NCBI GenBank assembly: GCA_018672055.1 | Contig: JABHGM010000001.1 | Location: 72,884 to 136,883 of the forward strand | From: a bacterium | GTDB lineage: Bacteria; Patescibacteriota; Patescibacteriia; UBA1558; UBA10009 | DNA: 64,000 bases | Reading direction: 5' to 3' | Part shown: in pieces, positions 1 through 64,000 of the stretch | How positions within the stretch are numbered: position 1 is the first letter of the stretch | Layout: each line of letters starts with the position of its first letter | Notes under the pieces: model-generated | Database searches by the model: none | The model's input: only the letters and a program-made list of their open reading frames with translations | Told to the model about the DNA's origin: nothing | Translations under genes and position numbers: made by a program

Positions 1-1778
1 GCTAATTTACTATCAGATAATTTACTTAATATACTCTTTTTATTATATGTATTAATATATTTATTAAATGATTTAGAATAGCCTTTTAAGAGCTTAGCAT
101 ATTTAATAAATAGATCCGGTTCTTTTTTTAATCTATTTAACACCCCTTCACCCACTCTTCTATGATCCTGCTTATCCATAAACACCCAAAAATTATTATT
201 CTGAAAAAATAAGGTAATCTCTTTATATGCATAACCAACTACATCTTTCATCTCTTTACAGATACATTCCATTGACATGTAATTAGGGAATGGGCTCATT
301 CTTTGTCTTTGACTAAGTTGTAATTTTTCCTTACATGGTTTTTTAAGTTCTCTGGCTACAATAGCAGCATGTGAAGTTATTCCACCAATATCAGTGACAA
401 AAGCTGAAGCTTTTTTCATTGCAGGTAATAAATCAGGATTAGTTTGAACAGAAACTATGACATCACCATGCTTAACTTTACTCATATCTTTTGATGAATT
501 AACTATTTTAACAGTACCTATAGCCTTGCCAAGAAAAGCACTCATGCCATGTATTAATGTTTTATCTTCTTGAATCTTTAAATCCCCTACTTTATCTTTA
601 AGATATTTCTTAGCTTTATCCCCGACTAAAAATTCTATATCTTTTCCCTTAATTAGAGTAATACATAATTTTCTTCTCTTTTCTATTAATAGTTTATTTA
701 TTACTTTCTTATTATTTAATAATTTAATTATCTCTTCAGTTGAAGCAAATCTTAAATCTTTAACTGTTAGATTAACTCTTTTAGAAATCTCTTTCAATAA
801 TTCATCTAAAACATAGAATAAGAAAAGTAATGAATCAAATCTTACTGTTTTATTATAACTAAAATTACGAGCTGTTTTAAATAATAGTTTTTCTTCTGAA
901 TTTAAATGTAGTTCTTTATTAAACTTAGCATGTAGTTTCTTTAATATATTACTTTCTTTAATTAATGATTTATACTCTTGATTATACTTATTAGTCTCAA
1001 GATATATCTTAATATCTTCTAAATATTCATTAAAAGTCTTGGTTGGTCCAAGTTGACCAAATGATAACCATTTATAGTTATCATATATTTTATTTATCTC
1101 TTTAAATATTAATGGATATTCATTAATTAATTTATTTTCTAATTTAGAAATACGCTCCTTAATAAATAATTGTTTTAATTTTCTATTTAAACTTATCTTT
1201 TTAACTAACTTTAATATAGTAATTTTCTCTTTATGAACTAAACCTCTATGTGTAGGCGTAATTAAAGGAGTGAAATAATAATTAATTTGTTTATTAATAT
1301 TATATTGATTTATTTTATCTTTAACTATTTCTTTAAGAAGTGTTGTAAGTATGGCATGTCTAAGATCAGGTATTACAGCTATCATGCCTAAATCACTAAT
1401 ATCTTTACCTAGCTGATATAATTTATCTAAGTTAGTTGCTAATTGTTTATTAGATAATTTACTTAAATCTTTTTTTAATATTTCATTTCCTAATTCATAT
1501 ATCTTCTTTGCTAATCTATCTATATCTTTAAGTAATTTAACACCATAATTTGAATCAGTTTTAACATCTTCAATAATCTTATTAGCTAATACTTTAAATT
1601 GATCCATATCACCATACCAATCAATACGATGACCATAAAAAACAACAAAAGAATCTTTAAAATGCATTGGTTTTAAATACTTATGATTTTTTTTAGTTTG
1701 ATGGAAGCCTCTGTGATTTATTCCTAAAGTTAAAGGAGAAACCGAGACTTCTTGATGTAATAATTCTATTTTACTCAT
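1..1778 (-). CDS. PEP-utilizing-enzyme swivel-domain protein, paralog 1 (3' end beyond window; C-terminal region atypical)
   Basis: Manual minus-strand translation from the ATG at 1778, which overlaps the paralog-2 stop as ATGA. The N-terminal ~480 aa are homologous to paralogs 2-4. The phosphohistidine motif GGITSHAAIVARELKKPC is present, but the frame then continues for >110 codons with no stop (KEKLQLSQRQRMSPF...) instead of ending in the VVGTK...DGDKVEVDA tail seen in the other three. Confidence 0.5.
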   Translation of the reverse strand, partial: MSKIELLHQEVSVSPLTLGINHRGFHQTKKNHKYLKPMHFKDSFVVFYGHRIDWYGDMDQFKVLANKIIEDVKTDSNYGVKLLKDIDRLAKKIYELGNEILKKDLSKLSNKQLATNLDKLYQLGKDISDLGMIAVIPDLRHAILTTLLKEIVKDKINQYNINKQINYYFTPLITPTHRGLVHKEKITILKLVKKISLNRKLKQLFIKERISKLENKLINEYPLIFKEINKIYDNYKWLSFGQLGPTKTFNEYLEDIKIYLETNKYNQEYKSLIKESNILKKLHAKFNKELHLNSEEKLLFKTARNFSYNKTVRFDSLLFLFYVLDELLKEISKRVNLTVKDLRFASTEEIIKLLNNKKVINKLLIEKRRKLCITLIKGKDIEFLVGDKAKKYLKDKVGDLKIQEDKTLIHGMSAFLGKAIGTVKIVNSSKDMSKVKHGDVIVSVQTNPDLLPAMKKASAFVTDIGGITSHAAIVARELKKPCKEKLQLSQRQRMSPFPNYMSMECICKEMKDVVGYAYKEITLFFQNNNFWVFMDKQDHRRVGEGVLNRLKKEPDLFIKYAKLLKGYSKSFNKYINTYNKKSILSKLSDSKL

Positions 1779-3214
1779 ATTTTTTTAATTATACCATTAG
1801 TAGCATCAACTTCAACTTTATCACCGTCTTTTAAGACTTTAGTAGCTATTTTAGTGCCAATAACACAAGGTATCTTTAATTCCCTAGATACTATTGCAGC
1901 GTGAGAAGTAATACCGCCTATATCGGTTATAATAGCAGATGCCTTATTCATGGCTGGTAATAATTCTGGCATAGTTTGTAGGCTAACCATAATCTCACCC
2001 TTTTTTATCTTACGAATCTCACTTACATGATTAATTATTCTGGTACGTCCAATTACTTTACCTGGGTAACCAACTCTACCTGATATTTCTGATGATTCTA
2101 CAATATTGGTTTCATTAAAATCAAGATGATCCTTAATATATTTATCAGCATTAATACCTATTATTATCTCCGTATTAAATACATCTTTAGGAATCCAAAC
2201 TGAAAGCTTACGACGTTTCATTAAAATATTTTTAGAAGGCAATTTATTTTTTTGTAAATAATCCAAACATTCTTCCATTGATAGATACATTAAATATTTC
2301 CTGTCTATACCAGTTTCTAATTGAATCTTTTTGGTCAATTTATTTAAAAAAGCATTAACACCATTACAGACTTGCTCTCTCATGCCTTTTAAATAAACAA
2401 AAATGCGACTCACCTCAAACATTCGACGCTCTTTGGCTGTTAAGCCTAATTTCTTTTCAATAGTTATCTGTTTCTTTGATATATTTTTAATACTTTTTAA
2501 GCGTATCTTACTATCTATTATTTTACTAACCTCTGTTCTAGACATGGCTGGTCCTAGATGACCAAAATTCAACCAGAACCATCTAGATAATACTCTATCA
2601 ATAAATTCCTTCCTTTTACTAGAATCTTTTTTTAATTTATACTGAATACTCTTTAATTCTATTTGTCGTTCATCAGATGGTAAATATTTAGTTGATGTAG
2701 TTAAGATATTAAAAATATGTCCAATGTCTAATCTAGTCTTTTTTAATCCAGGAGCTTCTTTAATAATATTTTCTAAAGTAGAAGTAAAAATACCATGTAC
2801 AGTGTCAGCAATTTGACCTAATTGAGAATATACACTTAGTAAAAAAGCGTTATATGATATAACTTTTAAATCTTCTGCTAATTTGTTGTTAGGGATTTCA
2901 TTAAAATCTGTTAGACCATATTCTTGAATAATCTTTATGGTTTGATTTTTAAGCTTATCAGACCTTACTACTAATCTGTTAAAAAACCCAGTTCCTCGTC
3001 CAGCTTTGTTAATTATTACCCAAGCTACTTTAGCCCAATAATTCAAATCCCAAAATATTTCTACTCCCTCATTTTTATATATACTAGCAAAAAAAATTGG
3101 CTTCATCTTTAATAACCTACCCATCTCTTGACTCGGATAACCATAATTTATTGATTGAGTAAGTGGAGTTACGCCAATTTCTGTATGTCCTCTTTTATAT
3201 ATTTTATTTCTCAT
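1775..3214 (-). CDS. PEP-utilizing-enzyme swivel-domain protein, paralog 2 (N-terminal domain of unknown function)
   Basis: C-terminal ~100 aa match the PEP-utilizers mobile domain: GYPGKVIGRTRII...GEIMVSLQTMPELLPAMNKASAIITDIGGITSHAAIVSRELKIPCVIGTK...DGDKVEVDATNGIIKKI. No ATP-grasp or TIM-barrel motifs seen in the N-terminal part. Start overlaps the upstream paralog stop by 4 nt. Confidence 0.6.
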   Translation of the reverse strand: MRNKIYKRGHTEIGVTPLTQSINYGYPSQEMGRLLKMKPIFFASIYKNEGVEIFWDLNYWAKVAWVIINKAGRGTGFFNRLVVRSDKLKNQTIKIIQEYGLTDFNEIPNNKLAEDLKVISYNAFLLSVYSQLGQIADTVHGIFTSTLENIIKEAPGLKKTRLDIGHIFNILTTSTKYLPSDERQIELKSIQYKLKKDSSKRKEFIDRVLSRWFWLNFGHLGPAMSRTEVSKIIDSKIRLKSIKNISKKQITIEKKLGLTAKERRMFEVSRIFVYLKGMREQVCNGVNAFLNKLTKKIQLETGIDRKYLMYLSMEECLDYLQKNKLPSKNILMKRRKLSVWIPKDVFNTEIIIGINADKYIKDHLDFNETNIVESSEISGRVGYPGKVIGRTRIINHVSEIRKIKKGEIMVSLQTMPELLPAMNKASAIITDIGGITSHAAIVSRELKIPCVIGTKIATKVLKDGDKVEVDATNGIIKKI

Positions 3215-4752
3215 ATCTTTTTAATCATTCCCTTTGCAGCATCTACCTCAACTTTATCACCATCTTTTAAAATCTTATTACATCCAAGTATTCCAACTAC
3301 ACATGGCACTTTTAATTCACGAGCTACTATAGAAGTATGGCAGGTTAAACCACCTGCACCACTAACTAAAGCTGATGCTTTTTTCATTGCTGGAACTAAA
3401 CTAGGATTAGTATTATGTGAAACCATAATATCTCCTTCTTTCATTTTAGGCATATCTTTAGGCACACTAATTACTTTGATAGTACCTTTTACTTTGCCCG
3501 GGTATGCACAAGTACCTTTTAATTCATTTGATACTTTTTTCTTAACTTGGAACTTTAAGTTTTTTAAAAACTTTTTAGCTTCACTACCTATTAATACTTT
3601 ATTATTTACTTTGTCATCCTGTACATACCAATAATCCAAAGCTAGTTTTAATCTATCATTTAACATGTCTGCTTTTACCTGTCCCGACTTTACCATCTCT
3701 AATATTTCCCAATATCTCATAGCTCTTACTTGATCTATGGTCAAATTAAAACGTTTGCCTAATTCTTTAAAAATCAATTCATAGTAATACATTGTAGTGT
3801 ATAAGACACTCTTCCTATAATCCTTAACATACATCATTTCTTGAGCTATTTTAATATATTTCTTTTCAAGAGAAGTTAGCTTAATTCTTTTTATTAACCC
3901 AAGTTGTTCTAATTTTTCTCTTTTTCTTTTAGCTTCTAGTTTCTTAAGTAAAACTCTGGCATCTAAGCCTTCTCTCATAAAAGCTTGTAATCTACCAATA
4001 TAATCTGATATAGGATAAGCTGGTCCCCTATATTGATATGTCATTGGAGAAAATATATTAAAATGTTTAATTATTAATTCAGACACTTCTTTATCTATAC
4101 TTGATAAACCATCAACTAATTCATCTAAATCAGATTGTATGAATGTTTCTTTAAGTTTAGTTTTGTTATCTAAAACTAAAGCAATATTTAAAAAACTTTC
4201 TTCTTCTCTTTCCATTACACTAACTTTTGTAGGAGTGCTTAATACTGTAAATACATCAATTAAACTCTTTTTTACTTTAGACCTCTTCCGAGCTCCATCT
4301 ACAATCTTTTTTATAGCTTTAGTGACTCTTTCCTTCTCAGCGTCTGCATGCCATGTTATTGAGGGACTCAAACTATGTTGTTTATAATGTATTTTAAATA
4401 AATTATTAAGCTTTCTATATATATCTTTATTAGACATTTTACTAAAATTCCATGTTTCTATTCTCTTAACTTCTTTTAATAGCTGGTCTGACCAAATAAT
4501 AATATTATTTAAAAAATCCAAAGTCCAATCAGGTTCATTAATTACTTTATTTGCTAAAAATTCAGCTTGCTGATCAAACTCGTCGGCAATGTATACCATC
4601 TGACTAAAATCACCTTGATGATATGTAAAATACTCAGATAACTTATCTCCTAAACCATGTTTAGGCCAATCGAAAAAACCTTTACAAGGATAACCCGTCA
4701 TAAATATTGTATTCTGTGGTATTTCTTCAACTATTTTCCAAGTTTTTTTCAT
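3211..4752 (-). CDS. PEP-utilizing-enzyme swivel-domain protein, paralog 3
   Basis: Same C-terminal swivel domain (AYPGKVKGTIKVI...GGLTCHTSIVARELKVPCVVG...DGDKVEVDAAKGMIKKI). 4-nt start/stop overlaps on both sides. Confidence 0.6.
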   Translation of the reverse strand: MKKTWKIVEEIPQNTIFMTGYPCKGFFDWPKHGLGDKLSEYFTYHQGDFSQMVYIADEFDQQAEFLANKVINEPDWTLDFLNNIIIWSDQLLKEVKRIETWNFSKMSNKDIYRKLNNLFKIHYKQHSLSPSITWHADAEKERVTKAIKKIVDGARKRSKVKKSLIDVFTVLSTPTKVSVMEREEESFLNIALVLDNKTKLKETFIQSDLDELVDGLSSIDKEVSELIIKHFNIFSPMTYQYRGPAYPISDYIGRLQAFMREGLDARVLLKKLEAKRKREKLEQLGLIKRIKLTSLEKKYIKIAQEMMYVKDYRKSVLYTTMYYYELIFKELGKRFNLTIDQVRAMRYWEILEMVKSGQVKADMLNDRLKLALDYWYVQDDKVNNKVLIGSEAKKFLKNLKFQVKKKVSNELKGTCAYPGKVKGTIKVISVPKDMPKMKEGDIMVSHNTNPSLVPAMKKASALVSGAGGLTCHTSIVARELKVPCVVGILGCNKILKDGDKVEVDAAKGMIKKI

Positions 4753-6251
4753 AATTTTTTAATTATCCCCTTAGTTGCATCTACTTCAACTTCATCACCA
4801 TCTTTTAATATTTTAGTTCCTATTTTAGTACCAACAACACAAGGTATTTTAAATTCTCTTGATACTATAGATGCATGACAGGTTAAACCACCTTCATCAG
4901 CTACAATAGCTCTAGCTTTGCGAATAGCAGGTACTATTGAAGGAGTTGTAGCAGTTGATACTATAATGTCCCCATCTTTCATTTTTATCATATCATCAGG
5001 TAAATCTATACGTTTAACTGTTCCTTTTACAATTCCAGGAAAAGCTGACTGACCAGTTATTATATTAGAGTTTTCTAAAATAATTTCTTCTTCTTTGATA
5101 TGCTCTTTTTCAAATTTATCCACCTCTTCCCCTTGATATATTTTTACTTCATTACCGATTGGTATAATTATATGTTTTTTATATCTTTCATTTATTAAAT
5201 CAATGTTTATCTCTTTACCATTTAAACCATCTTCAATTTCTTCTAATAAAGCAGAGCGCACTTGTGATAAGGACCAATTTAAACGTTTAGCTACTTCTTT
5301 TTGCAAAAATTCTAAATGATAATATGATTTAGATTGATAATCCTTTCGTCTTGGTTTTAAATAGACTGCTCTACTTACTATCTCAACATATTTTCTTTCT
5401 TCTTTATTCAAATTCAATTTTTTAAAATATTCTTCCCTCTTTTTAAAGACTTCTTTTCTTTCTTGCTCAAGTTGATTCAATTTATTTTGAGGATCAATAT
5501 CTTTCTTCTTATAATATTTCATGGTTTCAATAAAATCTCCTTCAGTAAAAGCAGGACCTGAATAAACATAAAAAACCCAAGTATATTTTAAAGTGTGCTC
5601 CTTAAGTAATTTGTATACTTCTGGATAATAATTTTCTAATTTTTCTAATATAGTGCTAGCATCTTCAGTTAAAAGTTCTTTATCAGGTAATTTACTATAT
5701 ACATTTAATATTGATTTTTCTTGCTCAAGTGCAAAGGAATCTTCAATGGGCTGAGTAAATACAAAATATGCTTTTTCCAATTCTTCTTTATCTAATTTAT
5801 TAGATAGTATTTCTTTCAATTTATCTTCTATAAAATGCAAATGACGAAAATCAAGTACTGGTACTAAAACTCCATAAGCATATTCTTTAATGTTATATTT
5901 AGTATGTAATTTATAGCTCTTAATTACTTTATTTGTTGAATACTTGGATAAATCATCAGTTAAAAACTGACTTGTAAACAAATTCATCTTTTCGCCATTA
6001 TTTACTGTTTCATCTAATATATTTTCTAAGACTGAAATATCTTTTTCAATTTGTTTTAATAAATTATTATGTGCATCCTCCCACGTACTAATTTTAGCAA
6101 TATAATCAATTTTTTTAGGATAACCTTTTATACCCATATATATCTGGGGTGTATCAGTTATCTTAGATTGATTTATTAAGCTTTTTGTCCAAATATAATT
6201 CCTCCAAAAAAATGAATTATAGTCTATAGCAATTTTTTCCCATTCCTTCAT
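4749..6251 (-). CDS. PEP-utilizing-enzyme swivel-domain protein, paralog 4
   Basis: Same C-terminal swivel domain (AFPGIVKGTVKRI...GGLTCHASIVSREFKIPCVVGTK...DGDEVEVDATKGIIKKL). Shares internal motifs with the paralogs (xGPA..., ...KDYR...). ATGA overlaps with neighbouring genes. Confidence 0.6.
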   Translation of the reverse strand: MKEWEKIAIDYNSFFWRNYIWTKSLINQSKITDTPQIYMGIKGYPKKIDYIAKISTWEDAHNNLLKQIEKDISVLENILDETVNNGEKMNLFTSQFLTDDLSKYSTNKVIKSYKLHTKYNIKEYAYGVLVPVLDFRHLHFIEDKLKEILSNKLDKEELEKAYFVFTQPIEDSFALEQEKSILNVYSKLPDKELLTEDASTILEKLENYYPEVYKLLKEHTLKYTWVFYVYSGPAFTEGDFIETMKYYKKKDIDPQNKLNQLEQERKEVFKKREEYFKKLNLNKEERKYVEIVSRAVYLKPRRKDYQSKSYYHLEFLQKEVAKRLNWSLSQVRSALLEEIEDGLNGKEINIDLINERYKKHIIIPIGNEVKIYQGEEVDKFEKEHIKEEEIILENSNIITGQSAFPGIVKGTVKRIDLPDDMIKMKDGDIIVSTATTPSIVPAIRKARAIVADEGGLTCHASIVSREFKIPCVVGTKIGTKILKDGDEVEVDATKGIIKKL

Positions 6252-7417
6252 ATTTTCTCAAATTTAAATATTTCTCTCTTTACTCTTTGCGTTTCTCTAG
6301 AATAAATTAAAGAACCGCGTTCAGTATCACTTGAACTAATTCTTTTAAAGCCTAAATTCTCAATATCCTCTAAAATATTACTCTCTTTGTTATCTATAAT
6401 AGGTAATATAAATATTACTATACCATTTTCTTTTAAGACTTTATGAAATTCTTTAAATGAATCTAAGTATAAATTAGATAATTCGGAAGTAACATTTTTA
6501 GTTGTCCTATGAGGTGGTCCTAAATATGGTTCCGTTATAATTGAATCAATTGAGTTATCATTAAATGATTTAGTTAAAGATTTAACATCTTGTTTCTTAA
6601 TTTCAACATTTGAAATATCTAAATCCAACTTAGTTTCTAACCAAGATATATTATTCTCTGTATCACGTACTGCCCTATCTGAAATATCTGAACCTTTAAT
6701 ATTATTAAAACCTAAAAGTAAAGCTTCTTGAATAATAGTACCGCTACCACAAAAAGGATCTAGAATAATTTTATCCAGTGAAGTGCCACTTAAATTAATC
6801 ATCATCTTAGCAAGCTTGGGTGGTAACATACCAGATTTATCATCACGTGAAGGTCTGCCATAATCACGATCTGAATATCCTGAAAAATCTTGAACTGTAA
6901 TACTATATCCTAAATAATAATTATCATTATCATTTATTATCACAACATCCAAACCTGAATCAATTAATTTTTCTTTTTTAACAATTACTGAAGACAGCTT
7001 AGTATCTTTGGAAGTTATGAATCTTACTTTAGCTCCATTATCTTTTAATTGACGTTTAATATTTAAACCTATTTTTTTAAAATCATTATTCCTTGATATA
7101 TCATATAGGCTAAAGCCAAAACGAAATTTTTCATCACCACACTTTTCTTCAGCTAATTTAAAAATTTCAGACTCTATACTAGGTTTAGAAACTGAATGAA
7201 TAATCTTAGCTATTTTAATAGTTCCACCTAATCTATCTTGTAATGTATTTACTTTAATCTCATTTAAAACATCTATTAAAAAAACAGAGCTAGTTGAATA
7301 TATCTCCTCATATTCAACACTAAATAGCTCTAAAACAGACTTTATCTCAGCTTTTGATAGATTAGGGTTATTACCTAAGAAAAAAGCATATTTACCCTTA
7401 TTTTGATTAATTGACAT
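6248..7417 (-). CDS. THUMP-like + class-I SAM-dependent RNA (guanine-N2) methyltransferase, Trm11/RlmL (UPF0020) family
   Basis: Motif I LDPFCGSGTIIQEA. Upstream GMLPPKLAKMMINL resembles the Trm11/RlmL pre-motif. A degenerate motif IV (TEPYLGPP) lies ~75 aa downstream. Translationally coupled (ATGA) to paralog 4. Confidence 0.55.
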   Translation of the reverse strand: MSINQNKGKYAFFLGNNPNLSKAEIKSVLELFSVEYEEIYSTSSVFLIDVLNEIKVNTLQDRLGGTIKIAKIIHSVSKPSIESEIFKLAEEKCGDEKFRFGFSLYDISRNNDFKKIGLNIKRQLKDNGAKVRFITSKDTKLSSVIVKKEKLIDSGLDVVIINDNDNYYLGYSITVQDFSGYSDRDYGRPSRDDKSGMLPPKLAKMMINLSGTSLDKIILDPFCGSGTIIQEALLLGFNNIKGSDISDRAVRDTENNISWLETKLDLDISNVEIKKQDVKSLTKSFNDNSIDSIITEPYLGPPHRTTKNVTSELSNLYLDSFKEFHKVLKENGIVIFILPIIDNKESNILEDIENLGFKRISSSDTERGSLIYSRETQRVKREIFKFEKI

Positions 7418-7458
7418 GCTATCTATGAGTTAGCTATAAGAAAAAAGAAATAGTTTAA

Positions 7459-8580
7459 TTACATAAACAGCTCAGATAAATAATGATCTGCTTGAACTAT
7501 TTTAATCTCACCTAAATCTTTTTCTCTTTTTAGAGTTTTCACTACTTGAACGGCTTTCAAATTATACTTATTAGAAAAATATCTTAAATTACTACTCAAC
7601 TTACTATCAGAAACTTTTGCTTCAATTATCTCTTCAATATTATTTTGCGAATCGACCAAGCTAAAATCCACTTCTTTACCATTTTTAGTTCTTAAATATT
7701 TCAATTGGTTATTCTCGCCCAAATAATCATTCCTAGATAGAACGTGTTTTAATAAAGAGATAGCTACAAAATTTTCAAACTTCTTTCCTTCATCACCCTC
7801 AACAAGTCCATTATCATAAAAATATATCTTAGGCTCTTTAAGAATCGATCTAGCGATATTTTTAGAATAAGGAGCTACTCTAAATACTATAAATAAAGCT
7901 TCAAGTATTTCTATGTATTTCTTTACAGTTATGGGTGAAAGTTCAACATCACGGGCAATTGAGTTAAAAGAAACTGGCGAACCCACTCTTCGTCTAAGTA
8001 ATTCAAAAATAGTCTGCATTACACGAATATCATGTATCTGTTCAAAGTCTAAAACATCATTTCTAATTAAACCATCAATATATTGTTTTTGCCATCTATT
8101 AACTTCAACAATATCATTTGATAAAAAAGGCTCAGGAAAACCACCTCTTTCAACAAGGCGATCAAGGACAGCCATTTTATTTCCTGATAATTCAGCCATT
8201 GAAAAAGGCATTAATCTATGAACATAAAATCTGCCAGCTAATGAATCGCCTGCCTGTCTAAATGTTTCTAATCTAGCACTACCAGTAACTAAAATTTTCA
8301 AATTTTTATCTTTAGTATCATAAACACCTTTAATATAATTTTTCCATTTAGTCATTTTATGCAATTCATCTAGAATTAGTAAATCAGTATCTTTTAACCA
8401 TTGTTCATTTTTAATAATCTCTCGATCTTCAAATCTATCATAATTAAGATAAACTACCTTTTTATACTCTTTGCCTATTTCTTTAGCTAACCATGTTTTA
8501 CCAACTTGCCTTGGACCAACAATAAAAACAACCTTTTTATTAAGATCTTTCATTATTTGTTTTATCTGTTTTCTATACAT
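7459..8580 (-). CDS. AAA_14 / DUF4143 family ATPase
   Basis: Walker A GPRQVGKTWLAKEI, Walker B LLILDELH. Overall architecture matches the COG1373-type ATPase. Confidence 0.7.
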   Translation of the reverse strand: MYRKQIKQIMKDLNKKVVFIVGPRQVGKTWLAKEIGKEYKKVVYLNYDRFEDREIIKNEQWLKDTDLLILDELHKMTKWKNYIKGVYDTKDKNLKILVTGSARLETFRQAGDSLAGRFYVHRLMPFSMAELSGNKMAVLDRLVERGGFPEPFLSNDIVEVNRWQKQYIDGLIRNDVLDFEQIHDIRVMQTIFELLRRRVGSPVSFNSIARDVELSPITVKKYIEILEALFIVFRVAPYSKNIARSILKEPKIYFYDNGLVEGDEGKKFENFVAISLLKHVLSRNDYLGENNQLKYLRTKNGKEVDFSLVDSQNNIEEIIEAKVSDSKLSSNLRYFSNKYNLKAVQVVKTLKREKDLGEIKIVQADHYLSELFM

Positions 8581-8652
8581 ATAGTACTATTATACATTAA
8601 AATATAAAATAGTCAAGACTATTATATATTACACTATAAAATAGTCTAAATA

Positions 8653-9390
8653 TTACTTCAATCTCTCTATTTCATCATTTAAAAACATTAAAGTTTCTTT
8701 TTTTATAACTAAGCGTAATTTTTTAAACTTATCATATTGTATTAAATGATTTATATCTTGATCAATAATTGTCTGAGTTATTTCTTTTTTAATAAATACT
8801 ACTAATTCTATTAAAAAATCAATTACTTTCTTCTGCCTTCTTTCCTTAATTACCTCGCTATTATAATCAAAACCATTAAAAAAGAAATGATGGATATCAT
8901 AAAGATCTCTGCCTGCTATCGATTTATTTTTTTCATATCTTTCTATTAAAGCTACTAACTTGTTAGCAAACATAGTTTCAATAGTTTGAGTTGTAATAAT
9001 ACGATCAATTTCTTTAAACCGTATAGTTTCATATTTATTACTCTTAGGAGCAGGGTAAGTAATATCAATTTTTAAAGTATTTCTTGCCCCTATCTTAGAC
9101 GGGTATCTTAAAAAATATTGAGGCACACTTAAACTCTTGTCCTTAATCTCTAAGCCAAGTTTTTTAAATATCTTTTCTAATTTTTTACTAGTTTCTTTTA
9201 TCTCAGTTTTTTTTCCAAGATAATCAAAGTCAAGATCAATCGAAAAACGATCTAAAAAACCACGCATAGCAGCTGAAGTACCCCCTTTAAAACATAATAC
9301 ACTAGCTAAATAAGGATCATTATAGATAGTGCTTAATAATCTATATAGCCAAGCTTTATGCTTAGCATCCTGTTTTTTTGGTAATATCAT
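8653..9390 (-). CDS. abiEii: AbiEii/AbiGii nucleotidyltransferase toxin (type IV TA system)
   Basis: N-terminal CFKGGTSAAMRGFLDRFSIDLDFDY matches the DUF1814/AbiEii signature. Lies directly downstream of an AbiEi-like gene. Confidence 0.7.
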   Translation of the reverse strand: MILPKKQDAKHKAWLYRLLSTIYNDPYLASVLCFKGGTSAAMRGFLDRFSIDLDFDYLGKKTEIKETSKKLEKIFKKLGLEIKDKSLSVPQYFLRYPSKIGARNTLKIDITYPAPKSNKYETIRFKEIDRIITTQTIETMFANKLVALIERYEKNKSIAGRDLYDIHHFFFNGFDYNSEVIKERRQKKVIDFLIELVVFIKKEITQTIIDQDINHLIQYDKFKKLRLVIKKETLMFLNDEIERLK

Positions 9391-9393
9391 ATT

Positions 9394-9954
9394 TTATTTA
9401 TAACCTATTATTTTTTGTAATTTTTTAACTTTATTCCAATTAATTAACCTATCAGCATCAAAATGATACTTTGGATTAAAATATAATAAATCAGCCACAG
9501 CTCTCTCTAAAGTAGCTAGCCTAATTCCATCTTTTTCAATAATACCTGCATCATTATATAGATAATCATCTTTAAGCTGTCTAACAATGTAATTATTATC
9601 TACAATAGTAAATCTTTTTGATGATGAAGAAATTAAAGTAATATAATCTGTCTTTTGGTTAATAATGCCTAAATCAAATAAAATTGACTCTGCACTAACA
9701 TATGAATATTTGTGTAAAGCCTTAATACCTAATAAGTAAGGGTTAACTTGAGAAATAGGTTTAATAGAATAAAAACCTCTATGGACTCTAAATAATAACC
9801 CTTTTTGGGTATAACGCTTTAAAGTAGTATATAACGTGTTTAAGTTAGTAATTCCCCATAGATTAGCTAAATCATTGAAATAAAAAACTACCTCATTCAA
9901 ACTAACTAACTGAGAAAATCTCTTAAGGGCTGTGTTATATTTTACTGTACTCAT
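9394..9954 (-). CDS. abiEi: AbiEi antitoxin / transcriptional regulator (type IV TA system)
   Basis: 186 aa with a winged-helix-like N-terminus. Encoded immediately upstream (3-nt gap) of the AbiEii toxin gene, the canonical AbiE operon order. Confidence 0.55.
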   Translation of the reverse strand: MSTVKYNTALKRFSQLVSLNEVVFYFNDLANLWGITNLNTLYTTLKRYTQKGLLFRVHRGFYSIKPISQVNPYLLGIKALHKYSYVSAESILFDLGIINQKTDYITLISSSSKRFTIVDNNYIVRQLKDDYLYNDAGIIEKDGIRLATLERAVADLLYFNPKYHFDADRLINWNKVKKLQKIIGYK

Positions 9955-10207
9955 ATGTACAGTATATCATAACATAAATTTTATGTCAAATATCAATATA
10001 AAGCTATTATACCTATATTACTAAATAGACCTGTCCCCTCTTTACTATAAAATTATATGAAGCTTAAATTCTAATATTTTTCACTATTTATTTAAAAAAT
10101 ATTAATCTTTAATAATACTTGACAAAAGACATTTTTTTTGCCAAAATACTATAACACTGAATAATCAGTGTAATTTAACCACGTACTTTCTTATTTTAAA
10201 GAAAGGC

Positions 10208-10230
10208 TCCTAAAAACATTGTTTTTAGGA
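10208..10230 (+). promoter_or_regulatory. Perfect 10-bp stem-loop in the rpsF 5' leader; possible S6:S18 autoregulatory element
   Basis: TCCTAAAAAC-att-GTTTTTAGGA sits 16 nt upstream of the rpsF ATG. rpsF operons in many bacteria carry an S6:S18-binding leader. Identity is inferred, not demonstrated. Confidence 0.3.
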
Positions 10231-10245
10231 TAAATTACTACAATT

Positions 10246-10734
10246 ATGAATACAGAATTAACTCATTATGAACTTACCTACATAATTCCAGGTAATGTTC
10301 CAGAGGATGAACATCCTAAAATCTTAGAAAAAGTAAATGAGCTTCTTACAAAATTTGAAGCTGAAGTTACTTCAAATGAAGATCTAGGCAGACGTAAATT
10401 TGCTTATCCAATTAATCACTTACGTCATGGTTTTTACCACACCCTAGAGTTTGATTTAGCTGCTTCTAATGTCAAGAAATTAGAAGATGAAATGAAGCTA
10501 GACTCCAATGTCTTGCGTTTTTTAATTATTAAAAAACGTTTAGTTACTGAAGAAGAGAAAAAAGAAGAAAAGAAAGTTATTGAAAAGATAGCTAAGACTA
10601 AAATAGCTAAAGTCGAGAAAAAAGAAGCTGACAAAGAAAAAGCTGATAAGCAACAAAAAGAAGATAAGAAAAAAATAAGTTTAGAAGACTTAGATAAAAA
10701 ACTTGATGAATTATTAGATGAAGAAGTAATATAA
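10246..10734 (+). CDS. rpsF: 30S ribosomal protein S6 with K/E-rich C-terminal extension
   Basis: YELTYIIPGNVPEDEHPKILEKVNELL...GRRKFAYPINHLRHGFYHTLEF. Position at the head of the rpsF-ssb-rpsR operon. Confidence 0.9.
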   Translation: MNTELTHYELTYIIPGNVPEDEHPKILEKVNELLTKFEAEVTSNEDLGRRKFAYPINHLRHGFYHTLEFDLAASNVKKLEDEMKLDSNVLRFLIIKKRLVTEEEKKEEKKVIEKIAKTKIAKVEKKEADKEKADKQQKEDKKKISLEDLDKKLDELLDEEVI

Positions 10735-10753
10735 CTATTAAATATTTAAAAAT

Positions 10754-11221
10754 ATGGATTTAAACAAAGCCATGATAATTGGCAACTTAACAAGAGACCC
10801 AGAGATAAAAACTACTCCTAATGGTCAAACTGTAGCTAACTTTGGTGTAGCTACTAACTTAACTTGGACTGATCAAAGTGGTCAGAAGCAAGAAAAAGCT
10901 GAATTCCATAATATTGTAGCTTGGAGAAAATTAGCTGAAATTATGGGTCAATACTTAAAAAAAGGTAGTAAAGTATATATTGAAGGTAGACTACAAACAA
11001 GATCATGGGAAGATCAGAATAGTGTAAAAAAATATAGGACTGAAATAATTGCAGATAATATGATTATGCTAGGTAGTAAACCTGGTGCTTCTGCCCCATC
11101 AGAAGGTGAACAAGCAGCTCCTAAACATGATTACGCTCAACCAGAACCAGAAGTAAGCAAGCCTGTTGAAACAAATAACCAAGCTGAAGAAGAAATTAAT
11201 GTTGAAGATATTCCCTTTTAA
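10754..11221 (+). CDS. ssb: Single-stranded DNA-binding protein
   Basis: OB-fold N-terminus (MIIGNLTRDPEIKTTPNGQTVANFGVATN...WRKLAEI...VYIEGRLQTRSWED), acidic tail ending DIPF. Sits between rpsF and rpsR. Confidence 0.9.
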   Translation: MDLNKAMIIGNLTRDPEIKTTPNGQTVANFGVATNLTWTDQSGQKQEKAEFHNIVAWRKLAEIMGQYLKKGSKVYIEGRLQTRSWEDQNSVKKYRTEIIADNMIMLGSKPGASAPSEGEQAAPKHDYAQPEPEVSKPVETNNQAEEEINVEDIPF

Positions 11222-11224
11222 TTA

Positions 11225-11473
11225 ATGAATAATAATACTATGACAAAACAATCTCAAAATCTATTAAATAAAAAACGTTATTGCTATTTCTGTGTAAACA
11301 TAACTAAAGATATGGATTACAAACAATGGCAACAATTACAACGTTTTACTTCATCTTACGGTAAAATTGTACCAAGAAGAAGAAGTGGTGTTTGCTTAAA
11401 GCACCAAAGAAAATTATCTAAAGCTTTAAAAAGAGCTAGATTCATGGCTCTCTTACCATATACAACTAGATAA
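11225..11473 (+). CDS. rpsR: 30S ribosomal protein S18
   Basis: YCYFC...DYKQWQQLQRFTSSYGKIVPRRRSGVCLKHQRKLSKALKRARFMALLPY. Confidence 0.9.
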   Translation: MNNNTMTKQSQNLLNKKRYCYFCVNITKDMDYKQWQQLQRFTSSYGKIVPRRRSGVCLKHQRKLSKALKRARFMALLPYTTR

Positions 11474-11475
11474 AT

Positions 11476-12033
11476 ATGTATTCAATTAGTGACTTAAAAG
11501 TTGGTACTATCATTTCTTATGATAACCAACCATACGTTATTGCCTCAGCACAACATATTAAAGTAGCCAGAGGTGGAGCTAACTTAAAAACTAAGCTTAA
11601 AAACTTAATAACTGGCTCAACATTAGATAAAACATTCAGTGGTGCTGATAAAATAGATGAAGCTGATATTGAAAGATCTAAAGCTAACTTTCTATATGCT
11701 TCAGGTTCAAATTATACTTTCATGGATAATCAATCATATGAACAATTTGAATTAGATAAAGAATTAATTGGGGCATCAGCTGAATTATTAAAAGACGGAC
11801 AAACTGTAGATGTAATGCTTTTTAAAGAGAAGCCAGTTATTGTTAAACTGCCAGTTAAAGTTGAATTAAAGGTTACTGAAAGCCCTCCAGGCGTTAAAGG
11901 TGATACAGCAGGCAGTGCTACTAAAATGATTACCTTAGAAACAGGTAAACGGATAAAAGCACCTTTATTTATAAATCAAAATGATTTAATAAGGGTAAAC
12001 ACAGAAACTGGCGAATACGTAGAAAGAGTATAA
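11476..12033 (+). CDS. efp: Elongation factor P
   Basis: SDLKVGTIISYDNQPYVIASAQHIKVARGGANLKTKLKNLITGS...GVKGDTAGSATKMITLETG. Confidence 0.9.
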   Translation: MYSISDLKVGTIISYDNQPYVIASAQHIKVARGGANLKTKLKNLITGSTLDKTFSGADKIDEADIERSKANFLYASGSNYTFMDNQSYEQFELDKELIGASAELLKDGQTVDVMLFKEKPVIVKLPVKVELKVTESPPGVKGDTAGSATKMITLETGKRIKAPLFINQNDLIRVNTETGEYVERV

Positions 12034-12057
12034 TATATAATTTAGCTATAATTAGCC

Positions 12058-12085
12058 TAAAAATGGTAGAAATACCATTTTTATG
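12058..12085 (+). terminator. Rho-independent terminator after efp
   Basis: AAAAATGGTA-gaaa-TACCATTTTT hairpin plus T-run. Confidence 0.6.
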
Positions 12086-12086
12086 A

Positions 12087-12115
12087 TTGACAAAATATAT
12101 AAAATATGCTATACT
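12087..12115 (+). promoter_or_regulatory. Sigma70-like promoter TTGACA-N17-TATACT
   Basis: Consensus -35 and -10 hexamers with 17-nt spacing, upstream of the 78-aa membrane protein gene. Confidence 0.5.
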
Positions 12116-12154
12116 TATATATCATTGTACATTATATATTTTCGTAATCTCCTC

Positions 12155-12206
12155 TTAAGTTAAGGCTAAAGCGTTTAAATCATTATGCCTTTTAGCCTTA
12201 ACTTAA
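12155..12206 (+). promoter_or_regulatory. Long perfect 16-bp stem-loop in the 5' UTR of the 12225 gene
   Basis: TTAAGTTAAGGCTAAA ... TTTAGCCTTAACTTAA with a 20-nt loop, followed by SD AAGGAG and ATG. Confidence 0.5.
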
Positions 12207-12224
12207 CAAACAAAGGAGAATCTC

Positions 12225-12461
12225 ATGTATGAGATAAATGATAATCAAACGCCATGGTGGGGGACTGAAAGGAGATGGAAAAATTGGTGGAGTAATTATC
12301 CTTGGATAATAATTTTTCCTATAGGTATTATATTAATGCTTATTCCTAATCCGATAAGTCTCTATATTGGAGCACACTTAGTTGGTTACACATTAATGAT
12401 ACTCGTAGGTATAGGTATAGCAATTTTAATATTTGCATTAATATGGAGAGTAAATAAATGA
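12225..12461 (+). CDS. Small Trp-rich two-TM membrane protein, hypothetical
   Basis: Strong SD (AAAGGAGA, 7-nt spacer), own promoter and downstream terminator. Two predicted hydrophobic helices. Confidence 0.5.
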   Translation: MYEINDNQTPWWGTERRWKNWWSNYPWIIIFPIGIILMLIPNPISLYIGAHLVGYTLMILVGIGIAILIFALIWRVNK

Positions 12462-12478
12462 CGACCCAAACATTAAAA

Positions 12479-12510
12479 CAGCCGGTTATTCAATGAATAA
12501 CCGGCTTTAA
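12479..12510. terminator. Bidirectional rho-independent terminator between convergent genes
   Basis: CAGCCGGTTATTCA-atgaataACCGGCTT; a perfect GC-containing stem flanked by A/T runs. Confidence 0.65.
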
Positions 12511-12528
12511 CTTTATATTAATTTTATT

Positions 12529-13797
12529 TTATTTCAAAACTAATTTTCCTTCTTCAGCTACTATATCTCTCCAATAAAAGTTATTATCTTTCAAATCAGC
12601 AAAAGTCAGCGATAAATATTTTTCTTCATTATGTTTTTTTAAAATATTTGCTAAATGAATCATGATTATGACACTATCATGATTTTTTAATGAAAAATTC
12701 TTATCAAATAACATCTTCAAAAACTGTCCATGCAATATAATACGTTGATCTTTATTAGATAAACTTAATGTGTCTAAACCTGCAAATCCTTTAATGAATT
12801 CTACTTGCCAAGTATTAAATATAGAAACCTTTTCAAGTAAACTAAATTTACTATTTTCTATTAAATTAAATAATAAATTCATTACTAATTTTATATCTTT
12901 TTCACTTATTGCCCTATCAAGTCTATTTATAATTTCTGAATCATCAAATATTGTTTTTGACTCGATATTAGCGAAATATTCACTTATTATTTTATTATAT
13001 GAATCTAAAAATTCATTTTTATTTTTTTCTTTATCTAAATCTTTACCAAATTCATCTTGTAATTCTGTTGTCTCTTCATCATCACTTACCTCATTAACAT
13101 CAAATATATATGGCTGCTTATAATAATTCCCATAATTTTCAGGGTTAGCAAATATATTAAACAGCTTTATAATTCTTTTTAAAGTTGTTTGATCTTCACT
13201 ATTAAGCTTCTTCACATCTTCATTATTTGATATATAACCTGATAATCCTAAACCATTCATTCGACTAGGCCTACCTTCCGTAAAAATTATATAATCATTA
13301 ACCCAATCTTTTATTAATGGAACAGATCTTCCTTTATTAACAGAATAAGAAACATTTTCAGATCCAAGCTTCTCTTCATTTTCCCTTATAGATCCAGTAA
13401 AAGCAGAAATATTAATATAAAAATCTTCTTTAAGCCATCTGGTATAACTAACAAGTAAAGTTAAAATTGGTAATTTATTCTTAAATATAAAAAGTAAATT
13501 ATCTTTTAGTATGTTCTTTATTTGATCTAAACTAAAATTAATTATGGATAATACTTCTAATTTTTTTAGTTCTACATGATACTTGTTATATAAATTTAAA
13601 TTTTGTTTCTTCAACTTACTATCATTTTTATCAAAAACTTCTTTCAATAATTTATATAATAAATAACTATCACCTGGCTCAAGAGAAATAATAAAATCAT
13701 CAACAAATGTTTTTATAAATTTTAAGTTATTGCTGTCTAAAAAATCAGTAATTTGCCAACTATCTATTTTAAGTTCTTCCATTCTTGATCCACTCAT
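12529..13797 (-). CDS. Hypothetical protein, last gene of the giant-protein operon
   Basis: 422-aa ORF with no recognisable motifs. 3-nt gap to the upstream 1084-aa gene. Confidence 0.5.
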   Translation of the reverse strand: MSGSRMEELKIDSWQITDFLDSNNLKFIKTFVDDFIISLEPGDSYLLYKLLKEVFDKNDSKLKKQNLNLYNKYHVELKKLEVLSIINFSLDQIKNILKDNLLFIFKNKLPILTLLVSYTRWLKEDFYINISAFTGSIRENEEKLGSENVSYSVNKGRSVPLIKDWVNDYIIFTEGRPSRMNGLGLSGYISNNEDVKKLNSEDQTTLKRIIKLFNIFANPENYGNYYKQPYIFDVNEVSDDEETTELQDEFGKDLDKEKNKNEFLDSYNKIISEYFANIESKTIFDDSEIINRLDRAISEKDIKLVMNLLFNLIENSKFSLLEKVSIFNTWQVEFIKGFAGLDTLSLSNKDQRIILHGQFLKMLFDKNFSLKNHDSVIIMIHLANILKKHNEEKYLSLTFADLKDNNFYWRDIVAEEGKLVLK

Positions 13798-13800
13798 ATT

Positions 13801-16800
13801 TTATTTTCTTTTATCATTAATAAATTCATCTATTGCCATTTTACCTGTATTGTTATCTTTAATTTTATCCTTAATATCATTTAAGCTATTTGTTAAATCC
13901 CCCATTAGAAAATTCATTACAGATCTATTTTCTCTAAATTGCTTTTTAATTTGTCTTTTTAGTATTTCAATAAATTCTAATCTGGCCATAGAACTTGCTC
14001 TCCAATCTTTTCCCTTCAATTGACCAATTTCGACCATAGAACTTTCTAAAACTAAACCTATAGAACCATTAACAAGCTGCTCTTTATTATTATTTTTAAC
14101 ACCTTTTTTAATATCTGTAACCTTCTGTTTACCAAAATCATCTAAAGTCATAGCAACTTTATCTAAACCATTAATTACATCTTGTATTGACTGGTTAACA
14201 TTGGCAGATTTTTCACCCTTCTCACCCTTCTCAGATTTTTCACCCTTCTCACCCTTCTCGCCCTTCTCAGATTTTTCACCCTTCTTACCCTTCTCAGATT
14301 TTTCACCCTTCTTACCATCTTTAGCCTTCTTACCCTTCTTAGGACTTCTTATTTCATCTTCCAAATCTTCTTCGCCAGGACCTCCATTAATATACATTCT
14401 ATGTTTTTCATAGCCATAATTTTTAACTGATTTTGCAATTTTATCACCAACTATAAATCTACTCTCACTGCCATCTTCAGAATCTACTTTTTCTACATCA
14501 TATACTGCCCCATTTGCAGCATTAATAGCTATCATTTTTCCCGTTATCTTAGACTTGCCGTCCTTATCTCTTATAAATTTACCATCTTTATCTTTTTCTT
14601 TTTCATCAAATTTAACAATCATAAAACCTGTTTTTGATCCTTGTCTTACTTCAATAGCAGCACCCTTAGCATAGTTTCTGTTAGCCTCTGAATTATCAGA
14701 TACAAATTGGGCGCCTGATTTATCATATGAAGCTATACCATTACGCATACTAGCATCTAAGACACTTAAAAATACTCTTAAATCGCTAACAGACTTATAA
14801 TCATGAGCTTTAGTATGTTCAGATTCGTCTTTGCTGAGTGGTGCTCCAAGAGCGCTACCACCAACATTAGTATTACCTGTTCTTGATTTTGTAGCACTAG
14901 CAACCTTATATATTTCATTACTATTACCAGACAATTCATGCATCCTTCTATATGATTCATCAATATCACAACTAGCATTAGTACCATCTCCCATTCTGGC
15001 ACTATACATATGAGCCTGACCTCTTTCTGGACCATCACGCTTAGAAGCTTCAGTTAAACGTTCTCTGGCTACTTCAGTTAATCCATTTTTATCTTTTATA
15101 GTATAATCTAATAACCTCTGTTTACCAGTTTCTGGGTCTGCCCTTACCCAGCCAACATCTTCCCAATGACCATTCGCCCATGCTGGCTCCTCTAAATCAT
15201 ACACAACATCCTTTCCAGCATCAGATTCATCTCCATTATGATCCATAATGATATATTCTTTGAAAAACTTACCCTTCTTTTTAGGTGGCTCTATCTCTAC
15301 ATGGCCATAAATTAATCTTTGTTCTGCTCCTGTGAGAACTTTATTTAATTTATCAAATTCCTTATCTTTTTCCTCTTTTGATAATCCTTTCCATTTTTGT
15401 TCCTTATCCGTTTCATTATATAAATCCTCTTCTCTTTTTTCATCATAGGCAATAGAAGCATTAGAAATTTCTACTTCTAAGTCCTCACCTTTAAAACCTT
15501 CATCTTCTTTTTTTTGCTTAATATCTTTAAGATAATAATATTTTTTTTCTTCTTCAGAACCCTTCTCCATTAAATCTTCCATTATCCTAGGTATGGACAT
15601 TAAATCATCAATCCAAGATTCTTTAGAAGCGTAAGCAAATAGTCCACGAATTACTCTATCTTTTTCGGTGCTAGGTTTCATATCTAATGCTAAATCAAAT
15701 TTAGCCATAACATCTTGCAAACCAGAGACATTCATATCCTCAACTTTAGTTTTTGCTATTCTTGATTCTGCAGTTGTTGCATGAGAAGTTTGTAATTTTC
15801 CACCAGTCATAATTTTATTATAAAAATCATAAGCTTGTGCTGAAGCAACTTGTCTTGATTCATCAAGCAAAACATCGCCACGCTTAGCGAGCCCTTCCCA
15901 ACCAGGTTTAGTCAAAAGCATTAAACTCTTTCTAAAAATACCTGCACCTTCGGCCGTTGCCGAATCCAATACCTTCCTTTCTACATACTTACCGCTTCTT
16001 TTAGCGACAGTTTTTGCCAAGAATCCTGCTCCCTTAAATGATGCTGTAATTGGAGCTAGACCTGCCTTTATAGATCCCTTGCCTATGTCTGATAACTTAG
16101 TTCCTATTTTCCCAGCTATAGTCCCAGCTGCTCCACTCGCTTTTTGACTAAACATTAAAGCCATCCATAATAGAGCTATTGAAACGATAAAAGTAAAAAG
16201 TTTTGGCGTTTCACTTATTGCTGAAACAGTAACTGAAAATTTTTCTTCACTTCCTTCTTTATATTCTATATCCTGCCCACTAACTTCTCCGTATTTAATA
16301 ACATTAGGATCATTAGAAAATTGATTTAATATTGCGCTATCACTTGTTATTGAAAGACTTAATATGGAAAGAGAAAGCCACATAAAAAAAGCTAAAACAA
16401 TACCAATAGTTATTTCTTTAAAAAAATGACCCCAGAATTCAGACCAATATTTTTGTAAATTTGGAAAAGTGTATGCAATAAAAGCAATTGGAGAGATTAT
16501 TACTAAAATCCATAATGTTAATATTCTAAATAAAAGTACTACGAAAAATGCAGCTATAGTAAAACAAGCCACGATTAATAATATTAAACCTAATAAAAGT
16601 CCGCCAAATGCTTCAAAACTTTCACCATCATCATTAACAGTCATACTCAAAATATGTTCAAGCCCAAACGCACTATTTAAATTAATTAAAAGAGCTCCTT
16701 TAAACCCATTTACAAAAGTAAGCATAACTACCTGACTAACATCAATTAAAAAACCAAGAATTGTTTTAGAAAAATTAATTAAAATAGCCATGATAATCAA

Positions 16801-17055
16801 CTTAAATAAAGTTGTCTTATAATGGTATACAGATATTTTTAAAATTGTACCAAAAGCAATAATTAATAATATTACTACCACCGTCATATTACAAACATCC
16901 CTAACTAATGGCCAACCTATTTGCACTGCTTCTGAACTTAAAAAATTATTGTATTGAAAAATAACAACCAATCGCTCCATAAACCAAGCAAGAAGTGTGG
17001 CAGTGAGACTGATAATCTCCATCAAAAGCCAATTTATCATGTTGAAAAAATCCAT
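13801..17055 (-). CDS. Large polytopic membrane protein (N-terminal ~7 TM, large hydrophilic C-terminal region with (GEKSEK)n repeat)
   Basis: N-terminal 330 aa are dominated by hydrophobic helices. Gly/Ala-rich linker. C-terminal KGEKSEKGKKGEKSEKGEKGEKGEKSEKGEKGEKS low-complexity tract. Immediately downstream of the giant secreted protein gene. Confidence 0.6.
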   Translation of the reverse strand: MDFFNMINWLLMEIISLTATLLAWFMERLVVIFQYNNFLSSEAVQIGWPLVRDVCNMTVVVILLIIAFGTILKISVYHYKTTLFKLIIMAILINFSKTILGFLIDVSQVVMLTFVNGFKGALLINLNSAFGLEHILSMTVNDDGESFEAFGGLLLGLILLIVACFTIAAFFVVLLFRILTLWILVIISPIAFIAYTFPNLQKYWSEFWGHFFKEITIGIVLAFFMWLSLSILSLSITSDSAILNQFSNDPNVIKYGEVSGQDIEYKEGSEEKFSVTVSAISETPKLFTFIVSIALLWMALMFSQKASGAAGTIAGKIGTKLSDIGKGSIKAGLAPITASFKGAGFLAKTVAKRSGKYVERKVLDSATAEGAGIFRKSLMLLTKPGWEGLAKRGDVLLDESRQVASAQAYDFYNKIMTGGKLQTSHATTAESRIAKTKVEDMNVSGLQDVMAKFDLALDMKPSTEKDRVIRGLFAYASKESWIDDLMSIPRIMEDLMEKGSEEEKKYYYLKDIKQKKEDEGFKGEDLEVEISNASIAYDEKREEDLYNETDKEQKWKGLSKEEKDKEFDKLNKVLTGAEQRLIYGHVEIEPPKKKGKFFKEYIIMDHNGDESDAGKDVVYDLEEPAWANGHWEDVGWVRADPETGKQRLLDYTIKDKNGLTEVARERLTEASKRDGPERGQAHMYSARMGDGTNASCDIDESYRRMHELSGNSNEIYKVASATKSRTGNTNVGGSALGAPLSKDESEHTKAHDYKSVSDLRVFLSVLDASMRNGIASYDKSGAQFVSDNSEANRNYAKGAAIEVRQGSKTGFMIVKFDEKEKDKDGKFIRDKDGKSKITGKMIAINAANGAVYDVEKVDSEDGSESRFIVGDKIAKSVKNYGYEKHRMYINGGPGEEDLEDEIRSPKKGKKAKDGKKGEKSEKGKKGEKSEKGEKGEKGEKSEKGEKGEKSANVNQSIQDVINGLDKVAMTLDDFGKQKVTDIKKGVKNNNKEQLVNGSIGLVLESSMVEIGQLKGKDWRASSMARLEFIEILKRQIKKQFRENRSVMNFLMGDLTNSLNDIKDKIKDNNTGKMAIDEFINDKRK
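14205..14345. repeat. Coding 9/18-nt tandem repeat (cacccttct / cagattttt units) encoding a (GEK/SEK)n tract
   Basis: Direct visual periodicity of ttcacccttctcagattttt units inside the 13801..17055 CDS. Confidence 0.7.
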
Positions 17056-17061
17056 ATATTA

Positions 17062-20000
17062 TTATCTAGGAATAATTTGTATTTGACCATTAAACTGAGG
17101 TGATGAACCTAAATCACATCTTTCATTACCGTAAATTCCACTACTACACCATCCCCAATGATCTTTAACTGAAATGGTTGGTCCAGAATAATAGCAAATA
17201 CCATCATCTGCATCAATCCAATTTTCTATGTTAGTATCCCAACATTTACTACATCTGTCCCCTTCAGTATTAGTTACACAACTATATACATGTTTAACTT
17301 TATGAGGACTGCTTTCTTGAGGTCTATTATTAATTGGACCTGAAAAACTTTGAATATCACTTGGACTTGGACCATCATTCCATTTAATTAATATTTCTTC
17401 TATAGGTAATTGATCTGGATTACCCATTATAGTATTAAAGCTAAGATTAACTGCTCCCCCTGGTGCAGTAAGTGTTATAACACCACTACTATCATTTAAT
17501 TCAATATTTGTAACTTGAGGAGCCACTCCTTCTTCCTCAACAACAGAAATCTTCCCATCAGCATCATCAAAATCATCTGTTACATCTTCATAATGTCCAT
17601 CTTCCCATTTATATACTCCATATACTTCAGCAAATAAATTTAATACCCTGTCTCTTAAAACATCTGCTAATTCTAAAGGCTCTCCAAGACAAACTGGATA
17701 AAGTGTTTGATTTAAACAATCTTGATTACCATTAGCTATATCACATGATGTATTATTAGTATTTCCATCTGCATTTGTACATAGAAAGCTGGATGTATCA
17801 GTCAGGTTACCACATGTTACATAATCTAGTTCTCCATCTTCAGTACATATATCATTATCTGCATTATCTTCACTATCAGCACACTCTGTATATTCAGTTT
17901 CACCGCTTGCATTTAAACAATATAAAACACCATTATTAGAGGATTGAATTTCACTACAAGTATTATACTCTTGAACTTGAGGACAATCTAAATCTGTAGC
18001 ACATATCTGATTATTAGTAACGCCAGAAGTTGAATCTGTATAACACATTCTATTTGTTGCTAGTATTGGTTTACGACAAGTTGGATATTTTGAATCAAAA
18101 CATTCTATACTAGCATTACAGGCTTGACCATTTGAAATATTAGCTGAGTTATAGCAATAATCTCCAACGCCAATACATATACCACTTAAATCAGCACCTG
18201 AATCATCTTCACATTCACTGCTATTAATACAAGTATTGCCTTCATTAAATCCGCCTAAGCATTCCCTATTTGAAACTGAATGTCCAGTATAAGTTGAAAA
18301 TGGTAAACCGCCTCTTGCAAAAATTTCTGGCTCATATGAACCATTAGGTATATTTGAATTAGAACCACTATGAATATTCAAAGGAACTGCTGGATTATCA
18401 ATGGAATTCCAACTATATGGATCACCTGCTGAAGGTTCAGAGACACTACCATATAAGTATGAATCTTCAACCATATTAGATTTCATATAACCCATTTCAT
18501 TTCCTTCATCAAAATCCCAGTTATTATTATATCTTGTAAACCAAGCTTTCTCTTTTTGACCACTCTCACTTGTATCTTTTACAGTTTTAACTAAATAACT
18601 ACATGATTCTTTCAAATGGAATATTAGTTGATATCCCCAAGTATCTTGATTATTACCATCGCCATCATCATCGTGACCATAATGTTCTATTTCTTCTATA
18701 TTTCCATTAATATCAAACTTGACTTTAACGCCTACCCTTTCTTCTCCTGAGCTATCACATGAACCATCTTCATTGTTCCATTTATCTGGATCTGTTTCAA
18801 CGCTATTTCTACAATATGCAAAGAATAGAGAATTATCATCAGACCATTCTAATAAGGTAAATGTTTCACCCGGATTTGGGAATTGCTTATCACCACCATT
18901 AGATATGGTTCTAGCTTCAATCTTATGAATATCTGATCGTTTTATATTCCATATTTCTTGATTATCACCATCTGTATAGAATGAAGTATAATCTTCCCCA
19001 GGGTAATACCACTCGTGTTCTTCATTTGAAACCTCAATATACTCAGTGCTCCATTCAAAACCATCATAACCACACTGCATATTACTTCCCCAGTTCCAAC
19101 ACTGATTACCATTATATATAGTCTCTTTGTAATGACTTGTACTTTCTAAACAGTAATAAAGAGGCATAGGACCAGTATAGTAGCTAGTAGCACTATCACC
19201 TAAAGATATTAATGATTCCCCAGATATATTATCTACTGGGTACCATTGTATACATGCTTCCTGGTTATTTGGATCATACTCTAAACAATAGCCATGCCAT
19301 CCATTATATTGCTTTAGATCGCTATAATTACAGCTAGGAGCATTATCAGTTGGATATAGTCTACAATCTTTAGTTAATAACTTATCATCAGAAACAAATA
19401 ATCCAGGTTCTATACTAAATTTATCAAACCAAACTAATCCAGTACCACCTGATTCTTCTGTTGTTGGTGCATCAATAGTAATACGAGCAGCCACAGCTCC
19501 GTCAGGAATAATTATTTCAGAATTTGATTCAGAAGGTTCATAAGAAATTAAGAATCTCTGCCAATTAACATTAGGTGTAAATATTTCTAAAGAATTAGAT
19601 AACTCATCACCAGATCCATCAAGCCAAGTAAGTCCAACCTTAATCTTTTGACTACCATTACTAGATTTTGCATAAAAACTTAAATTATATTGCATATTTG
19701 GATCAATACTAATCTGACTTTGATTTACAACTGAACAATTAAAATTACCATCTTCACCAACAACTGATTGTGATAAATCTACACTCAAACTATATGTACC
19801 ATCATAAACATTTAAATTATTATTTTCTATTCCATAATTACAATATTCTTCTTCACCAAACTGCCAACTTGATAATCCAGAAACTGAATCAATTAACTCA
19901 AAACTACTATTTGAAATAGCAACCGATCTACCTGTTTCTAACATTAATTCAGGTGGATAATAACCAGCTATAACCTTGTCAGTATTCCAAATTAAACCAG

Positions 20001-23000
20001 CTTTAGAATACCCTGATAAATTACGTATTCTTTCAACACCTTCAGGATTACCATTTAGATCTAAAAAGTTATATGTTTGTTCTGAATAATCTATACTGGT
20101 TTCTAATTTCAGGCAGTTATCCGGATTATTTGGATCAATCTTTGAACATCTGCCAATATCTAAACAAACCGACGTTGTAACTCCAAATTCATCTTGAACT
20201 TCTATCGAAGAAGTACAGAATAAAGTTTCAGAACATTCTCTGTCTTTAGCAACTTGAATAACTGTATTTGAATTACAATATGCTGAGTCAGAAAAATTAG
20301 TTAAACAACTTTCAGGAACTGTAGGCACATTACCATCTAAAGTTTGTTTAGAGCTATGAGAAATACTAGCTACACTTGTATCATTAAATGGTACACATCC
20401 AGATCCTCTGTCTACAATACCATCGTCGCAATATTCTACTGTATTTGCTTTAGTATAGTATGCTTGGCAAGCAATTGAATAAGTACAGCTACTAGAACCA
20501 GCCGGAGCATAACAAACAGTACTATCTTCTACTTTACAATATTCACCTTCAGTATTTGATATATCATCATCTAAGAAGCAAGTCCAATCATTTTCAGTAT
20601 AAGGGCATGGAATAATACCAAAATCATCACCTGGTAAATCTATAGCTTCGCAAACAAAATGATCAACTCCATTAATATTCTTTTGACAGTAAGTTTTCCC
20701 ATTTAAAGTAATATATTCTTCACTAGCTTCATCCCCACAAACACCCTTCATTTGAGGTGAAATTAAAGCATCACATTGCTGAACGCCATCAATATAAGGA
20801 TTCTCTGGATCTCTGTATTCAGTACAAGAAGAAGCGTAACTTTCACATGTGCCAACCCAACCTTCATAGCCTTCTTGATCAGAGCTTGGCATAAATTTAG
20901 ATGAGCTACATAAATCACCGGAAGAATTAAGCCATTTAGCTTGATTTAAATTATAGGTACAAGTTCTGTCAAAACCATCTTCACTTAAAGCTATTGGATC
21001 GAAATAATAATTCTGACCAGTAAAGTCTCCATTAAACTCTGTACAATAAAGAGCGCTCTCGCTACAAAGCTGTCTTGGATATTCATCAGGATCATTAATT
21101 AAATAAGAAGTATTAAAATCAGTAATATAATTTTCTAAATATGTTTCATAATCACCACCACTATAGTATTCGTTCTGTCTGTCTAAAACAGGTACCCCAA
21201 CCAAAGAGCAACCTTTTTCTGAACACTCTTTACTTGGATCATTAACGATGTATACGATTTCATCATTTTTAACTGTTATATTTTCATAACTACATGAAAA
21301 TTCTCCATCTTGAATTATACATTTCTCAACACCTCTTATACTACAAACATTATCTTCAACAATACCAACAGAACTATTACATAAAGCAGTAAAGACTTCT
21401 TCTTTTTGTTGTGAAGAGTTATGTGTATCTATAAATGCTTCACAACTAATATTATTCGGAGAACAAATATAGTCAAAAGATTTTAAATAATGTATCTCGT
21501 TGTCCCTGTCAGTATATTCTTGGCAATTAAGCTGAGTTCCAACAGTTGGTAAGTCACATATTGCTGGTGTATTCCAAGAATCTTTAACCATGAAAAATTT
21601 ATCACTATATTCTTCCAAAACAATTTCATCAATTACATAAGCCTCTCCTGAACCAATATTATTTATAGCAATACGTATAGTTGGATCTTGAATATTATTA
21701 TTTATTTGTATTGGACCTACTCTATATTCCTGCCAGTTAGAACCTATATCATTGAGTTCAAAATTAACATAATTGGAATAATCAGTATTGTCTACTATAT
21801 ATTTTTGCGAATCAAAAGGAATGCTCATAGCCCAGAAAGTAAGTTCATATTGTTTATTTTCAGAAAAGTTAATTCCATTCAATGTCTTAATTATTGAATT
21901 ATTATCAGTAGCAACAAATAATGAATGCTCACCTACATAAACAGTAGTATTTACATTTGAAAGTCCTTGATTACTATTATCAGTATTATTAAAATCTCCA
22001 ATTGAACCATCTTCAAAGCCATCTTCAAAAACATTAAATATATTATTACCACCACCACCTTTATATTCCTTACATTGATTAGCTAGAGCTGGACAACTTA
22101 CACCTTCAAATGGATCAGCATTAAATATCTGACCTGTTGAAGTTCTTCTATATGGATGACACTCTGAAGAAGCAGTAATAACATATCTTTGATCAATATA
22201 ATATGGATCACCTGAAGAAGTAATAAACTCACGGCAATTTAAATTACCTTCAGGACATGAACTTGACCAGGCTTCAATAGTTTCAGCTGTATCATCGCAA
22301 GTTTGATCAAAATTATTAGAATCATCTGATAAGTTTAAATGTGTACAAGGAGCGCCTGCGAATACACCTCCTGTAATATTATTATTTAACAACTGCCATT
22401 TCTTTAATTGAAAACCTGTAGTATCTGAACCTTCCCAAGTAAAATATGAGCTTATATTAGGACTTGCTTCAGATACACATTGTCTTAAGTATGAAAAATA
22501 TTCTAAACCTTCACCACCACTTGAAACCTCATCTAAATTAGTAAATTGTTCACAACCAACATGCTGGGCACTACATGATTTACCAGTTGATGGTATAAAA
22601 TTTTGAAATGATGACTCAAAAGTAGCATCTTCGATCTCTTCAAAATAAGTACCTAGTTCTAAAAAGTTTTCATAACCAACACATTGATTACTACAAATAT
22701 CTCCACTTGATAATTTTGCTGGAACCTCACTACCACCTAAAACCGGTGTATAGCCTTCACAACCAACGTCTGCTTGAGAACAATAATTTACATACTGGTC
22801 ACATTCAGGATTATCTGAGCTACAATCTAAATATTCAGGTTGCACTTTTAGACGGGTTGATGAATGAGCAGTAGTATCACTATATGCTGGAATATATTGA
22901 TCTGAATCAATACTATAACCTTCTGTATTATCCTCTACAATAGGTGATCTGAGTATTACTAATTGTATATCATCTAACTTAGTATTAGATGACGAACCTG

Positions 23001-25467
23001 AATTTAAACTAAAATCTAATTTAATAAACTTTGATGAAACAGCTAAGCTATTATTTGTTGCTGAGCCAATTTCATATTCTTTAGTAGTAAAATCATCTGA
23101 TACAGTAATAGCACCTGATGATAAATCAGTTGAACCATTAGATGAGCCTGGTTGACCACTAGCTAAAGCTACATATTCAGTTATTGATAAAGTAGATGTA
23201 ACTTCTTGATCTGACTTTATCTTGTAACTTACATGATATGCATATTCTGAACTAACTGGTATATAACCAGAATTAAATAATTGACAACTAGCGCCAGATA
23301 TATTCATCTGACCAGCTTCAACATTAAATAGACATTGATTGCCTGTTTCCCAGCCTGAAGATATACCAAAAGCGAAATTACCATTTTCAACTAAATTAAT
23401 ACCTGGCTTTAAAAGAATTAATTCCCGACAACCAGCATTACTTGGTGAGCATTGAGAAGCTTGATTATTTAAATATATACGATCAGTTTTTGACCACTCA
23501 TCTGCTACTTTATTTGTAGAATACCAAGAACATCCGGCCTCGCTCTGATCACATTCAAGTAAAGTATCCCTTAAATATGAAACACTTGTGTTAGTAGTAA
23601 CATTAGTAAAAGTTTCACATGAGTTATAATAATCTTCACATGATTCACCTTCAAATCTCCAAACTGATTTTTCTTCTACACAATAACCATAATTTTTACA
23701 GCTACCATCATCATTGTATGAAATACAACTCTTCCAATCACCACAATAATCCCCAGCTCTTATTACAGTTCTAACTGGAATATCAGGAAATTCTGCACCA
23801 GCATCACAATACGGAGTTTCGATTGGAGAATTATCTATATTAGTACCTACTACATTATTTTCTGAACACTGTATTTCATCTTGATATAGCTCAGTGCCAA
23901 AACCTTGTTTTTCACAATAAGTTTTAGGTGATTTCAAAACCCAATTTGGATCAACTAAATGATAGAATGGATTAAAATCAAAAACAAAAGATTCATCTAA
24001 ATCACCCTCTTCAAATAATCTATCTTCTGTATTAGGCCTCTGCCCATTACTATTTGTATCTTCTCTACAATCTTTTGGATAATGAGCATCATTAGGGTGT
24101 AGCGGATCTTCAAAACAATCAATTAAATAACTTAAATTAATAGTGTCTTTCTCACCGTACCTAGAATTGTACATAGCTGCTAATTCCCAACCAACAGGTA
24201 TTATTCTATGAGTTCTAAGGATTACTAAACTCCTGTATGGCAAACCTTCTCTATAGCTTGGCTGAGTTGTTTTATCACTATTAAAACCAAAGACAGCATC
24301 TTTGTTAATATCACCATCATTTATTGCTTGAATTAATGTCTTATTACCTCTAATTGCTCCAGCCATGCCATTAGTAATTACCTCAGCTGTAGGTCCTGCT
24401 ATATCTGTTATCTTAGGTAAAACTAATTTATCAATAACACTTACCTCACCAGATGTAAAACTTACTTCAGCTAATTCACCAAATTGTTTTTGTCCTCCAC
24501 CGCTATACCTACCCCCAGATCTAACTATAAAATTAGCAAAAGAAGTAACTCTGCTACCACTATCAAAACCTTTCTTAAATAGAGTATCCATCCACTTAGA
24601 CATTAAAGTGTTAGTGAAAGTTGATAAGAAAGCATCAACAATTTCACCAGTATAAGTAAGTTCTACTTCGCCTGTTTTTTCATCAACAGATCTAAAATGA
24701 TTACCTAGTAATACAGCAGGTGTTTTAATAGTTCTAGTTATAGGAGAAGTAATATCTTTTAAACCTTGATTAACAGTTCGTTCTAAAGCAGCATTAACTC
24801 TAGCTTCTTCTTGCTCTTCCAAAATATTTGTTTGTAAAGTTAAATAAATACCTAAATCATTTTGTTCTGGTTGAAACTGCGCTTTAATACCTGAAGTGAA
24901 TTGACTTGGATCTTCACCAACATCTCTAATCCATTGATCCCAATTATCCTTAATCTCTGACCATTTACATCGTGCTTTCGGTATATTAGTTCCTTCACCA
25001 GTTGTGGAACCAGGTCCCAATTCTCTAAATAATGAATAGTGAATATTAAATTTAACAGTAGGTCCTTGTAATCCTGCTGGATTACAAACATCAAAATCAG
25101 TCCAATCCTGAGTTAGCTCATCCATAAATGTGCCAAGAGCAGCATCACCAGCTGCACTGGTAGCATCTTGAAAATTCTTGCCTTCAAATAGAGGTTCTTG
25201 TCCTCTACCACCAGTAGCAATGTATGTTGCAGTATCATAGGCAACCTGACTTAAAAATACTTTAGCACCTTGCTTAAAAGCAGTACCAATAGCTGATTCT
25301 TTAAACCATTCAGCAAATTTTTGGACACTTTCTACAGTTCTTTGAGCAAAAGCAGGAAAATCAGTTACAGCTTGAGCTCTTGGAACATTACTAAAAATAA
25401 AAACTCCTAAAAATAAGATTAAAACACTTAGGAGTATAAATTTTTGAAATAATGTTTTTTTCATCAT
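17062..25467 (-). CDS. Giant (2801 aa) secreted Cys-rich surface protein
   Basis: Signal peptide (MMKKTLFQKFILLSVLILFLGVFIFSNVPRAQA). ~480-aa Cys-poor N-terminal domain, then >2000 aa with frequent paired Cys and Asn/Ser/Thr/Gly-rich segments. Single uninterrupted ORF of 8.4 kb. Confidence 0.7.
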   Translation of the reverse strand: MMKKTLFQKFILLSVLILFLGVFIFSNVPRAQAVTDFPAFAQRTVESVQKFAEWFKESAIGTAFKQGAKVFLSQVAYDTATYIATGGRGQEPLFEGKNFQDATSAAGDAALGTFMDELTQDWTDFDVCNPAGLQGPTVKFNIHYSLFRELGPGSTTGEGTNIPKARCKWSEIKDNWDQWIRDVGEDPSQFTSGIKAQFQPEQNDLGIYLTLQTNILEEQEEARVNAALERTVNQGLKDITSPITRTIKTPAVLLGNHFRSVDEKTGEVELTYTGEIVDAFLSTFTNTLMSKWMDTLFKKGFDSGSRVTSFANFIVRSGGRYSGGGQKQFGELAEVSFTSGEVSVIDKLVLPKITDIAGPTAEVITNGMAGAIRGNKTLIQAINDGDINKDAVFGFNSDKTTQPSYREGLPYRSLVILRTHRIIPVGWELAAMYNSRYGEKDTINLSYLIDCFEDPLHPNDAHYPKDCREDTNSNGQRPNTEDRLFEEGDLDESFVFDFNPFYHLVDPNWVLKSPKTYCEKQGFGTELYQDEIQCSENNVVGTNIDNSPIETPYCDAGAEFPDIPVRTVIRAGDYCGDWKSCISYNDDGSCKNYGYCVEEKSVWRFEGESCEDYYNSCETFTNVTTNTSVSYLRDTLLECDQSEAGCSWYSTNKVADEWSKTDRIYLNNQASQCSPSNAGCRELILLKPGINLVENGNFAFGISSGWETGNQCLFNVEAGQMNISGASCQLFNSGYIPVSSEYAYHVSYKIKSDQEVTSTLSITEYVALASGQPGSSNGSTDLSSGAITVSDDFTTKEYEIGSATNNSLAVSSKFIKLDFSLNSGSSSNTKLDDIQLVILRSPIVEDNTEGYSIDSDQYIPAYSDTTAHSSTRLKVQPEYLDCSSDNPECDQYVNYCSQADVGCEGYTPVLGGSEVPAKLSSGDICSNQCVGYENFLELGTYFEEIEDATFESSFQNFIPSTGKSCSAQHVGCEQFTNLDEVSSGGEGLEYFSYLRQCVSEASPNISSYFTWEGSDTTGFQLKKWQLLNNNITGGVFAGAPCTHLNLSDDSNNFDQTCDDTAETIEAWSSSCPEGNLNCREFITSSGDPYYIDQRYVITASSECHPYRRTSTGQIFNADPFEGVSCPALANQCKEYKGGGGNNIFNVFEDGFEDGSIGDFNNTDNSNQGLSNVNTTVYVGEHSLFVATDNNSIIKTLNGINFSENKQYELTFWAMSIPFDSQKYIVDNTDYSNYVNFELNDIGSNWQEYRVGPIQINNNIQDPTIRIAINNIGSGEAYVIDEIVLEEYSDKFFMVKDSWNTPAICDLPTVGTQLNCQEYTDRDNEIHYLKSFDYICSPNNISCEAFIDTHNSSQQKEEVFTALCNSSVGIVEDNVCSIRGVEKCIIQDGEFSCSYENITVKNDEIVYIVNDPSKECSEKGCSLVGVPVLDRQNEYYSGGDYETYLENYITDFNTSYLINDPDEYPRQLCSESALYCTEFNGDFTGQNYYFDPIALSEDGFDRTCTYNLNQAKWLNSSGDLCSSSKFMPSSDQEGYEGWVGTCESYASSCTEYRDPENPYIDGVQQCDALISPQMKGVCGDEASEEYITLNGKTYCQKNINGVDHFVCEAIDLPGDDFGIIPCPYTENDWTCFLDDDISNTEGEYCKVEDSTVCYAPAGSSSCTYSIACQAYYTKANTVEYCDDGIVDRGSGCVPFNDTSVASISHSSKQTLDGNVPTVPESCLTNFSDSAYCNSNTVIQVAKDRECSETLFCTSSIEVQDEFGVTTSVCLDIGRCSKIDPNNPDNCLKLETSIDYSEQTYNFLDLNGNPEGVERIRNLSGYSKAGLIWNTDKVIAGYYPPELMLETGRSVAISNSSFELIDSVSGLSSWQFGEEEYCNYGIENNNLNVYDGTYSLSVDLSQSVVGEDGNFNCSVVNQSQISIDPNMQYNLSFYAKSSNGSQKIKVGLTWLDGSGDELSNSLEIFTPNVNWQRFLISYEPSESNSEIIIPDGAVAARITIDAPTTEESGGTGLVWFDKFSIEPGLFVSDDKLLTKDCRLYPTDNAPSCNYSDLKQYNGWHGYCLEYDPNNQEACIQWYPVDNISGESLISLGDSATSYYTGPMPLYYCLESTSHYKETIYNGNQCWNWGSNMQCGYDGFEWSTEYIEVSNEEHEWYYPGEDYTSFYTDGDNQEIWNIKRSDIHKIEARTISNGGDKQFPNPGETFTLLEWSDDNSLFFAYCRNSVETDPDKWNNEDGSCDSSGEERVGVKVKFDINGNIEEIEHYGHDDDGDGNNQDTWGYQLIFHLKESCSYLVKTVKDTSESGQKEKAWFTRYNNNWDFDEGNEMGYMKSNMVEDSYLYGSVSEPSAGDPYSWNSIDNPAVPLNIHSGSNSNIPNGSYEPEIFARGGLPFSTYTGHSVSNRECLGGFNEGNTCINSSECEDDSGADLSGICIGVGDYCYNSANISNGQACNASIECFDSKYPTCRKPILATNRMCYTDSTSGVTNNQICATDLDCPQVQEYNTCSEIQSSNNGVLYCLNASGETEYTECADSEDNADNDICTEDGELDYVTCGNLTDTSSFLCTNADGNTNNTSCDIANGNQDCLNQTLYPVCLGEPLELADVLRDRVLNLFAEVYGVYKWEDGHYEDVTDDFDDADGKISVVEEEGVAPQVTNIELNDSSGVITLTAPGGAVNLSFNTIMGNPDQLPIEEILIKWNDGPSPSDIQSFSGPINNRPQESSPHKVKHVYSCVTNTEGDRCSKCWDTNIENWIDADDGICYYSGPTISVKDHWGWCSSGIYGNERCDLGSSPQFNGQIQIIPR

Positions 25468-25468
25468 G

Positions 25469-26275
25469 TTATTGATTTAACAATGTTTGAGTTTCGCCTA
25501 AAGCTTCTTGCCAAATTAAAGTTAATTCTTCATCAGTTAATTGATTCACTTCCTCTGGATTAATACCTTGATCTATTAAAACCTGCTTTATTTCATCTGG
25601 ACTCAAATCCATACTATAACCAGAAATTAAGTTTGAAAACTGATCACCTTGATCAATACTACCAAGTGTTTGTTCAAAAGTTTCACGTAAAGTTCTGTCA
25701 TCAAGTGAAGCTACTTGTTCAGGTGACGCTCCTTGTTGAATGAGCAAAGCTCTAAGCTCTTCATTGGTTAAATTCGTTAAATCTTCAGATAAAGTTTCTT
25801 CTGAAGCAACCGGCGAACTACAAACAGCTCCTCTTGGACAATTTGGATCATAACCATTAGTAATTTCCTCAGAATCATTAAAACCATCGGAGTCAGTATC
25901 TTCTAAATAAGGTGATGTATTATATAAATAAAGCTCATCATAATCTGATAAACCATCAAAATCAGTATCTTGAACTTGCAGTTGAACTAAATCTTGAACA
26001 TCATCACTAACTTCACCAGTAACAGCAATTTTATCTGTATCATTAATTAAAAATGGCAGCTTTATACTATTTGCCCATTGCATGGCTGAAGCAACTACAG
26101 CTATGAGTGCAAAAACTGCCAGCAAAAGGAAGATTCCAACTGGTTTTTTTTCTTCTTTTTTTTCAATAATTTGAGGTTCTAAAAAAGAAATATCATCACT
26201 GTGCTTATCCTGATTTTCATCAAAATCTGCACGATAATTTTCTGTATTTTCGGGCATAAAATTAGTCAATTTCAT
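25469..26275 (-). CDS. Membrane-anchored protein with thrombospondin-type-3-like Ca-binding repeats
   Basis: Single TM (GIFLLLAVFALIAVVASAM). DTDFDGLSDYDE and DTDSDGFNDSEE DxDxDG motifs. 1-nt gap to the giant gene. Confidence 0.55.
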   Translation of the reverse strand: MKLTNFMPENTENYRADFDENQDKHSDDISFLEPQIIEKKEEKKPVGIFLLLAVFALIAVVASAMQWANSIKLPFLINDTDKIAVTGEVSDDVQDLVQLQVQDTDFDGLSDYDELYLYNTSPYLEDTDSDGFNDSEEITNGYDPNCPRGAVCSSPVASEETLSEDLTNLTNEELRALLIQQGASPEQVASLDDRTLRETFEQTLGSIDQGDQFSNLISGYSMDLSPDEIKQVLIDQGINPEEVNQLTDEELTLIWQEALGETQTLLNQ

Positions 26276-26296
26276 AACTAATTATATCAGAATTTG

Positions 26297-27142
26297 CTAC
26301 TTATCGTCAATAAATAACTCTTGATAACTTTTAGCTAATTTTAGCCAATCACCTATCTTTAAATCCTGAGCCCTAATTTTTTTACTGAGACATGATTTAT
26401 TAAAAATCTTACTAGTTAATTCATCACTTACATGTAAGCTATTCTTAATATTATTATGTAATTGTTTTCGTTTTGCACTAAAACCAGATTTAACAACTTG
26501 CCAAAAAACTTTCTCTGAAACTATATCTTCAAATTCATACTTTCTGATATTTTTTATATGTAAAATAGCCGAATCAATCTTAGGTACTGGATAAAAACTA
26601 TCTTTTTGTACAATTTCTTCTATTGTAGGATCGCCATAAAGTTGAATGGAAATAGCCAATAAACTCATACTTCCAGGTTTAGCTACTATTCTTTCAGCTA
26701 CTTCTTTTTGAATTAAAACAGTAATAGTAGTAGGTTTTAACTCTAAGTTCAAAAAGATTTTAAAAAATCTTGAAGTAATACTATATGGTAAATTAGCAAC
26801 TATCTTGTAATCAGTAGATTTTAAATCATTTAGATCAAGTTTTAAAATATCTTTATTTATTATCTCTAGATTATTATGAAGTTTAGCAAATTCATTCAAA
26901 GGTTTAATTAAATTAGTATCAAGTTCAACTGCTACAACTCTTTTTACTTTCTTAAGAAGCTCTAATGTTAGAAAGCCAAAACCAGGACCTGCTTCTAAAA
27001 CTAAATCATCTTTCTCTAACTGAGCCACTTCAACCATTCTATCTAAAACATTTTGATCAATACAAAAATTCTGTCCTTTTAATTTATTAGGTCTTACATG
27101 ATTTACTTTTAATAAGTAATCTAATTCATCGAGTAAACTCAT
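26297..27142 (-). CDS. rsmA: 16S rRNA (adenine1518/1519-N6)-dimethyltransferase
   Basis: GQNFCIDQNVLDRMV and EAGPGFGFLT motifs (KsgA family). Confidence 0.85.
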   Translation of the reverse strand: MSLLDELDYLLKVNHVRPNKLKGQNFCIDQNVLDRMVEVAQLEKDDLVLEAGPGFGFLTLELLKKVKRVVAVELDTNLIKPLNEFAKLHNNLEIINKDILKLDLNDLKSTDYKIVANLPYSITSRFFKIFLNLELKPTTITVLIQKEVAERIVAKPGSMSLLAISIQLYGDPTIEEIVQKDSFYPVPKIDSAILHIKNIRKYEFEDIVSEKVFWQVVKSGFSAKRKQLHNNIKNSLHVSDELTSKIFNKSCLSKKIRAQDLKIGDWLKLAKSYQELFIDDK

Positions 27143-27717
27143 AATTTAATTGCTCCTCTTCTTAATATTTTAAGCTTGTTATCTACAGAAACGATTGTAG
27201 AAACTTTTGATTTCTTAAGTGACCCTGCATCAATAATTAAATCAGGTTTAATCCTATTATTCTTAAATTGTTTAATAATATCATCTACTTTAAAACAATT
27301 AGTTTTTCCAGAAATATTAGCACTAGTTGATATTATAGGGACTTTAAGTTTTTTAACTAAAGACAGAGTAAATTTATTTGAAGTTTTTCTTAAAGCTAAA
27401 GTCTTTCCTTGTTTAGTCTCTAAAACTAAAGTTAAAGGTCCTGGCCAATACTTACGAGCTAATTTTAAGGCTAATTTATTAAATTTAACATATTCTTTAG
27501 CCATACTAAGACTACTAACGATAATTGGTAATTCTTTACTAGATCCCCTGCCCTTTATCTTATATATCTTATTTGTAGCTTTTTTATTTAAAAAATCAGC
27601 CCCTAATGCGTAAGCTGTTTCAGTAGGATAAACTATAACCCCACCTTTTTTTAAAATAGAAATAGCTTGTTTAATTATTTCCGCTTGATTGTTCTTATCT
27701 AATACTAGCCTTTTCAT
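27139..27717 (-). CDS. tsaC: L-threonylcarbamoyladenylate synthase (TsaC/YrdC/Sua5 family)
   Basis: YPTETAYALGAD motif and YrdC-like fold length (192 aa). Confidence 0.8.
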   Translation of the reverse strand: MKRLVLDKNNQAEIIKQAISILKKGGVIVYPTETAYALGADFLNKKATNKIYKIKGRGSSKELPIIVSSLSMAKEYVKFNKLALKLARKYWPGPLTLVLETKQGKTLALRKTSNKFTLSLVKKLKVPIISTSANISGKTNCFKVDDIIKQFKNNRIKPDLIIDAGSLKKSKVSTIVSVDNKLKILRRGAIKL

Positions 27718-28888
27718 GTAAACTATTTTTAGGAAGTAAATTAACTAATAATGAAGCCATAGCAGCTAAGAAGAAGGCAACATTAATTGAGACAAAATTA
27801 AGCATTATTAATATTAAAATCATAATAATTACTCTGCCAGTTTGTAAATACATTTCACGAAGGGTTGAATACTCATCGACAAAATGACCAGCATCTGCAG
27901 CTTTTTCATACATAAGTGCATCAAAAGGAGTTCTAAGAATTATTAAGGCAAAGTTATGATAAGTAGAGGCTAAAAATATATGAAAAGCTGAGGTAATAAA
28001 TATTTTTACAATCCAGCCAAAAGAATATAATATAGAACCAATTTTCATTAATTTTCTCTTGCTAAATTTATCAGTAAAATCACCCATGACTAGCCTGACA
28101 ACAACAGCAACTAAAGTAACAAGTGAAGCAATAAGACCAACTGATAAATACTCACCATTTAAAAGTTGCCACATAAAGATAGGCCATAAAACAGCTCCAA
28201 CAAAATTCTCTGCTCCATCACCCATATAGGCTATCATCATTTTACGATTATCTTTCTTAAAAAATTCTTTCCAACATTGTTTATGAGACCAAGTAAATTT
28301 TACATTGATTTTTGGTACAAAAAGGAGTGGTATAATACCAACTAATATTAAAATAATTACAATAATAAATACCATTTGAAAACCAAATGATTTAATAAGT
28401 AGAGCAGAAACAAATGGAATAATAATACCAAGTAGTGAAGTAAATGAATCTAGAATACTAATTTGTTTACCTCTATTTTTTTTATCTGATAACTTAGTAA
28501 ATTCAGTATGATATGGTACCCAATAAAGCATCCTGTATACAGTAATAAAAAGAAGAGACAAAACTGTAAATACAACAATATCAGTTTCAAAAAAGTATAA
28601 ACTAGCGAAATAACCAGCTAGAAATGGAAAGGCCCAAATAATAGAATTGCGTATTCCAATATAATTCATAAATATAGCACCAGGAGTAGCTGTAAATATG
28701 TATAAACCAAAAGATATTAAATAATATACAATAACTTTTTCTAAACTTTGATATTGAATTAACAAATAAACTGGTAAAAATAATCCTACAAAACCACCAG
28801 CAATTAGTAATATAGATCGTGAGGTATATAAAGAAGCTAAACCAGGAGGTAATAAATGACCTTTCTTATAATCCTCTATTATTTTCAT
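27695..28888 (-). CDS. Polytopic membrane transporter (MFS-like), hypothetical
   Basis: ~12 hydrophobic segments over 397 aa. No diagnostic motif recognised. Confidence 0.4.
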   Translation of the reverse strand: MKIIEDYKKGHLLPPGLASLYTSRSILLIAGGFVGLFLPVYLLIQYQSLEKVIVYYLISFGLYIFTATPGAIFMNYIGIRNSIIWAFPFLAGYFASLYFFETDIVVFTVLSLLFITVYRMLYWVPYHTEFTKLSDKKNRGKQISILDSFTSLLGIIIPFVSALLIKSFGFQMVFIIVIILILVGIIPLLFVPKINVKFTWSHKQCWKEFFKKDNRKMMIAYMGDGAENFVGAVLWPIFMWQLLNGEYLSVGLIASLVTLVAVVVRLVMGDFTDKFSKRKLMKIGSILYSFGWIVKIFITSAFHIFLASTYHNFALIILRTPFDALMYEKAADAGHFVDEYSTLREMYLQTGRVIIMILILIMLNFVSINVAFFLAAMASLLVNLLPKNSLHEKASIR

Positions 28889-31266
28889 ACTACTAAGTTT
28901 ATTAATTTATTAGGAACATATATAAACTTTTTAATTTCATTACCATCAATAAACTTTTTAATCTTAGGTAAATCTAAAGCTTGTTTTTTAATATCTTTTT
29001 CAGAAATACCTCTATTTACAATAATCGTATCTCTTAACTTACCATTAACTTGGATAGCAATAGTAATTTTATCATCAATAATTAACTTCTCATCATACTT
29101 AGGCCACTTATTATTAAAAATTGTTTCTTTATTACCAATTTCTTCATTTATTTCTTCACATATATGCGGAGCAAAAGGAGCAAGTAATATTAAAAACTTA
29201 TTTAAACTATCCTTAGTTATATTTAACTTAGTAACTGTATTCATAAATTCCATCATTGAAGCAATGGCTGTATTAAAACTTAAATTCTCAATGTCTTCAG
29301 TAACCTTTTTAATAGTTTTATGTAATATCTTAGTAACTTCTTCATCATCTTTATCTGCTTCTTTCAAATTAGTACTATACTTATAAACTTTTTCTAAAAA
29401 TCTTCTAATACCAATAATGCCTCTCTTATTCCAAGGCTTAGAATCTTCTAAAGGTCCCATAAACATTTCATACATTCTCAAAGTATCAGCGCCAAATTCA
29501 TCAACTACATCATCTGGATTAATTACATTACCCCAACGCTTACTCATCTTACGAGAATCTTCAGCAAGTATTAATCCTTGATTTCTTATCTTAGTAAAAG
29601 GTTCATCAAAATTTAAATAGCCTTGATCTCTTAAAAACTTAGTAATAAATCTAGAATAAATTAAATGACCTACTGCATGTTCCATACCACCTATATATAA
29701 ATCAACTGGTAGCCAATACTTTAAACTTTTTTTACTAAAAGGTTCTTTATTATTACTAGCATCACAATATCTTAAAAAATACCAAGAAGAACAAACAAAT
29801 GTATCCATGGTATCTACCTCTCTCTTAGCCTTATCACCACATTTAGGACATTTAACATCGTGAAATGTTTTAGAATCAACTAACGGAGACTGACCAGTTG
29901 GCTTAAAATCAACGTCATCTGGTAATATAACTGGTAAATTCTTTTCGGGAACAGGTACAGTGCCACAGGCATCACAATAAATAATAGGTATAGGTGAACC
30001 CCAATATCTTTGCCTAGAAACTAACCAATCACGTATCTTATATTGTGTCTCTAAATAGCCATCTACCTTATTAGTTATTTTTTTAATAGCTTCACTAGAA
30101 GTTAAGCCATCAAATTTATCACTATTTATTAATATACCATCTCCAGTAAATAATTCTTCTTTATTATCGTCTGACTTAATTACATCAATAATTTCTAAAT
30201 TATATTTCTTGGCAAATTCATAATCGCGCTCATCATGAGCTGGAACTGCCATAATAGCTCCTGTACCATAATTTGTTAATACATAATCTGCAATATATAT
30301 AGGTATTTCTTTGTCATTTGCAGGATTTATAGCAATCAAACCTTTTAATTTAATGCCTGATTTTTCTTTATTCAGATCCGTTCTCTCTAAATTACTTTTT
30401 GATTTAGATTTTTCTATATATTTTTCTACTTCTTTAAAATTTTCTATGTTACCTTTTAACTTATTTACTAATTCATGCTCTGGAGCTAAAACCATATAGG
30501 TTGCCCCAAATAGAGTATCGGGTCTAGTTGTAAAAACTTCAATTTGATCATCGGTTGTTAATACTTTAAATTTAAGTCTAGCGCCTTCTGACTTACCTAT
30601 CCAATTTTTTTGAGTCGTCTTTAAAGCTTGTGACCAATCTAGGCCATCTATCTTTTCTAAAAGCTCTTCAACATATTCTGTTGTTTTAAAAAACCATTGA
30701 TTTAAATCTTTTTGAATAACATCATTTTCGCATCTTTCACATTTACCCTGAACTACTTGTTCATTAGCTAAAACCGTCTTACAAGAATCACACCAATTAA
30801 CAGGTGCTTTCTTTTTATAAGCTAAATCTTTTTCATAAAGCTTAAGAAATAACCATTGAGTCCATTTATAATAATCAGGTGATGAAGTATTTACTTCACG
30901 ACTCCAATCATATGAAAAACCTAAAGATTTAATTTGTCTTTTAAATGTTTTGATATTTTCTTTAGTCTTTTCTCTTGGATGAACGCCTTCTTTAATTGCA
31001 AAGTTTTCAGCAGGTAAACCAAAAGAATCCCAACCCATTGGTTGCAATACATTAAAACCTTGAAACCTATAATACCTACTAGCTATATCAGTAGCTGTAT
31101 AACCTTCTGGATGTCCAACATGAAGACCATCACCTGAAGGATATGGAAACATACCAAGAATATACTTCTTCTTACCTTTGCCATTTTCAACTCGATTAAT
31201 TTCTAGTTGATCCCACTTAGCTTGCCATTTTTTCTCTATTTTTTGATGATTGTAATATGTAGTCAT
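28885..31266 (-). CDS. leuS: Leucyl-tRNA synthetase
   Basis: MFPYPSGDGLHVGHPEGY (HIGH-like) and KMSKRWGN (KMSKS) motifs. Overall LeuRS N-terminal signature WQAKW. Confidence 0.9.
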   Translation of the reverse strand: MTTYYNHQKIEKKWQAKWDQLEINRVENGKGKKKYILGMFPYPSGDGLHVGHPEGYTATDIASRYYRFQGFNVLQPMGWDSFGLPAENFAIKEGVHPREKTKENIKTFKRQIKSLGFSYDWSREVNTSSPDYYKWTQWLFLKLYEKDLAYKKKAPVNWCDSCKTVLANEQVVQGKCERCENDVIQKDLNQWFFKTTEYVEELLEKIDGLDWSQALKTTQKNWIGKSEGARLKFKVLTTDDQIEVFTTRPDTLFGATYMVLAPEHELVNKLKGNIENFKEVEKYIEKSKSKSNLERTDLNKEKSGIKLKGLIAINPANDKEIPIYIADYVLTNYGTGAIMAVPAHDERDYEFAKKYNLEIIDVIKSDDNKEELFTGDGILINSDKFDGLTSSEAIKKITNKVDGYLETQYKIRDWLVSRQRYWGSPIPIIYCDACGTVPVPEKNLPVILPDDVDFKPTGQSPLVDSKTFHDVKCPKCGDKAKREVDTMDTFVCSSWYFLRYCDASNNKEPFSKKSLKYWLPVDLYIGGMEHAVGHLIYSRFITKFLRDQGYLNFDEPFTKIRNQGLILAEDSRKMSKRWGNVINPDDVVDEFGADTLRMYEMFMGPLEDSKPWNKRGIIGIRRFLEKVYKYSTNLKEADKDDEEVTKILHKTIKKVTEDIENLSFNTAIASMMEFMNTVTKLNITKDSLNKFLILLAPFAPHICEEINEEIGNKETIFNNKWPKYDEKLIIDDKITIAIQVNGKLRDTIIVNRGISEKDIKKQALDLPKIKKFIDGNEIKKFIYVPNKLINLVV

Positions 31267-31626
31267 ATTTACTTTATTCTAGCTAAAAATCAAGATAATT
31301 TCAAGACAAGCTTATTAAATTATAAATTGACCAAAACAGCATATTATGGTACTTTTAAAACCAGTTAAAAAATTAACTAAAAACATATATCCTCTGAATT
31401 AAAACAGAAAGTATTAACTGGCATAGTTAAAGCCATAAAAAGCTTAACTAATCTAAAAAGCCCTTTTAAAATATTAGGTAAGTTACTTATTAAACCTTTT
31501 TTAGTTATTTATAAGATATTCTTTCATATAATAATACTGCCTTTATATAAAATAAAAAGATTATTTAAAAAGAAAAAAGATGTAGTTAAAGAAGATAAAT
31601 TAATTAGCTATAACTACTCTCTTTAC

Positions 31627-32712
31627 TTGCCTTTAATTATTATACTATTAATTAGTTCAACCGGCTTTATTTCAAATTTAAAAGCTAAAGAAGTTAGACC
31701 AGAAAACTATGGTAAAACCAATATTCTATTTAATATGATAGCCCAAGATGAACTTTTCTTAGAAGATGAAGAATCATATGAAGAAATAATAGAAGGTCCT
31801 CTACCTCAAGAAACTACACAAACTTCTTATTTAGAAGGTGAAGTATTAATATCAGATAACGAAGTTTTAGAAGAAGATGAAGGTATTGATACTTTAGTAA
31901 CCACAACTTCGGATTCAGCTAGTTTAATTTCACCTGAAATTACAGATCCTGAAGTAGTTACTAAAAAGCGCGATAAGGTTATTGATTACGTAGTTCAAAT
32001 TGGTGATACTATAAGTACTATTGCTCAAAAATTTAGTATTTCTACCAATTCCATACTTTGGGAAAATAGCTTAAGCTACTATTCAACAATTAAACCTGGT
32101 CAAACTTTAAAAATATTACCTACCTCTGGTATTAATTACAAAATAAAAAGTGGAGACACTATACAAAAGATAGTTAAAAAATATGGCGGTAGCACTAAAG
32201 AAATTATTGAATTCAATAAATTAACAGATGCTTCAGATATAGTAATAGGTCAAGAAATAATAATTCCTAGTGGTAAAAAACCAGTTAGTTACCCAGTTCG
32301 ACCTTCTAATCCAACTAATACATCTTTTTCTCAGGCAACCACAGTTAGTAATGCTAAATTACAATGGCCAACTAATTCATCTAGAATTACTCAATATTAT
32401 GGTTGGCGACATACTGGTTTAGATATTGGTAATAAGACAGGTCAGCCAATTTATGCATCTGAGTCTGGTAAAATTACCAAAGCCGGTTGGAATAGAGGTG
32501 GCTATGGTTATTATATTATGATTAATCATGGCGGTGGACTTGAAACACTATATGCTCATTTATCAAGAATAGATGTTAAGATAGGTCAAAACGTAAGTCG
32601 TGGACAAGTAATTGGTGGTATTGGCTCTACAGGTAGATCAACTGGACCACATATTCACTTTGAAGTTAGAGTTAATAATAGAAGAAGTAACCCGCTTAGT
32701 TATATAAGATAA
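31627..32712 (+). CDS. LysM-domain M23 family peptidase (start codon uncertain; TTG called)
   Basis: Two LysM motifs (YVVQIGDTISTIAQKF, YKIKSGDTIQKIVKKYG). C-terminal M23 signature GLDIGNKTGQPIYASESGKI...HLSRIDVKIGQNVSRGQVIGGIGSTGRSTGPHIHFEVR. Confidence 0.8.
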   Translation: MPLIIILLISSTGFISNLKAKEVRPENYGKTNILFNMIAQDELFLEDEESYEEIIEGPLPQETTQTSYLEGEVLISDNEVLEEDEGIDTLVTTTSDSASLISPEITDPEVVTKKRDKVIDYVVQIGDTISTIAQKFSISTNSILWENSLSYYSTIKPGQTLKILPTSGINYKIKSGDTIQKIVKKYGGSTKEIIEFNKLTDASDIVIGQEIIIPSGKKPVSYPVRPSNPTNTSFSQATTVSNAKLQWPTNSSRITQYYGWRHTGLDIGNKTGQPIYASESGKITKAGWNRGGYGYYIMINHGGGLETLYAHLSRIDVKIGQNVSRGQVIGGIGSTGRSTGPHIHFEVRVNNRRSNPLSYIR

Positions 32713-32787
32713 GCCCCTGTGGTGAAATGGATATCACGTTTGGCTTCGGACCAAAAATTTTAGGTTCAACTCCTGACGGGGGCACCA
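32713..32787 (+). tRNA. tRNA-Arg (anticodon TCG), CCA encoded
   Basis: Manual fold: acceptor GCCCCTG/CGGGGGC, D stem GTGA/TCAC, anticodon stem TTTGG/CCAAA with loop CTTCGGA, T-loop TTCAACT, 3' ACCA. Confidence 0.8.
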
Positions 32788-32809
32788 AATTAATAAAATA
32801 AAAAAATAT

Positions 32810-33001
32810 ATGAAAAAAATTATATTTTCCCTACTATTACTTTTACCAACTATGGTAAAAGCTCATACTAATATAAATGAAGTTCATGATCATTTTCATA
32901 GATACTTAAATCATTCCGTACTTGGTATTGAACACATTATTTTATTAGTTGCTCTTAGTTTATCGCTAATTGTTATATATAAAAAAATAGTAAAAAATTA
33001 G
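32810..33001 (+). CDS. Small His-rich membrane-anchored protein, hypothetical
   Basis: Signal peptide. HTNINEVHDHFHRYLNHSVLGIEH His-rich segment. C-terminal TM helix. Confidence 0.4.
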   Translation: MKKIIFSLLLLLPTMVKAHTNINEVHDHFHRYLNHSVLGIEHIILLVALSLSLIVIYKKIVKN

Positions 33002-33006
33002 ATATA

Positions 33007-33047
33007 AAAAAATTCGCTATTTAGTAAAGTAACGAATTTTTTATTTA
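33007..33047. terminator. Bidirectional terminator between the 63-aa ORF and pilT
   Basis: AAATTCG ... CGAATTT stem flanked by A and T runs. Confidence 0.5.
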
Positions 33048-33049
33048 TC

Positions 33050-34084
33050 TTATATTTTAGGTAAATTCTGGGTATAATAATTTGCTGTTTCTTCATTAAT
33101 TATTTCATCTTTTAAAAGTCTAGTTAAATCTTGTTCTAAAGTAATCATCCCATCATCAGCACTAGTTTGAATGGCTGTTTTAATTTGAGGTATCTTATTC
33201 TCACGAATAATATTTGATATAGCTGGTGTATTAATTAATATTTCACGAGCAGCAACTCTTCCACCACCAATGCTAGGTAATAATTGTTGACTAATCACTC
33301 CATTCAAAGACATAGAAAGTTGTAACCTGACCTGATTCTGTTGATAGGGAGGAAAAACATCTACAATACGATCGATAGTTTGTCCTGCATTATGTGTATG
33401 CAAAGTAGCAATTACTAAATGACCTGTTTCAGCTAGAGTTAATGTAGCGGCTATTGTTTCTAAGTCCCTCATCTCACCTATCATTATAACATTTGGATCT
33501 TGTCTTAAAACATGTTTTAATGCAGATTCAAAACTAACCATATCTGTACCCAACTGTCTTTGCCTAATAATACTTTTTTCAGGAGTAAAAATAAATTCAA
33601 TGGGATCTTCTAAAGTTATAATATTAGCTACTCTTTCAGAGTTTATTAAATTAATCATAGCAGCTAAAGAAGTAGACTTACCACAACCAGTTGGACCTGT
33701 CACTAAAATTAAACCTTGATGAGCTCTAGTCATTTCATAGACTACTTGAGGCATACTAAGCTCATCCATACTTGGCATTTCTGCATTAATAATACGAGCA
33801 GCTAAAGATAAATTATCTTTCTCTTTAAAAACGTTTACCCTAAACCTTGAACCATCTTCCGTTTCATATGAAAAATCTAAATCTTTTTTTACAAGAAATT
33901 TTTCTTTTTGTTCAGGAGTAAGTAAACTTAATATACTTTTTTCAACATCTTGCTTATTAAGCTCTGTACCTTTTATTGGTTTAAGTTCACCATCAATTCT
34001 AAGCATTACTGGCTTATCAACTATTAAGTGAATATCTGAAGCTTTTTTAGCTACTGCATTTTTAAACTGTTCATTTATATTCAT
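33050..34084 (-). CDS. pilT: Type IV pilus retraction ATPase PilT
   Basis: GPTGCGKSTSLAAMIN (Walker A), IITLEDPIEF, DPNVIMIGEMRDLET, TLHTHNAGQTIDRI. Confidence 0.85.
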   Translation of the reverse strand: MNINEQFKNAVAKKASDIHLIVDKPVMLRIDGELKPIKGTELNKQDVEKSILSLLTPEQKEKFLVKKDLDFSYETEDGSRFRVNVFKEKDNLSLAARIINAEMPSMDELSMPQVVYEMTRAHQGLILVTGPTGCGKSTSLAAMINLINSERVANIITLEDPIEFIFTPEKSIIRQRQLGTDMVSFESALKHVLRQDPNVIMIGEMRDLETIAATLTLAETGHLVIATLHTHNAGQTIDRIVDVFPPYQQNQVRLQLSMSLNGVISQQLLPSIGGGRVAAREILINTPAISNIIRENKIPQIKTAIQTSADDGMITLEQDLTRLLKDEIINEETANYYTQNLPKI

Positions 34085-34138
34085 AATTATTAAATAAAGT
34101 ATTAGTATTTAAATTATAGCATAAATAGTAAAAAACGT

Positions 34139-34167
34139 CTTGACTTTTTGCTTTAAGTGTGCTATAC
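34139..34167 (+). promoter_or_regulatory. Sigma70-like promoter TTGACT-N17-TATACT
   Basis: Consensus hexamers upstream of the 34231 ORF, followed by a 7-bp 5' UTR hairpin ACATACC/GGTATGT. Confidence 0.5.
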
Positions 34168-34230
34168 TGTATTTATGACATACCAAAAAGAGGTATGTTT
34201 TCATATATATAAAATAAAAACAAAAAAATT

Positions 34231-34650
34231 ATGCGAAATTTTAAAAAGTCATGTCAGAAGTCATGCAAAAAGTGTAAAAAATATTTATGCCAAGAAATCA
34301 AGTTTAATCTTGATAAATGTCATGAGTATTTATTACGTAGTACTTATGTATTATGTGCCTGCTTAGTAGTATATTCACTACTTATGCTCAACGGCGTACT
34401 AGCTACAAGTAATGAGAGCTTTGTCTCTAAAACAAATAACTATATAGCTTATGCCGCAGAAGACATATGGATGGATACAGTTATCTTCTCTGAAAAAACC
34501 GGAGAAGCATATAATAAGCTACAGAGCATAACAATTAATACAGCAGTCCGTAGCATGACTAAACTAATAGTTAAAACTGGAGACATTCTAGCTGAAATTC
34601 CTGATATTCTAACAGCTCCTCCACCCCAAGTAATGGCCCGAGGCTCATAA
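34231..34650 (+). CDS. Hypothetical small secreted/membrane protein (Cys/Lys-rich N-terminus, hydrophobic anchor)
   Basis: 139-aa ORF behind a strong promoter. An alternative overlapping frame (34157..34366) exists; chosen on length only. Confidence 0.35.
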   Translation: MRNFKKSCQKSCKKCKKYLCQEIKFNLDKCHEYLLRSTYVLCACLVVYSLLMLNGVLATSNESFVSKTNNYIAYAAEDIWMDTVIFSEKTGEAYNKLQSITINTAVRSMTKLIVKTGDILAEIPDILTAPPPQVMARGS

Positions 34651-34679
34651 TTGACTTTAACTACAATTTAACATATACT
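34651..34679 (+). promoter_or_regulatory. Sigma70-like promoter TTGACT-N17-TATACT driving the valS T-box leader
   Basis: Consensus hexamers with 17-nt spacer immediately after the stop of the upstream ORF. Confidence 0.55.
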
Positions 34680-34685
34680 GAGGAT

Positions 34686-34876
34686 ACAACTTACAAAAGT
34701 GTATCCTCTTTTTATAGGATAGCTTTGAGAATAATGTCACTCAAAGAAACTGCTAAAAGAAACCAAATAAATGGAAGTAGACTTAGCCGGGTTCGCCCGT
34801 AATAGCGAAGACTTAAGTAAAAGTTAAGGTGGTACCGCCAGAGATGGCCCTTTAAACAGAAGGGCTTTTTATTTAT
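34686..34876 (+). promoter_or_regulatory. T-box riboswitch leader, valine specifier (GUC), with terminator/antiterminator
   Basis: T-box core AAGTTAAGGTGGTACCGCC (34821-34839). Specifier-loop hairpin CTTTGAG-aataatGTCa-CTCAAAG with GTC followed by A (34736-34738). Terminator GGCCCTT-taaacag-AAGGGCT plus T-run (34846-34876), ending 15 nt before the valS ATG. Confidence 0.8.
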
Positions 34877-34890
34877 CTTAAAATAACTAT

Positions 34891-37800
34891 ATGAAAGATT
34901 TACCAAAAATATATAATTCAAAAAGTTTTGAAGACAAAATATACTTGAAATGGGAAGAGTCTGGATTTTTTAATCCAGATAATTTACCAGAAAGAAATAA
35001 AAAATCTTTCACTATTTCTCTACCACCACCTAATGTAACGGGTCAGTTACATTTAGGTCACGCTGCTATGCTCGCCTATCAAGATACTATGACTAGATAT
35101 CATAGATTAATTGGTGATAAAACATTATGGTTGCCAGGCATGGATCATGCAGCCATAGCTACTCAATCTGTTGTAGAAAAAAAATTAAATAAAAAGAAAA
35201 AAACAAGACATGATTTAGGTAGAGAAAAATTCTTGAAAGAAGTAAATAATTTTGCTGAAGACTCTAAAAAAACAATTAGAAACCAAATCAAAAAGATGGG
35301 TTCTTCTTTAGACTGGTCTAGAGAACACTTTACCTTAGATGAAGACCTTTCAATTGCGGTCAAAACTGTTTTTAAAAAAATGTATGATGATGGATTAATA
35401 TATAAAGGTGATCGAGTAGTTAATTGGTGCCCTACGTGTCAATCAACTTTAGCTGATGATGAAGTAGAATATGTCGAGAAAAAAGCACCTTTCTATTATT
35501 TTAAATATGGTCCAGTAATAATTGGTACAGCACGTCCTGAAACTAAATTTAGTGACAAAGTAATAATAGTTCACCCTAAAGATAAGAGATATAAAGATAT
35601 AATAGGTAAAGAATTTAACGTTGAATGGATTGAAGGCAAAATTAAAGCTAAAGTAATTGCTGATATAATTGCTGATATGGAAATTGGTACTGGTGCTATG
35701 ACCATTACTCCAGCTCACAGTATGGTTGATTTTGAACTAGCACAGAAATATGATCTAAAAGTTGAAAAAATTATTGATAAAGATGGTAAGTTAACATCTG
35801 CTGCTGGCTCTATGGCTGGCCTGGACGTTGAAAAAGCTAGAAAAAAAGTAGTTGAAATACTAGATAAAAAAGGTTTAGTTCATGAAATAGATAATAACTA
35901 TACTCATAACCTGTCAATCTGCTATAGATGTTCTACTCCCATAGAACCACTCCCCTCCAAACAATGGTTTGTTGATGTAAATAAGAAAGTACCTGGTAGA
36001 AATAAATCACTCAAACAATTAGCTTCAGAAGTAGTAGAAAGCGGGGAAATTAAAATGATACCTAATAGATTTAATAAAACATATTTCCAATGGATGGATA
36101 ATTTAAGAGATTGGTGTATTAGTAGACAAATCTGGTATGGTCACAGAATCCCTGTTTGGTATAAAGAGCCAATAGAGATAACATACTTTGTTCATGGTAC
36201 AACCCCTGATAATGAAAAAAGTATAGCCACTGGTCTAAATGATGTAAGTCTTTCTGAATTAGGCATAAAACAATCAAAAGAACTTAAAAAAACTTTAAAA
36301 GATAAGAAGTTTGATGTAATAATAACTTCTGATCTAAAAAGAGCTACTGAATCAGCGAATTATGCTTTTGGTAAAGATTATATAACTGATAAACGTTTAA
36401 GAGAAATTAATTATGGTGATATGACAGGTAAGTCTTCTAAGGAAGTATATGATTTAAAGAAAGAAACTATTAATGAACCTTACCCTAACGGAGAAAGTCA
36501 TAAAAATGTTGAAAAAAGAATGCGAGATTTAATAGATGATATTTCTAAAAAATATAAAGGTAAAAAAATAGCTATTATAGCTCATCAAGCAACTCAACAA
36601 GCTCTAGATGTTATACTGAAAGGAAAAACCTGGAAACAGGCCTTTGATGAAGATTGGAGAAACACAAAAGCTTGGCAACCAGGCTGGAAATATAAAATAG
36701 AAACTGATGATGAAACATATGTTGGTTTAGAAACTCCAAAAGGAAAAGATTGGATTCAAGATGAAGACACGCTAGATACTTGGTTTTCTTCTTCATTATG
36801 GACGTTTAGTACTTTAGGCTGGCCAGAAAAAACAAATGATTTAAAAACATTCCATCCTACTCAAGTAATGGAAACTGGTTATGATATACTATTTTTCTGG
36901 GTAGCTCGTATGATAATCATGTCTACTTATGTATTAGAAGAAATACCATTTCATAATGTTTACTTACACGGTTTAATCAGAGATAAAGAAGGTAAAAAAA
37001 TGTCTAAGAGCCTAGGAAATGGTATTGACCCTCTTGAAATGATAGATAAATATGGAGCTGATGCCTTAAGACTCTCTATGATTGTTGGTAGCACTCCTGG
37101 TAATGATTTAAGATTATATGAAGAAAAGATTCAAGGTTATAGGAATTTCATAAATAAACTATGGAATATTTCTAGATATATACTAACTACTGTTAAAAAG
37201 GTAGAACAAATTAAAAAAGAAGATCTTGAACCTCAAACAATGGCTGATTATTGGATTCTAAATCAATTAAATAATATAATTGATAATACTACGGATAATT
37301 TAGAAAATTTCAAATTTTCTCAAGCTGGCGAAGAATTATATGAATTTACTTGGAATAAACTAGCTAATTGGTATATAGAAATAGCTAAGATAGAAGGAAA
37401 TAAAGATAAAATATTATTATATATCCTAGAAAAACTATTAATCCTATGGCACCCAATGTGTCCCTTTATTAGTGAAGTAATTTGGGAACAATTTAATAGT
37501 AAAGAATTACTTATAATAAGTAACTGGCCAAATAAATTAAAATTAAAAGAAAAAGAAGTAAAAGAATTTGATTTGATTCAAGAAATTATTAGTGCTATAA
37601 GAAATGCTAGGGCTGAACATAAAGCTAATACTAAAAAAACATACAGTTGCTCTATTTCAACAAAAAATCAAAAGCTAATTGAAGATAATAAAGAAATAAT
37701 TGAAAAACTAGGAAAAGTAAAAATTACACCTAAATCACCAGGTATAAAATTAAATGTAAATAATGTGGATATAATACTAGATATTAATGAAAGTCCTGAA

Positions 37801-37971
37801 GTAAAAAAGAATAAAGAAAAAAGTATTATTAATTTAGAAAGATATATTGGAATTCAAGAAAATAAATTAAAAAATAAATCTTTTTCTAAAAATGCACCCC
37901 CAGATGTAATATTAAAAGAAGAAGAAAAGTTAAAACAAGCAAAAGTAGAATTAGAAAAACTAACTAGTTAA
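34891..37971 (+). CDS. valS: Valyl-tRNA synthetase with ~190-aa inserted histidine-phosphatase-like domain
   Basis: PPNVTGQLHLGHA, WCPTCQSTLADDEVE, WCISRQIWYGHRIPVWY, DTWFSSSLWTFSTLGWP, KMSKSLGN. Insertion at ~aa 425-625 carries YFVHGTTPDN, SDLKRATESA, PNGESHKNVEKR and IAIIAHQATQQAL motifs. Confidence 0.9.
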   Translation: MKDLPKIYNSKSFEDKIYLKWEESGFFNPDNLPERNKKSFTISLPPPNVTGQLHLGHAAMLAYQDTMTRYHRLIGDKTLWLPGMDHAAIATQSVVEKKLNKKKKTRHDLGREKFLKEVNNFAEDSKKTIRNQIKKMGSSLDWSREHFTLDEDLSIAVKTVFKKMYDDGLIYKGDRVVNWCPTCQSTLADDEVEYVEKKAPFYYFKYGPVIIGTARPETKFSDKVIIVHPKDKRYKDIIGKEFNVEWIEGKIKAKVIADIIADMEIGTGAMTITPAHSMVDFELAQKYDLKVEKIIDKDGKLTSAAGSMAGLDVEKARKKVVEILDKKGLVHEIDNNYTHNLSICYRCSTPIEPLPSKQWFVDVNKKVPGRNKSLKQLASEVVESGEIKMIPNRFNKTYFQWMDNLRDWCISRQIWYGHRIPVWYKEPIEITYFVHGTTPDNEKSIATGLNDVSLSELGIKQSKELKKTLKDKKFDVIITSDLKRATESANYAFGKDYITDKRLREINYGDMTGKSSKEVYDLKKETINEPYPNGESHKNVEKRMRDLIDDISKKYKGKKIAIIAHQATQQALDVILKGKTWKQAFDEDWRNTKAWQPGWKYKIETDDETYVGLETPKGKDWIQDEDTLDTWFSSSLWTFSTLGWPEKTNDLKTFHPTQVMETGYDILFFWVARMIIMSTYVLEEIPFHNVYLHGLIRDKEGKKMSKSLGNGIDPLEMIDKYGADALRLSMIVGSTPGNDLRLYEEKIQGYRNFINKLWNISRYILTTVKKVEQIKKEDLEPQTMADYWILNQLNNIIDNTTDNLENFKFSQAGEELYEFTWNKLANWYIEIAKIEGNKDKILLYILEKLLILWHPMCPFISEVIWEQFNSKELLIISNWPNKLKLKEKEVKEFDLIQEIISAIRNARAEHKANTKKTYSCSISTKNQKLIEDNKEIIEKLGKVKITPKSPGIKLNVNNVDIILDINESPEVKKNKEKSIINLERYIGIQENKLKNKSFSKNAPPDVILKEEEKLKQAKVELEKLTS

Positions 37972-37982
37972 TATAATACAAA

Positions 37983-38008
37983 AATCCAGAGTTAAATCTC
38001 TGGATTTT
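37983..38008. terminator. Bidirectional terminator between valS and pilB (convergent)
   Basis: AAATCCAGAG-ttaaat-CTCTGGATTT, a perfect 10-bp stem with flanking T/A runs. Confidence 0.7.
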
Positions 38009-38018
38009 ATAATATATA

Positions 38019-39707
38019 TTATTCAGCAACTTTAAATACTTCTTCAACCGAAGTTAATCCATCTATAGCTTTAAGTAATCCGTCTTGTACCATGGTAACC
38101 ATGCCGTTATTGATAGCGATTTCTTGAATTTCAAATTCAGATACTTTTTCAGATAAAATAACTTTCTCTATTTCAGGATTCATAGTCATTATTTCGAAGA
38201 TACCAATTCTTCCAGAATAACCTAGGTTATGACACTTAGAGCAACCCTTGCCTTTATAAAATTTTAAATTACTTAATACTTCTTCTTCTAAACGTTCAGC
38301 TGATTTAATGGGTATTTTATTTAATATATTTAAAATCTTAGTCATAGCATCATTATCAATTGGATCTTCTACTTTACAGCTCTCACATATCTTTCTCACT
38401 AAACGTTGACCAATAACAGCATTTAAAGCAGGTGAAAGTAAAAAGGGTTTAACTCCCATAGCTAAAAACCTAGGAATAGCACCTGAAGCACTATTTGTAT
38501 GAATAGTAGATATAACTAAATGACCAGTTAATGCAGCATTTAATGATACATCAGCTGTTTCTAAATCCCTTATTTCTCCAACCATTATCACATCGGGATC
38601 TTGCCTAACAATTGATTTTAAACCTTTGGCAAAGGTATAATCTTTTGAATGATCTATCTGACTCTGATTTATACCTTCTAACCTATATTCAATAGGATCT
38701 TCTAAAGAAATAATTTTAGTCTCAGGTTTATTTAATTTATTCAAAATAGCGTAAAGTGTAGTAGTCTTACCAGAACCAGTTGGACCAGTAGATATAATCA
38801 TACCATTAGGTCTTTGTATTTCATGTTTTAAATCAACAAATGACTTACCTCTTAAACCTATATCACTAAATTCTAAACCAGCTGCTGAAGATCTAAGTAA
38901 TCTCATAACAACACTCTCCCCATACGATGTAGGTACTGTAGAAACTCTAACGTCTACTTTGTCTTCAGTTAAATCTATAGTAAAACGACCATCTTGAGGC
39001 TTTTTATCTACATTTATCTTAAGACCAGCTAATAATTTAATACGAGAAATTATTTTAGGCCAATTCTCTAGCTTTATAATAGCCACTGTGTTTAATATGC
39101 CATCAATTCTAAATCTAACTTTTACATCTTTTTCTTCAGCTTCAACATGAATATCGGAAGATTTTGTTTTTAAAGCAGAAGCAATTAAAAGAGTAACTAA
39201 TTCAGAAATATTAACTGTATTAACTTTCTCTTGTAAATCATCAAAATCACCAACTTCAACTTGAAAATTATCAACATCTGATTGAGTTATTTCTACCGTA
39301 CCAACAACCTCTTTATACTTAGGTACTTTTGCATATAATTCTAAAGCAAAATTTAAGCTGTCATCAGAAATAAGATATATTTTAACATTCACATGCTTTT
39401 TTTCTTTTAACTCATCTGAAATTAACTTTACTTGAGGACTCATTGGTTCACTAGTACCAACTCTTACTTCTTTACCAGAATAGAAAAAACAAACTACGTG
39501 ATCTTGCTTAGCTGTTTCTTCAGGAATTAAAGCAATAGCACCAATAGATACAGGAAAGCCATGAAGATCAATATATGGCATGCCTAGAGATTCTGCCTTT
39601 GCTTCGATATCTTTTTCCTTGCCTTTAGCATCCAATTGACCTAGCTTATCACTTAAGTCTTGTGATGTTTTATCTGATGAAATGTTTGGTAAATTTGTAT
39701 TTTCCAT
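38019..39707 (-). CDS. pilB: Type IV pilus assembly ATPase PilB (GspE family)
   Basis: GPTGSGKTTTLYAIL (Walker A), ISLEDPIEY, DPDVIMVGEIRDLETA, TIHTNSASGAIPR. C-terminal CxxC...CxxC zinc motif. Confidence 0.85.
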   Translation of the reverse strand: MENTNLPNISSDKTSQDLSDKLGQLDAKGKEKDIEAKAESLGMPYIDLHGFPVSIGAIALIPEETAKQDHVVCFFYSGKEVRVGTSEPMSPQVKLISDELKEKKHVNVKIYLISDDSLNFALELYAKVPKYKEVVGTVEITQSDVDNFQVEVGDFDDLQEKVNTVNISELVTLLIASALKTKSSDIHVEAEEKDVKVRFRIDGILNTVAIIKLENWPKIISRIKLLAGLKINVDKKPQDGRFTIDLTEDKVDVRVSTVPTSYGESVVMRLLRSSAAGLEFSDIGLRGKSFVDLKHEIQRPNGMIISTGPTGSGKTTTLYAILNKLNKPETKIISLEDPIEYRLEGINQSQIDHSKDYTFAKGLKSIVRQDPDVIMVGEIRDLETADVSLNAALTGHLVISTIHTNSASGAIPRFLAMGVKPFLLSPALNAVIGQRLVRKICESCKVEDPIDNDAMTKILNILNKIPIKSAERLEEEVLSNLKFYKGKGCSKCHNLGYSGRIGIFEIMTMNPEIEKVILSEKVSEFEIQEIAINNGMVTMVQDGLLKAIDGLTSVEEVFKVAE

Positions 39708-39784
39708 ATAACAATATTTTACTCAATTTTATGGATTAAAACAACCCTCTAAAAAATAAAGGGTTGTATTTTTATATAAATCAC

Positions 39785-40774
39785 TTACTGTCTAGGTTTT
39801 AATTTACTAGGTAGTACGGCTGCCCATCTTACCAGTTTACTATATGCTTTCCTGCCTTCAGTTAACCTTAAATAGAGCAAAGTCCATGAATTAACTTGAA
39901 AAGTAGCCAATAATGAACCAATGAATATAAAGAGAAGTATTATTATAATCACTGGAATCATAATAATAGTCCAGAAAATACCAGGTGAAGCAAAACTACT
40001 AGATATACCAACAAAGAAAAATGGTGAAAATATTAAGAAGAAAGCTGCTAGTACTACTAAGCTAATACAGAAATTTATGAATAAGAGGATAGCTGCCATT
40101 TCTAAACTAATTAACCAATTTGCAGAAAATAATCTCCAACCATTTTTAAAAGCGTCCCACATTTTTTGACCTTCTAAAACGACATATGCTGAAGCAAAAC
40201 GTGTTACAAATGAAACAATAATTGAAAGTGGTACAAAAATTAAAAATGTTAAGAATATAATAAATACATTTAATGATTCATTTTGTTGAGCAAAAGTAGC
40301 TAACATAATTGGCGTTAAAATTAAAACTAATATGCCATATACTATAACCTTAGCAATCAAGAAAAGTAAAAAAACAGGCTTAAAGTTTTTTCTACCTGTA
40401 GTTAATAAACCAAAGAAAGTTTTTCTTTCTTTTTTATCAGCTGAAGCGCATCCTTGAATTAAACCAGCCATTGAAGAAATAATTAACCAAATAATTAAAT
40501 ATATTATTCCTAAAATGAAAAGAACAAATAAAGCTAATAAAAAACCTCTTACTATAGTTAAATCCCAATCTTGAAAGATTGAAGTATTAAACCATTCACT
40601 TAAACTAAAAATAGTTTCTGGTTGTAAATTAACTCGTTCGATTTGACGAGATAACATTTGATATTCACCACCATTACCTAAAAAAGCCACAAAAAAACCT
40701 AATGGCCATAAATAATAATGCTTTTTAGTAATTAACCAAGCATTGGTTAATATTTTACGATATAAACTAGTCAT
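39785..40774 (-). CDS. Polytopic membrane protein, hypothetical
   Basis: 329 aa with ~7 hydrophobic helices. No T2SS-F/PilC motif recognised. Confidence 0.4.
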   Translation of the reverse strand: MTSLYRKILTNAWLITKKHYYLWPLGFFVAFLGNGGEYQMLSRQIERVNLQPETIFSLSEWFNTSIFQDWDLTIVRGFLLALFVLFILGIIYLIIWLIISSMAGLIQGCASADKKERKTFFGLLTTGRKNFKPVFLLFLIAKVIVYGILVLILTPIMLATFAQQNESLNVFIIFLTFLIFVPLSIIVSFVTRFASAYVVLEGQKMWDAFKNGWRLFSANWLISLEMAAILLFINFCISLVVLAAFFLIFSPFFFVGISSSFASPGIFWTIIMIPVIIIILLFIFIGSLLATFQVNSWTLLYLRLTEGRKAYSKLVRWAAVLPSKLKPRQ

Positions 40775-40834
40775 GGGGTTTCTAGCTTAATAATTAAATT
40801 ATATTTGAGCTGTCTTGTGTTATTATACTATATT

Positions 40835-42676
40835 TTACTGAGTTTTGAAAAGGGCTTCAAATTCTTCCTTTTCTAAAGTCTCCTTAACTAAGAGTTCATC
40901 AGATATCTTATCTAAATAGTTTTTATGTTTAGTAATTATTTCTTTAGCAGTCTTACTAGCTTCATGAATAAAATTAGATACTTCATTATCAATAGCTTCG
41001 GCTGTCTTTTCACTATAATCTCTTCTTTCATGTAATTCTTTGCCTAGAAAAACCATGCCTTCGCCTTCACCAAAAGTACGTGGTCCTAGCTTTTCACTCA
41101 TACCATATTGAGTTATAAGTTGCTTGGCAAGTTGAGTAGCTTTCCTAAGATCACTAGAAGCACCAGTTGTTACATCACCAAAAACTTCTTTCTCAGTAAC
41201 ATGCCCTGCTAATAAAACAGCGAGTTCATCAATAAATTCTCTTCTATTATGTAAATTCTTATCTTCCAAGGGTAACTTCATAGTATAACCAGCAGCTCTA
41301 CCACGAGATATAATAGATACTTTATGAACAGGATCAGCATCAGGTAACATATGAGCAACTAAAGCATGACCAGCTTCATGATAAGCTGTAATCTTCTTTT
41401 CTTTTTCAGATAATACATGACTCTTTCTCTCAGGTCCTAACATTACTTTTTCAATACTATTAATTAAGTCATCCATTGTAATTTTTTTACGATTTTGCTT
41501 AGCAGCTAGTATAGCTGCTTCATTTAATAAATTAGCTAAATCTGCTCCTGAAAAACCAGGAGTACGTTGAGCAATAGTTTTAAGCTTTGCATCACTATCA
41601 AATGGTTTATTCTTAGCATGAACTTCTAAGATAGCATTTCTTTCTTTAATGTCAGGTAAATCAATTACTACCTGCCTATCAAATCTACCAGGTCTTAAAA
41701 GTGCTGGATCTAAAACATCAGGTCTATTAGTAGCCGCAATAACAATTACATTTGTATCAGTTTCAAAACCATCCATCTCAGTTAAAATTTGATTTAGAGT
41801 TTGTTCACGTTCATCATGTGATCCACCGAGTCCAGAACCACGTTGTCTACCAACAGCATCAATCTCATCTACAAATACAATAGCTGGGGCTGCCTTTTTA
41901 GCTTTCTTAAATAAATCTCTAACTCTGGAAGCACCAACACCAACAAACATTTCAACGAATTCAGAACCAGAAATATGGAAATATGGAACTTTAGCTTCAC
42001 CAGCAACTGCTCTAGCCATTAAAGTCTTACCAGTACCAGGTGAACCTAAAAGTAAAACGCCTTTTGGAATCTTAGCGCCCATTGATAAAAATTTACGAGG
42101 ATTCTTTAAAAAATCAACAATTTCTGAAAGCTCTTCTTTTGCTTCATGAGATCCTGCCACATCTTTAAAGGTAGTCTTATTCTTAGTATCTTGATTAATC
42201 ATTTTAGCACTTGATTGTCCAAAAGACATAGCTCTATTATTTGCACCTTGTGCCTGACGCATCATAAACCAAATAAATAATCCAATAAATAAAAATGGTA
42301 TTAAAAATGGTAATAATGAAGTAAGCCAAACAGTGCTAGTAGAATCTTGTTTAACTTTCATTTCAATTCTACTCATTTTATTTGCTTCAACACTAAAATT
42401 ACTTAAGAGTTCAGTTAATGATTGATTAGGTTCTTTAAATATAACGAAAATACTATCATCATTTAAAGTAGTTAAAAGTTTTGAGTTTTCAATTTCAATA
42501 TTCTTAACTTCTTCATTATTAATATGCTCTACTAACTGGTTAATACCTATCTCTTGAGGCTTCTCATTAACAGCAGAATCATACATACTAAAAACACTGG
42601 CAATGAATATAAAAACCAGTAAAAATATAGCGAAATTTTTGAATAATTGATTTTGTTTCTTTTTAGATTTTTTCAT
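40835..42676 (-). CDS. ftsH: ATP-dependent zinc metalloprotease FtsH (likely start MKKSKKK at 42676; track start 42724)
   Basis: [68 protein letters not shown] zinc motif. Confidence 0.9.
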
Positions 42677-42749
42677 ATAGTTTAATAATACACAATTTTT
42701 TAAGTAAAAGCTATTATAATACAAATTACATATTTAAGCAAGGGCTTAA

Positions 42750-42790
42750 TAAAAAGAGTAGAAATATTAATATTTTCTACTCTTTTCAAT
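42750..42790. terminator. Terminator after rpsA (near-perfect 14-bp palindrome)
   Basis: AAAAGAGTAGAAATATT-a-AATATTTTCTACTCTTTT. Confidence 0.55.
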
Positions 42791-42803
42791 ATTTTAAATT
42801 ATA

Positions 42804-44048
42804 TTATTTCTTTGCTTTTTTTGGTTTCTCTACTTCTGGCTTTACTTCAGCTTTTTTCTTAACTTCAGCTTCTTCTTCAGACTTCTCTTCTTTTACTTTC
42901 TTCTCTTTTTTAGGAGCCACCTTTTTAACTGTACCGTGAGCTAAACCAAGTCTATGATCTTTAGGATCAAGTGAAATAATTGTAAATTCATAATCCTTAC
43001 CTTCTTCCAACATATCTTTTGGATGATTTATGTCTTTACCTAGCTCAGAGATATGAGCTAAACCATGAATATCCTTATCTAATTCTACAAAAGCACCAAA
43101 TGGATTAATCTTTAAAACCTTACCCTTAACCTTTTGATTTACTTTATATTTTTTAGCAACCTTAGCCCAAGGATCTTCTAATAACTTCTTCATAGATAAT
43201 GATACACGAGAACCTTCAACTGAAATTATTTCAGCCTTTATCTTATCACCTACTTTTACTATAGTATTTGGATCATCAATTCTTTGCCAAGCTAATTCAG
43301 AAATATGTACTAAGCCTTCTAAGCCTTGCCCGAATTCAATGAAAGCACCAAAATCAACGACAGCTGTAATTGTACCTTCTATAACATTACCAAGTTTAAA
43401 TCCTTCCATTGCACTTTGTTGTTTTTCTTCCCAAGCAGCACGTTCTGAAACAATTAATTTTTCTTCAGCTTCATTTACATCAATAATTTTTACTTTATGT
43501 GCTTGTCCAATAAATTTCTTAAGTGCTACAAGTATTTTACTTCTATCACCACCTTCAACACGTGGATAATGTTCTGTATTAAGTTGTGAAACAGGTAAAA
43601 ATCCCATTACGTTACCAACTTTAGTCATTAAACCACCTTTATTAGCATCAACAATTTTAGCATCAACAATTTCTTCATCTTTCATCAACTTTTCTAAACG
43701 TTCCCAAGCTTTTTGATGACCAGCGTATCTAAAAGAAAGTTCCAATCTACCTTTCTCGTTTTCGAGTTCTAAAACGGTAGCTGAAACTTTATCGCCTGTT
43801 TTAATTTTTGAATATTCGCCAGATTCATCATAAATCTCTTTACCGCGAATAGTACCTATTGTTAAGCCTTCGATATCGAGTAAAACTTCATTCTTAGAAA
43901 CACTAAGTATTTTACCCTCAACCAAATCACCAATAGCTGGAATAGCTTTAGCTATGCCTTGAGATAATAAATTATCCATTAGATTTTCTTTTTTGGATTT
44001 TTTACTAACCTCTTTCAATTTATCTTTTACTTCACTAATTACTGTCAT
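42804..44048 (-). CDS. rpsA: 30S ribosomal protein S1 (four S1 domains, K/E-rich tail)
   Basis: Repeated S1-domain motifs (GDLVEGKILSV..., GDKVSATVLE..., GNVIEGTITAVVDFGAFIEF..., VKGKVLKINPFGAFVEL...). Confidence 0.8.
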   Translation of the reverse strand: MTVISEVKDKLKEVSKKSKKENLMDNLLSQGIAKAIPAIGDLVEGKILSVSKNEVLLDIEGLTIGTIRGKEIYDESGEYSKIKTGDKVSATVLELENEKGRLELSFRYAGHQKAWERLEKLMKDEEIVDAKIVDANKGGLMTKVGNVMGFLPVSQLNTEHYPRVEGGDRSKILVALKKFIGQAHKVKIIDVNEAEEKLIVSERAAWEEKQQSAMEGFKLGNVIEGTITAVVDFGAFIEFGQGLEGLVHISELAWQRIDDPNTIVKVGDKIKAEIISVEGSRVSLSMKKLLEDPWAKVAKKYKVNQKVKGKVLKINPFGAFVELDKDIHGLAHISELGKDINHPKDMLEEGKDYEFTIISLDPKDHRLGLAHGTVKKVAPKKEKKVKEEKSEEEAEVKKKAEVKPEVEKPKKAKK

Positions 44049-44236
44049 ATTAGTTAATTAAATTAACCCTATAAATAGAGTGTCTTGCTGACCTTAAAGC
44101 AAGAAATTGTTTAAAAGTCTTGAATATATTAACATATTGCCTATTTTATGTCAATTACCTATTGACATTATATTTAAAAAATTGTAGTATAGTATATATC
44201 GTTTTTTATATATAACCAACCCCTAGGAGAACCTAA

Positions 44237-44455
44237 ATGACTAAGATTAGAAAAATTGAAGAAGTACAAAACATTATAGATAATTGCTCAGATCTAATAA
44301 ATGGTGAAAGGAAAACCTTCCCTCTTGCTCGAGACATTGACACAGATTGTTTTATAAAGCTATCTGGTCTCATACACAATAAAAATAATAATCGAACTAT
44401 TGATATTTCGCTCAGTAATAATAATCTAATTATAGAATGTCCTAAACAATTCTAG
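44237..44455 (+). CDS. Small stand-alone hypothetical protein (72 aa, 4 Cys)
   Basis: Own promoter (TTGACA...TAGTAT), strong SD AGGAGA-N7-ATG, and terminator GGCAGTGAATTTACTGCC plus T-run at 44476-44510. Confidence 0.45.
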   Translation: MTKIRKIEEVQNIIDNCSDLINGERKTFPLARDIDTDCFIKLSGLIHNKNNNRTIDISLSNNNLIIECPKQF

Positions 44456-44511
44456 TCATAAATAAAGTATTCTAAAAGGCAGTAAATTCACTGCCTTTTT
44501 TTATTTATCTC

Positions 44512-45183
44512 TTAAACTCCGTATTCTTCTAAATACTTATCTATTTCTTTTGCTTTTTCTTTATTCAAATAAACTGTTCCATCAATTTCTCTTTCAATTA
44601 AATAATCACGTATTTCATTAATAGTAACTATAGCTTTAACTGGAAATTTTAATTTCTCTTCAATATTTAAAAATGCATCAAGACCATCTTTAGTTTTTTC
44701 TCTTCTATTAACAGCTACCACTAAACCAACGTACTTTACTTGAGCTAACTTATTAATTAACTCAACAGTTTCAAATTTAGTACCGCCATCTGTTACTACA
44801 TCATCTATCATTATTAAACGATCATTGTCTTCTAAAACATGGCCTACTAATATTTTTTTATCACCGTGATCTTTTATTTCTTTCCTATTAAACGAATAAT
44901 ACTTATCCATATCATAATCCTTATTTAAAGAAATGGTAGTAGTTACAGCTAAAGAAATGCCTTTGTAAGCAGGACCAAATACTACATCAAACTCTTCATT
45001 AAATTCATCTTTAATTAAAGAAGCAAAAAAATAGCCTAATCTATCAATAGCCATACCTGTTTCAAAAACGCCGGTATTAATAAAATATGGAGATACTCTA
45101 CCGCTTTTTAAAGTAAATTCACCAAACTGTAAAGCATTATTCTTTACTAAAAATTCAATAAACTCTTTTTTATAATCTTGCAT
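44512..45183 (-). CDS. pyrE: Orotate phosphoribosyltransferase (probable start MQDYKK at 45183)
   Basis: QFGEFTLKSGRVSPYFINTG and PRPP-binding LIMIDDVVTDGGT motifs. Confidence 0.85.
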   Translation of the reverse strand: MQDYKKEFIEFLVKNNALQFGEFTLKSGRVSPYFINTGVFETGMAIDRLGYFFASLIKDEFNEEFDVVFGPAYKGISLAVTTTISLNKDYDMDKYYSFNRKEIKDHGDKKILVGHVLEDNDRLIMIDDVVTDGGTKFETVELINKLAQVKYVGLVVAVNRREKTKDGLDAFLNIEEKLKFPVKAIVTINEIRDYLIEREIDGTVYLNKEKAKEIDKYLEEYGV

Positions 45184-45184
45184 A

Positions 45185-45976
45185 TTATTTAAAATTAACT
45201 TTAGCTCCACTACCATCTCTATAGTATTCACCAAATTCAGATATATTATTAGCAAAGGTTGCATTAACTACAGGACCAGCTTGGCATAAACAAATTCCTA
45301 AAGGATCAACGCAACATGAACCGCAAACACCTATACCGCATTTCATATATCTTTCTAAAGAAACTTGGCATTTAGTCTTTTTCTCTATGGATAAATCAAC
45401 TATTTTTTTTAAAAGAAGTTCTGGACCACAAGCATACCAAGAATCATAATTATTACTAGATAATTCTTTAAACATGTCCCAAGCTCTTTCATGATTATTT
45501 TTTTTAAATCTATGAATAACATTAATACCTTGATCTTCTAACCATTTTTCATAAACAATGCTTTTTTTATCTTTAGCTGCTATTAAAAAATCAACTTCAA
45601 TATTATTTTCTCTAGCTCTTTGGGCAAGGTAAGTAACCGAGGCAATGCCAGAGCCTCCACCTAATATTAGAATCTTTTTTTTGTCTTCAAAATTATAGCT
45701 GGTACCATAAGGTCCTGTAAAACCAAGTTTATCACCTTTTTTTAATTTAAATAGCTCTTTAGTATAAGGGCCTACTTTTATAACCCCAATAGCAAATTCA
45801 TTTTCTTTTTGCCAAGCAACTGAAAAAGGTTTTGAATCGACACCAGGAAGCCAAACCATTAAAAATTGACCCGGCTTTGCATCTAAAGGATAATCTAAAA
45901 CAAAAGTCTTGAAATTACTAGACTCTTTTATAACTTCCTTAACAGTAACAATTGTAGGTTGTTCAATATGTTGCAT
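45185..45976 (-). CDS. pyrK: Dihydroorotate dehydrogenase electron-transfer subunit
   Basis: FAD/NAD-binding LILGGGSGIASV. C-terminal 2Fe-2S Cys cluster CGIGVCGSCC. Confidence 0.8.
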   Translation of the reverse strand: MQHIEQPTIVTVKEVIKESSNFKTFVLDYPLDAKPGQFLMVWLPGVDSKPFSVAWQKENEFAIGVIKVGPYTKELFKLKKGDKLGFTGPYGTSYNFEDKKKILILGGGSGIASVTYLAQRARENNIEVDFLIAAKDKKSIVYEKWLEDQGINVIHRFKKNNHERAWDMFKELSSNNYDSWYACGPELLLKKIVDLSIEKKTKCQVSLERYMKCGIGVCGSCCVDPLGICLCQAGPVVNATFANNISEFGEYYRDGSGAKVNFK

Positions 45977-45977
45977 A

Positions 45978-46889
45978 TTACTTATGAGTCAAACCAATTA
46001 TATCCTCTATCTTTTTAAAATCATTTTCTTTTAACCACTCTTCAGTTTCTTTCATGATCTGAGAAAATACATTAACACTTCTATCTAAAACAGCTGTGCC
46101 TACACCAATGCCAGTGGCTCCAGCCATCATCATTTCAATTAGATCACGCCCTGTTGTAACACCACCACAGCCAATAATTGGCACCTTAACTGCTTTATAT
46201 AGGTCAAAGACACATCTAACAGCAATAGGTCTAAGAGCAGGTCCAGAAACGCCGCCCATACCAAAACCTAAAACAGGTTTATAGGTATCAATATCTATTA
46301 TCATGCCAGGTCCCATAGTATTCCCCGCTACAATAGCGTCAGCACCAGCAGCTTCAGCTGCTTTGCCTACTTCAACTAAATTCTCATTCGGTGATAATTT
46401 AATCCAAATTGGCAAATCTGTTATTTCTTTTAAAGTTTTAGTTATTTTAGTAGCCATCTCTGGAGTATGTTGACCACCCATAGTGCCATAACCTGGAGTA
46501 TGAGGACATGACAAAGGAACTTCAATAGCCTTAAAATTACAATTTTTTAATTCATTATATACTGCTTTAAAATCATCTTCTTTTTGACCAATAATACTTA
46601 AAATAACCGGGGCTTCTATATCAGCTACGTTAGAAAATTCTTGAGACGCTTTAATTGAACCTTGATTAGGATAACCCACAGCATTTAACATACCTTCTTC
46701 ATAGGTAGCTATAATTGGTGAAGGATGTCCTTTACGAGGTTCTTTAGAAATTGACTTAGTAACTACAGCTCCAGCTCCATTACGAACTACATTATTTAAA
46801 GAAGCTGAACTAACGCCTAAAATACCCGATGCCAAAATGGTCGGGTTTTTTAGTTTTAAATTATTTATCTTAATCTCTAAATTTATCAT
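45978..46889 (-). CDS. pyrD: Dihydroorotate dehydrogenase catalytic subunit (class 1B)
   Basis: NPTILASGILGVS, FMN-binding GAGAVVTKSI, IIGCGGVTTGRD motifs. Confidence 0.85.
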   Translation of the reverse strand: MINLEIKINNLKLKNPTILASGILGVSSASLNNVVRNGAGAVVTKSISKEPRKGHPSPIIATYEEGMLNAVGYPNQGSIKASQEFSNVADIEAPVILSIIGQKEDDFKAVYNELKNCNFKAIEVPLSCPHTPGYGTMGGQHTPEMATKITKTLKEITDLPIWIKLSPNENLVEVGKAAEAAGADAIVAGNTMGPGMIIDIDTYKPVLGFGMGGVSGPALRPIAVRCVFDLYKAVKVPIIGCGGVTTGRDLIEMMMAGATGIGVGTAVLDRSVNVFSQIMKETEEWLKENDFKKIEDIIGLTHK

Positions 46890-48176
46890 TTATAATGATT
46901 TATCTAATTTATATGAATTTAGCATAAGATTACCAGGTGCACCTAATGAATTAATTTCTTTCAAAGCTTTAACTGGATCACCTACTTCTAAATCATCAAG
47001 TTCTTCTTTAACTTTCTGGTAAGCCTCTCTAAATGTCATGCCTTTTTTAACTAAATTATTCGCTTCTATAGTAGCAAATAACTCAGGGGAAAGCGAATTC
47101 ATTAATACTTCTTTATTTGGTTTAATACCACTCATTACTAAGACCATAACTTCTAAACTACGTCTGGTAATACCCATGCCTTTTATTAAAGGTTCTTTAG
47201 TTAACTGGGTATCTCTATTATATCCAGAAATTAAACTCTTACAAACATCTTTAATTTGAGTCTGCAAACCAACTATTACATTAACGTTACCTCTAACAAG
47301 TTCAAATACGTCAGGATTTCTTTTTTGAGGCATTATTGATGAACCAGTGGTATATTCCCAAGGTAAATTAAAATAATTAAATTCAGGCGTAGTATACCAA
47401 ATCATTTCATTAGCCAATCTACCTAATATCATCATTATCTGAGTACAAACAGCTAAAATATAGCTTTCTGTTTTACCACGAGAATTAACAGCATAAAGTG
47501 AATTAATTTGAGTTTTCTGAAATCCCATTAACTTAGTTGTTAACTTTCTATCTAAATTAAAGTTAACGCCAAAACCAGCAGCAGCACCTAAAGGATTCTG
47601 ATCATTCAGCTCGTAAGCTGAAACAAGTAACTTATGATCATTAATTAAATCTTCTAAATAAGCAGCAGCCCAATGCCCTATGGAAGAAGGCATAGCTCGT
47701 CTTGTATGAGTATAGCCAGGTAATGGCATATATTCATATTTCTTAGCCATATCAAGAAATACTTTTTCTAGCTTAACCATTTCTGCACTAATTTGTTTTA
47801 ACTTCTTTCTTGAATAAAGACGTGTAGCAACTAGTACTTGATCGTTTCTTGATCTTCCGGTATGTATTTTTTTACCAAGAGGTCCATACTTTTTTATTAA
47901 ATAGTTTTCTATAGCTGTATGACAATCCTCATCTTCAAGCCTAATCTTAAACTTACCTTGTTTAAACAACTTCATTATTTCATTCAAACCTTGATTCAAT
48001 TTAGTAAACTCAGCAGGCTTTAAAACTTTAATTTTAACTAAAGCTTTAGCGTGAGCTCGTGATGCTTCAATATCATAAGGTAATAACCTTTTATCTAACT
48101 TATGATCATTACCTACTGTATATTTCTCTACCATTGGATGAAGAGAAGTTGATTTTGATTTCCAAATTTTTGGCAT
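46890..48176 (-). CDS. argH: Argininosuccinate lyase-like (fumarase/aspartase superfamily)
   Basis: HTGRSRNDQV, GYTHTRRAMPSSIGHW, GSSIMPQKRNPDVFELVRG signatures. Confidence 0.7.
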   Translation of the reverse strand: MPKIWKSKSTSLHPMVEKYTVGNDHKLDKRLLPYDIEASRAHAKALVKIKVLKPAEFTKLNQGLNEIMKLFKQGKFKIRLEDEDCHTAIENYLIKKYGPLGKKIHTGRSRNDQVLVATRLYSRKKLKQISAEMVKLEKVFLDMAKKYEYMPLPGYTHTRRAMPSSIGHWAAAYLEDLINDHKLLVSAYELNDQNPLGAAAGFGVNFNLDRKLTTKLMGFQKTQINSLYAVNSRGKTESYILAVCTQIMMILGRLANEMIWYTTPEFNYFNLPWEYTTGSSIMPQKRNPDVFELVRGNVNVIVGLQTQIKDVCKSLISGYNRDTQLTKEPLIKGMGITRRSLEVMVLVMSGIKPNKEVLMNSLSPELFATIEANNLVKKGMTFREAYQKVKEELDDLEVGDPVKALKEINSLGAPGNLMLNSYKLDKSL

Positions 48177-48190
48177 ATTTTTTATTTAAA

Positions 48191-49159
48191 TTAATTTGAT
48201 AATATTTTTTTACCATTCGCGCAAGCTATCTTAACTAAATCTTCGTAGTTATAGTATCTACAAGCTTCTTGAAGCATTCTCATCTCAAGCCACATATCCG
48301 CATCAACAAAAGGTTGATAGAAATCATATACATTATCTACACCTAAACCTACTACTACACCAGCTTCCAACATTTCTGGAACATTTGCTATGGAATTATG
48401 AACTGGAGAAGTAAATTCATCTAACTGACGCATAGCTAAAGCCGCAGATGGACAAACAACAGCGCTCATACCAATACTAGCCATCTCTTTATATATTTTC
48501 ATTCTATAACTTTTAGGTTGAGCAGAAACTGACAAGACATGAATCCCTACTGTCTTATCTCCATAATTATGTTTCTTAGCATATTCAAGCAATACTTCTG
48601 TATCTTTTTCATTAGGATTATTTTCTTGATCAATATGGACATGTACTTTTTTACCTAAGTTCTTAGCAATGGAAAATAGATGATCATAGTTTTCCTTATC
48701 ATCAGGCCTATCTTTTGAAGGTAGACCTCCAGCTATATCTGCTTTTGCTGTAATCTCTTCATATAATTTACGTGCCTCCGAATCATTTAAACCACCCAGA
48801 GGCTGAGTAATAGTTAAAAATTCTATTTTATCCTTATACTCTTCTTTAACTACGTTGGCTGCATCAATTGCTTTATGACCAACTGCTTGATAGGCATCAA
48901 TAAAGGAAGCAGTTAATTTACAACCCTGTTCAACTAAAGTATCCAAAGCCCAACGTATTCTTTGTTCAATTTCTTCTTGAGTTGAACTTCTTTTTATATC
49001 ATCACTCATATTCCATTTAGCTTCCATGTCTACCATAGTTTTATCTAAACCTTCTTTATCTATGTAATATGCTTTATCAAAATGAGCATGACAATTTACA
49101 AAACCACCTTCTTTCTTAATTGAAGTTAGCATTTCATCTTTTAAATTCCATTTTTCCAT
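48191..49159 (-). CDS. Amidohydrolase-superfamily metallohydrolase (possible pyrimidine-related hydrolase/deaminase)
   Basis: N-terminal HAH (VNCHAHFDKA), internal VHVHID and GLGVDNV metal-ligand-like motifs. First gene of the pyr cluster. Confidence 0.35.
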   Translation of the reverse strand: MEKWNLKDEMLTSIKKEGGFVNCHAHFDKAYYIDKEGLDKTMVDMEAKWNMSDDIKRSSTQEEIEQRIRWALDTLVEQGCKLTASFIDAYQAVGHKAIDAANVVKEEYKDKIEFLTITQPLGGLNDSEARKLYEEITAKADIAGGLPSKDRPDDKENYDHLFSIAKNLGKKVHVHIDQENNPNEKDTEVLLEYAKKHNYGDKTVGIHVLSVSAQPKSYRMKIYKEMASIGMSAVVCPSAALAMRQLDEFTSPVHNSIANVPEMLEAGVVVGLGVDNVYDFYQPFVDADMWLEMRMLQEACRYYNYEDLVKIACANGKKILSN

Positions 49160-49269
49160 ATAATATATTTTAGTTATAAAAAAATAACTCCATTACTGGA
49201 GCTAAAATGAGAAAAACCTTGCCTTCTTATATTTTCTAAGGCAGAATTTGTCCATGCGAATTGTCCAAA

Positions 49270-49300
49270 CTTTTTCTAACATTTTTACTAGTATATACCT
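49270..49300 (-). promoter_or_regulatory. Sigma70-like promoter TTGACC-N17-TATACT for the pyr cluster
   Basis: Read on the minus strand, downstream of a terminator hairpin. ~130-nt leader follows. Confidence 0.45.
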
Positions 49301-49329
49301 TTTAGAATAAGTGGTCAACAAAGAAAAAA

Positions 49330-49362
49330 GAGGTCTTTGTAAGTAAAAAACCTCCTATAATT
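49330..49362 (-). terminator. Terminator after the 49365..49922 gene
   Basis: GAGGT-tttttacttacaaag-ACCTC followed by TTTTTTCTTT on the minus strand. Confidence 0.5.
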
Positions 49363-49364
49363 AT

Positions 49365-49922
49365 TTATGCAACTAAAGATGCATTTTTATTTTTAACAAA
49401 TAAACCATAGATATAATCTCTATAACAATCATCGCTCCTCTCCTTTGGTGGCCTATAAATCAAAATATTGCTTTCATAAGGAAATACCCAGTTTGAACGA
49501 CTTTTTATACAAAAAACTACATAGTCAAGTATTTCAAAATCCTCTATAGCTTGATGAATCTGGCTTAAGAGTTCTATTTTATCATTAAAATATTCAATTT
49601 GTTTAACTTTAGAATGCCTACCTTCCGTTGAAGTCTTTATCCATGTATCACATGACATAGTAGTATTTTTCAAAAAACTGGTATTAAAGATTGACTCCTC
49701 AGCATAGTCAACAATAATATTCGTATACTCATGATGTTGGATTGGCATAATAGCCCATAGCCATGGAAAGTCCTTAATCATGTTATTATATGCTCTTATA
49801 CTCTTACGATCTGTATTCATCTCTGAACTCCGTTCTTTGAGCCCTCCGGGCTCTGATTTGAATGTACATTTGCACCAACTTAGTGCTTTTAGTGCTAAAA
49901 CCATATTTTCAGCATTATCCAT
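49365..49922 (-). CDS. Hypothetical protein (start uncertain; alternative M35 at 49820)
   Basis: 185-aa ORF. A GC-rich hairpin GAGCCCTCCGGGCTC (49839-49853) lies in the annotated N-terminal codons. Confidence 0.4.
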   Translation of the reverse strand: MDNAENMVLALKALSWCKCTFKSEPGGLKERSSEMNTDRKSIRAYNNMIKDFPWLWAIMPIQHHEYTNIIVDYAEESIFNTSFLKNTTMSCDTWIKTSTEGRHSKVKQIEYFNDKIELLSQIHQAIEDFEILDYVVFCIKSRSNWVFPYESNILIYRPPKERSDDCYRDYIYGLFVKNKNASLVA

Positions 49923-49964
49923 AATATACTATATATTATATTATTTATCAATTATGATCTTTAA

Positions 49965-49990
49965 TCAAAAAACTCCTCTTCTCGAGGAGC
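49965..49990 (-). terminator. Terminator after rnc
   Basis: CTCCTC-gagaa-GAGGAG plus TTTTTT on the minus strand. Confidence 0.5.
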
Positions 49991-50013
49991 TATTTTAATT
50001 ACTAATATAAACC

Positions 50014-50706
50014 TTATTCCCAACCTTTGGCTAATAAGCCTTCTTTAGCTGCATCCATTTGAGCTTCTTGCTTAGAAGTACCTTTACCTTCAGCAACTAT
50101 CTCATTTTTAATATATACACCCATTTTAAAATATTTATTATGGTCAGGGCCTGTTTCTTTTAAAACTCTGTAATTTGGCGTAACACTAAATATTTCTTGT
50201 GACTTTTCTTGAAATCTACTTTTTGGATCTAAGTATAGATTATTTTCTAAAATATTTGGTAATTTATCTAAAACGTTATTTGTAATAAACTCTTTAGCCA
50301 TATCATAACCTTGATCTAAATAAATAGCTCCAATAACCGCTTCCATAGCATTAGCTAGAATATAGTTACGAGCTTTAGGATTTACATCTTTAGCTTCACC
50401 TTTACTCATATAAAGATAATCTTCTATTTCTAAAGATTTAGCGATGTCTGCTAAAATTTTAGCATTTACTAAAGCTGCTCTCCAGTTAGTAAGCTCCCCT
50501 TCTGGATTTGGATAATTATTATATAAATAATCTGTTACTATAAGTTCCAAAACAGCGTCACCTAAAAATTCAAGTCTTTCGTTATGATCTAATTTAAAAC
50601 TTTTATGCTCATTTAAATATGATCTATGAACAACTGAAGACTTTAATAAATCTTGGTTCTTAAATTTAACTCCTAATATTTTTTCAAACTTTTTAAAAGT
50701 TTTCAT
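50014..50706 (-). CDS. rnc: Ribonuclease III
   Basis: ERLEFLGDAVLELIVTDYLY catalytic signature. C-terminal dsRBD (KGTSKQEAQMDAAKEGL). Confidence 0.9.
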   Translation of the reverse strand: MKTFKKFEKILGVKFKNQDLLKSSVVHRSYLNEHKSFKLDHNERLEFLGDAVLELIVTDYLYNNYPNPEGELTNWRAALVNAKILADIAKSLEIEDYLYMSKGEAKDVNPKARNYILANAMEAVIGAIYLDQGYDMAKEFITNNVLDKLPNILENNLYLDPKSRFQEKSQEIFSVTPNYRVLKETGPDHNKYFKMGVYIKNEIVAEGKGTSKQEAQMDAAKEGLLAKGWE

Positions 50707-50707
50707 C

Positions 50708-51571
50708 TTATTTAAGTTTTAATATTTCTAAAGCTTTAACAAATATTTCTTTAGCATTCTCGTAACCTATTGTTTCAAGTAATTGTTCCATATCTAACCA
50801 CTTAACATCTTGAACTCCTGGCTCATCAGGTATCTTTAAATCTATATCTGTTGTTTCGAATAGATAATAATGAACTGTTTTAGGTACAGCTCTTTTATTA
50901 GGTTCATTTACTTTAATATCAATACTGCCTAAATATCCTTTATTATCTAATTTTTTAACGCCTACTTCTTCGCTTACCTCACGAACAGCTGCTTTTTCTT
51001 GATCTTCATTTTCTTCAATATGTCCTTTAGGAAAAGTCCATTTATCATAGGCATCATAAATCATTACAAACTTATAATCATCACCTTCTTTTCTATAGAC
51101 TACGCCACCAGCACTATATTCACGAACTGGCTCTTTTTCTAATTCTTTCTTCTCGCCTTTTTCTTGCATATCTTTGTAAATGCTACCAAGCACTCCATTA
51201 ATAAACTTCCCAGCAGAAATACCACTATATGTTTTAGCAAGTTCAATTGATTCATTAATTGCTACTTTAGGCGGAATATCTTGAGCGTATTTTAACTCAT
51301 AGATACCTATTCTTAAAACATTTCTATCAACTGGAGTTATTTGATCTAAGGGCCATTCAGGAGCATATTTTATAATAAGAGCATCAATATCTTTAATTTT
51401 ACTTATTAATTCTTCAACTAAGTGATCAGCAAATCCCTGATCATCAAAATCAGGAGCAAATTCACTCTTATTAAATTCTAAAAGTTTTTTTAAATTCTCT
51501 TTTTGTTGGTTAAAATCCCATTGAAAGAGACTTTGTAGAACTAAAGTTCTAGCTAGATGTCTATTGGACAT
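50708..51571 (-). CDS. nusB: NusB antitermination factor fused to a C-terminal Nudix hydrolase
   Basis: aa 1-135 NusB-like (LARTLVLQSLFQWDF ... DRNVLRIGIYEL ... AINESIELAKTYSGISAGKFINGVLG). aa ~150-287 Nudix with intact box GHIEENEDQEKAAVREVSEEVGV. Confidence 0.8.
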   Translation of the reverse strand: MSNRHLARTLVLQSLFQWDFNQQKENLKKLLEFNKSEFAPDFDDQGFADHLVEELISKIKDIDALIIKYAPEWPLDQITPVDRNVLRIGIYELKYAQDIPPKVAINESIELAKTYSGISAGKFINGVLGSIYKDMQEKGEKKELEKEPVREYSAGGVVYRKEGDDYKFVMIYDAYDKWTFPKGHIEENEDQEKAAVREVSEEVGVKKLDNKGYLGSIDIKVNEPNKRAVPKTVHYYLFETTDIDLKIPDEPGVQDVKWLDMEQLLETIGYENAKEIFVKALEILKLK

Positions 51572-51573
51572 AT

Positions 51574-51774
51574 TTATTTTTTATTTTTATCTAATTTAGT
51601 TTTTTTCTTAACAACTTCTTTACCTTTGTAAAAACCACAATTATCACAAACCATATGTGGCATAACTGGTTTTTCACAATTACTACATTTCATATGATTA
51701 GCTTTATTTAAAGCAAAATGAGAAGCTCTTCTCTTTTTAGATGCTTTAGTTCTTTTCTGTGTAGGTGTTCCCAT
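51574..51774 (-). CDS. rpmF: 50S ribosomal protein L32
   Basis: MGTPTQKRTKASKKRRASH N-terminus and CxxC...CxxC zinc ribbon (CSNCEK...CDNCGFYKG). Confidence 0.8.
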   Translation of the reverse strand: MGTPTQKRTKASKKRRASHFALNKANHMKCSNCEKPVMPHMVCDNCGFYKGKEVVKKKTKLDKNKK

Positions 51775-51807
51775 ACTTTTTATTTATTATTGATTAATTT
51801 AAGCTCT

Positions 51808-51836
51808 ATCTTACACAATTACTTATTATATGTCAA
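51808..51836 (-). promoter_or_regulatory. Sigma70-like promoter TTGACA-N17-TAAGAT for the rpmF-nusB/nudix-rnc operon
   Basis: Read on the minus strand ~30 nt upstream of rpmF. Confidence 0.45.
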
Positions 51837-51900
51837 ATATTTAGTATTTATCTATTTAGCTAATATTAGCCAAATATTTCTATATTATCGACCCTATCTC

Positions 51901-51928
51901 TTGACAAATATCTAGCATCTGATATACT
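51901..51928 (+). promoter_or_regulatory. Sigma70-like promoter TTGACA-N16-TATACT for the candidate ncRNA
   Basis: Consensus hexamers. No protein-coding ORF downstream on the plus strand. Confidence 0.5.
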
Positions 51929-51935
51929 GGAATAT

Positions 51936-52085
51936 CCCTTAACTGATCTAAGTTTGCTTCTGCGTCCACGACAAGCATGGGGATTATTGCTAGCGCCACT
52001 TATCTGGCTTACGAGTTTACTTGTTTGCTTGATCGGTGCTTACAATAATTTTCTTGGACGCAGTAATAAGCTTAGGTCTTTTTTG
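51936..52085 (+). ncRNA. Candidate ~150-nt structured small RNA (long irregular hairpin; 6S-like or unknown class)
   Basis: Locally GC-enriched. ~23-bp closing helix AUCUAAGUUUGCUUCUGCGUCCA / UGGACGCAGUAAUAAGCUUAGGU, internal helices (CAAGCA/UGCUUG, GCCA/UGGC), 3' U-run. No SRP, tmRNA or RNase P motifs recognised. Confidence 0.35.
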
Positions 52086-53930
52086 TTACTCTAAAATTTC
52101 ATCAGTTGAAGTAGATAATTCTTCAACACCAATTAAACATCTAGCCGGCCAAGCCACATAATGGGAACTAAAACGTTCTTCCTGAATATTACCATCTGGA
52201 TAAGTTACTTTGTAATCAAAGTAGGCATCTGCTCCATTATGAGCACTTTCTGTACAATTAGTTTTCCCTACTTCAAGTTCAGTAGTTTCAATATACTGAA
52301 TAGGTCCAGGTGAGGTAATATTATATATTGTAGGATCAGTTCTTTCAGATACTCTACCATCAGTCGTTCCCCAAAAATCAAAATATAAATCATCACCTTC
52401 AATACGATACTGAATTAAAACATTATTCTCAGTATCGTTTTTAAATTTAAAATCAGGATAAGGATCATAAATAGTAGCATCAGTACCAGCTGGTTCATAG
52501 TATGAAACTCTATATGAATGATTACGTCTAGCAGTAACGGGTAAACCAGAACCTAAAACTGCTCTAAAAACTGTAGTTCCAATCTGGCATAAACCACCAC
52601 CGTATTCTGGAATTGTCTTATTACCTTTAATAACTAATTCTTGTAAATAACCAGTAGCTCCATTTATATCCCCTAAGGCATCAATTAAAGAAAATTCTTC
52701 ACCTGGTGATATTAATAATCCAGAGATACTCTCAGCACCTATCCGTATATTATGTCTCCTATTTCTAGGACTACCTGAAAAATTAGAATGACCAGTACCT
52801 ATTATTTCAGTAATACCCATATCATTAACTTCACCAGTTTCAATTTTAGCTTTAGTTTCAATTACTACAAGATCAATTTCTGATATTTTATTTATTAAAA
52901 AATCTTCTTCTATTTTCTCTAAGCTTCTTAAATTATCTAACTCCAAACCATCTTGACTACCTACAAATTCAACTACCCTGCCATCAACTATTTCAAATTT
53001 AGCATCAAGTGTTGGTTGATATATATTAGGTGCTACATAGGTATCTAAATAATTAAAAGTAGAAGATGCTTTAAAACCATAACCTATTTTATCATCATGC
53101 TTTTTAAAGATTAACCAATCTTTAAAAATAGAATTAGTAATAGCCCAATTATCATCATTATATACAAGCATAAAAGTAGAAGTAGCGATTATTTCTTCCA
53201 AGCCATTTAGTACTTCTTGATTAATATCATTTTCTAAAATTAAGGGTTCATCAATTGCTAAACTTAGATTAATTGTATCTAAACTTAGATTATTAATTCT
53301 TTCAATAGTGCTTGTTAAAATTAAATCATAATCAAAAGTAGTACCTGCTTGTTCAGGTAAAATAGATATTTCAAAAATATCATTTATAACTGGTCTTGCT
53401 TCTTTTTTAGGTTTAGAAAATTGTTTAAAATTATCTTCTAATATATTAAGAAGTTCTTCCTTATTTAATTCATAATTAAGAGAAATATTTTTACCAAAAG
53501 TAAGAGCCCACATTTGTTTAAAGAAGTTAAGATGATAGCCTTCTTCTCTGCCTATTAAATATGCTTCATTTATAGTATCTTCAATATTAAAATTAATTAA
53601 ACTATACGAAGCATCAGGATCAGAAGTAGCAGGTAATGTTGGATAAATAACTATTTCCTGATCTTGATAGTTATATACTAAACCTTGTTTTAAAAACTCA
53701 TCAACTTGTTTTTGAAACTTAGTAATAGCTACTTGTTTATTTAAACCTTTTAATTCTTGATTATTAATAGTAACTCCTTTAAAAAAAGTAAATGAATGTG
53801 CTTTATTATATGTTAAAGCAAACATAATAACTAAAGTAGCTGTAATTAAAAAAATGGTTGCTATATAAAGGAACCATTTCATAATTTGAAAGCCTAGTTT
53901 ATTATTTTCACTTTTTAATATTTTCTGCAT
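52086..53930 (-). CDS. VanW-domain protein (N-terminal TM anchor)
   Basis: GGGLCQIGTTVFRAVLGSGLPVTARRNHSYRVSYY VanW signature. N-terminal hydrophobic anchor. Confidence 0.7.
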   Translation of the reverse strand: MQKILKSENNKLGFQIMKWFLYIATIFLITATLVIMFALTYNKAHSFTFFKGVTINNQELKGLNKQVAITKFQKQVDEFLKQGLVYNYQDQEIVIYPTLPATSDPDASYSLINFNIEDTINEAYLIGREEGYHLNFFKQMWALTFGKNISLNYELNKEELLNILEDNFKQFSKPKKEARPVINDIFEISILPEQAGTTFDYDLILTSTIERINNLSLDTINLSLAIDEPLILENDINQEVLNGLEEIIATSTFMLVYNDDNWAITNSIFKDWLIFKKHDDKIGYGFKASSTFNYLDTYVAPNIYQPTLDAKFEIVDGRVVEFVGSQDGLELDNLRSLEKIEEDFLINKISEIDLVVIETKAKIETGEVNDMGITEIIGTGHSNFSGSPRNRRHNIRIGAESISGLLISPGEEFSLIDALGDINGATGYLQELVIKGNKTIPEYGGGLCQIGTTVFRAVLGSGLPVTARRNHSYRVSYYEPAGTDATIYDPYPDFKFKNDTENNVLIQYRIEGDDLYFDFWGTTDGRVSERTDPTIYNITSPGPIQYIETTELEVGKTNCTESAHNGADAYFDYKVTYPDGNIQEERFSSHYVAWPARCLIGVEELSTSTDEILE

Positions 53931-54147
53931 TTAAAATATTATTTAACATTATTCTAGCCATTTCTTCTTTATCAGCTAACTCATTATTATTAGTTGATAA
54001 AGTAATTCTAACTCTAGTATTTACTGTAACTTCTTCACTTAAATTTTTAATGGGCCAAAGAACATGACTCTTATCATCTAATGATATATCTGCGTGTTTA
54101 TCTTGAAATCCTTCTATCACGCCCTTAACAGTAGATGAGCTTTCCAT
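53908..54147 (-). CDS. Small hypothetical protein co-transcribed with hsp20
   Basis: 79-aa ORF between hsp20 and the VanW-like gene. Overlaps the VanW start by 23 nt. Confidence 0.35.
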   Translation of the reverse strand: MESSSTVKGVIEGFQDKHADISLDDKSHVLWPIKNLSEEVTVNTRVRITLSTNNNELADKEEMARIMLNNILNAENIKK

Positions 54148-54148
54148 A

Positions 54149-54634
54149 TTATTTATCTTCTTTAACTTTTATAGATACAGATTTAGCTTTAACATTTGTA
54201 ACCTTTGGTAAAGTAACAGTTAAAACGCCATTTTTTAAAGCAGCGTCTACTCTATCAGCTTTAATTTCAACAGGTAAAATAATTGATCTAGAAAAACCAC
54301 CCCAATAGCATTCTTGATAGAAATAATCGTCTTCATTAACCTGATGCTCAAACTCTCTTCTACCACGTATAGTAACCATATCGTTATTTATAGCAATATC
54401 AATATCTTCTGGTTTTACCCCAGCAATAGTAGATTTAATAACAATAGCTTCATCTGTTTGAAAAACATCAACACTAAGCTGACCTTCTTCATAATTATCA
54501 TCCATCCATGATTCATCTTCAGCATCACCTGATGTAGTAACTTCTGTTTCTTTATTACTATCACTTGTTAAAAAGAAATCTTCTTCTTCGCTTTGATTCT
54601 TTTTTTTAGACTTACCTTTAGTAAAAATCTTCAT
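54149..54634 (-). CDS. Small heat-shock protein (Hsp20/alpha-crystallin family)
   Basis: Alpha-crystallin domain (VDVFQTDEAIVIKSTIAGVKPEDIDIAI...GVLTVTLPK). Confidence 0.85.
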   Translation of the reverse strand: MKIFTKGKSKKKNQSEEEDFFLTSDSNKETEVTTSGDAEDESWMDDNYEEGQLSVDVFQTDEAIVIKSTIAGVKPEDIDIAINNDMVTIRGRREFEHQVNEDDYFYQECYWGGFSRSIILPVEIKADRVDAALKNGVLTVTLPKVTNVKAKSVSIKVKEDK

Positions 54635-54657
54635 ATTTATATATATTTAATGCATTA

Positions 54658-54688
54658 ATTATACAAGATTTTAGAGTAATAGTAAATA
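54658..54688 (-). promoter_or_regulatory. Promoter for hsp20 (TTTACT-N17-TgTATAAT extended -10)
   Basis: Read on the minus strand ~25 nt upstream of the hsp20 ATG. Confidence 0.4.
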
Positions 54689-54714
54689 AATAGCTGTGGA
54701 TTATATATATTAAT

Positions 54715-54742
54715 AAAAGCAGTACCGAAGTACTGCTTTTTA
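54715..54742. terminator. UUCG-tetraloop hairpin terminator (bidirectional)
   Basis: GCAGTAC-CGAA-GTACTGC, a perfect 7-bp stem; on the minus strand the loop reads UUCG. Flanked by A5 and T5 runs. Confidence 0.6.
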
Positions 54743-54862
54743 TTGGGATGAGATTACATATCAACAATAAATTTTCAACCAAAATTTAATAATAATGACC
54801 GTTATTTATTCTTATGTATCTTTATGTGCAGTATGACTAATTAATAGCCATATTAATATTAG

Positions 54863-55006
54863 CTAAGTGAATCCACTATTTGCAATACACCATGTTGTGT
54901 GTAGTGTCCGCGGGATGCAACGCTGTTTACAAATACCGAGTTTTTCCAGTCGTGAATTCAACTTAACAAGGATATATGTGTATGGATAAATTAAATTATC
55001 ATTCAT
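54863..55006 (-). CDS. Small stand-alone ORF (47 aa) with perfect Shine-Dalgarno; hypothetical Cys-containing peptide
   Basis: Not in the ORF track (<60 aa). Minus strand: AGGAGG-N7-ATG. Translation MNDNLIYPYTYILVKLNSRLEKLGICKQRCIPRTLHTTWCIANSGFT, stop TAG. Own promoter (55039-55067) and the UUCG terminator downstream. Confidence 0.45.
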   Translation of the reverse strand: MNDNLIYPYTYILVKLNSRLEKLGICKQRCIPRTLHTTWCIANSGFT

Positions 55007-55038
55007 ACTTTTTCCTCCTAAAGTTAAATTGCTTAACT

Positions 55039-55067
55039 AATATATACCTATGTTATAAATAAGTCAA
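55039..55067 (-). promoter_or_regulatory. Sigma70-like promoter TTGACT-N17-TATATT for the 47-aa ORF
   Basis: Read on the minus strand between the upstream gene terminator and the SD. Confidence 0.45.
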
Positions 55068-55073
55068 GAAATG

Positions 55074-55111
55074 AAATAAAAAAGGCATAATCTATATTTA
55101 AGAAAATGCCT
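55074..55111 (-). terminator. Terminator after the 55142..55834 gene
   Basis: AGGCAT-tttcttaaatatagattATGCCT plus T-run on the minus strand. Confidence 0.5.
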
Positions 55112-55141
55112 TATTAATAAAGCCTAGATAGCTTCAATTTT

Positions 55142-55834
55142 TTATTGTGTCATCATTTCTGCTCCACCAAGCAATACTTCTTTAAGTGCTTCACTTTCAT
55201 CTTTTTTATCAGAGACAATAATGTCAACCTTAGAATATTGCTCTCTAACAATCAAATAAAAACTATCACCATCTAATACAGCGCTCTGTAATTTCAAAGC
55301 AAATTCAATATGATGTTTCCAAAGTTTATTAAAAGCATCTCTATCAATAAACCAAAATTCCTTTTCACTATTCATTAATCTTTTATATGCTTCAATCACT
55401 TCTGGATGCAATTCATCAGGCCCAACTTTTTTGTTCCTAGTCACCCATGTTTCGTGTGTTGCTATCGGATGAATGAAATCAAAACCTGAATGCGTTTCCT
55501 CATGGTAATAATCAGGATCAAATCTGGTATTATCTAATGCAAGTGAAATAATAGAAAAAGTAAAATAAGTTTTTTTAATTAATTCTCCATTTTCTATCAC
55601 ATTTTCGCGAAACATTTTACAACTATTGAATCCTTGGCAGGTCAATAAACAAAAACTAGGTAATTCGTCTGGAAAAGTAACTTTTCCATATATACGATTA
55701 TCTATAACCACTGGTAAGTTATCTCCTTTTTCTATACCAACTGATTTAGCAGTCTCGCCATGCAAAGAACATTGTGAAAAAAATCTAGTTTTAAATTTGT
55801 CTCTACTACAAATTGATATAATTTTAGATTCCAC
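55142..55834 (-). CDS. Hypothetical cytoplasmic protein (GTG start, strong SD AAGGAG)
   Basis: 230-aa ORF with several Cys/His near the N-terminus. Preceded by two perfect palindromes. Confidence 0.45.
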   Translation of the reverse strand: MESKIISICSRDKFKTRFFSQCSLHGETAKSVGIEKGDNLPVVIDNRIYGKVTFPDELPSFCLLTCQGFNSCKMFRENVIENGELIKKTYFTFSIISLALDNTRFDPDYYHEETHSGFDFIHPIATHETWVTRNKKVGPDELHPEVIEAYKRLMNSEKEFWFIDRDAFNKLWKHHIEFALKLQSAVLDGDSFYLIVREQYSKVDIIVSDKKDESEALKEVLLGGAEMMTQ

Positions 55835-55878
55835 TTTAAATCTCCTTATTTATTTTCAAGTTACTATTGCTTTTTTAA

Positions 55879-55929
55879 CACTATATAGTGTATAAGTCAA
55901 GAACTTAAAGGTAATACCTTTAAGTTCTT
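55879..55929. promoter_or_regulatory. Two adjacent perfect palindromes (12-bp CACTATATAGTG; 13-bp IR AAGAACTTAAAGG-taata-CCTTTAAGTTCTT), putative operator/terminator
   Basis: Direct inspection. The IR right arm overlaps a TTGACT -35-like hexamer for the 55142..55834 gene. The IR is followed by a T-run on the plus strand. Confidence 0.4.
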
Positions 55930-55953
55930 TTATCTTAAATTTATTTTTATCTA

Positions 55954-56676
55954 TTACTGTCCGAGTATAATTAAGACTTCTGCTTCACTTTCTAATTCAC
56001 CTTCTGGAAAACCTTCAACTAATTCCAAGCCTAATGTTTGAGCAAAAACAGCTATTGCATCTTGCTTCTCACCTTCTGTTAAATCATAAATTACAGTTGT
56101 AGCATAATCTTTTTTATTAGCATCACCTACATTAACAACTTCAAATAATTCAACAGCTCTAATTTGATCAGCTAGAATACCTGCTTGACCAGCAACTGTT
56201 GTACCATTTCTAATATCAAAAGTAAGAGATACGTCTGATAAAGGTTCTGCTGCTTCTTCAGTTTGAACAGCGCCTACTTTTATTATCATATCTGTACTTG
56301 GTCTGTAAATTATAGCTTGATCAGAATAAACAATTAATTGATCATCATTATTAGCTAAAGCAAAAAATGGTTGCTGTTGTTTTAAAGTTTCTACATCTTC
56401 AATAACTATTATATTAGATTCACCATCTGGTAAGACCATATGCTTAGATAACATGCTTAAAACATCAATAGGAGCATCTGATAGCTGATCTTCAGCTATA
56501 TTCTCGTCTGTATTTTGCGTATTTAAATAAGAAAGTCCATAAACTATAGCTGCGACTACAATAATAGCTATAACTATTGCTATAATCCAGCCTGTTATAC
56601 CCTTCTCTTTTCCATTATTTTCAGTCTTTTTTATTTTTATTATTGGTTTTTTTTCATCTGATTTTGATTGTTGCAT
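55954..56676 (-). CDS. LytR_C-domain membrane-anchored protein
   Basis: N-terminal TM (GWIIAIVIAIIVVAAIVYGL). C-terminal LytR_C-like VSLTFDIRNGTTVAGQAGILADQIRAVELFEVVNVGDANKKDYATTVIY. Confidence 0.55.
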   Translation of the reverse strand: MQQSKSDEKKPIIKIKKTENNGKEKGITGWIIAIVIAIIVVAAIVYGLSYLNTQNTDENIAEDQLSDAPIDVLSMLSKHMVLPDGESNIIVIEDVETLKQQQPFFALANNDDQLIVYSDQAIIYRPSTDMIIKVGAVQTEEAAEPLSDVSLTFDIRNGTTVAGQAGILADQIRAVELFEVVNVGDANKKDYATTVIYDLTEGEKQDAIAVFAQTLGLELVEGFPEGELESEAEVLIILGQ

Positions 56677-56728
56677 ATATTTATTTAAATATTTAGTGAA
56701 TATATCTTAACATAATCAAATTATGAGT

Positions 56729-56765
56729 CAAATAAAAAACATCATATATATTATATGGTGTTTTT
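56729..56765. terminator. Terminator after tRNA-Glu
   Basis: AACATCATATA-tat-TATATGGTGTT hairpin (one G·U) with T-runs on both strands. Confidence 0.5.
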
Positions 56766-56766
56766 A

Positions 56767-56841
56767 TGGTACCGCCACGGGGAATCGAACCCCGGTCTCC
56801 AGGATGAAAACCTGGTGTCCTAACCACTAGACGATGGCGGC
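56767..56841 (-). tRNA. tRNA-Glu (anticodon TTC), CCA encoded
   Basis: Manual fold of the reverse complement: acceptor GCCGCCA/TGGCGGT, D stem GTCT/GGAC with GG in loop, anticodon stem CCAGG/CCTGG with loop TTTTCAT, T-loop GGTTCGATTCC, 3' ACCA. Confidence 0.8.
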
Positions 56842-56854
56842 GTAACAATTGATA

Positions 56855-56882
56855 ATTATACGGATTTTTTAATAAAAGTCAA
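56855..56882 (-). promoter_or_regulatory. Sigma70 promoter TTGACT-N16-TATAAT for tRNA-Glu
   Basis: Consensus hexamers 13 nt upstream of the tRNA 5' end, read on the minus strand. Confidence 0.55.
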
Positions 56883-56925
56883 GACTCTTTTATTAATATC
56901 AAAAAGTGCTACAATAGTAACTAAT

Positions 56926-58143
56926 ATGAAACTATCAAAAAGAGCTGAAAATATGCCAGAAAGTCCAATTAGAAAATTGGCTGAGTATGGAATCAAAGCT
57001 CAAAAAAAAGGTATTAAAATCTATCATTTAAATATTGGTCAACCAGACTTAGGTCCGCCACCAATTGTTTATGATTATTTAAATAAATATGATGATAAAT
57101 GTATAGCCTATAGTCATTCTAAGGGTGAGCAAGAGTATTTAGATGCTTTAGTAAAATACTATCATGACTTAGGACATACTGATTTAAGTTCAAATAACTT
57201 TATTGCTACTCTAGGTGGCAGTGAAGCAATTCTCTGGTCTATAATGACAGTAGCAGATCCAGGAGATGAAATTTTAACTTTTGAACCTTTCTATACTAAC
57301 TACCATAGTTACTGCACTATGGCTGATATAAAACTAGTGCCAATTGAAACAAAAATTGAAACTGGGTTTCATTTACCAAGTAAAGAGGAGATTATAAAAA
57401 AGATTAGTAATAAAACAAAAGCCATATTAATTTGTAATCCTAATAATCCTACTGGAACAATTTATAATCATAAAGAATTAACTATGGTTTACGATATCTG
57501 TAAAGAAAATAATATACTTCTTTTAAGTGATGAAGTATATCGCGAATTTAGTTATGATGGTCATGAAGTTATCTCTGCTCTAACTATTGAAAAAGAATTA
57601 GAACCAAATACAGATGATAGTAGAGTAATAATACTAGATAGTTTTTCAAAAAGATTTTCTTTATGTGGAGCTAGAATAGGTTTTGCTTGCTCTAGGAATC
57701 AAAAAATTATGGATGTTATGCTTAGATATGGTCAATCACGTTTAGCTGCTTCCTCCATAATTCAACAAATGACTACAGAAGCAATTAATAAAAATATTGA
57801 TTATATAAAAAAAGTAGTTGATAAATTTTCTGAACAAAGACAAGCCTTAATCAATGGATTAAAAAAAATAGACGGAGTAATTTTTCAAGAACCAGAAGGT
57901 GCTTTTTATATAATAGCTAAGCTGCCAGTTGATGATGCTGAAAAATTTTCTAAATGGTTACTTACAGATTATAATGATAAGAATGAAACAATTATGTTAG
58001 CTCCAGCTAATGGCTTCTATCTAACTGAAGGTTTGGGTAAGGATGAAGTTAGAATAGCTTATGTTTTGAAAAAAGATGATTTAGTAAGAGCTATGGAAAT
58101 ACTTAATTTAGCCATTTCAAAATGGAAAACAATTAATCATTAA
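56926..58143 (+). CDS. Pyridoxal-phosphate-dependent aminotransferase, class I (aspartate aminotransferase family)
   Basis: NIGQPDLGPPP, ILICNPNNPTGT, and the SFSKRFSLCGARIG PLP-lysine motif. Confidence 0.8.
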   Translation: MKLSKRAENMPESPIRKLAEYGIKAQKKGIKIYHLNIGQPDLGPPPIVYDYLNKYDDKCIAYSHSKGEQEYLDALVKYYHDLGHTDLSSNNFIATLGGSEAILWSIMTVADPGDEILTFEPFYTNYHSYCTMADIKLVPIETKIETGFHLPSKEEIIKKISNKTKAILICNPNNPTGTIYNHKELTMVYDICKENNILLLSDEVYREFSYDGHEVISALTIEKELEPNTDDSRVIILDSFSKRFSLCGARIGFACSRNQKIMDVMLRYGQSRLAASSIIQQMTTEAINKNIDYIKKVVDKFSEQRQALINGLKKIDGVIFQEPEGAFYIIAKLPVDDAEKFSKWLLTDYNDKNETIMLAPANGFYLTEGLGKDEVRIAYVLKKDDLVRAMEILNLAISKWKTINH

Positions 58144-58155
58144 TCATACATTAAT

Positions 58156-58260
58156 ATGGAAGATGCAAAATGTTCATGCGAGTGTGAAGCTTGCGGCTCA
58201 GGAAGCTGTAATAAATGTGAATCATGTAATGGTTGTAAATGTGCTAGTTGTAAGTGCTAA
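58156..58260 (+). CDS. Metallothionein-like Cys-rich peptide (34 aa, 12 Cys)
   Basis: Not in the ORF track. MEDAKCSCECEACGSGSCNKCESCNGCKCASCKC. Followed by a perfect terminator AGACTTAAGTTT-ttaa-AAACTTAAGTCT plus T-run (58268-58300). Confidence 0.45.
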   Translation: MEDAKCSCECEACGSGSCNKCESCNGCKCASCKC

Positions 58261-58267
58261 GATATAA

Positions 58268-58300
58268 AAAAGACTTAAGTTTTTAAACTTAAGTCTTTTT
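58268..58300 (+). terminator. Rho-independent terminator after the Cys-rich peptide gene
   Basis: 12-bp perfect inverted repeat plus TTTTT. Confidence 0.65.
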
Positions 58301-58340
58301 AATTTGATATTTTTTAAATTAAAGATATAATACAAGATAT

Positions 58341-59333
58341 ATGAAAATACTTGGAATCGAAACATCATGCGATGAAACAGCTGCTTCTTTAATAGAAGTA
58401 GATGATAAAAAGATTAAGATAATAAATAATCTTGTTTTGTCACAGATTGATATACATAATAAATATGGCGGTATAGTACCAGAAGTAGCAGCCAGAAAAC
58501 ACGTTGAAGCTATAATACCCATAATAGAAGAGTCTATTGGTAATAATAAGATAGATTTAATTTCGGTTACTCAAGGTCCCGGACTTATCACCTCTCTTCA
58601 AGTAGGCCTACAAACAGCTAAAACCCTATCATACGCTAAACATATACCTTTGGTTGGTATTAATCACTTAGAAGCTCATTTATGGAGTTTTAAGCTAACT
58701 AATTATGTAGATATTAAACTACCTGCACTTGGTTTAATAGTATCAGGTGGTCATACAGAACTAATACTAATTAAAAAAATGGGTAAATATGAATTAATCG
58801 GTAGAACTAGAGATGATGCAGTTGGTGAAGCCTTTGATAAAGTAGCTAAGCTTTTAAATCTAGGTTTCCCTGGTGGGCCAATAATAAGCAAATTAGCTTT
58901 AAAAGGTAATTCAGATGAAATAGAATTACCAAGACCCATGATGCATTCAAAAGATTTTGATTTTAGTTTCTCTGGACTTAAAACATCTGTAAAGTATCTA
59001 ATAAAAGAAAATCCTAAAATTAATGTAAATAATTTATGTAGCTCTTTTGAACAAGCAGCAGTTGATGTCTTAACTCATAAAACATTTAAAGCTGCCTCTA
59101 AATACAAAGTTAAATCAATAATAATTGGTGGTGGTGTAAGTGCTAATAATAGATTAAGAGAAGAATTAAAAAATAAAGCTTTAAAATTTAAATACAACTT
59201 CTATTCTCCAGAAATAGAACATACCGGTGATAATGCAGCTATGGTAGCCTATGCAGGTTATATAAATAAAAAAGCAGCTAGCTTAAAATCATATAAAAAG
59301 CTGACTGCTCAATCAAATATGAAATTAGTTTAA
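58341..59333 (+). CDS. tsaD: tRNA N6-adenosine threonylcarbamoyltransferase TsaD (Kae1/YgjD family)
   Basis: MKILGIETSCDETAASL hallmark and metal-binding HLEAH motif. Confidence 0.85.
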   Translation: MKILGIETSCDETAASLIEVDDKKIKIINNLVLSQIDIHNKYGGIVPEVAARKHVEAIIPIIEESIGNNKIDLISVTQGPGLITSLQVGLQTAKTLSYAKHIPLVGINHLEAHLWSFKLTNYVDIKLPALGLIVSGGHTELILIKKMGKYELIGRTRDDAVGEAFDKVAKLLNLGFPGGPIISKLALKGNSDEIELPRPMMHSKDFDFSFSGLKTSVKYLIKENPKINVNNLCSSFEQAAVDVLTHKTFKAASKYKVKSIIIGGGVSANNRLREELKNKALKFKYNFYSPEIEHTGDNAAMVAYAGYINKKAASLKSYKKLTAQSNMKLV

Positions 59334-59460
59334 AACTCTATAATCAATTAAAACCTTGACAAAAACTCATACTTATGATACTCTATTTTGATGCTCGTTG
59401 ACATTAAATACATCAAAGTATTTTAAATTAAACTGAAACAAACCCCAAAGGAGGGACAAA

Positions 59461-61746
59461 ATGAATAATAATGAATCAATTGAAGCTACTGAAGCTATCA
59501 ATGAACTAAACAGGGAATTCAAGGATAAATCCAAAAAAGTGAGATCTCGCATTCAGAAAACTATGATAAGTTTTTACTATCCCGAATCTCAAGAAACACT
59601 CAAAGAATTAATTCTCTCTGCTCTAGTCTTGTGGCGCTTTGCCCTTAATACTCTTACTAACCACTCTTGGGAAATCCGCAGAAAATTTTTAAGTCAATTT
59701 ATTGATCATGAAAATTACGGCATACGGCTGGTAGCACAAATTGAATCGTTACCAACTTCAATCTGGAGAAAAATACTATGGAAGCAAAATATCGATTTTG
59801 TTACCTTTGAATCATTCTTAAGAAGAATAAGTTCTTTAAGTGCCGATGCAATAAATAATAATTATTCTGATTTAATGTCAGGAAAATTACCAAGCATTCT
59901 CAATAAAGTAGCTATCTCCTTTAAGAAAATCACTGTTGACAAGTTATTGAATGAACCGCTTAATCTAGATAAGAGATATATGAGTAAGAATTCAATGTCT
60001 TACAATTTACTCAGTCTAGATTTCGGATTCAATGCTTACCCCAAAGGACCTGATGATGATACTAAAGTATTAGAGATAAGTCCATTACGATTCATCTCCA
60101 AAAAGAAACATGTTGATGACTTCGTGGTTAACAAAGAAGACGGAAAATACTGGTGGCTATATCGAACAGCTCGCAGTAACTATGTCGTAAATTCAAAAAA
60201 AGAAGTTAAATTAAATACTCATATCTGCCCTGGCTTCTCGTATACATTAATCATCCATTCTCTATTCTGGATAGTATCACCTATTGCCTTTGTTATTTTC
60301 CTAATAATGTTTATGACTCAAGGCATGCTAGATTCAAATATTTGGATTATTGTTGGACTTATATCTTCTGGAATGATTACTCCTCTCTGGCTAATCAGCG
60401 CTGTATTAAAACCGATTATGATATTTATTAGCAAATACATGCCTAATTATGAAATCTCAAAAGAACAAAAAAAGAAGATAGGAGTAATAACTAACTGGGT
60501 ACTTATTGCTACCAGCAGTTTATCAGCACTCTGCCTTATATTTTTTAACTTTTACCATATAATAGATTTTATAACCACATGCTTCTATTATTTTGGAATG
60601 GTACCAGTTCTTGCAGTGCTTTTGCTTTTGACTGTTTATATTGGGTATAAGATATACTACTATAATACAACTTCTCATTATCATCCAGAACTGTCTGATT
60701 ACCCATTGATAATACAATTAATCATGGTAGCTATTGTAACACCATTCGTTATAAATTTCTTTACGATTTATAATACATGGCTATGGAGCATTGTTGTAAC
60801 TTGTTACACATATATTCTCCATATAATTACAATAGCATTGACAGTATTGCTCAATATCATAGCAATATTCGGTATAGCTTCATTGATATTCGTTCTGCCT
60901 ATTATCTTATCACTAATGCTTGTATTCTTTAGTCGACTTGATGAAGAAAAACAAATTAAACTAGCTCAGTTTGCTGAAAAAGCTTTCTTCTATTCTTACT
61001 TTGTTATACTCTTTATCGGTATCTGTTCGTTATCATACACTATTTATTTACGCAGTGGTCTAATAGGTAAAGACATGATTTATGTGATAAGCACATTACT
61101 AACTATTGGATTGTTCTCTTGGATAATGAAAATGGTAAGCTTCCGTATGAATCCAAGGATAAAAATGATCATACAAGATGCTAAAGATGCTGTCTATGTA
61201 AGTATGATTTCTAATTACGAAAGAATCAAGTACACTCCAAACTACAAAGACATATTAAAGAATGAATGGTTAATTTCAATGGATAGTAATAAAAGGTCTA
61301 AAGCAATAAACAAAATAATCTATGATTTCATACATATCTTCATAAAAAAAGATAATGCATTTAGCTGCTGTAACGCATCTATGCCATACATCAACGCTAA
61401 ATCATTAAATCTAATCTTAAAACACGCAGACGACCTTATATTTCTTATGAATGATAGATTACGTCATTATACTATTTCATATATAGTTATAGATGGTGAA
61501 GAGTTTGAAGAAGCAATGAAACGTGGCAAGGAAGATCTAAAAATTTATGATAAAACGATTTTAACATTAAAGAATATAGGTAAACTTGCAGCTGTCATCC
61601 CTAACCTTATTCTGTTATTCATCAAGGCTATCATATCTGGAATATTATGGATTTGGAATGCAATAAAAACTCTCTATCGGCTCTACGAATTATTCCAAGA
61701 GCGATGTCCGTACGTTGCAAAACCTAAAACTCTGTACATTAAATAA
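59461..61746 (+). CDS. Large hypothetical membrane protein (cytoplasmic N-domain, central multi-TM region)
   Basis: 761-aa ORF with a strong SD (AAGGAGG-N6-ATG). ≥8 hydrophobic helices between aa ~260 and 560. No diagnostic motif. Confidence 0.45.
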   Translation: MNNNESIEATEAINELNREFKDKSKKVRSRIQKTMISFYYPESQETLKELILSALVLWRFALNTLTNHSWEIRRKFLSQFIDHENYGIRLVAQIESLPTSIWRKILWKQNIDFVTFESFLRRISSLSADAINNNYSDLMSGKLPSILNKVAISFKKITVDKLLNEPLNLDKRYMSKNSMSYNLLSLDFGFNAYPKGPDDDTKVLEISPLRFISKKKHVDDFVVNKEDGKYWWLYRTARSNYVVNSKKEVKLNTHICPGFSYTLIIHSLFWIVSPIAFVIFLIMFMTQGMLDSNIWIIVGLISSGMITPLWLISAVLKPIMIFISKYMPNYEISKEQKKKIGVITNWVLIATSSLSALCLIFFNFYHIIDFITTCFYYFGMVPVLAVLLLLTVYIGYKIYYYNTTSHYHPELSDYPLIIQLIMVAIVTPFVINFFTIYNTWLWSIVVTCYTYILHIITIALTVLLNIIAIFGIASLIFVLPIILSLMLVFFSRLDEEKQIKLAQFAEKAFFYSYFVILFIGICSLSYTIYLRSGLIGKDMIYVISTLLTIGLFSWIMKMVSFRMNPRIKMIIQDAKDAVYVSMISNYERIKYTPNYKDILKNEWLISMDSNKRSKAINKIIYDFIHIFIKKDNAFSCCNASMPYINAKSLNLILKHADDLIFLMNDRLRHYTISYIVIDGEEFEEAMKRGKEDLKIYDKTILTLKNIGKLAAVIPNLILLFIKAIISGILWIWNAIKTLYRLYELFQERCPYVAKPKTLYIK

Positions 61747-61825
61747 TATACGAAAAGTATTAACACAGGCTGAGAATTTATTCTCAGCCTTTTTTTAATT
61801 CTGATTAATCGTTAATTTAAACTCA

Positions 61826-62194
61826 TCAATTTACATTAAAATACATAACTACTAAACCAGCAAAAAGTAAAATACCAAGTACTAACATTAAATAGAGTTT
61901 TAATTTTTGTTCTTTTGAATCAAGATCATTCCATCTAACACGATTAGCTTCCCATTTACTCTTGTTAGCAAGACCAACAACTAGAAATACTAAACCTATA
62001 ATAAATAAGCTACTTAACTCATATTCTCTTCTAAATAATGAAGGAAGACCTATTATAGTCCAGATTAAACCTATTATAAAAAAGTTATAATAATCAGGTG
62101 GTCTTTTATTCTTTTTTGATACGAATATTGCTACTATGCCAAATACTACAAGTAGTATAGCAACAGCAACTAAAATCCAAGGTATTTGACCCAT
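61826..62194 (-). CDS. Small membrane protein, hypothetical
   Basis: 122 aa with 4 predicted TM helices. Confidence 0.4.
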   Translation of the reverse strand: MGQIPWILVAVAILLVVFGIVAIFVSKKNKRPPDYYNFFIIGLIWTIIGLPSLFRREYELSSLFIIGLVFLVVGLANKSKWEANRVRWNDLDSKEQKLKLYLMLVLGILLFAGLVVMYFNVN

Positions 62195-62206
62195 AAATTT
62201 AAATGA

Positions 62207-62425
62207 TTAGTTTATTAAATAAAAAGCAATAAAAGTATGGACTAGTACTGAAGTAAAGAATAACCACCATAACTGGCAATGTTTAAGATGTAACCACATA
62301 AACCACTTATATCTTGATAAGAATAAAGCTAACTTACCATTAGTTAAGCACCGACAACTAAGCAGGATTAGTAAAATGAAAAATATATTTAAAATACCAG
62401 CTATTATTAATATGTTACTAAGCAT
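62207..62425 (-). CDS. Small membrane protein, hypothetical (Cys/His/Trp-containing)
   Basis: 72 aa with 2 TM helices and CRC...HC motifs. Between the cupredoxin gene and the 122-aa membrane protein. Confidence 0.35.
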   Translation of the reverse strand: MLSNILIIAGILNIFFILLILLSCRCLTNGKLALFLSRYKWFMWLHLKHCQLWWLFFTSVLVHTFIAFYLIN

Positions 62426-62432
62426 AATATAT

Positions 62433-62876
62433 TTATTTAATAATTAGAGTTCCTGTCATATCTATGTGACCTGAACCGCAATAGATAGAACATGTAAAGC
62501 TAAAGGTGCCTACCTTATCTGCTTCAAATATTACTTCAACTTCTTCATTTACATTTAAATCTACATTTATATCAAAATCAGGAATAGCAATACCATGATC
62601 AACATCAATGCTAGTTATCTTCAATTTAACCATGTCTCCCTCATTTACAGTTATAACTGATGGTTCAAATTCCCATTTCTTAGCAATAAGTGAAAACTCT
62701 TTCATTTCAGAATTATCTGAATCATCATTCATTTCATCTTCATCTAAAGCTTCGATTTGATTATCTGAATCATGAGATTCAGCTGACATTGAGTCTTGAG
62801 AAGCTTTATTATCTAAGCAACCACTTAGTAAAATTACTAAAGGTAACATAAATAATGATAATATTATTTTATTCAT
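62433..62876 (-). CDS. Cupredoxin-fold lipoprotein (CuA/blue-copper-like ligand set)
   Basis: Lipobox LLSGC. C-terminal FTCSIYCGSGHIDMTG matches the CxxxCGxxHxxM copper-site pattern. The upstream His (VDHG) also fits a cupredoxin ligand. Confidence 0.6.
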   Translation of the reverse strand: MNKIILSLFMLPLVILLSGCLDNKASQDSMSAESHDSDNQIEALDEDEMNDDSDNSEMKEFSLIAKKWEFEPSVITVNEGDMVKLKITSIDVDHGIAIPDFDINVDLNVNEEVEVIFEADKVGTFSFTCSIYCGSGHIDMTGTLIIK

Positions 62877-62938
62877 ATAATATATTGTTAATAATCTATA
62901 TTAACATTTTACCTAATATAGGTTAATATGTAAATAAT

Positions 62939-63361
62939 ATGTCAGATATAATAACTAATTCACAAGAAGAGACTATTAACTTAGCTAAAGAATATATTAC
63001 TACCTTAAAAGGTAATGTTTTAGGCTTAATTGGTGATCTAGGTACTGGTAAGACTGTCTTTACTCAAGGCTTAGCTAAAGAGCTAGGAGTTAAAGAAATA
63101 GTTAATTCCCCTACCTTTGTCTTAATGAAAGTATATGATACAAATCATAAAGTAATTAAAAAGTTAGTTCATGTTGATGCCTATAGATTAACTAACGCTC
63201 AAGAATTAATTGATATTGGTTTAACAGAATATTTAAATAAAAAAGATACTTTAGTAGTTATTGAATGGGCAGATAAAGTAAAAGATTTTTTACCAAAAGA
63301 AACAATTATGATAAATTTTAAAGAAGGTAATAATATTAATCAAAGAATAATAAATATATGA
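62939..63361 (+). CDS. tsaE: tRNA threonylcarbamoyladenosine biosynthesis ATPase TsaE (YjeE)
   Basis: GDLGTGKTVFTQGLAKELGV (P-loop) and SPTFVLMKVY motifs. Confidence 0.8.
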   Translation: MSDIITNSQEETINLAKEYITTLKGNVLGLIGDLGTGKTVFTQGLAKELGVKEIVNSPTFVLMKVYDTNHKVIKKLVHVDAYRLTNAQELIDIGLTEYLNKKDTLVVIEWADKVKDFLPKETIMINFKEGNNINQRIINI

Positions 63362-64000
63362 AATATAAAGAAAGAGCAGAATTAACAGATAATAAGGTAG
63401 CCAAAACATTATTTGAATTAATGGATCAAAAAGAAACCAATCTATGCGTTGCTGCTGATCTTACTGATTTTAGTGAATTAATAGAATTGATAAATAAAAT
63501 AGGTAATGAGATTTGTATTTTAAAAACACATATTGATATTATTGAAAATTTACCAGATGACTTTGCTAAACAATTACTTGAGCTTAAAGAAAAGTATAAC
63601 TTTTTAATATTTGAAGATAGAAAATTTGCAGATATTGGTAATACAGTTAAAATGCAATATCAAAAAGGCATGTATCATATTGTTGAATGGGCAGATATTA
63701 CTAATTGTCACTCAGTTCCAGGCCCAGGTATTATAGAAGGATTAAAAGAAGTAGCAGATGGTAAAGAAAGAGGCTTATTACTCTTAGCTCAAATGAGTAG
63801 CCAAGATAACTTAGCTCAAGGTAAATACACAGAGAAAACTATAGAAATGGCTAAAAAATATGATGACTTTGTAATAGGTTTTATTGGTATGAAAAAACTA
63901 GTTGAAGATAATAAGTTTATTACCATGACACCAGGTGTTAAATTAGTTGAAGGTACTGATAATTTAAAACAACAATATAATACACCAGAAAAAGTAATAA
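63358..64000 (+). CDS. pyrF: Orotidine-5'-phosphate decarboxylase (3' end beyond window)
   Basis: ATG overlaps the tsaE stop (ATGA). FEDRKFADIGNTV OMPdecase signature. Open to the window end. Confidence 0.75.
   Translation, partial: MKYKERAELTDNKVAKTLFELMDQKETNLCVAADLTDFSELIELINKIGNEICILKTHIDIIENLPDDFAKQLLELKEKYNFLIFEDRKFADIGNTVKMQYQKGMYHIVEWADITNCHSVPGPGIIEGLKEVADGKERGLLLLAQMSSQDNLAQGKYTEKTIEMAKKYDDFVIGFIGMKKLVEDNKFITMTPGVKLVEGTDNLKQQYNTPEKVI

Follow-up and report, generated by a model that had tools for sequence, protein, structure and literature searches.

The 64,000-nt stretch of DNA analysed here (hereafter 'the window'), from a CPR bacterium with a small genome, carries a gene in which a bona fide, orthologous nusB is followed in the same reading frame by a complete C-terminal Nudix domain of the Aq_158/NUDT2 type, as profile searches and structure matches show. 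In a large part of the Patescibacteria, NusB usually takes this fused form. Our main reading, to which we give a probability of roughly 40%, is that the orthologous NusB tethers the Nudix domain to the antitermination complex, where it would act on the 5' ends of nascent RNA, and that in the Paceibacteria the domain would often be a binding or structural module. The fusion gene and its parts are:

50708..51571 (-): nusB::nudix fusion gene, 287 codons plus stop codon, a single uninterrupted ORF encoding 287 aa
51158..51571 (-): NusB domain, aa 1-138, six helices (PF01029, structure match)
51122..51157 (-): linker, aa 139-150, GEKKELEKEPVR (14 aa between HMM ends)
50711..51121 (-): Nudix domain, aa 151-287, of the Aq_158/NUDT2 (Ap4A-hydrolase) type (PF00293, PDB matches)
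50957..51025 (-): Nudix box, aa 183-205, GHIEENEDQEKAAVREVSEEVGV (read from the sequence)

Both halves are readily recognized by profile searches. The Pfam NusB domain (PF01029) covers aa 7-133 (E=2.7e-35, 122.1 bits against a cutoff of 23.1) and the NUDIX domain (PF00293) covers aa 153-275 (E=6.8e-19), while the NCBIfam nusB equivalog model (TIGR01951) scores 128.5 bits against a cutoff of 88.35. The Nudix box, G183-H-I-E-E-N-E189-x7-R197-E198-V-S-E201-E202-V-G204-V205, is an exact GX5EX7REUXEEXGU. An AF2 model of the fusion protein (mean pLDDT 90.5, pTM 0.67) predicts an all-alpha NusB half with helices across aa 2-138 (pLDDT > 90), a linker at pLDDT ~75, and a second half whose secondary structure fits the alpha/beta/alpha Nudix fold. 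In Foldseek, Thermotoga maritima NusB (1tzv) was matched with TMt 0.85 and an rmsd of 1.5 A, and the search against the PDB gave 580 matches at E<=0.001, the top ones all Nudix enzymes. The original prediction of a NusB-Nudix fusion in one uninterrupted 287-aa ORF is thus borne out; it had placed the domain boundaries correctly and had rightly described the Nudix box as perfect, and the HMM check that it proposed, for PF01029 and PF00293, matched both domains.

That the fusion is an artefact, with two separate genes joined through an error in sequencing or assembly or through an overlooked stop codon, is hardly conceivable. In the assembly collection, 142 blocks index the exact 287-aa protein, which was found on all 24 of the contigs that we read, and the same architecture occurs in > 180 full-length homologues from different assemblies. 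In addition, an alignment of 27 sequences of the window clade (A1; 287 aa, 55% identity) has essentially no indels. A frameshift or stop between the halves, which the original prediction had named as its undoing, was not seen in the identical ORF on these many independent contigs.

The fusion has a wide distribution. Among the 80 best-matching GTDB loci it was present at 69, all apparently from Patescibacteria and all in the same rpmF-nusB-rnc slot, with Nudix identities to the window protein of ~25-50%; the other 11 loci carried a plain, unfused nusB in that slot, and a split pair of nusB and nudix genes was found at none of the 80. The rnc gene lay directly downstream of nusB at 77 of these loci, and an L32 gene was detected directly upstream in most of them. 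At the protein level, the NusB domain is 62-68% identical to unfused NusB proteins, and the best 120 database homologues all have both Pfam domains (55-100% identity, ~287 aa). The linker measures 17-37 aa in the other 65 fusions. The original claim that this is not a standard architecture therefore holds against textbook bacteria, but not within the Patescibacteria, where the fusion is common. It had also been asked whether the fusion might prove common and already annotated: common it is, and public databases already contain fusion proteins with both Pfam domains, but they are named simply NusB, and our literature searches, which covered part of the journal literature, found no paper on a NusB-Nudix fusion.

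Whether the fusion arose once or several times is ambiguous from reciprocal HMM scoring. With an HMM of the Paceibacteria-type Nudix domains, the window-clade domains outscore most stand-alone proteins, whereas with an HMM of the window clade the stand-alone proteins outscore the Paceibacteria-type domains. A neighbour-joining tree of 219 Nudix domains is unreliable, as its distances were saturated, numerical warnings were issued, and it contained no supported clades.

The fusion gene sits in a compact operon, whose remaining elements are:

51574..51774 (-): rpmF (ribosomal protein L32), first gene of the operon (PF01783 and TIGR01031)
50014..50706 (-): rnc (RNase III), last gene of the operon (TIGR02191, 233 bits against a cutoff of 166)
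49961..49991 (-): intrinsic terminator-like hairpin and T-run 3' of rnc, AGCTCCTC-GAGAA-GAGGAGTT then TTTTGATTAA
51808..51836 (-): candidate sigma-70-type promoter, TTGACA-17-TAAGAT (10/12 positions match)

The stop codon of rpmF lies 2 nt ahead of the nusB ATG, and the rnc ATG 1 nt past the stop codon of the fusion. A terminator scan called a hairpin with T-run at 49991..49971 (-), in a region with six terminator-like sites against 0.8 expected. An rpmF-nusB::nudix-rnc operon with a terminator had been predicted, correctly, and the terminator is a clear one. The promoter predicted at 51808-51836 fared less well: the candidate is present and aligns with the TTGACA-17-TATGAT of a relative (L002), but the region is AT-rich and holds 18 promoter-like sites against 16 +/- 3.8 in shuffles, so that the candidate is statistically indistinguishable from background and is only plausible. 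An Rfam search of the operon region returned nothing meaningful. The linkage to rnc and rpmF had further been taken as a sign of coupled RNA processing. This argument fails, since sister lineages with an unfused nusB share the gene order; given the 11 relatives with a plain nusB in the same slot, the operon context belongs to NusB and not to the Nudix domain.

Near this operon, a conserved, structured small-RNA candidate lies at 51960..52063 (+). As conservation was seen at the RNA level only, we dismissed a 46-aa hydrophobic ORF at 51954..52094 (+) as a genuine gene.

What type of enzyme is the Nudix domain? Both its sequence and its modelled structure place it closest to Ap4A hydrolases, and not to RppH. 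The best PDB match by phmmer was 3i7u (8e-15), followed by 3u53 (6e-11) and 1kt9 (2e-10), and Foldseek aligned 3i7u with TMt 0.90, an rmsd of 2.0 A and 36% identity. Sequence and structure together gave as best matches Aquifex Aq_158, NUDT2 of C. elegans and human, Chlamydia CT771, mycobacterial MutT1/Rv2985 and Thermus Ndx1. Foldseek ranks 1-32 were dominated by Ap4A/ApnA hydrolases plus MutT1, RppH was absent from the top 50 structural matches, and the search also returned non-catalytic, sensor-type Nudix domains such as NrtR. The sequence accordingly does not bear out the original assignment to an RNA 5'-end pyrophosphohydrolase/decapping type: the best matches are Ap4A/diadenosine-polyphosphate hydrolases, and the five RppH models (NF001936, NF001938, NF001937, NF001934, NF001935) reached only 21-33 bits against cutoffs of 116-259, as the YtkD model TIGR02705 reached only 23 against 154. 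The domain also has stand-alone relatives of 140-165 aa that are 35-47% identical to it and have the motifs EFSAGG...WxFPKGH...Y.N.KEI in common with it. The canonical Nudix box is present in 110 of 122 of these proteins, and against an HMM built from them the window domain is the top-scoring non-solo sequence; cluster look-ups yielded no annotation for most of them.

At one position the window clade departs from these relatives. A base-stacking tyrosine ~16-18 residues past the Nudix box, such as Tyr87 of NUDT2, reportedly marks the Ap4A hydrolases (Dunn et al. 1999). The window protein has V221-N222-E223 at +16 to +18, and the NUDT2 'elnY', whose tyrosine is Tyr87, aligns with window 'nepn', so this marker is lacking. 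More broadly, columns 219-221 hold Y, W or F in the stand-alone relatives, in Aq_158 and in the Paceibacteria type, and (I/V)-K-V in the window clade, as part of an (I/V)-K-V-x-x-P motif in which V221 and P224 are invariant and K220 nearly so. As the window clade has no base-stacking aromatic, its specificity may differ from that of every characterized relative.

The two branches of the fusion differ in the state of their catalytic residues. In alignment A1, G183, E189, R197, E198, E201 and E202 never vary and G204 does so only once (G204N). The linker is conserved both in its length and in its sequence, E140 and K141 being invariant, and 117 of 120 close homologues retain the Nudix-box motif. 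This pattern, as judged from the aligned proteins, shows strong purifying selection within the window clade, on catalytic residues as well as on the linker and on total protein length, and it supports the earlier prediction of a catalytically competent domain. In the Paceibacteria-type fusions, on the other hand, the domain is still present but its canonical catalytic signature is degenerate in 46 of 63: the GEREEEG signature is intact in only 17, and the metal-binding EE pair contains K, Q, H or D in 18. The degenerate domains nevertheless remain above the Pfam NUDIX cutoff, and D173, W178, T179, K182, K231, V233, W258 and Y270 are conserved at >=95% in canonical and degenerate members alike. 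Such frequent loss suggests that catalysis is not the sole reason for which the domain is retained in the Paceibacteria, and the persistence of a domain whose catalytic residues have decayed suggests that it serves there in binding or as a structural element.

How might such a protein work? The NusB half, which has F16 at the position of E. coli Y18 and conserves KFxNGVL, is predicted to bind S10/NusE and boxA. It would play its usual role, pairing with S10/NusE on a boxA-like element of the nascent (r)RNA, and, being bound to nascent RNA, would move along with RNA polymerase. The 14-aa tether would keep the Nudix half beside the emerging transcript, where it might cut a nucleoside-5'-oligophosphate bond, be it in the 5'-triphosphate of the leader RNA, in an Np4-type cap or in the NpnN dinucleotides that would prime such caps. 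The leader, left 5'-monophosphorylated, would then become degradable once RNase III had excised the rRNA precursors. Across the large branch of the Paceibacteria, the domain, often without its catalytic residues, would probably be a binding or structural module. The window itself contains no rRNA gene or operon, and E. coli-type boxA is not enriched in it (12 matches against 13.4 expected).

A role for the Nudix half at RNA 5' ends is possible by analogy, since NUDT2, a member of the same subfamily, converts PPP-RNA into P-RNA (PMC8616924). Moreover, bacterial Np4 caps exist and are removed by the Nudix enzyme RppH and by ApaH, and RppH also hydrolyses ApnA (PMC7044304, PMC8833179). Counting against such a role are the failure of the RppH models, the acidity of the fused domains, the missing aromatic of the window clade, the unrelated fusion partners that this Nudix type has elsewhere, and the degenerate signatures of the Paceibacteria type. 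A more specific version, in which NusB::Nudix would be an elongation-factor-borne decapping enzyme or pyrophosphohydrolase that travels on the antitermination complex and marks or cleans the 5' ends of nascent rRNA leaders during transcription, and in the Paceibacteria would have turned into a non-catalytic reader of the 5'-polyphosphate end or of a nucleotide signal, strikes us as improbable. If true, it would be the first bacterial 5'-end chemistry to be physically coupled to the elongation complex.

While the fusion could place an enzyme on the transcript, it could also reflect simple housekeeping: an ordinary Ap4A/NpnN hydrolase, or a sanitiser of oxidised NTPs, that works on free nucleotides and was fused in a streamlined genome, with the coupling amounting to co-expression with growth-rate-controlled ribosome genes. 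The closest relatives of the domain, stand-alone Aq_158-type enzymes that mostly keep the canonical box, and its top non-solo score against their HMM are consistent with this, as is the acidity of the fused domains (pI ~4.8-5.3), which have no obvious basic RNA-binding surface. Elsewhere, domains of this Nudix type are promiscuous, being joined to shikimate kinase, to PDZ, to a second Nudix domain and, as an insertion, to LeuRS, so that fusion alone is no proof of functional coupling. However, fission is seen in none of the 69 fused loci despite their spread in Nudix identity, the linker is conserved within the window clade, and the Paceibacteria-type domains have lost catalytic residues while keeping non-catalytic ones at >=95%, which is unexpected for a housekeeping hydrolase. 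We consider this explanation somewhat unlikely.

Alternatively, the Nudix domain could be kept mainly as a binding surface in the CPR antitermination complex, with a 5'-polyphosphate end or a nucleotide signal as its ligand, or else a partner protein, and with hydrolysis secondary in the window clade. The altered EE pairs and the scarcity of intact signatures in the Paceibacteria type, the eight residues from D173 to Y270 that persist outside the signature, the fold that still passes the Pfam cutoff and the NrtR-like sensor domains among the structure matches would all fit such a module. There is also a precedent in SuhB, a subunit of rrnTAC, where inositol-monophosphatase activity does not account for the poor growth of suhB mutants (PMC4807359, PMC6614797). 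Yet every catalytic residue is invariant in the window clade, which argues that hydrolysis matters there, and we consider this reading unlikely. The tethered Nudix domain acting at nascent 5' ends, with a frequent shift to binding in the Paceibacteria, is the reading that we carry forward.

Few bacterial transcription factors have been studied as thoroughly as NusB, which is seen as a small RNA-binding adaptor with a single domain, and the Patescibacteria make up a major fraction of bacterial diversity. That a large part of them has a two-domain NusB suggests that an additional activity or subunit-like module, unknown in model organisms, is part of their machinery for rRNA transcription and antitermination. 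The fusion would connect the Nus factors with the metabolism of RNA 5' ends or of dinucleoside polyphosphates, in which Np4 caps, once discovered, have renewed interest, and the pairing of a clade with intact sites and a sister clade with decaying ones offers a natural experiment on the transition from enzyme to pseudoenzyme in a core transcription factor. In databases, the name 'transcription antitermination factor NusB' conceals half of the protein.

Comparison with known systems helps to place the fusion. Window aa 1-138 can be aligned over their full length with canonical NusB (E. coli, T. maritima, A. aeolicus) and share with it the KF(V/I)NGVL core motif, with E. coli Y18 corresponding to window F16; in contrast, canonical NusB is a stand-alone protein of ~140 aa, to which the window protein adds a 137-aa enzyme domain. 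The genomic context also differs, being ribE-nusB-thiL in E. coli and rpmF-nusB-rnc in the window. The Nudix half has in common with the Aq_158/NUDT2 type (3i7u, 3u53, 1ktg, 4mpo, 1vc8 and the N-domain of MutT1/Rv2985) the EFSAGG N-terminal strand, WxFPKGH, the Nudix box, the PK(T)V strand and the C-terminal Y.N.KEIF.KAL helix. Those enzymes stand alone, however, apart from MutT1, which is fused to a histidine-phosphatase domain, and the H-Y-W-Y strand of Aq_158 is aromatic where the window clade has no aromatic at the aligned position. RppH belongs to the same Nudix superfamily and fits the original hypothesis in concept, but the window domain is acidic and fails the RppH models.

Three further systems resemble the fusion in architecture or in setting. 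Dcp2, like the window protein, has a helical N-terminal regulatory domain followed by a Nudix domain, and Foldseek aligns ~250 columns of the two; but the rmsd is 12-15 A at ~14% identity and the helical domains are unrelated, which makes this an architectural analogy only. SuhB, an enzyme fold inside a Nus-factor complex, is a functional analogy for the degenerate Paceibacteria-type fusions, although it is a separate polypeptide with an unrelated inositol monophosphatase fold and is not known from CPR bacteria. Finally, RsmB/Sun, which carries a NusB-like N-terminal domain on an rRNA methyltransferase, provides a precedent for a NusB fold that serves as the RNA-binding part of an RNA-directed enzyme within one polypeptide. 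The window protein lacks its SAM-dependent m5C methyltransferase domain, having the Nudix domain at the C-terminus instead, and RsmB models match aa 7-152 weakly and far under their cutoffs, whereas TIGR01951 scores above its own, which shows that the NusB of the window is a true orthologue rather than an RsmB-type paralogue.

The nusB::nudix gene of this Patescibacteriota genome encodes a two-domain protein and is co-transcribed with the genes for L32 and RNase III. The operon comprises the following features.

50708..51571, minus strand: nusB::nudix fusion, a single open reading frame of 287 codons
51574..51774: rpmF (L32), upstream, its stop codon 2 nt ahead of the nusB ATG
50014..50706: rnc (RNase III), downstream, its ATG 1 nt past the fusion stop codon
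49991..49971: strong terminator-like hairpin with a T-run, after rnc
51836..51808: candidate promoter, TTGACA-17-TAAGAT

The 287-aa product is a member of both the NusB family and the Nudix superfamily, with Pfam matches to NusB (PF01029, aa 7-133, E = 2.7e-35) and NUDIX (PF00293, aa 153-275, E = 6.8e-19) and a score of 128.5 bits against the NCBIfam NusB equivalog TIGR01951 (trusted cutoff 88.35). As originally predicted, the reading frame is uninterrupted and its Nudix box (G183-HIEEN-E189-DQEKAAV-R197-E198-V-S-E201-E202-V-G204-V205) matches GX5EX7REUXEEXGU exactly. No second NusB or Nudix gene was found in the 64-kb window, whose G+C content is 29.8%.

The chance that the fusion is an artefact is negligible. 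A public assembly collection lists the exact protein in 142 blocks, on contigs reaching ~1 Mb, and all 24 contigs that were read contain it; the 120 best homologues in the database, which range from 100% to 55% identity and almost all measure 284-303 aa, each have both Pfam domains. The full G-x5-E-x7-RE-xx-EE-x-G motif is found in 117 of these, the three others including a truncated fragment and one checked full-length protein that deviates at the final G only. An alignment of 27 sequences (A1) is free of internal indels bar one single-residue gap, with G183, E189, R197, E198, E201 and E202 invariant, G204 nearly so (one G204N), and the linker residues E140, K141 and E151 also invariant. The AlphaFold2 model built from A1 has a mean pLDDT of 90.5 and a pTM of 0.67, and Foldseek superposes its NusB half on Thermotoga maritima NusB (TMt 0.85, rmsd 1.5 Å). 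The gene encodes a genuine NusB orthologue that continues, in the same polypeptide, into an intact Aq_158/NUDT2-like Nudix domain, and purifying selection acts on its whole length.

The gaps of 2 nt and 1 nt and the hairpin after rnc bear out the predicted gene order, and the fusion is probably translationally coupled to the L32 and RNase III genes. Terminator-like sites are enriched in the region (six observed, 0.8 expected). The predicted promoter at 51808-51836 does exist and aligns with TTGACA-17-TATGAT in one relative, but it is merely plausible because promoter-like hexamers are about equally common in shuffled sequence (18 in the region, 16 in shuffles). Directly past the operon terminator lies a 185-aa ORF (49365-49922, minus strand) lacking a Pfam match, with its own promoter-like site (49951..49923) and terminator-like hairpin (49356..49328). 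This ORF is among the called genes of L082, an identical contig. Elsewhere in the window, two very large adjacent ORFs with hydrophobic N-termini occupy 13801-25467 on the minus strand (2801 aa, 17062..25467; 1084 aa, 13801..17055).

Upstream of the operon, and only in the window's clade (also L001-L004, L083, L138 and L178 among the related loci fetched), is a gene for a VanW-like/PG_binding_4 protein (52086-53930, minus strand). In relatives a bidirectional terminator and a small-RNA candidate separate the two; the window lacks that terminator hairpin. The candidate and its putative promoter are located as follows.

51960..52063, plus strand: structured element of ~105 nt between the VanW-like gene and rpmF, opposite in strand to the operon
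51901..51928, plus strand: conserved promoter-like site, TTGACA-16-TGnTAnnnT, aimed into the element

We found nine distinct copies, in the window, L001-L004 (approximately L001:1800-1890, L002:3350-3440, L003:3540-3630 and L004:3530-3620) and four metagenome contigs (L083, L114, L138, L178), all nine between the VanW-like gene and rpmF and far better conserved than their flanks. Each folds as one long hairpin whose 10-nt internal loop (CGACAAGCAU) is invariant and whose apex, in short versions, is a UNCG tetraloop. Of the 27 pairs, 8 show compensatory changes, and five conserved G.U pairs fix the strand. It has no Rfam match. The element appears to be a small RNA of the window's clade, as yet undescribed, a candidate for divergent transcription from the operon and tied to NusB-Nudix by adjacency alone.

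To survey the fusion's spread we searched GTDB, at one genome per species, for peptide patterns taken from NusB, a choice that introduces no bias as to the Nudix part. This yielded at least 586 confirmed relatives; the best 80 loci were fetched, and HMMs made from proteins of the window were run on all their ORFs. Sixty-nine of these 80 loci carry the fusion and 11 a plain NusB. Fusion hosts include Parcubacteria/Paceibacteria groups (Nomura-, Giovannoni-, Niyogi-, Lloyd-, Vogel-, Yonath- and Ryanbacteria) and Komeilibacteria; unfused genes occur in Uhr-, Kerfeld- and Buchananbacteria and unnamed Patescibacteria. The original prediction's view of a non-standard architecture applies to textbook bacteria alone: with 69 of the best 80 loci fused, as are the 120 best database homologues, it is standard in a large part of the phylum. 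Nor do the neighbours signal a coupled RNA-processing role, since the rpmF-nusB-rnc order is kept in essentially all 80 loci, fused or unfused; it makes the fused gene the positional orthologue of nusB, and is a property of nusB in the phylum, uninformative about the Nudix domain in particular. Databases name these proteins 'transcription antitermination factor NusB' and nothing more, and our full-text literature searches returned no mention of the fusion, which is thus common in databases yet without a description or study that we found. Transcription specialists would be surprised to learn that across much of the CPR 'NusB' has two domains and bears an enzyme. Several TPA assemblies tagged 'uncultured Gammaproteobacteria' or 'uncultured Candidatus Saccharibacteria' also carry the CPR-type operon (L003, L060, L062, L074 and many of L009-L068); these tags look unreliable because the encoded proteins share 56-67% identity with Komeilibacteria-like or Parcubacteria proteins.

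As for the kind of Nudix domain, the predicted RNA pyrophosphohydrolase/decapping (RppH) type is contradicted by the tests available: RppH equivalog HMMs scored 21-33 bits against cutoffs of 116-259, and RppH was absent from the top 50 Foldseek matches. The best PDB sequence match is the Aquifex aeolicus Ap4A hydrolase Aq_158 (3i7u, 8e-15), followed by human NUDT2 (3u53, 6e-11), the C. elegans Ap4A hydrolase and Chlamydia CT771, then Thermus Ndx1 (an Ap6A hydrolase) and mycobacterial MutT1/Rv2985; Foldseek on the model gave the same ranking (3i7u: TMt 0.90, rmsd 2.0 Å, 36% identity). In an exhaustive HMMER search the Nudix half by itself matched 8137 cluster representatives at E<=1e-3, the best including many stand-alone proteins (140-165 aa, 35-47% identity) that begin M-x-EFSAGG and have in common with Aq_158 the motifs WxFPKGH, PK(T)V and, at the C-terminus, Y.N.KEI..A, so that the fused domain belongs to a normally stand-alone Aq_158-like family. 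Ap4A hydrolases carry a base-stacking aromatic ~16-18 residues past the box, such as NUDT2 Tyr87. Aq_158 reads H-Y-W-Y there, and the window clade (I/V)-K220-V221-x-x-P224. Because alignments show this aromatic to be absent at that position in the window clade, we file the domain as 'Ap4A-hydrolase-like' rather than as a proven Ap4A hydrolase, a partial fit to the subfamily.

The same Nudix type occurs in other architectures (homologues P0161/P0276, P0247, P0140, P0171 and P0123), including tandem Nudix-Nudix proteins, one annotated in Candidatus Saccharibacteria, a shikimate kinase-Nudix protein (Clostridiaceae) and Nudix-PDZ proteins of ~460 aa. A stand-alone close relative (P0133, 145 aa) directly follows NYN/YacP-type ribonuclease and pseudouridine synthase genes (L081:5323-6438), in an RNA-related block that also holds RelA/SpoT, HisRS and a SpoU methylase. 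Just upstream of the rpmF-nusB::nudix-rnc operon in one CPR MAG, a 974-aa leucyl-tRNA synthetase (L037:751-3672, plus strand) has a NUDIX insert (aa 383-498, 46 bits, canonical box) after its editing domain. Ap4A classically comes from aminoacyl-tRNA synthetases, and the insert may point to Ap4A metabolism; the window's LeuRS (28885..31266, 793 aa) lacks it.

The two fusion branches differ in their catalytic signature, read off the alignment at G183, E189, R197, E198, E201, E202 and G204. The canonical GEREEEG is present in all seven window-clade loci (the window and L001-L006) and 110 of 122 stand-alone relatives, in contrast to only 17 of 63 Paceibacteria-type fusions (L007-L059, L061, L063, L064, L066-L069, L071, L076, L077). 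The other 46 are degenerate (e.g. REIKEKTGL, RSIKEKLGL, KKIKEEIGL): E198 is frequently replaced by K, V, S, A or I, and the E201/E202 pair contains K, Q, H or D in 18 of the 63. Two PDB matches altered at these positions, NUDT2 E58A (4ijx) and Thermus Ndx1 E50Q (1vc9), are what we take to be catalytically inactive mutants. These fusions still pass the Pfam NUDIX cutoff (35.8-58.7 bits; cutoff 21.1), and the residues conserved in >=95% of them (D173, F175, W178, T179, K182, Y219, K231, V233, W258, Y270) are the same in canonical and degenerate members. Linkers are 14 aa in the window and L001-L004, longer in L005 and L006, and 17-37 aa (mode 28-30) in the Paceibacteria type, with the start GE(K/P)xK common to both clades; NusB and Nudix distances correlate across the family (r = 0.77). 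The decay of the catalytic signature while other residues stay suggests that the domain is kept, in this branch at least, for more than hydrolysis; the pattern looks like an enzyme-to-pseudoenzyme transition towards a binding or structural module, and the contrast offers a neat handle.

We predict that the protein works as NusB plus an Ap4A-hydrolase-type Nudix enzyme. The reading we favour, at a probability of roughly 0.4 and with its RNA-processing specifics speculative, is that the tethered domain acts on a 5'-oligophosphate near nascent rRNA. The NusB half would bind S10 and a boxA-like element and ride with RNA polymerase; the Nudix half would hydrolyse a nearby nucleoside-5'-oligophosphate linkage, be it on the leader (its 5'-PPP or Np4-cap) or in an NpnN able to prime such caps; and the leader with its boxA, once RNase III had released it, would be left 5'-monophosphorylated and degradable. 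Supporting this, PPP-RNA is turned into P-RNA by NUDT2, which belongs to the nearest subfamily (PMC8616924), and Np4 caps occur in bacteria, where RppH and ApaH remove them (PMC7044304, PMC8833179). Counting against it are the acidity of the fused domain (pI ~4.8), the promiscuous fusing of this Nudix type and the decay of catalytic residues in the sister clade.

A housekeeping hydrolase of NpnN or oxidised NTPs, fused for economy, is a possible but less probable account. An architectural or sensory role within the antitermination complex, comparable to that of SuhB, seems doubtful for the window clade, with its seven intact signatures, and likelier for the Paceibacteria type.

Among known systems, Dcp2 likewise combines a helical and a Nudix domain, and its Foldseek alignment with the fusion spans ~250 columns, but at an rmsd of 12-15 Å. 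Other architectural analogies are RsmB, in which a NusB-like domain is joined to an rRNA methyltransferase, and SuhB, an enzyme fold within the rrnTAC that matters there for something other than its inositol-monophosphatase activity (PMC4807359, PMC6614797).

Follow-up and report, generated by a model that had tools for sequence, protein, structure and literature searches.

The window, the whole stretch of 64,000 nucleotides analysed here, carries a member of a large RNA family that has not been described before. The region between 51901 and 52085 is a real, independently transcribed non-coding RNA gene, as judged from conservation and covariation, from the promoters and terminators kept in the family and from strand asymmetry. 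Many uncultured Patescibacteria (CPR) and some of their phage-like elements share the family. An earlier reading of this DNA, made without database searches (the sequence-only reading), had proposed an orphan promoter driving a structured non-coding RNA, and this proposal is strongly supported. The interpretation that we favour, with middling confidence, is that of a free-standing small non-coding RNA of a new family, whose invariant bulged core docks a conserved protein and which acts as the subunit of a ribonucleoprotein (RNP) or as a decoy.

The Patescibacteria, nearly all of them uncultured and with very small genomes, account for a sizeable part of bacterial diversity. To our knowledge, the non-coding RNAs annotated in them are essentially the universal ones.

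The RNA gene and its promoter

The RNA gene is housed in a 311-nt gap between two minus-strand genes, rpmF and a VanW-like gene. The features of the locus, in coordinates of the window, are the following:

51574-51774, minus strand: rpmF (ribosomal protein L32)
51901-51906, plus strand: -35 hexamer TTGACA, found exactly upstream of 98 of 128 family copies
51920-51928, plus strand: extended -10 element TGaTATACT after a 16-nt spacer, with TG at 51920-51921 and TATACT at 51923-51928
51935-52084, plus strand: whole predicted RNA of about 150 nt, from the putative start to the end of the U-run, located by covariance model matches
51945-51968, plus strand: 5' strand of the closing stem P1, with a distal part (51945-51956), a 3-nt internal loop and a proximal GC-rich part (51960-51968)
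51967-51983, plus strand: invariant 17-mer CACGACAAGCAUGGGGA, exact in 20 of 21 synteny-derived copies
51969-51978, plus strand: unpaired 10-nt bulge CGACAAGCAU, part of the invariant 17-mer
51979-51989, plus strand: 5' strand of the stem P2, GGGGAUUAUUG, pairing with 52043-52053
51990-52042, plus strand: variable apical domain with internal loops, a terminal hairpin and a semi-conserved GGC...GCU helix
52043-52056, plus strand: 3' strand of P2 and the invariant 3' motif UUUCUUG (52050-52056)
52055-52078, plus strand: 3' strand of P1, from pairing and family covariation
52079-52084, plus strand: U-run TTTTTT, forming an intrinsic terminator with P1
52086-53930, minus strand: VanW-like protein of 614 aa, with its stop codon at 52086-52088

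The consensus promoter that had been noticed facing the structured region is indeed there, near-consensus and with an extended -10, and it is the sole match at 11 of 12 positions between 51000 and 53000. Transcription of the window RNA probably starts near 51935. Two covariance models, R1 (107 bits) and R2 (91 bits), match the RNA at 51936-52083, and a search of the 64 kb with R2, filters off, returned this single copy. The GC content of the RNA is 43-44%, against approximately 22-30% in the flanks, in line with the enrichment reported from the sequence. The stop codon of the VanW-like gene lies 1 nt from the U-run, so that any read-through from VanW would be antisense to the entire small RNA.

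Secondary structure of the window RNA

The RNA is predicted to fold into a rod-like hairpin of 135 nt (51945-52078), which starts 10-17 nt past the promoter and is followed by the U-run, found at 52079-52084 as had been claimed. The minimum free energy (MFE) of the plus strand is -58 kcal/mol, compared with -33.9 ± 4.1 for 200 shuffled sequences, none of which folded as well (z = -5.83); folding thus confirmed the long irregular hairpin of the sequence-only reading. The minus strand reaches only -37.9 kcal/mol (z = -2.7). This far weaker fold indicates that many of the pairs are G.U and that the assignment to the plus strand is right.

In P1, positions 51945-51956 pair with 52067-52078 and 51960-51968 with 52055-52063. 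A closing helix of about 23 bp had been noted; it exists, but is interrupted by a 3x3 internal loop and not by two mismatches. The 5' strand of P1 terminates in an invariant CA (51967-51968), which pairs with the last UG of UUUCUUG. An inner helix CAAGCA/UGCUUG had also been proposed, and these pairs can form in the window sequence (51972-51977 with 52026-52031). The family gives them no support, and the pairing was rejected, since CAAGCA is part of the bulge, invariant and unpaired, and only the window's own clade conserves UGCUUG. A pseudoknot between the bulge and the apex was discarded because its apical partner is unconserved outside clade A, and an alternative register, CAAG/CUUG, because the variants L013 and L016a keep the CA/UG and GGGG/UUCU register.

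Distribution of the family

Species-representative genomes were scanned for VanW-like proteins, which resulted in 36 loci. Among these, 34 come from Patescibacteria/Parcubacteria-type metagenome-assembled genomes, including records named Komeilibacteria, Falkowbacteria and Buchananbacteria. BLAST and nhmmer located the RNA directly downstream of the VanW gene, in convergent orientation. In the five closest loci the whole RNA can be aligned; thirteen further loci, with VanW proteins that are only 40-46% identical, share an exact 19-nt block. The covariance model R1 then found the RNA in 21 of the 34 Patescibacteria loci and in the window, with scores of 65-118 bits, and at least about 110 members among 120 metagenome contigs listed with an exact match to the 17-mer CACGACAAGCATGGGGA; the remaining metagenome matches to the 17-mer were chance occurrences in GC-rich coding DNA. 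On the reverse strand the R1 scores were about 80 bits lower.

No diverged copy was found near VanW in the 7 Falkowbacteria-type loci scanned over approximately 6 kb with filters off. At L012 and L018-L033, which are of this type, convergent YidC-like or other genes occupy the place of the RNA downstream of VanW. In these lineages the RNA is either located elsewhere or absent.

A 15-mer search of a viral collection gave 47 matches, of which 46 were due to chance and one, L184, was real. Two gapped patterns pointed to 21 loci in the same collection and yielded no convincing member. L196 was rejected as a family member, being a chance hairpin before an ORF.

Rfam 15 gave no match for the RNA, either in the window at gathering score or between 51775 and 52120 at E <= 10, and thus assigns it to no known family or cis element. 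The same models, applied to 7 homologous, 10 long and 3 phage-like loci, detected just tRNAs, rRNAs and chance hairpins. A literature search, which included the core sequence itself, returned no description of this RNA. As a side observation, the 23S rRNA gene at L086 (5016-8504) is 3489 nt long against a model of 2925 positions, which implies insertions of about 560 nt. Insertions in rRNA have been reported for CPR.

Covariation and the invariant core

Covariation was counted over 99 distinct sequences. Standard pairs were formed in 89.6% of the cells, versus 69.8% in shuffles, and 637 cells had changed on both sides, versus 214. The covariation score was 0.536 and fell to 0.07-0.17 when the partners were slid by 1-3 columns. 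Within the family, all 20 variable pairs of P1 have changed on both sides, as have 6 of the 7 pairs of the apical helix, so the closing and apical stems covary strongly among homologues.

The core behaves differently. It consists of 5' CA-CGACAAGCAU-GGGGA facing 3' UUUCUUG, in which CA pairs with UG and the four G's pair with UCUU, or with UUUC or CUUC in other clades, as G.U, G-C, G.U and G.U. No cell of these four pairs is unpaired in the 99 sequences, and all 19 departures from them are transitions that keep the pairing (G.U to G-C or A-U, and G-C to G.U). The bulge of 10 nt is thus confined to one side of the helix, next to wobble-rich pairs, and the core forms no two-sided bubble. Every synteny-derived copy has the exact 17-mer except that at L007, which is without two of the bulge bases. 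Its invariance in the metagenome set is circular, these loci having been fetched with the exact 17-mer; the unbiased evidence for conservation comes from the 21 synteny-derived copies and from the 3' motif UUUCUUG only, which is nearly invariant although it lies outside the search pattern.

Three main clades surround this core with entirely different helices: CUGCGUC/GACGCAG in the window's clade, GGGUCAGG/CCUGCCC in the second and CUGUAUC/GAUACAG in the third. The core itself is unchanged across clades whose RNAs range from 35 to 61% GC, as well as in phage-like copies, and its 17 nt are better conserved than the neighbouring proteins (30-45% identical). Lengths were taken from covariance-model matches. 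Whole matches span from about 103 to about 290 nt, typical copies measure 125-150 nt and a typical P1 has about 25-30 bp. The apical domain is very variable, the mini versions lacking most of it and the longest copies carrying large insertions; apex loops are UNCG-like, in an apex that varies in both length and sequence. In the arms, selection maintains base pairing; in the bulged, wobble-rich central helix, it maintains the sequence itself.

Promoters, terminators and gene contexts

Promoters were counted among the matches listed in the copies with enough upstream sequence (n = 128), as TTGACA with at most one mismatch, a spacer of 16-18 nt and TAnnnT. A promoter of its own precedes 103 of these copies, with TTGACA exact in 98; a TG extension is present in 97 of the 103 and a 17-nt spacer in 88. 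At the other end, P1 is followed by a U-run in most homologues. Two copies (L003 and L034) have instead a separate terminator hairpin beyond the rod, so termination is not the rod's sole role. Many homologues have an A-rich 5' flank, with which the rod could terminate transcription from both sides.

The gene contexts vary. The RNA is convergent with VanW-hsp20 in about 84 loci among the matches listed, 13 of which have rpmF, NusB-NUDIX and RNase III genes divergently upstream, like the window. In about 23 further loci among the matches listed, RNase J lies upstream on the same strand, and DAG-kinase-like and bactofilin genes lie convergently downstream. PHP-like, ComEC-like, ClpP and RuvB genes are other upstream neighbours. 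No protein neighbour that could be a partner is shared across the contexts scanned. With its own promoter and such varied surroundings, the RNA gene appears to be independent of its neighbours. None of the surveyed contexts has a same-strand gene downstream of the RNA, so it is not a leader or a riboswitch.

Some further observations concern genes of the window. The gene after rpmF (50708-51571, minus strand) encodes a 287-aa fusion of NusB (residues 7-133) and a NUDIX hydrolase (153-275), with 55-82% identity within the window's clade. Between hsp20 and the VanW-like gene, a 79-aa ORF without a Pfam match (53908-54147, minus strand) overlaps the VanW start by 23 nt and is 33-73% identical in this clade. 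Two adjacent, very large ORFs of 2801 aa (17062-25467) and 1084 aa (13801-17055) are also present on the minus strand.

Tandem, shortened and phage-like copies

Tandem dimers under one promoter occur at L016 (8374-8724), L075 (approximately 208-441) and L101 (8125-8394). The two units at L016 differ in their core, CAUAGGAG versus CAUGGGAA, with compensating changes on the 3' strand.

The member at L184 (2489-2612, plus strand) lies on the IMG/VR viral contig IMGVR_UViG_3300033066_000406, with a chaperonin (Cpn60) gene about 460 nt downstream and Rad52-like and ParB-DNA-methylase genes nearby. Proteostasis neighbours recur, hsp20 usually and clpP sometimes in bacteria, and Cpn60 on L184. At L049 and L147 the RNA is reduced to a mini version, its apical arm being only about 8 bp long, and adjoins a phage-type Holliday-junction resolvase (phrog_1770, E = 1e-27) and methyltransferases. 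At L047, 21 tRNA genes for 19 amino acids are packed into 3.3 kb (156-3352, minus strand), and an RNA of 88 nt with an 11-bp closing stem, on the same strand as the tRNAs, takes up exactly the interval from tRNA-Ile(UAU) to tRNA-Gly(UCC). This copy has no promoter of its own and, lying inside the tRNA array, must be released by tRNA-processing enzymes. Two other non-tRNA gaps of this array (approximately 1197-1493 and 1645-2356) could hold other RNAs. From their gene content alone, L047 and L049 are probably of viral origin. In the phage-like copies the core is intact and the arms are trimmed. What they and the duplications retain is only the core, and the minimal module measures about 60-80 nt.

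Proposed function

The following scheme is suggested. The sigma-70-type promoter with its extended -10 would start transcription near 51935, the transcript would fold into one long rod, and the closing stem and U-run would end transcription near 52084. The RNA is probably abundant and stable. Its functional module would be the invariant middle of the rod, comprising the C-G/A-U step, the 10-nt bulge CGACAAGCAU and the four G pairs, mostly G.U wobbles (GGGGA facing UUUCU), whereas the closing stem and apical arm would be scaffolds free to vary in sequence and length. A conserved cellular protein could dock sequence-specifically on such a bulged, wobble-rich helix, and the RNA would act as a subunit of an RNP or as a decoy or titrator of the docked protein. 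Phage-like elements would carry trimmed copies in order to use or hijack the same partner. Protein binding by the core, the partner and the physiological role are what we infer from sequence; retention of the core alone, with shortened arms, is what one would expect of a module that binds protein. A docking site would fit what is seen in hairpin RNAs of the 4.5S/SRP type, and would also agree with arms of such different length, with units in tandem and with the uptake of the RNA by phage-like elements.

RNA processing, translation or proteostasis are suggested, by association only, by the copy in the tRNA array and by the genes often found nearby (RNase J, ClpP, hsp20 and GroEL). We tentatively extend the proposal, as a possibility that we hold less firmly than protein docking as such, to an RNA that is the subunit or dedicated regulator of an unrecognised housekeeping RNP, specific to a large CPR branch, whose protein belongs to one of these processes. 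Phages would copy the minimal core of the RNA, also within their tRNA arrays, and so exploit the protein.

The alternative that survives best, and which we nonetheless consider unlikely, is a 6S-like RNA, as the sequence-only reading had suggested. The rod would mimic an open promoter and sequester the sigma-70 holoenzyme, and product-RNA synthesis from the bulge region would release it. A rod with an unpaired central element beside weak G.U pairs, a usual length near the lower end of 6S and a single-copy gene with a strong housekeeping promoter all agree with such a role, and no canonical 6S RNA is present in the DNA examined, which is not a genome sample. Even AAGCAU-GGGGA can loosely be read as a -10 element (A-11, T-7) with a GGGA discriminator behind it; the non-template mimic would then be the 5' strand, opposite to the canonical 6S orientation. 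This resemblance is weak, however, with 6 of 10 positions in a freely chosen register. The Rfam models 6S (RF00013) and 6S-Flavo (RF01685) have no match in the window at gathering score and none at E <= 10 between 51775 and 52120, and at E <= 10 the 6S models have no match at the RNA in the 7 homologous loci. Known 6S RNAs have a two-sided central bubble between the closing and terminal stems, are about 150-200 nt long to span the polymerase footprint, and conserve shape rather than sequence. The central bubble claimed for the window RNA turned out to be the one-sided bulge, whose opposite strand is paired and has undergone pairing-keeping changes exclusively, and the family has an invariant core of 17 + 7 nt. 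In addition, L047, whose closing stem has 11 bp, and L049 and L147, whose apical arm has 8 bp, are probably too short for the polymerase footprint, and tandem units under one promoter are no 6S trait. With these features and variants of 80-100 nt, the tests made on the sequence do not support the 6S-like label.

The invariant bulge is equally compatible with pairing to an RNA target, and could also be a small-molecule pocket or a catalytic site. A base-pairing riboregulator, with the bulge as seed for an invariant target such as 16S rRNA helix 34 or an mRNA site, seems to us rather less probable still than a 6S-like function. The bulge is unpaired and invariant, like seeds, and a universal target would account for this invariance, including that of the phage-like copies. 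The core can indeed form 11 Watson-Crick pairs over 12 nt with the 16S segment CAUGGUUGUCGU of the family-bearing contig L079 (dG -19.7). However, 10% of shuffled cores match this duplex energy, so that antisense pairing to helix 34 was rejected as not significant; moreover, the duplex has an invariant G-G mismatch in its middle, the 16S segment is itself paired inside helix 34, and a seed leaves the conserved wobble helix and the 3' UUUCUUG unexplained. No target of the core with up to 3 mismatches was found elsewhere in the 64-kb window. Mimicry by the core of the 16S segment ACGAAAGCGUGGGGA, a sense similarity in family-bearing contigs, was likewise not significant (p ~ 0.06) and was set aside.

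We regard a ligand-binding or catalytic RNA, that is an orphan aptamer or ribozyme whose active pocket is the invariant internal loop, as improbable. A hairpin with a highly conserved asymmetric internal loop between covarying stems is the usual look of such RNAs, and tandem arrangements are known in both kinds. Nevertheless, there is no same-strand downstream gene to control and no match to a known ribozyme or riboswitch model, and a long rigid rod with its own terminator fits a trans-acting RNA better.

The probability is lower again, in our view very low, that the element works only in cis, either as a very large terminator with some activity in both directions or as an antisense unit convergent with the VanW-hsp20 operon. 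The U-run 1 nt from the VanW stop, the recurrent convergent layout (about 84 loci among the matches listed) and the A-rich 5' flank of many copies, which pairs with the U-run and would give a U-tract on the other strand, speak for this. They have to be set against a gene with its own consensus promoter, a core unrelated to termination, the occurrence of the family without VanW in the approximately 23 RNase J contexts, in the tRNA array and on the viral contig, and the minus strand of the window, where no U-tract follows the hairpin.

That a small peptide is encoded is scarcely credible: a 46-aa hydrophobic TTG ORF (51954-52094) overlaps the window RNA and the core contains an invariant AUG, but the ORF from this AUG ranges from 4 to more than 44 codons among homologues, has no Shine-Dalgarno sequence and is unconserved beyond its first four, nucleotide-constrained codons, and the substitutions in the family track base pairing rather than codons, being compensatory in the helices. 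The plus strand at the RNA has no credible ORF, as the sequence-only reading had stated.

Significance

A conserved core, its occurrence in several gene contexts and its copying by phage-like elements point to an unmapped central cellular process in CPR. The covariance model and the minimal module of about 60-80 nt make partner pull-down, structure work and genome-wide profiling feasible. With RNA polymerase as partner, the RNA would achieve 6S-type control by a new structural route; with any other partner, it would belong to a new bacterial RNP.

Comparison with known systems

Like 6S RNA (ssrS), the RNA is a free-standing, strongly promoted and mostly double-stranded rod with an unpaired central element. 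The family differs by its one-sided bulge, its invariant core sequence, its versions of 80-100 nt and its tandem dimers, and any promoter mimicry in it would be strand-reversed.

SRP RNA (4.5S, RF00169) is likewise a hairpin housekeeping RNA in which a short conserved internal-loop module binds protein while the remaining helix is variable. In SRP RNA, this module is apical, with symmetric and asymmetric loops by a GNRA tetraloop, whereas the module of the family is located in the middle of the rod, is unrelated in sequence and leaves the apex as the most variable part. No RF00169 match was obtained in the window or its homologues, in agreement with the earlier remark that an SRP signature is absent. 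The 4.5S RNA is matured by RNase P, which resembles the situation of the copy embedded between tRNAs.

Phage tRNA clusters are known to contain stable non-tRNA RNAs, such as T4 species 1 and 2, and YrlA (Y-RNA-like), GOLLD and ROOL also occur near tRNAs. The family recalls these RNAs through its copy within the 21-tRNA array and its other copies in phage-like DNA, but most of its copies are chromosomal and have their own promoter. It is also without a tRNA-like domain and far smaller than GOLLD and ROOL, and Rfam gave no match at the RNA. The YrlA model (RF02553) in particular has no match there; a weak match at L047 (26 bits, gathering score 69) overlaps tRNAs elsewhere. No TROVE-domain gene (rsr/Ro) was found among the neighbours scanned.

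Riboswitches and cis-acting leaders sit upstream of the gene that they control, on the same strand, while this RNA terminates itself before convergent genes. A plain intrinsic terminator, a short GC-rich hairpin plus U-run closing a gene, has neither its own promoter nor a conserved sequence, in contrast to a 135-nt rod with a promoter and a 17 + 7-nt core. Repeats and mobile elements (REP/MITE) typically have many dispersed copies, and the family has one copy or a tandem pair per locus. Small-protein and type I toxin genes have a conserved ORF, a ribosome-binding site and codon-like substitutions, which is not the case for this RNA.

The LOOT motif is reportedly a conserved structured RNA of unknown function found in CPR-type bacteria only, and the family resembles it in being a conserved structured RNA confined to CPR-type bacteria. 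Rfam 15 presumably includes LOOT and kindred motifs of the candidate phyla, and since the RNA has no match in it at E <= 10, the family differs from LOOT and similar orphan motifs. Orphan RNA motifs, LOOT among them, have been reported from candidate phyla (Weinberg et al. 2017, PMC5737381).

Taken together, the RNA lacks the testable defining features of 6S, SRP and YrlA RNAs, riboswitches and leaders, plain terminators and repeats. Its general kind is familiar, that of a free-standing structured small RNA with a binding module of the protein type, and the family itself is new. If it does serve an unrecognised housekeeping RNP, it would define a new RNA class in bacteria rather than a divergent form of 6S, SRP or Y RNA.
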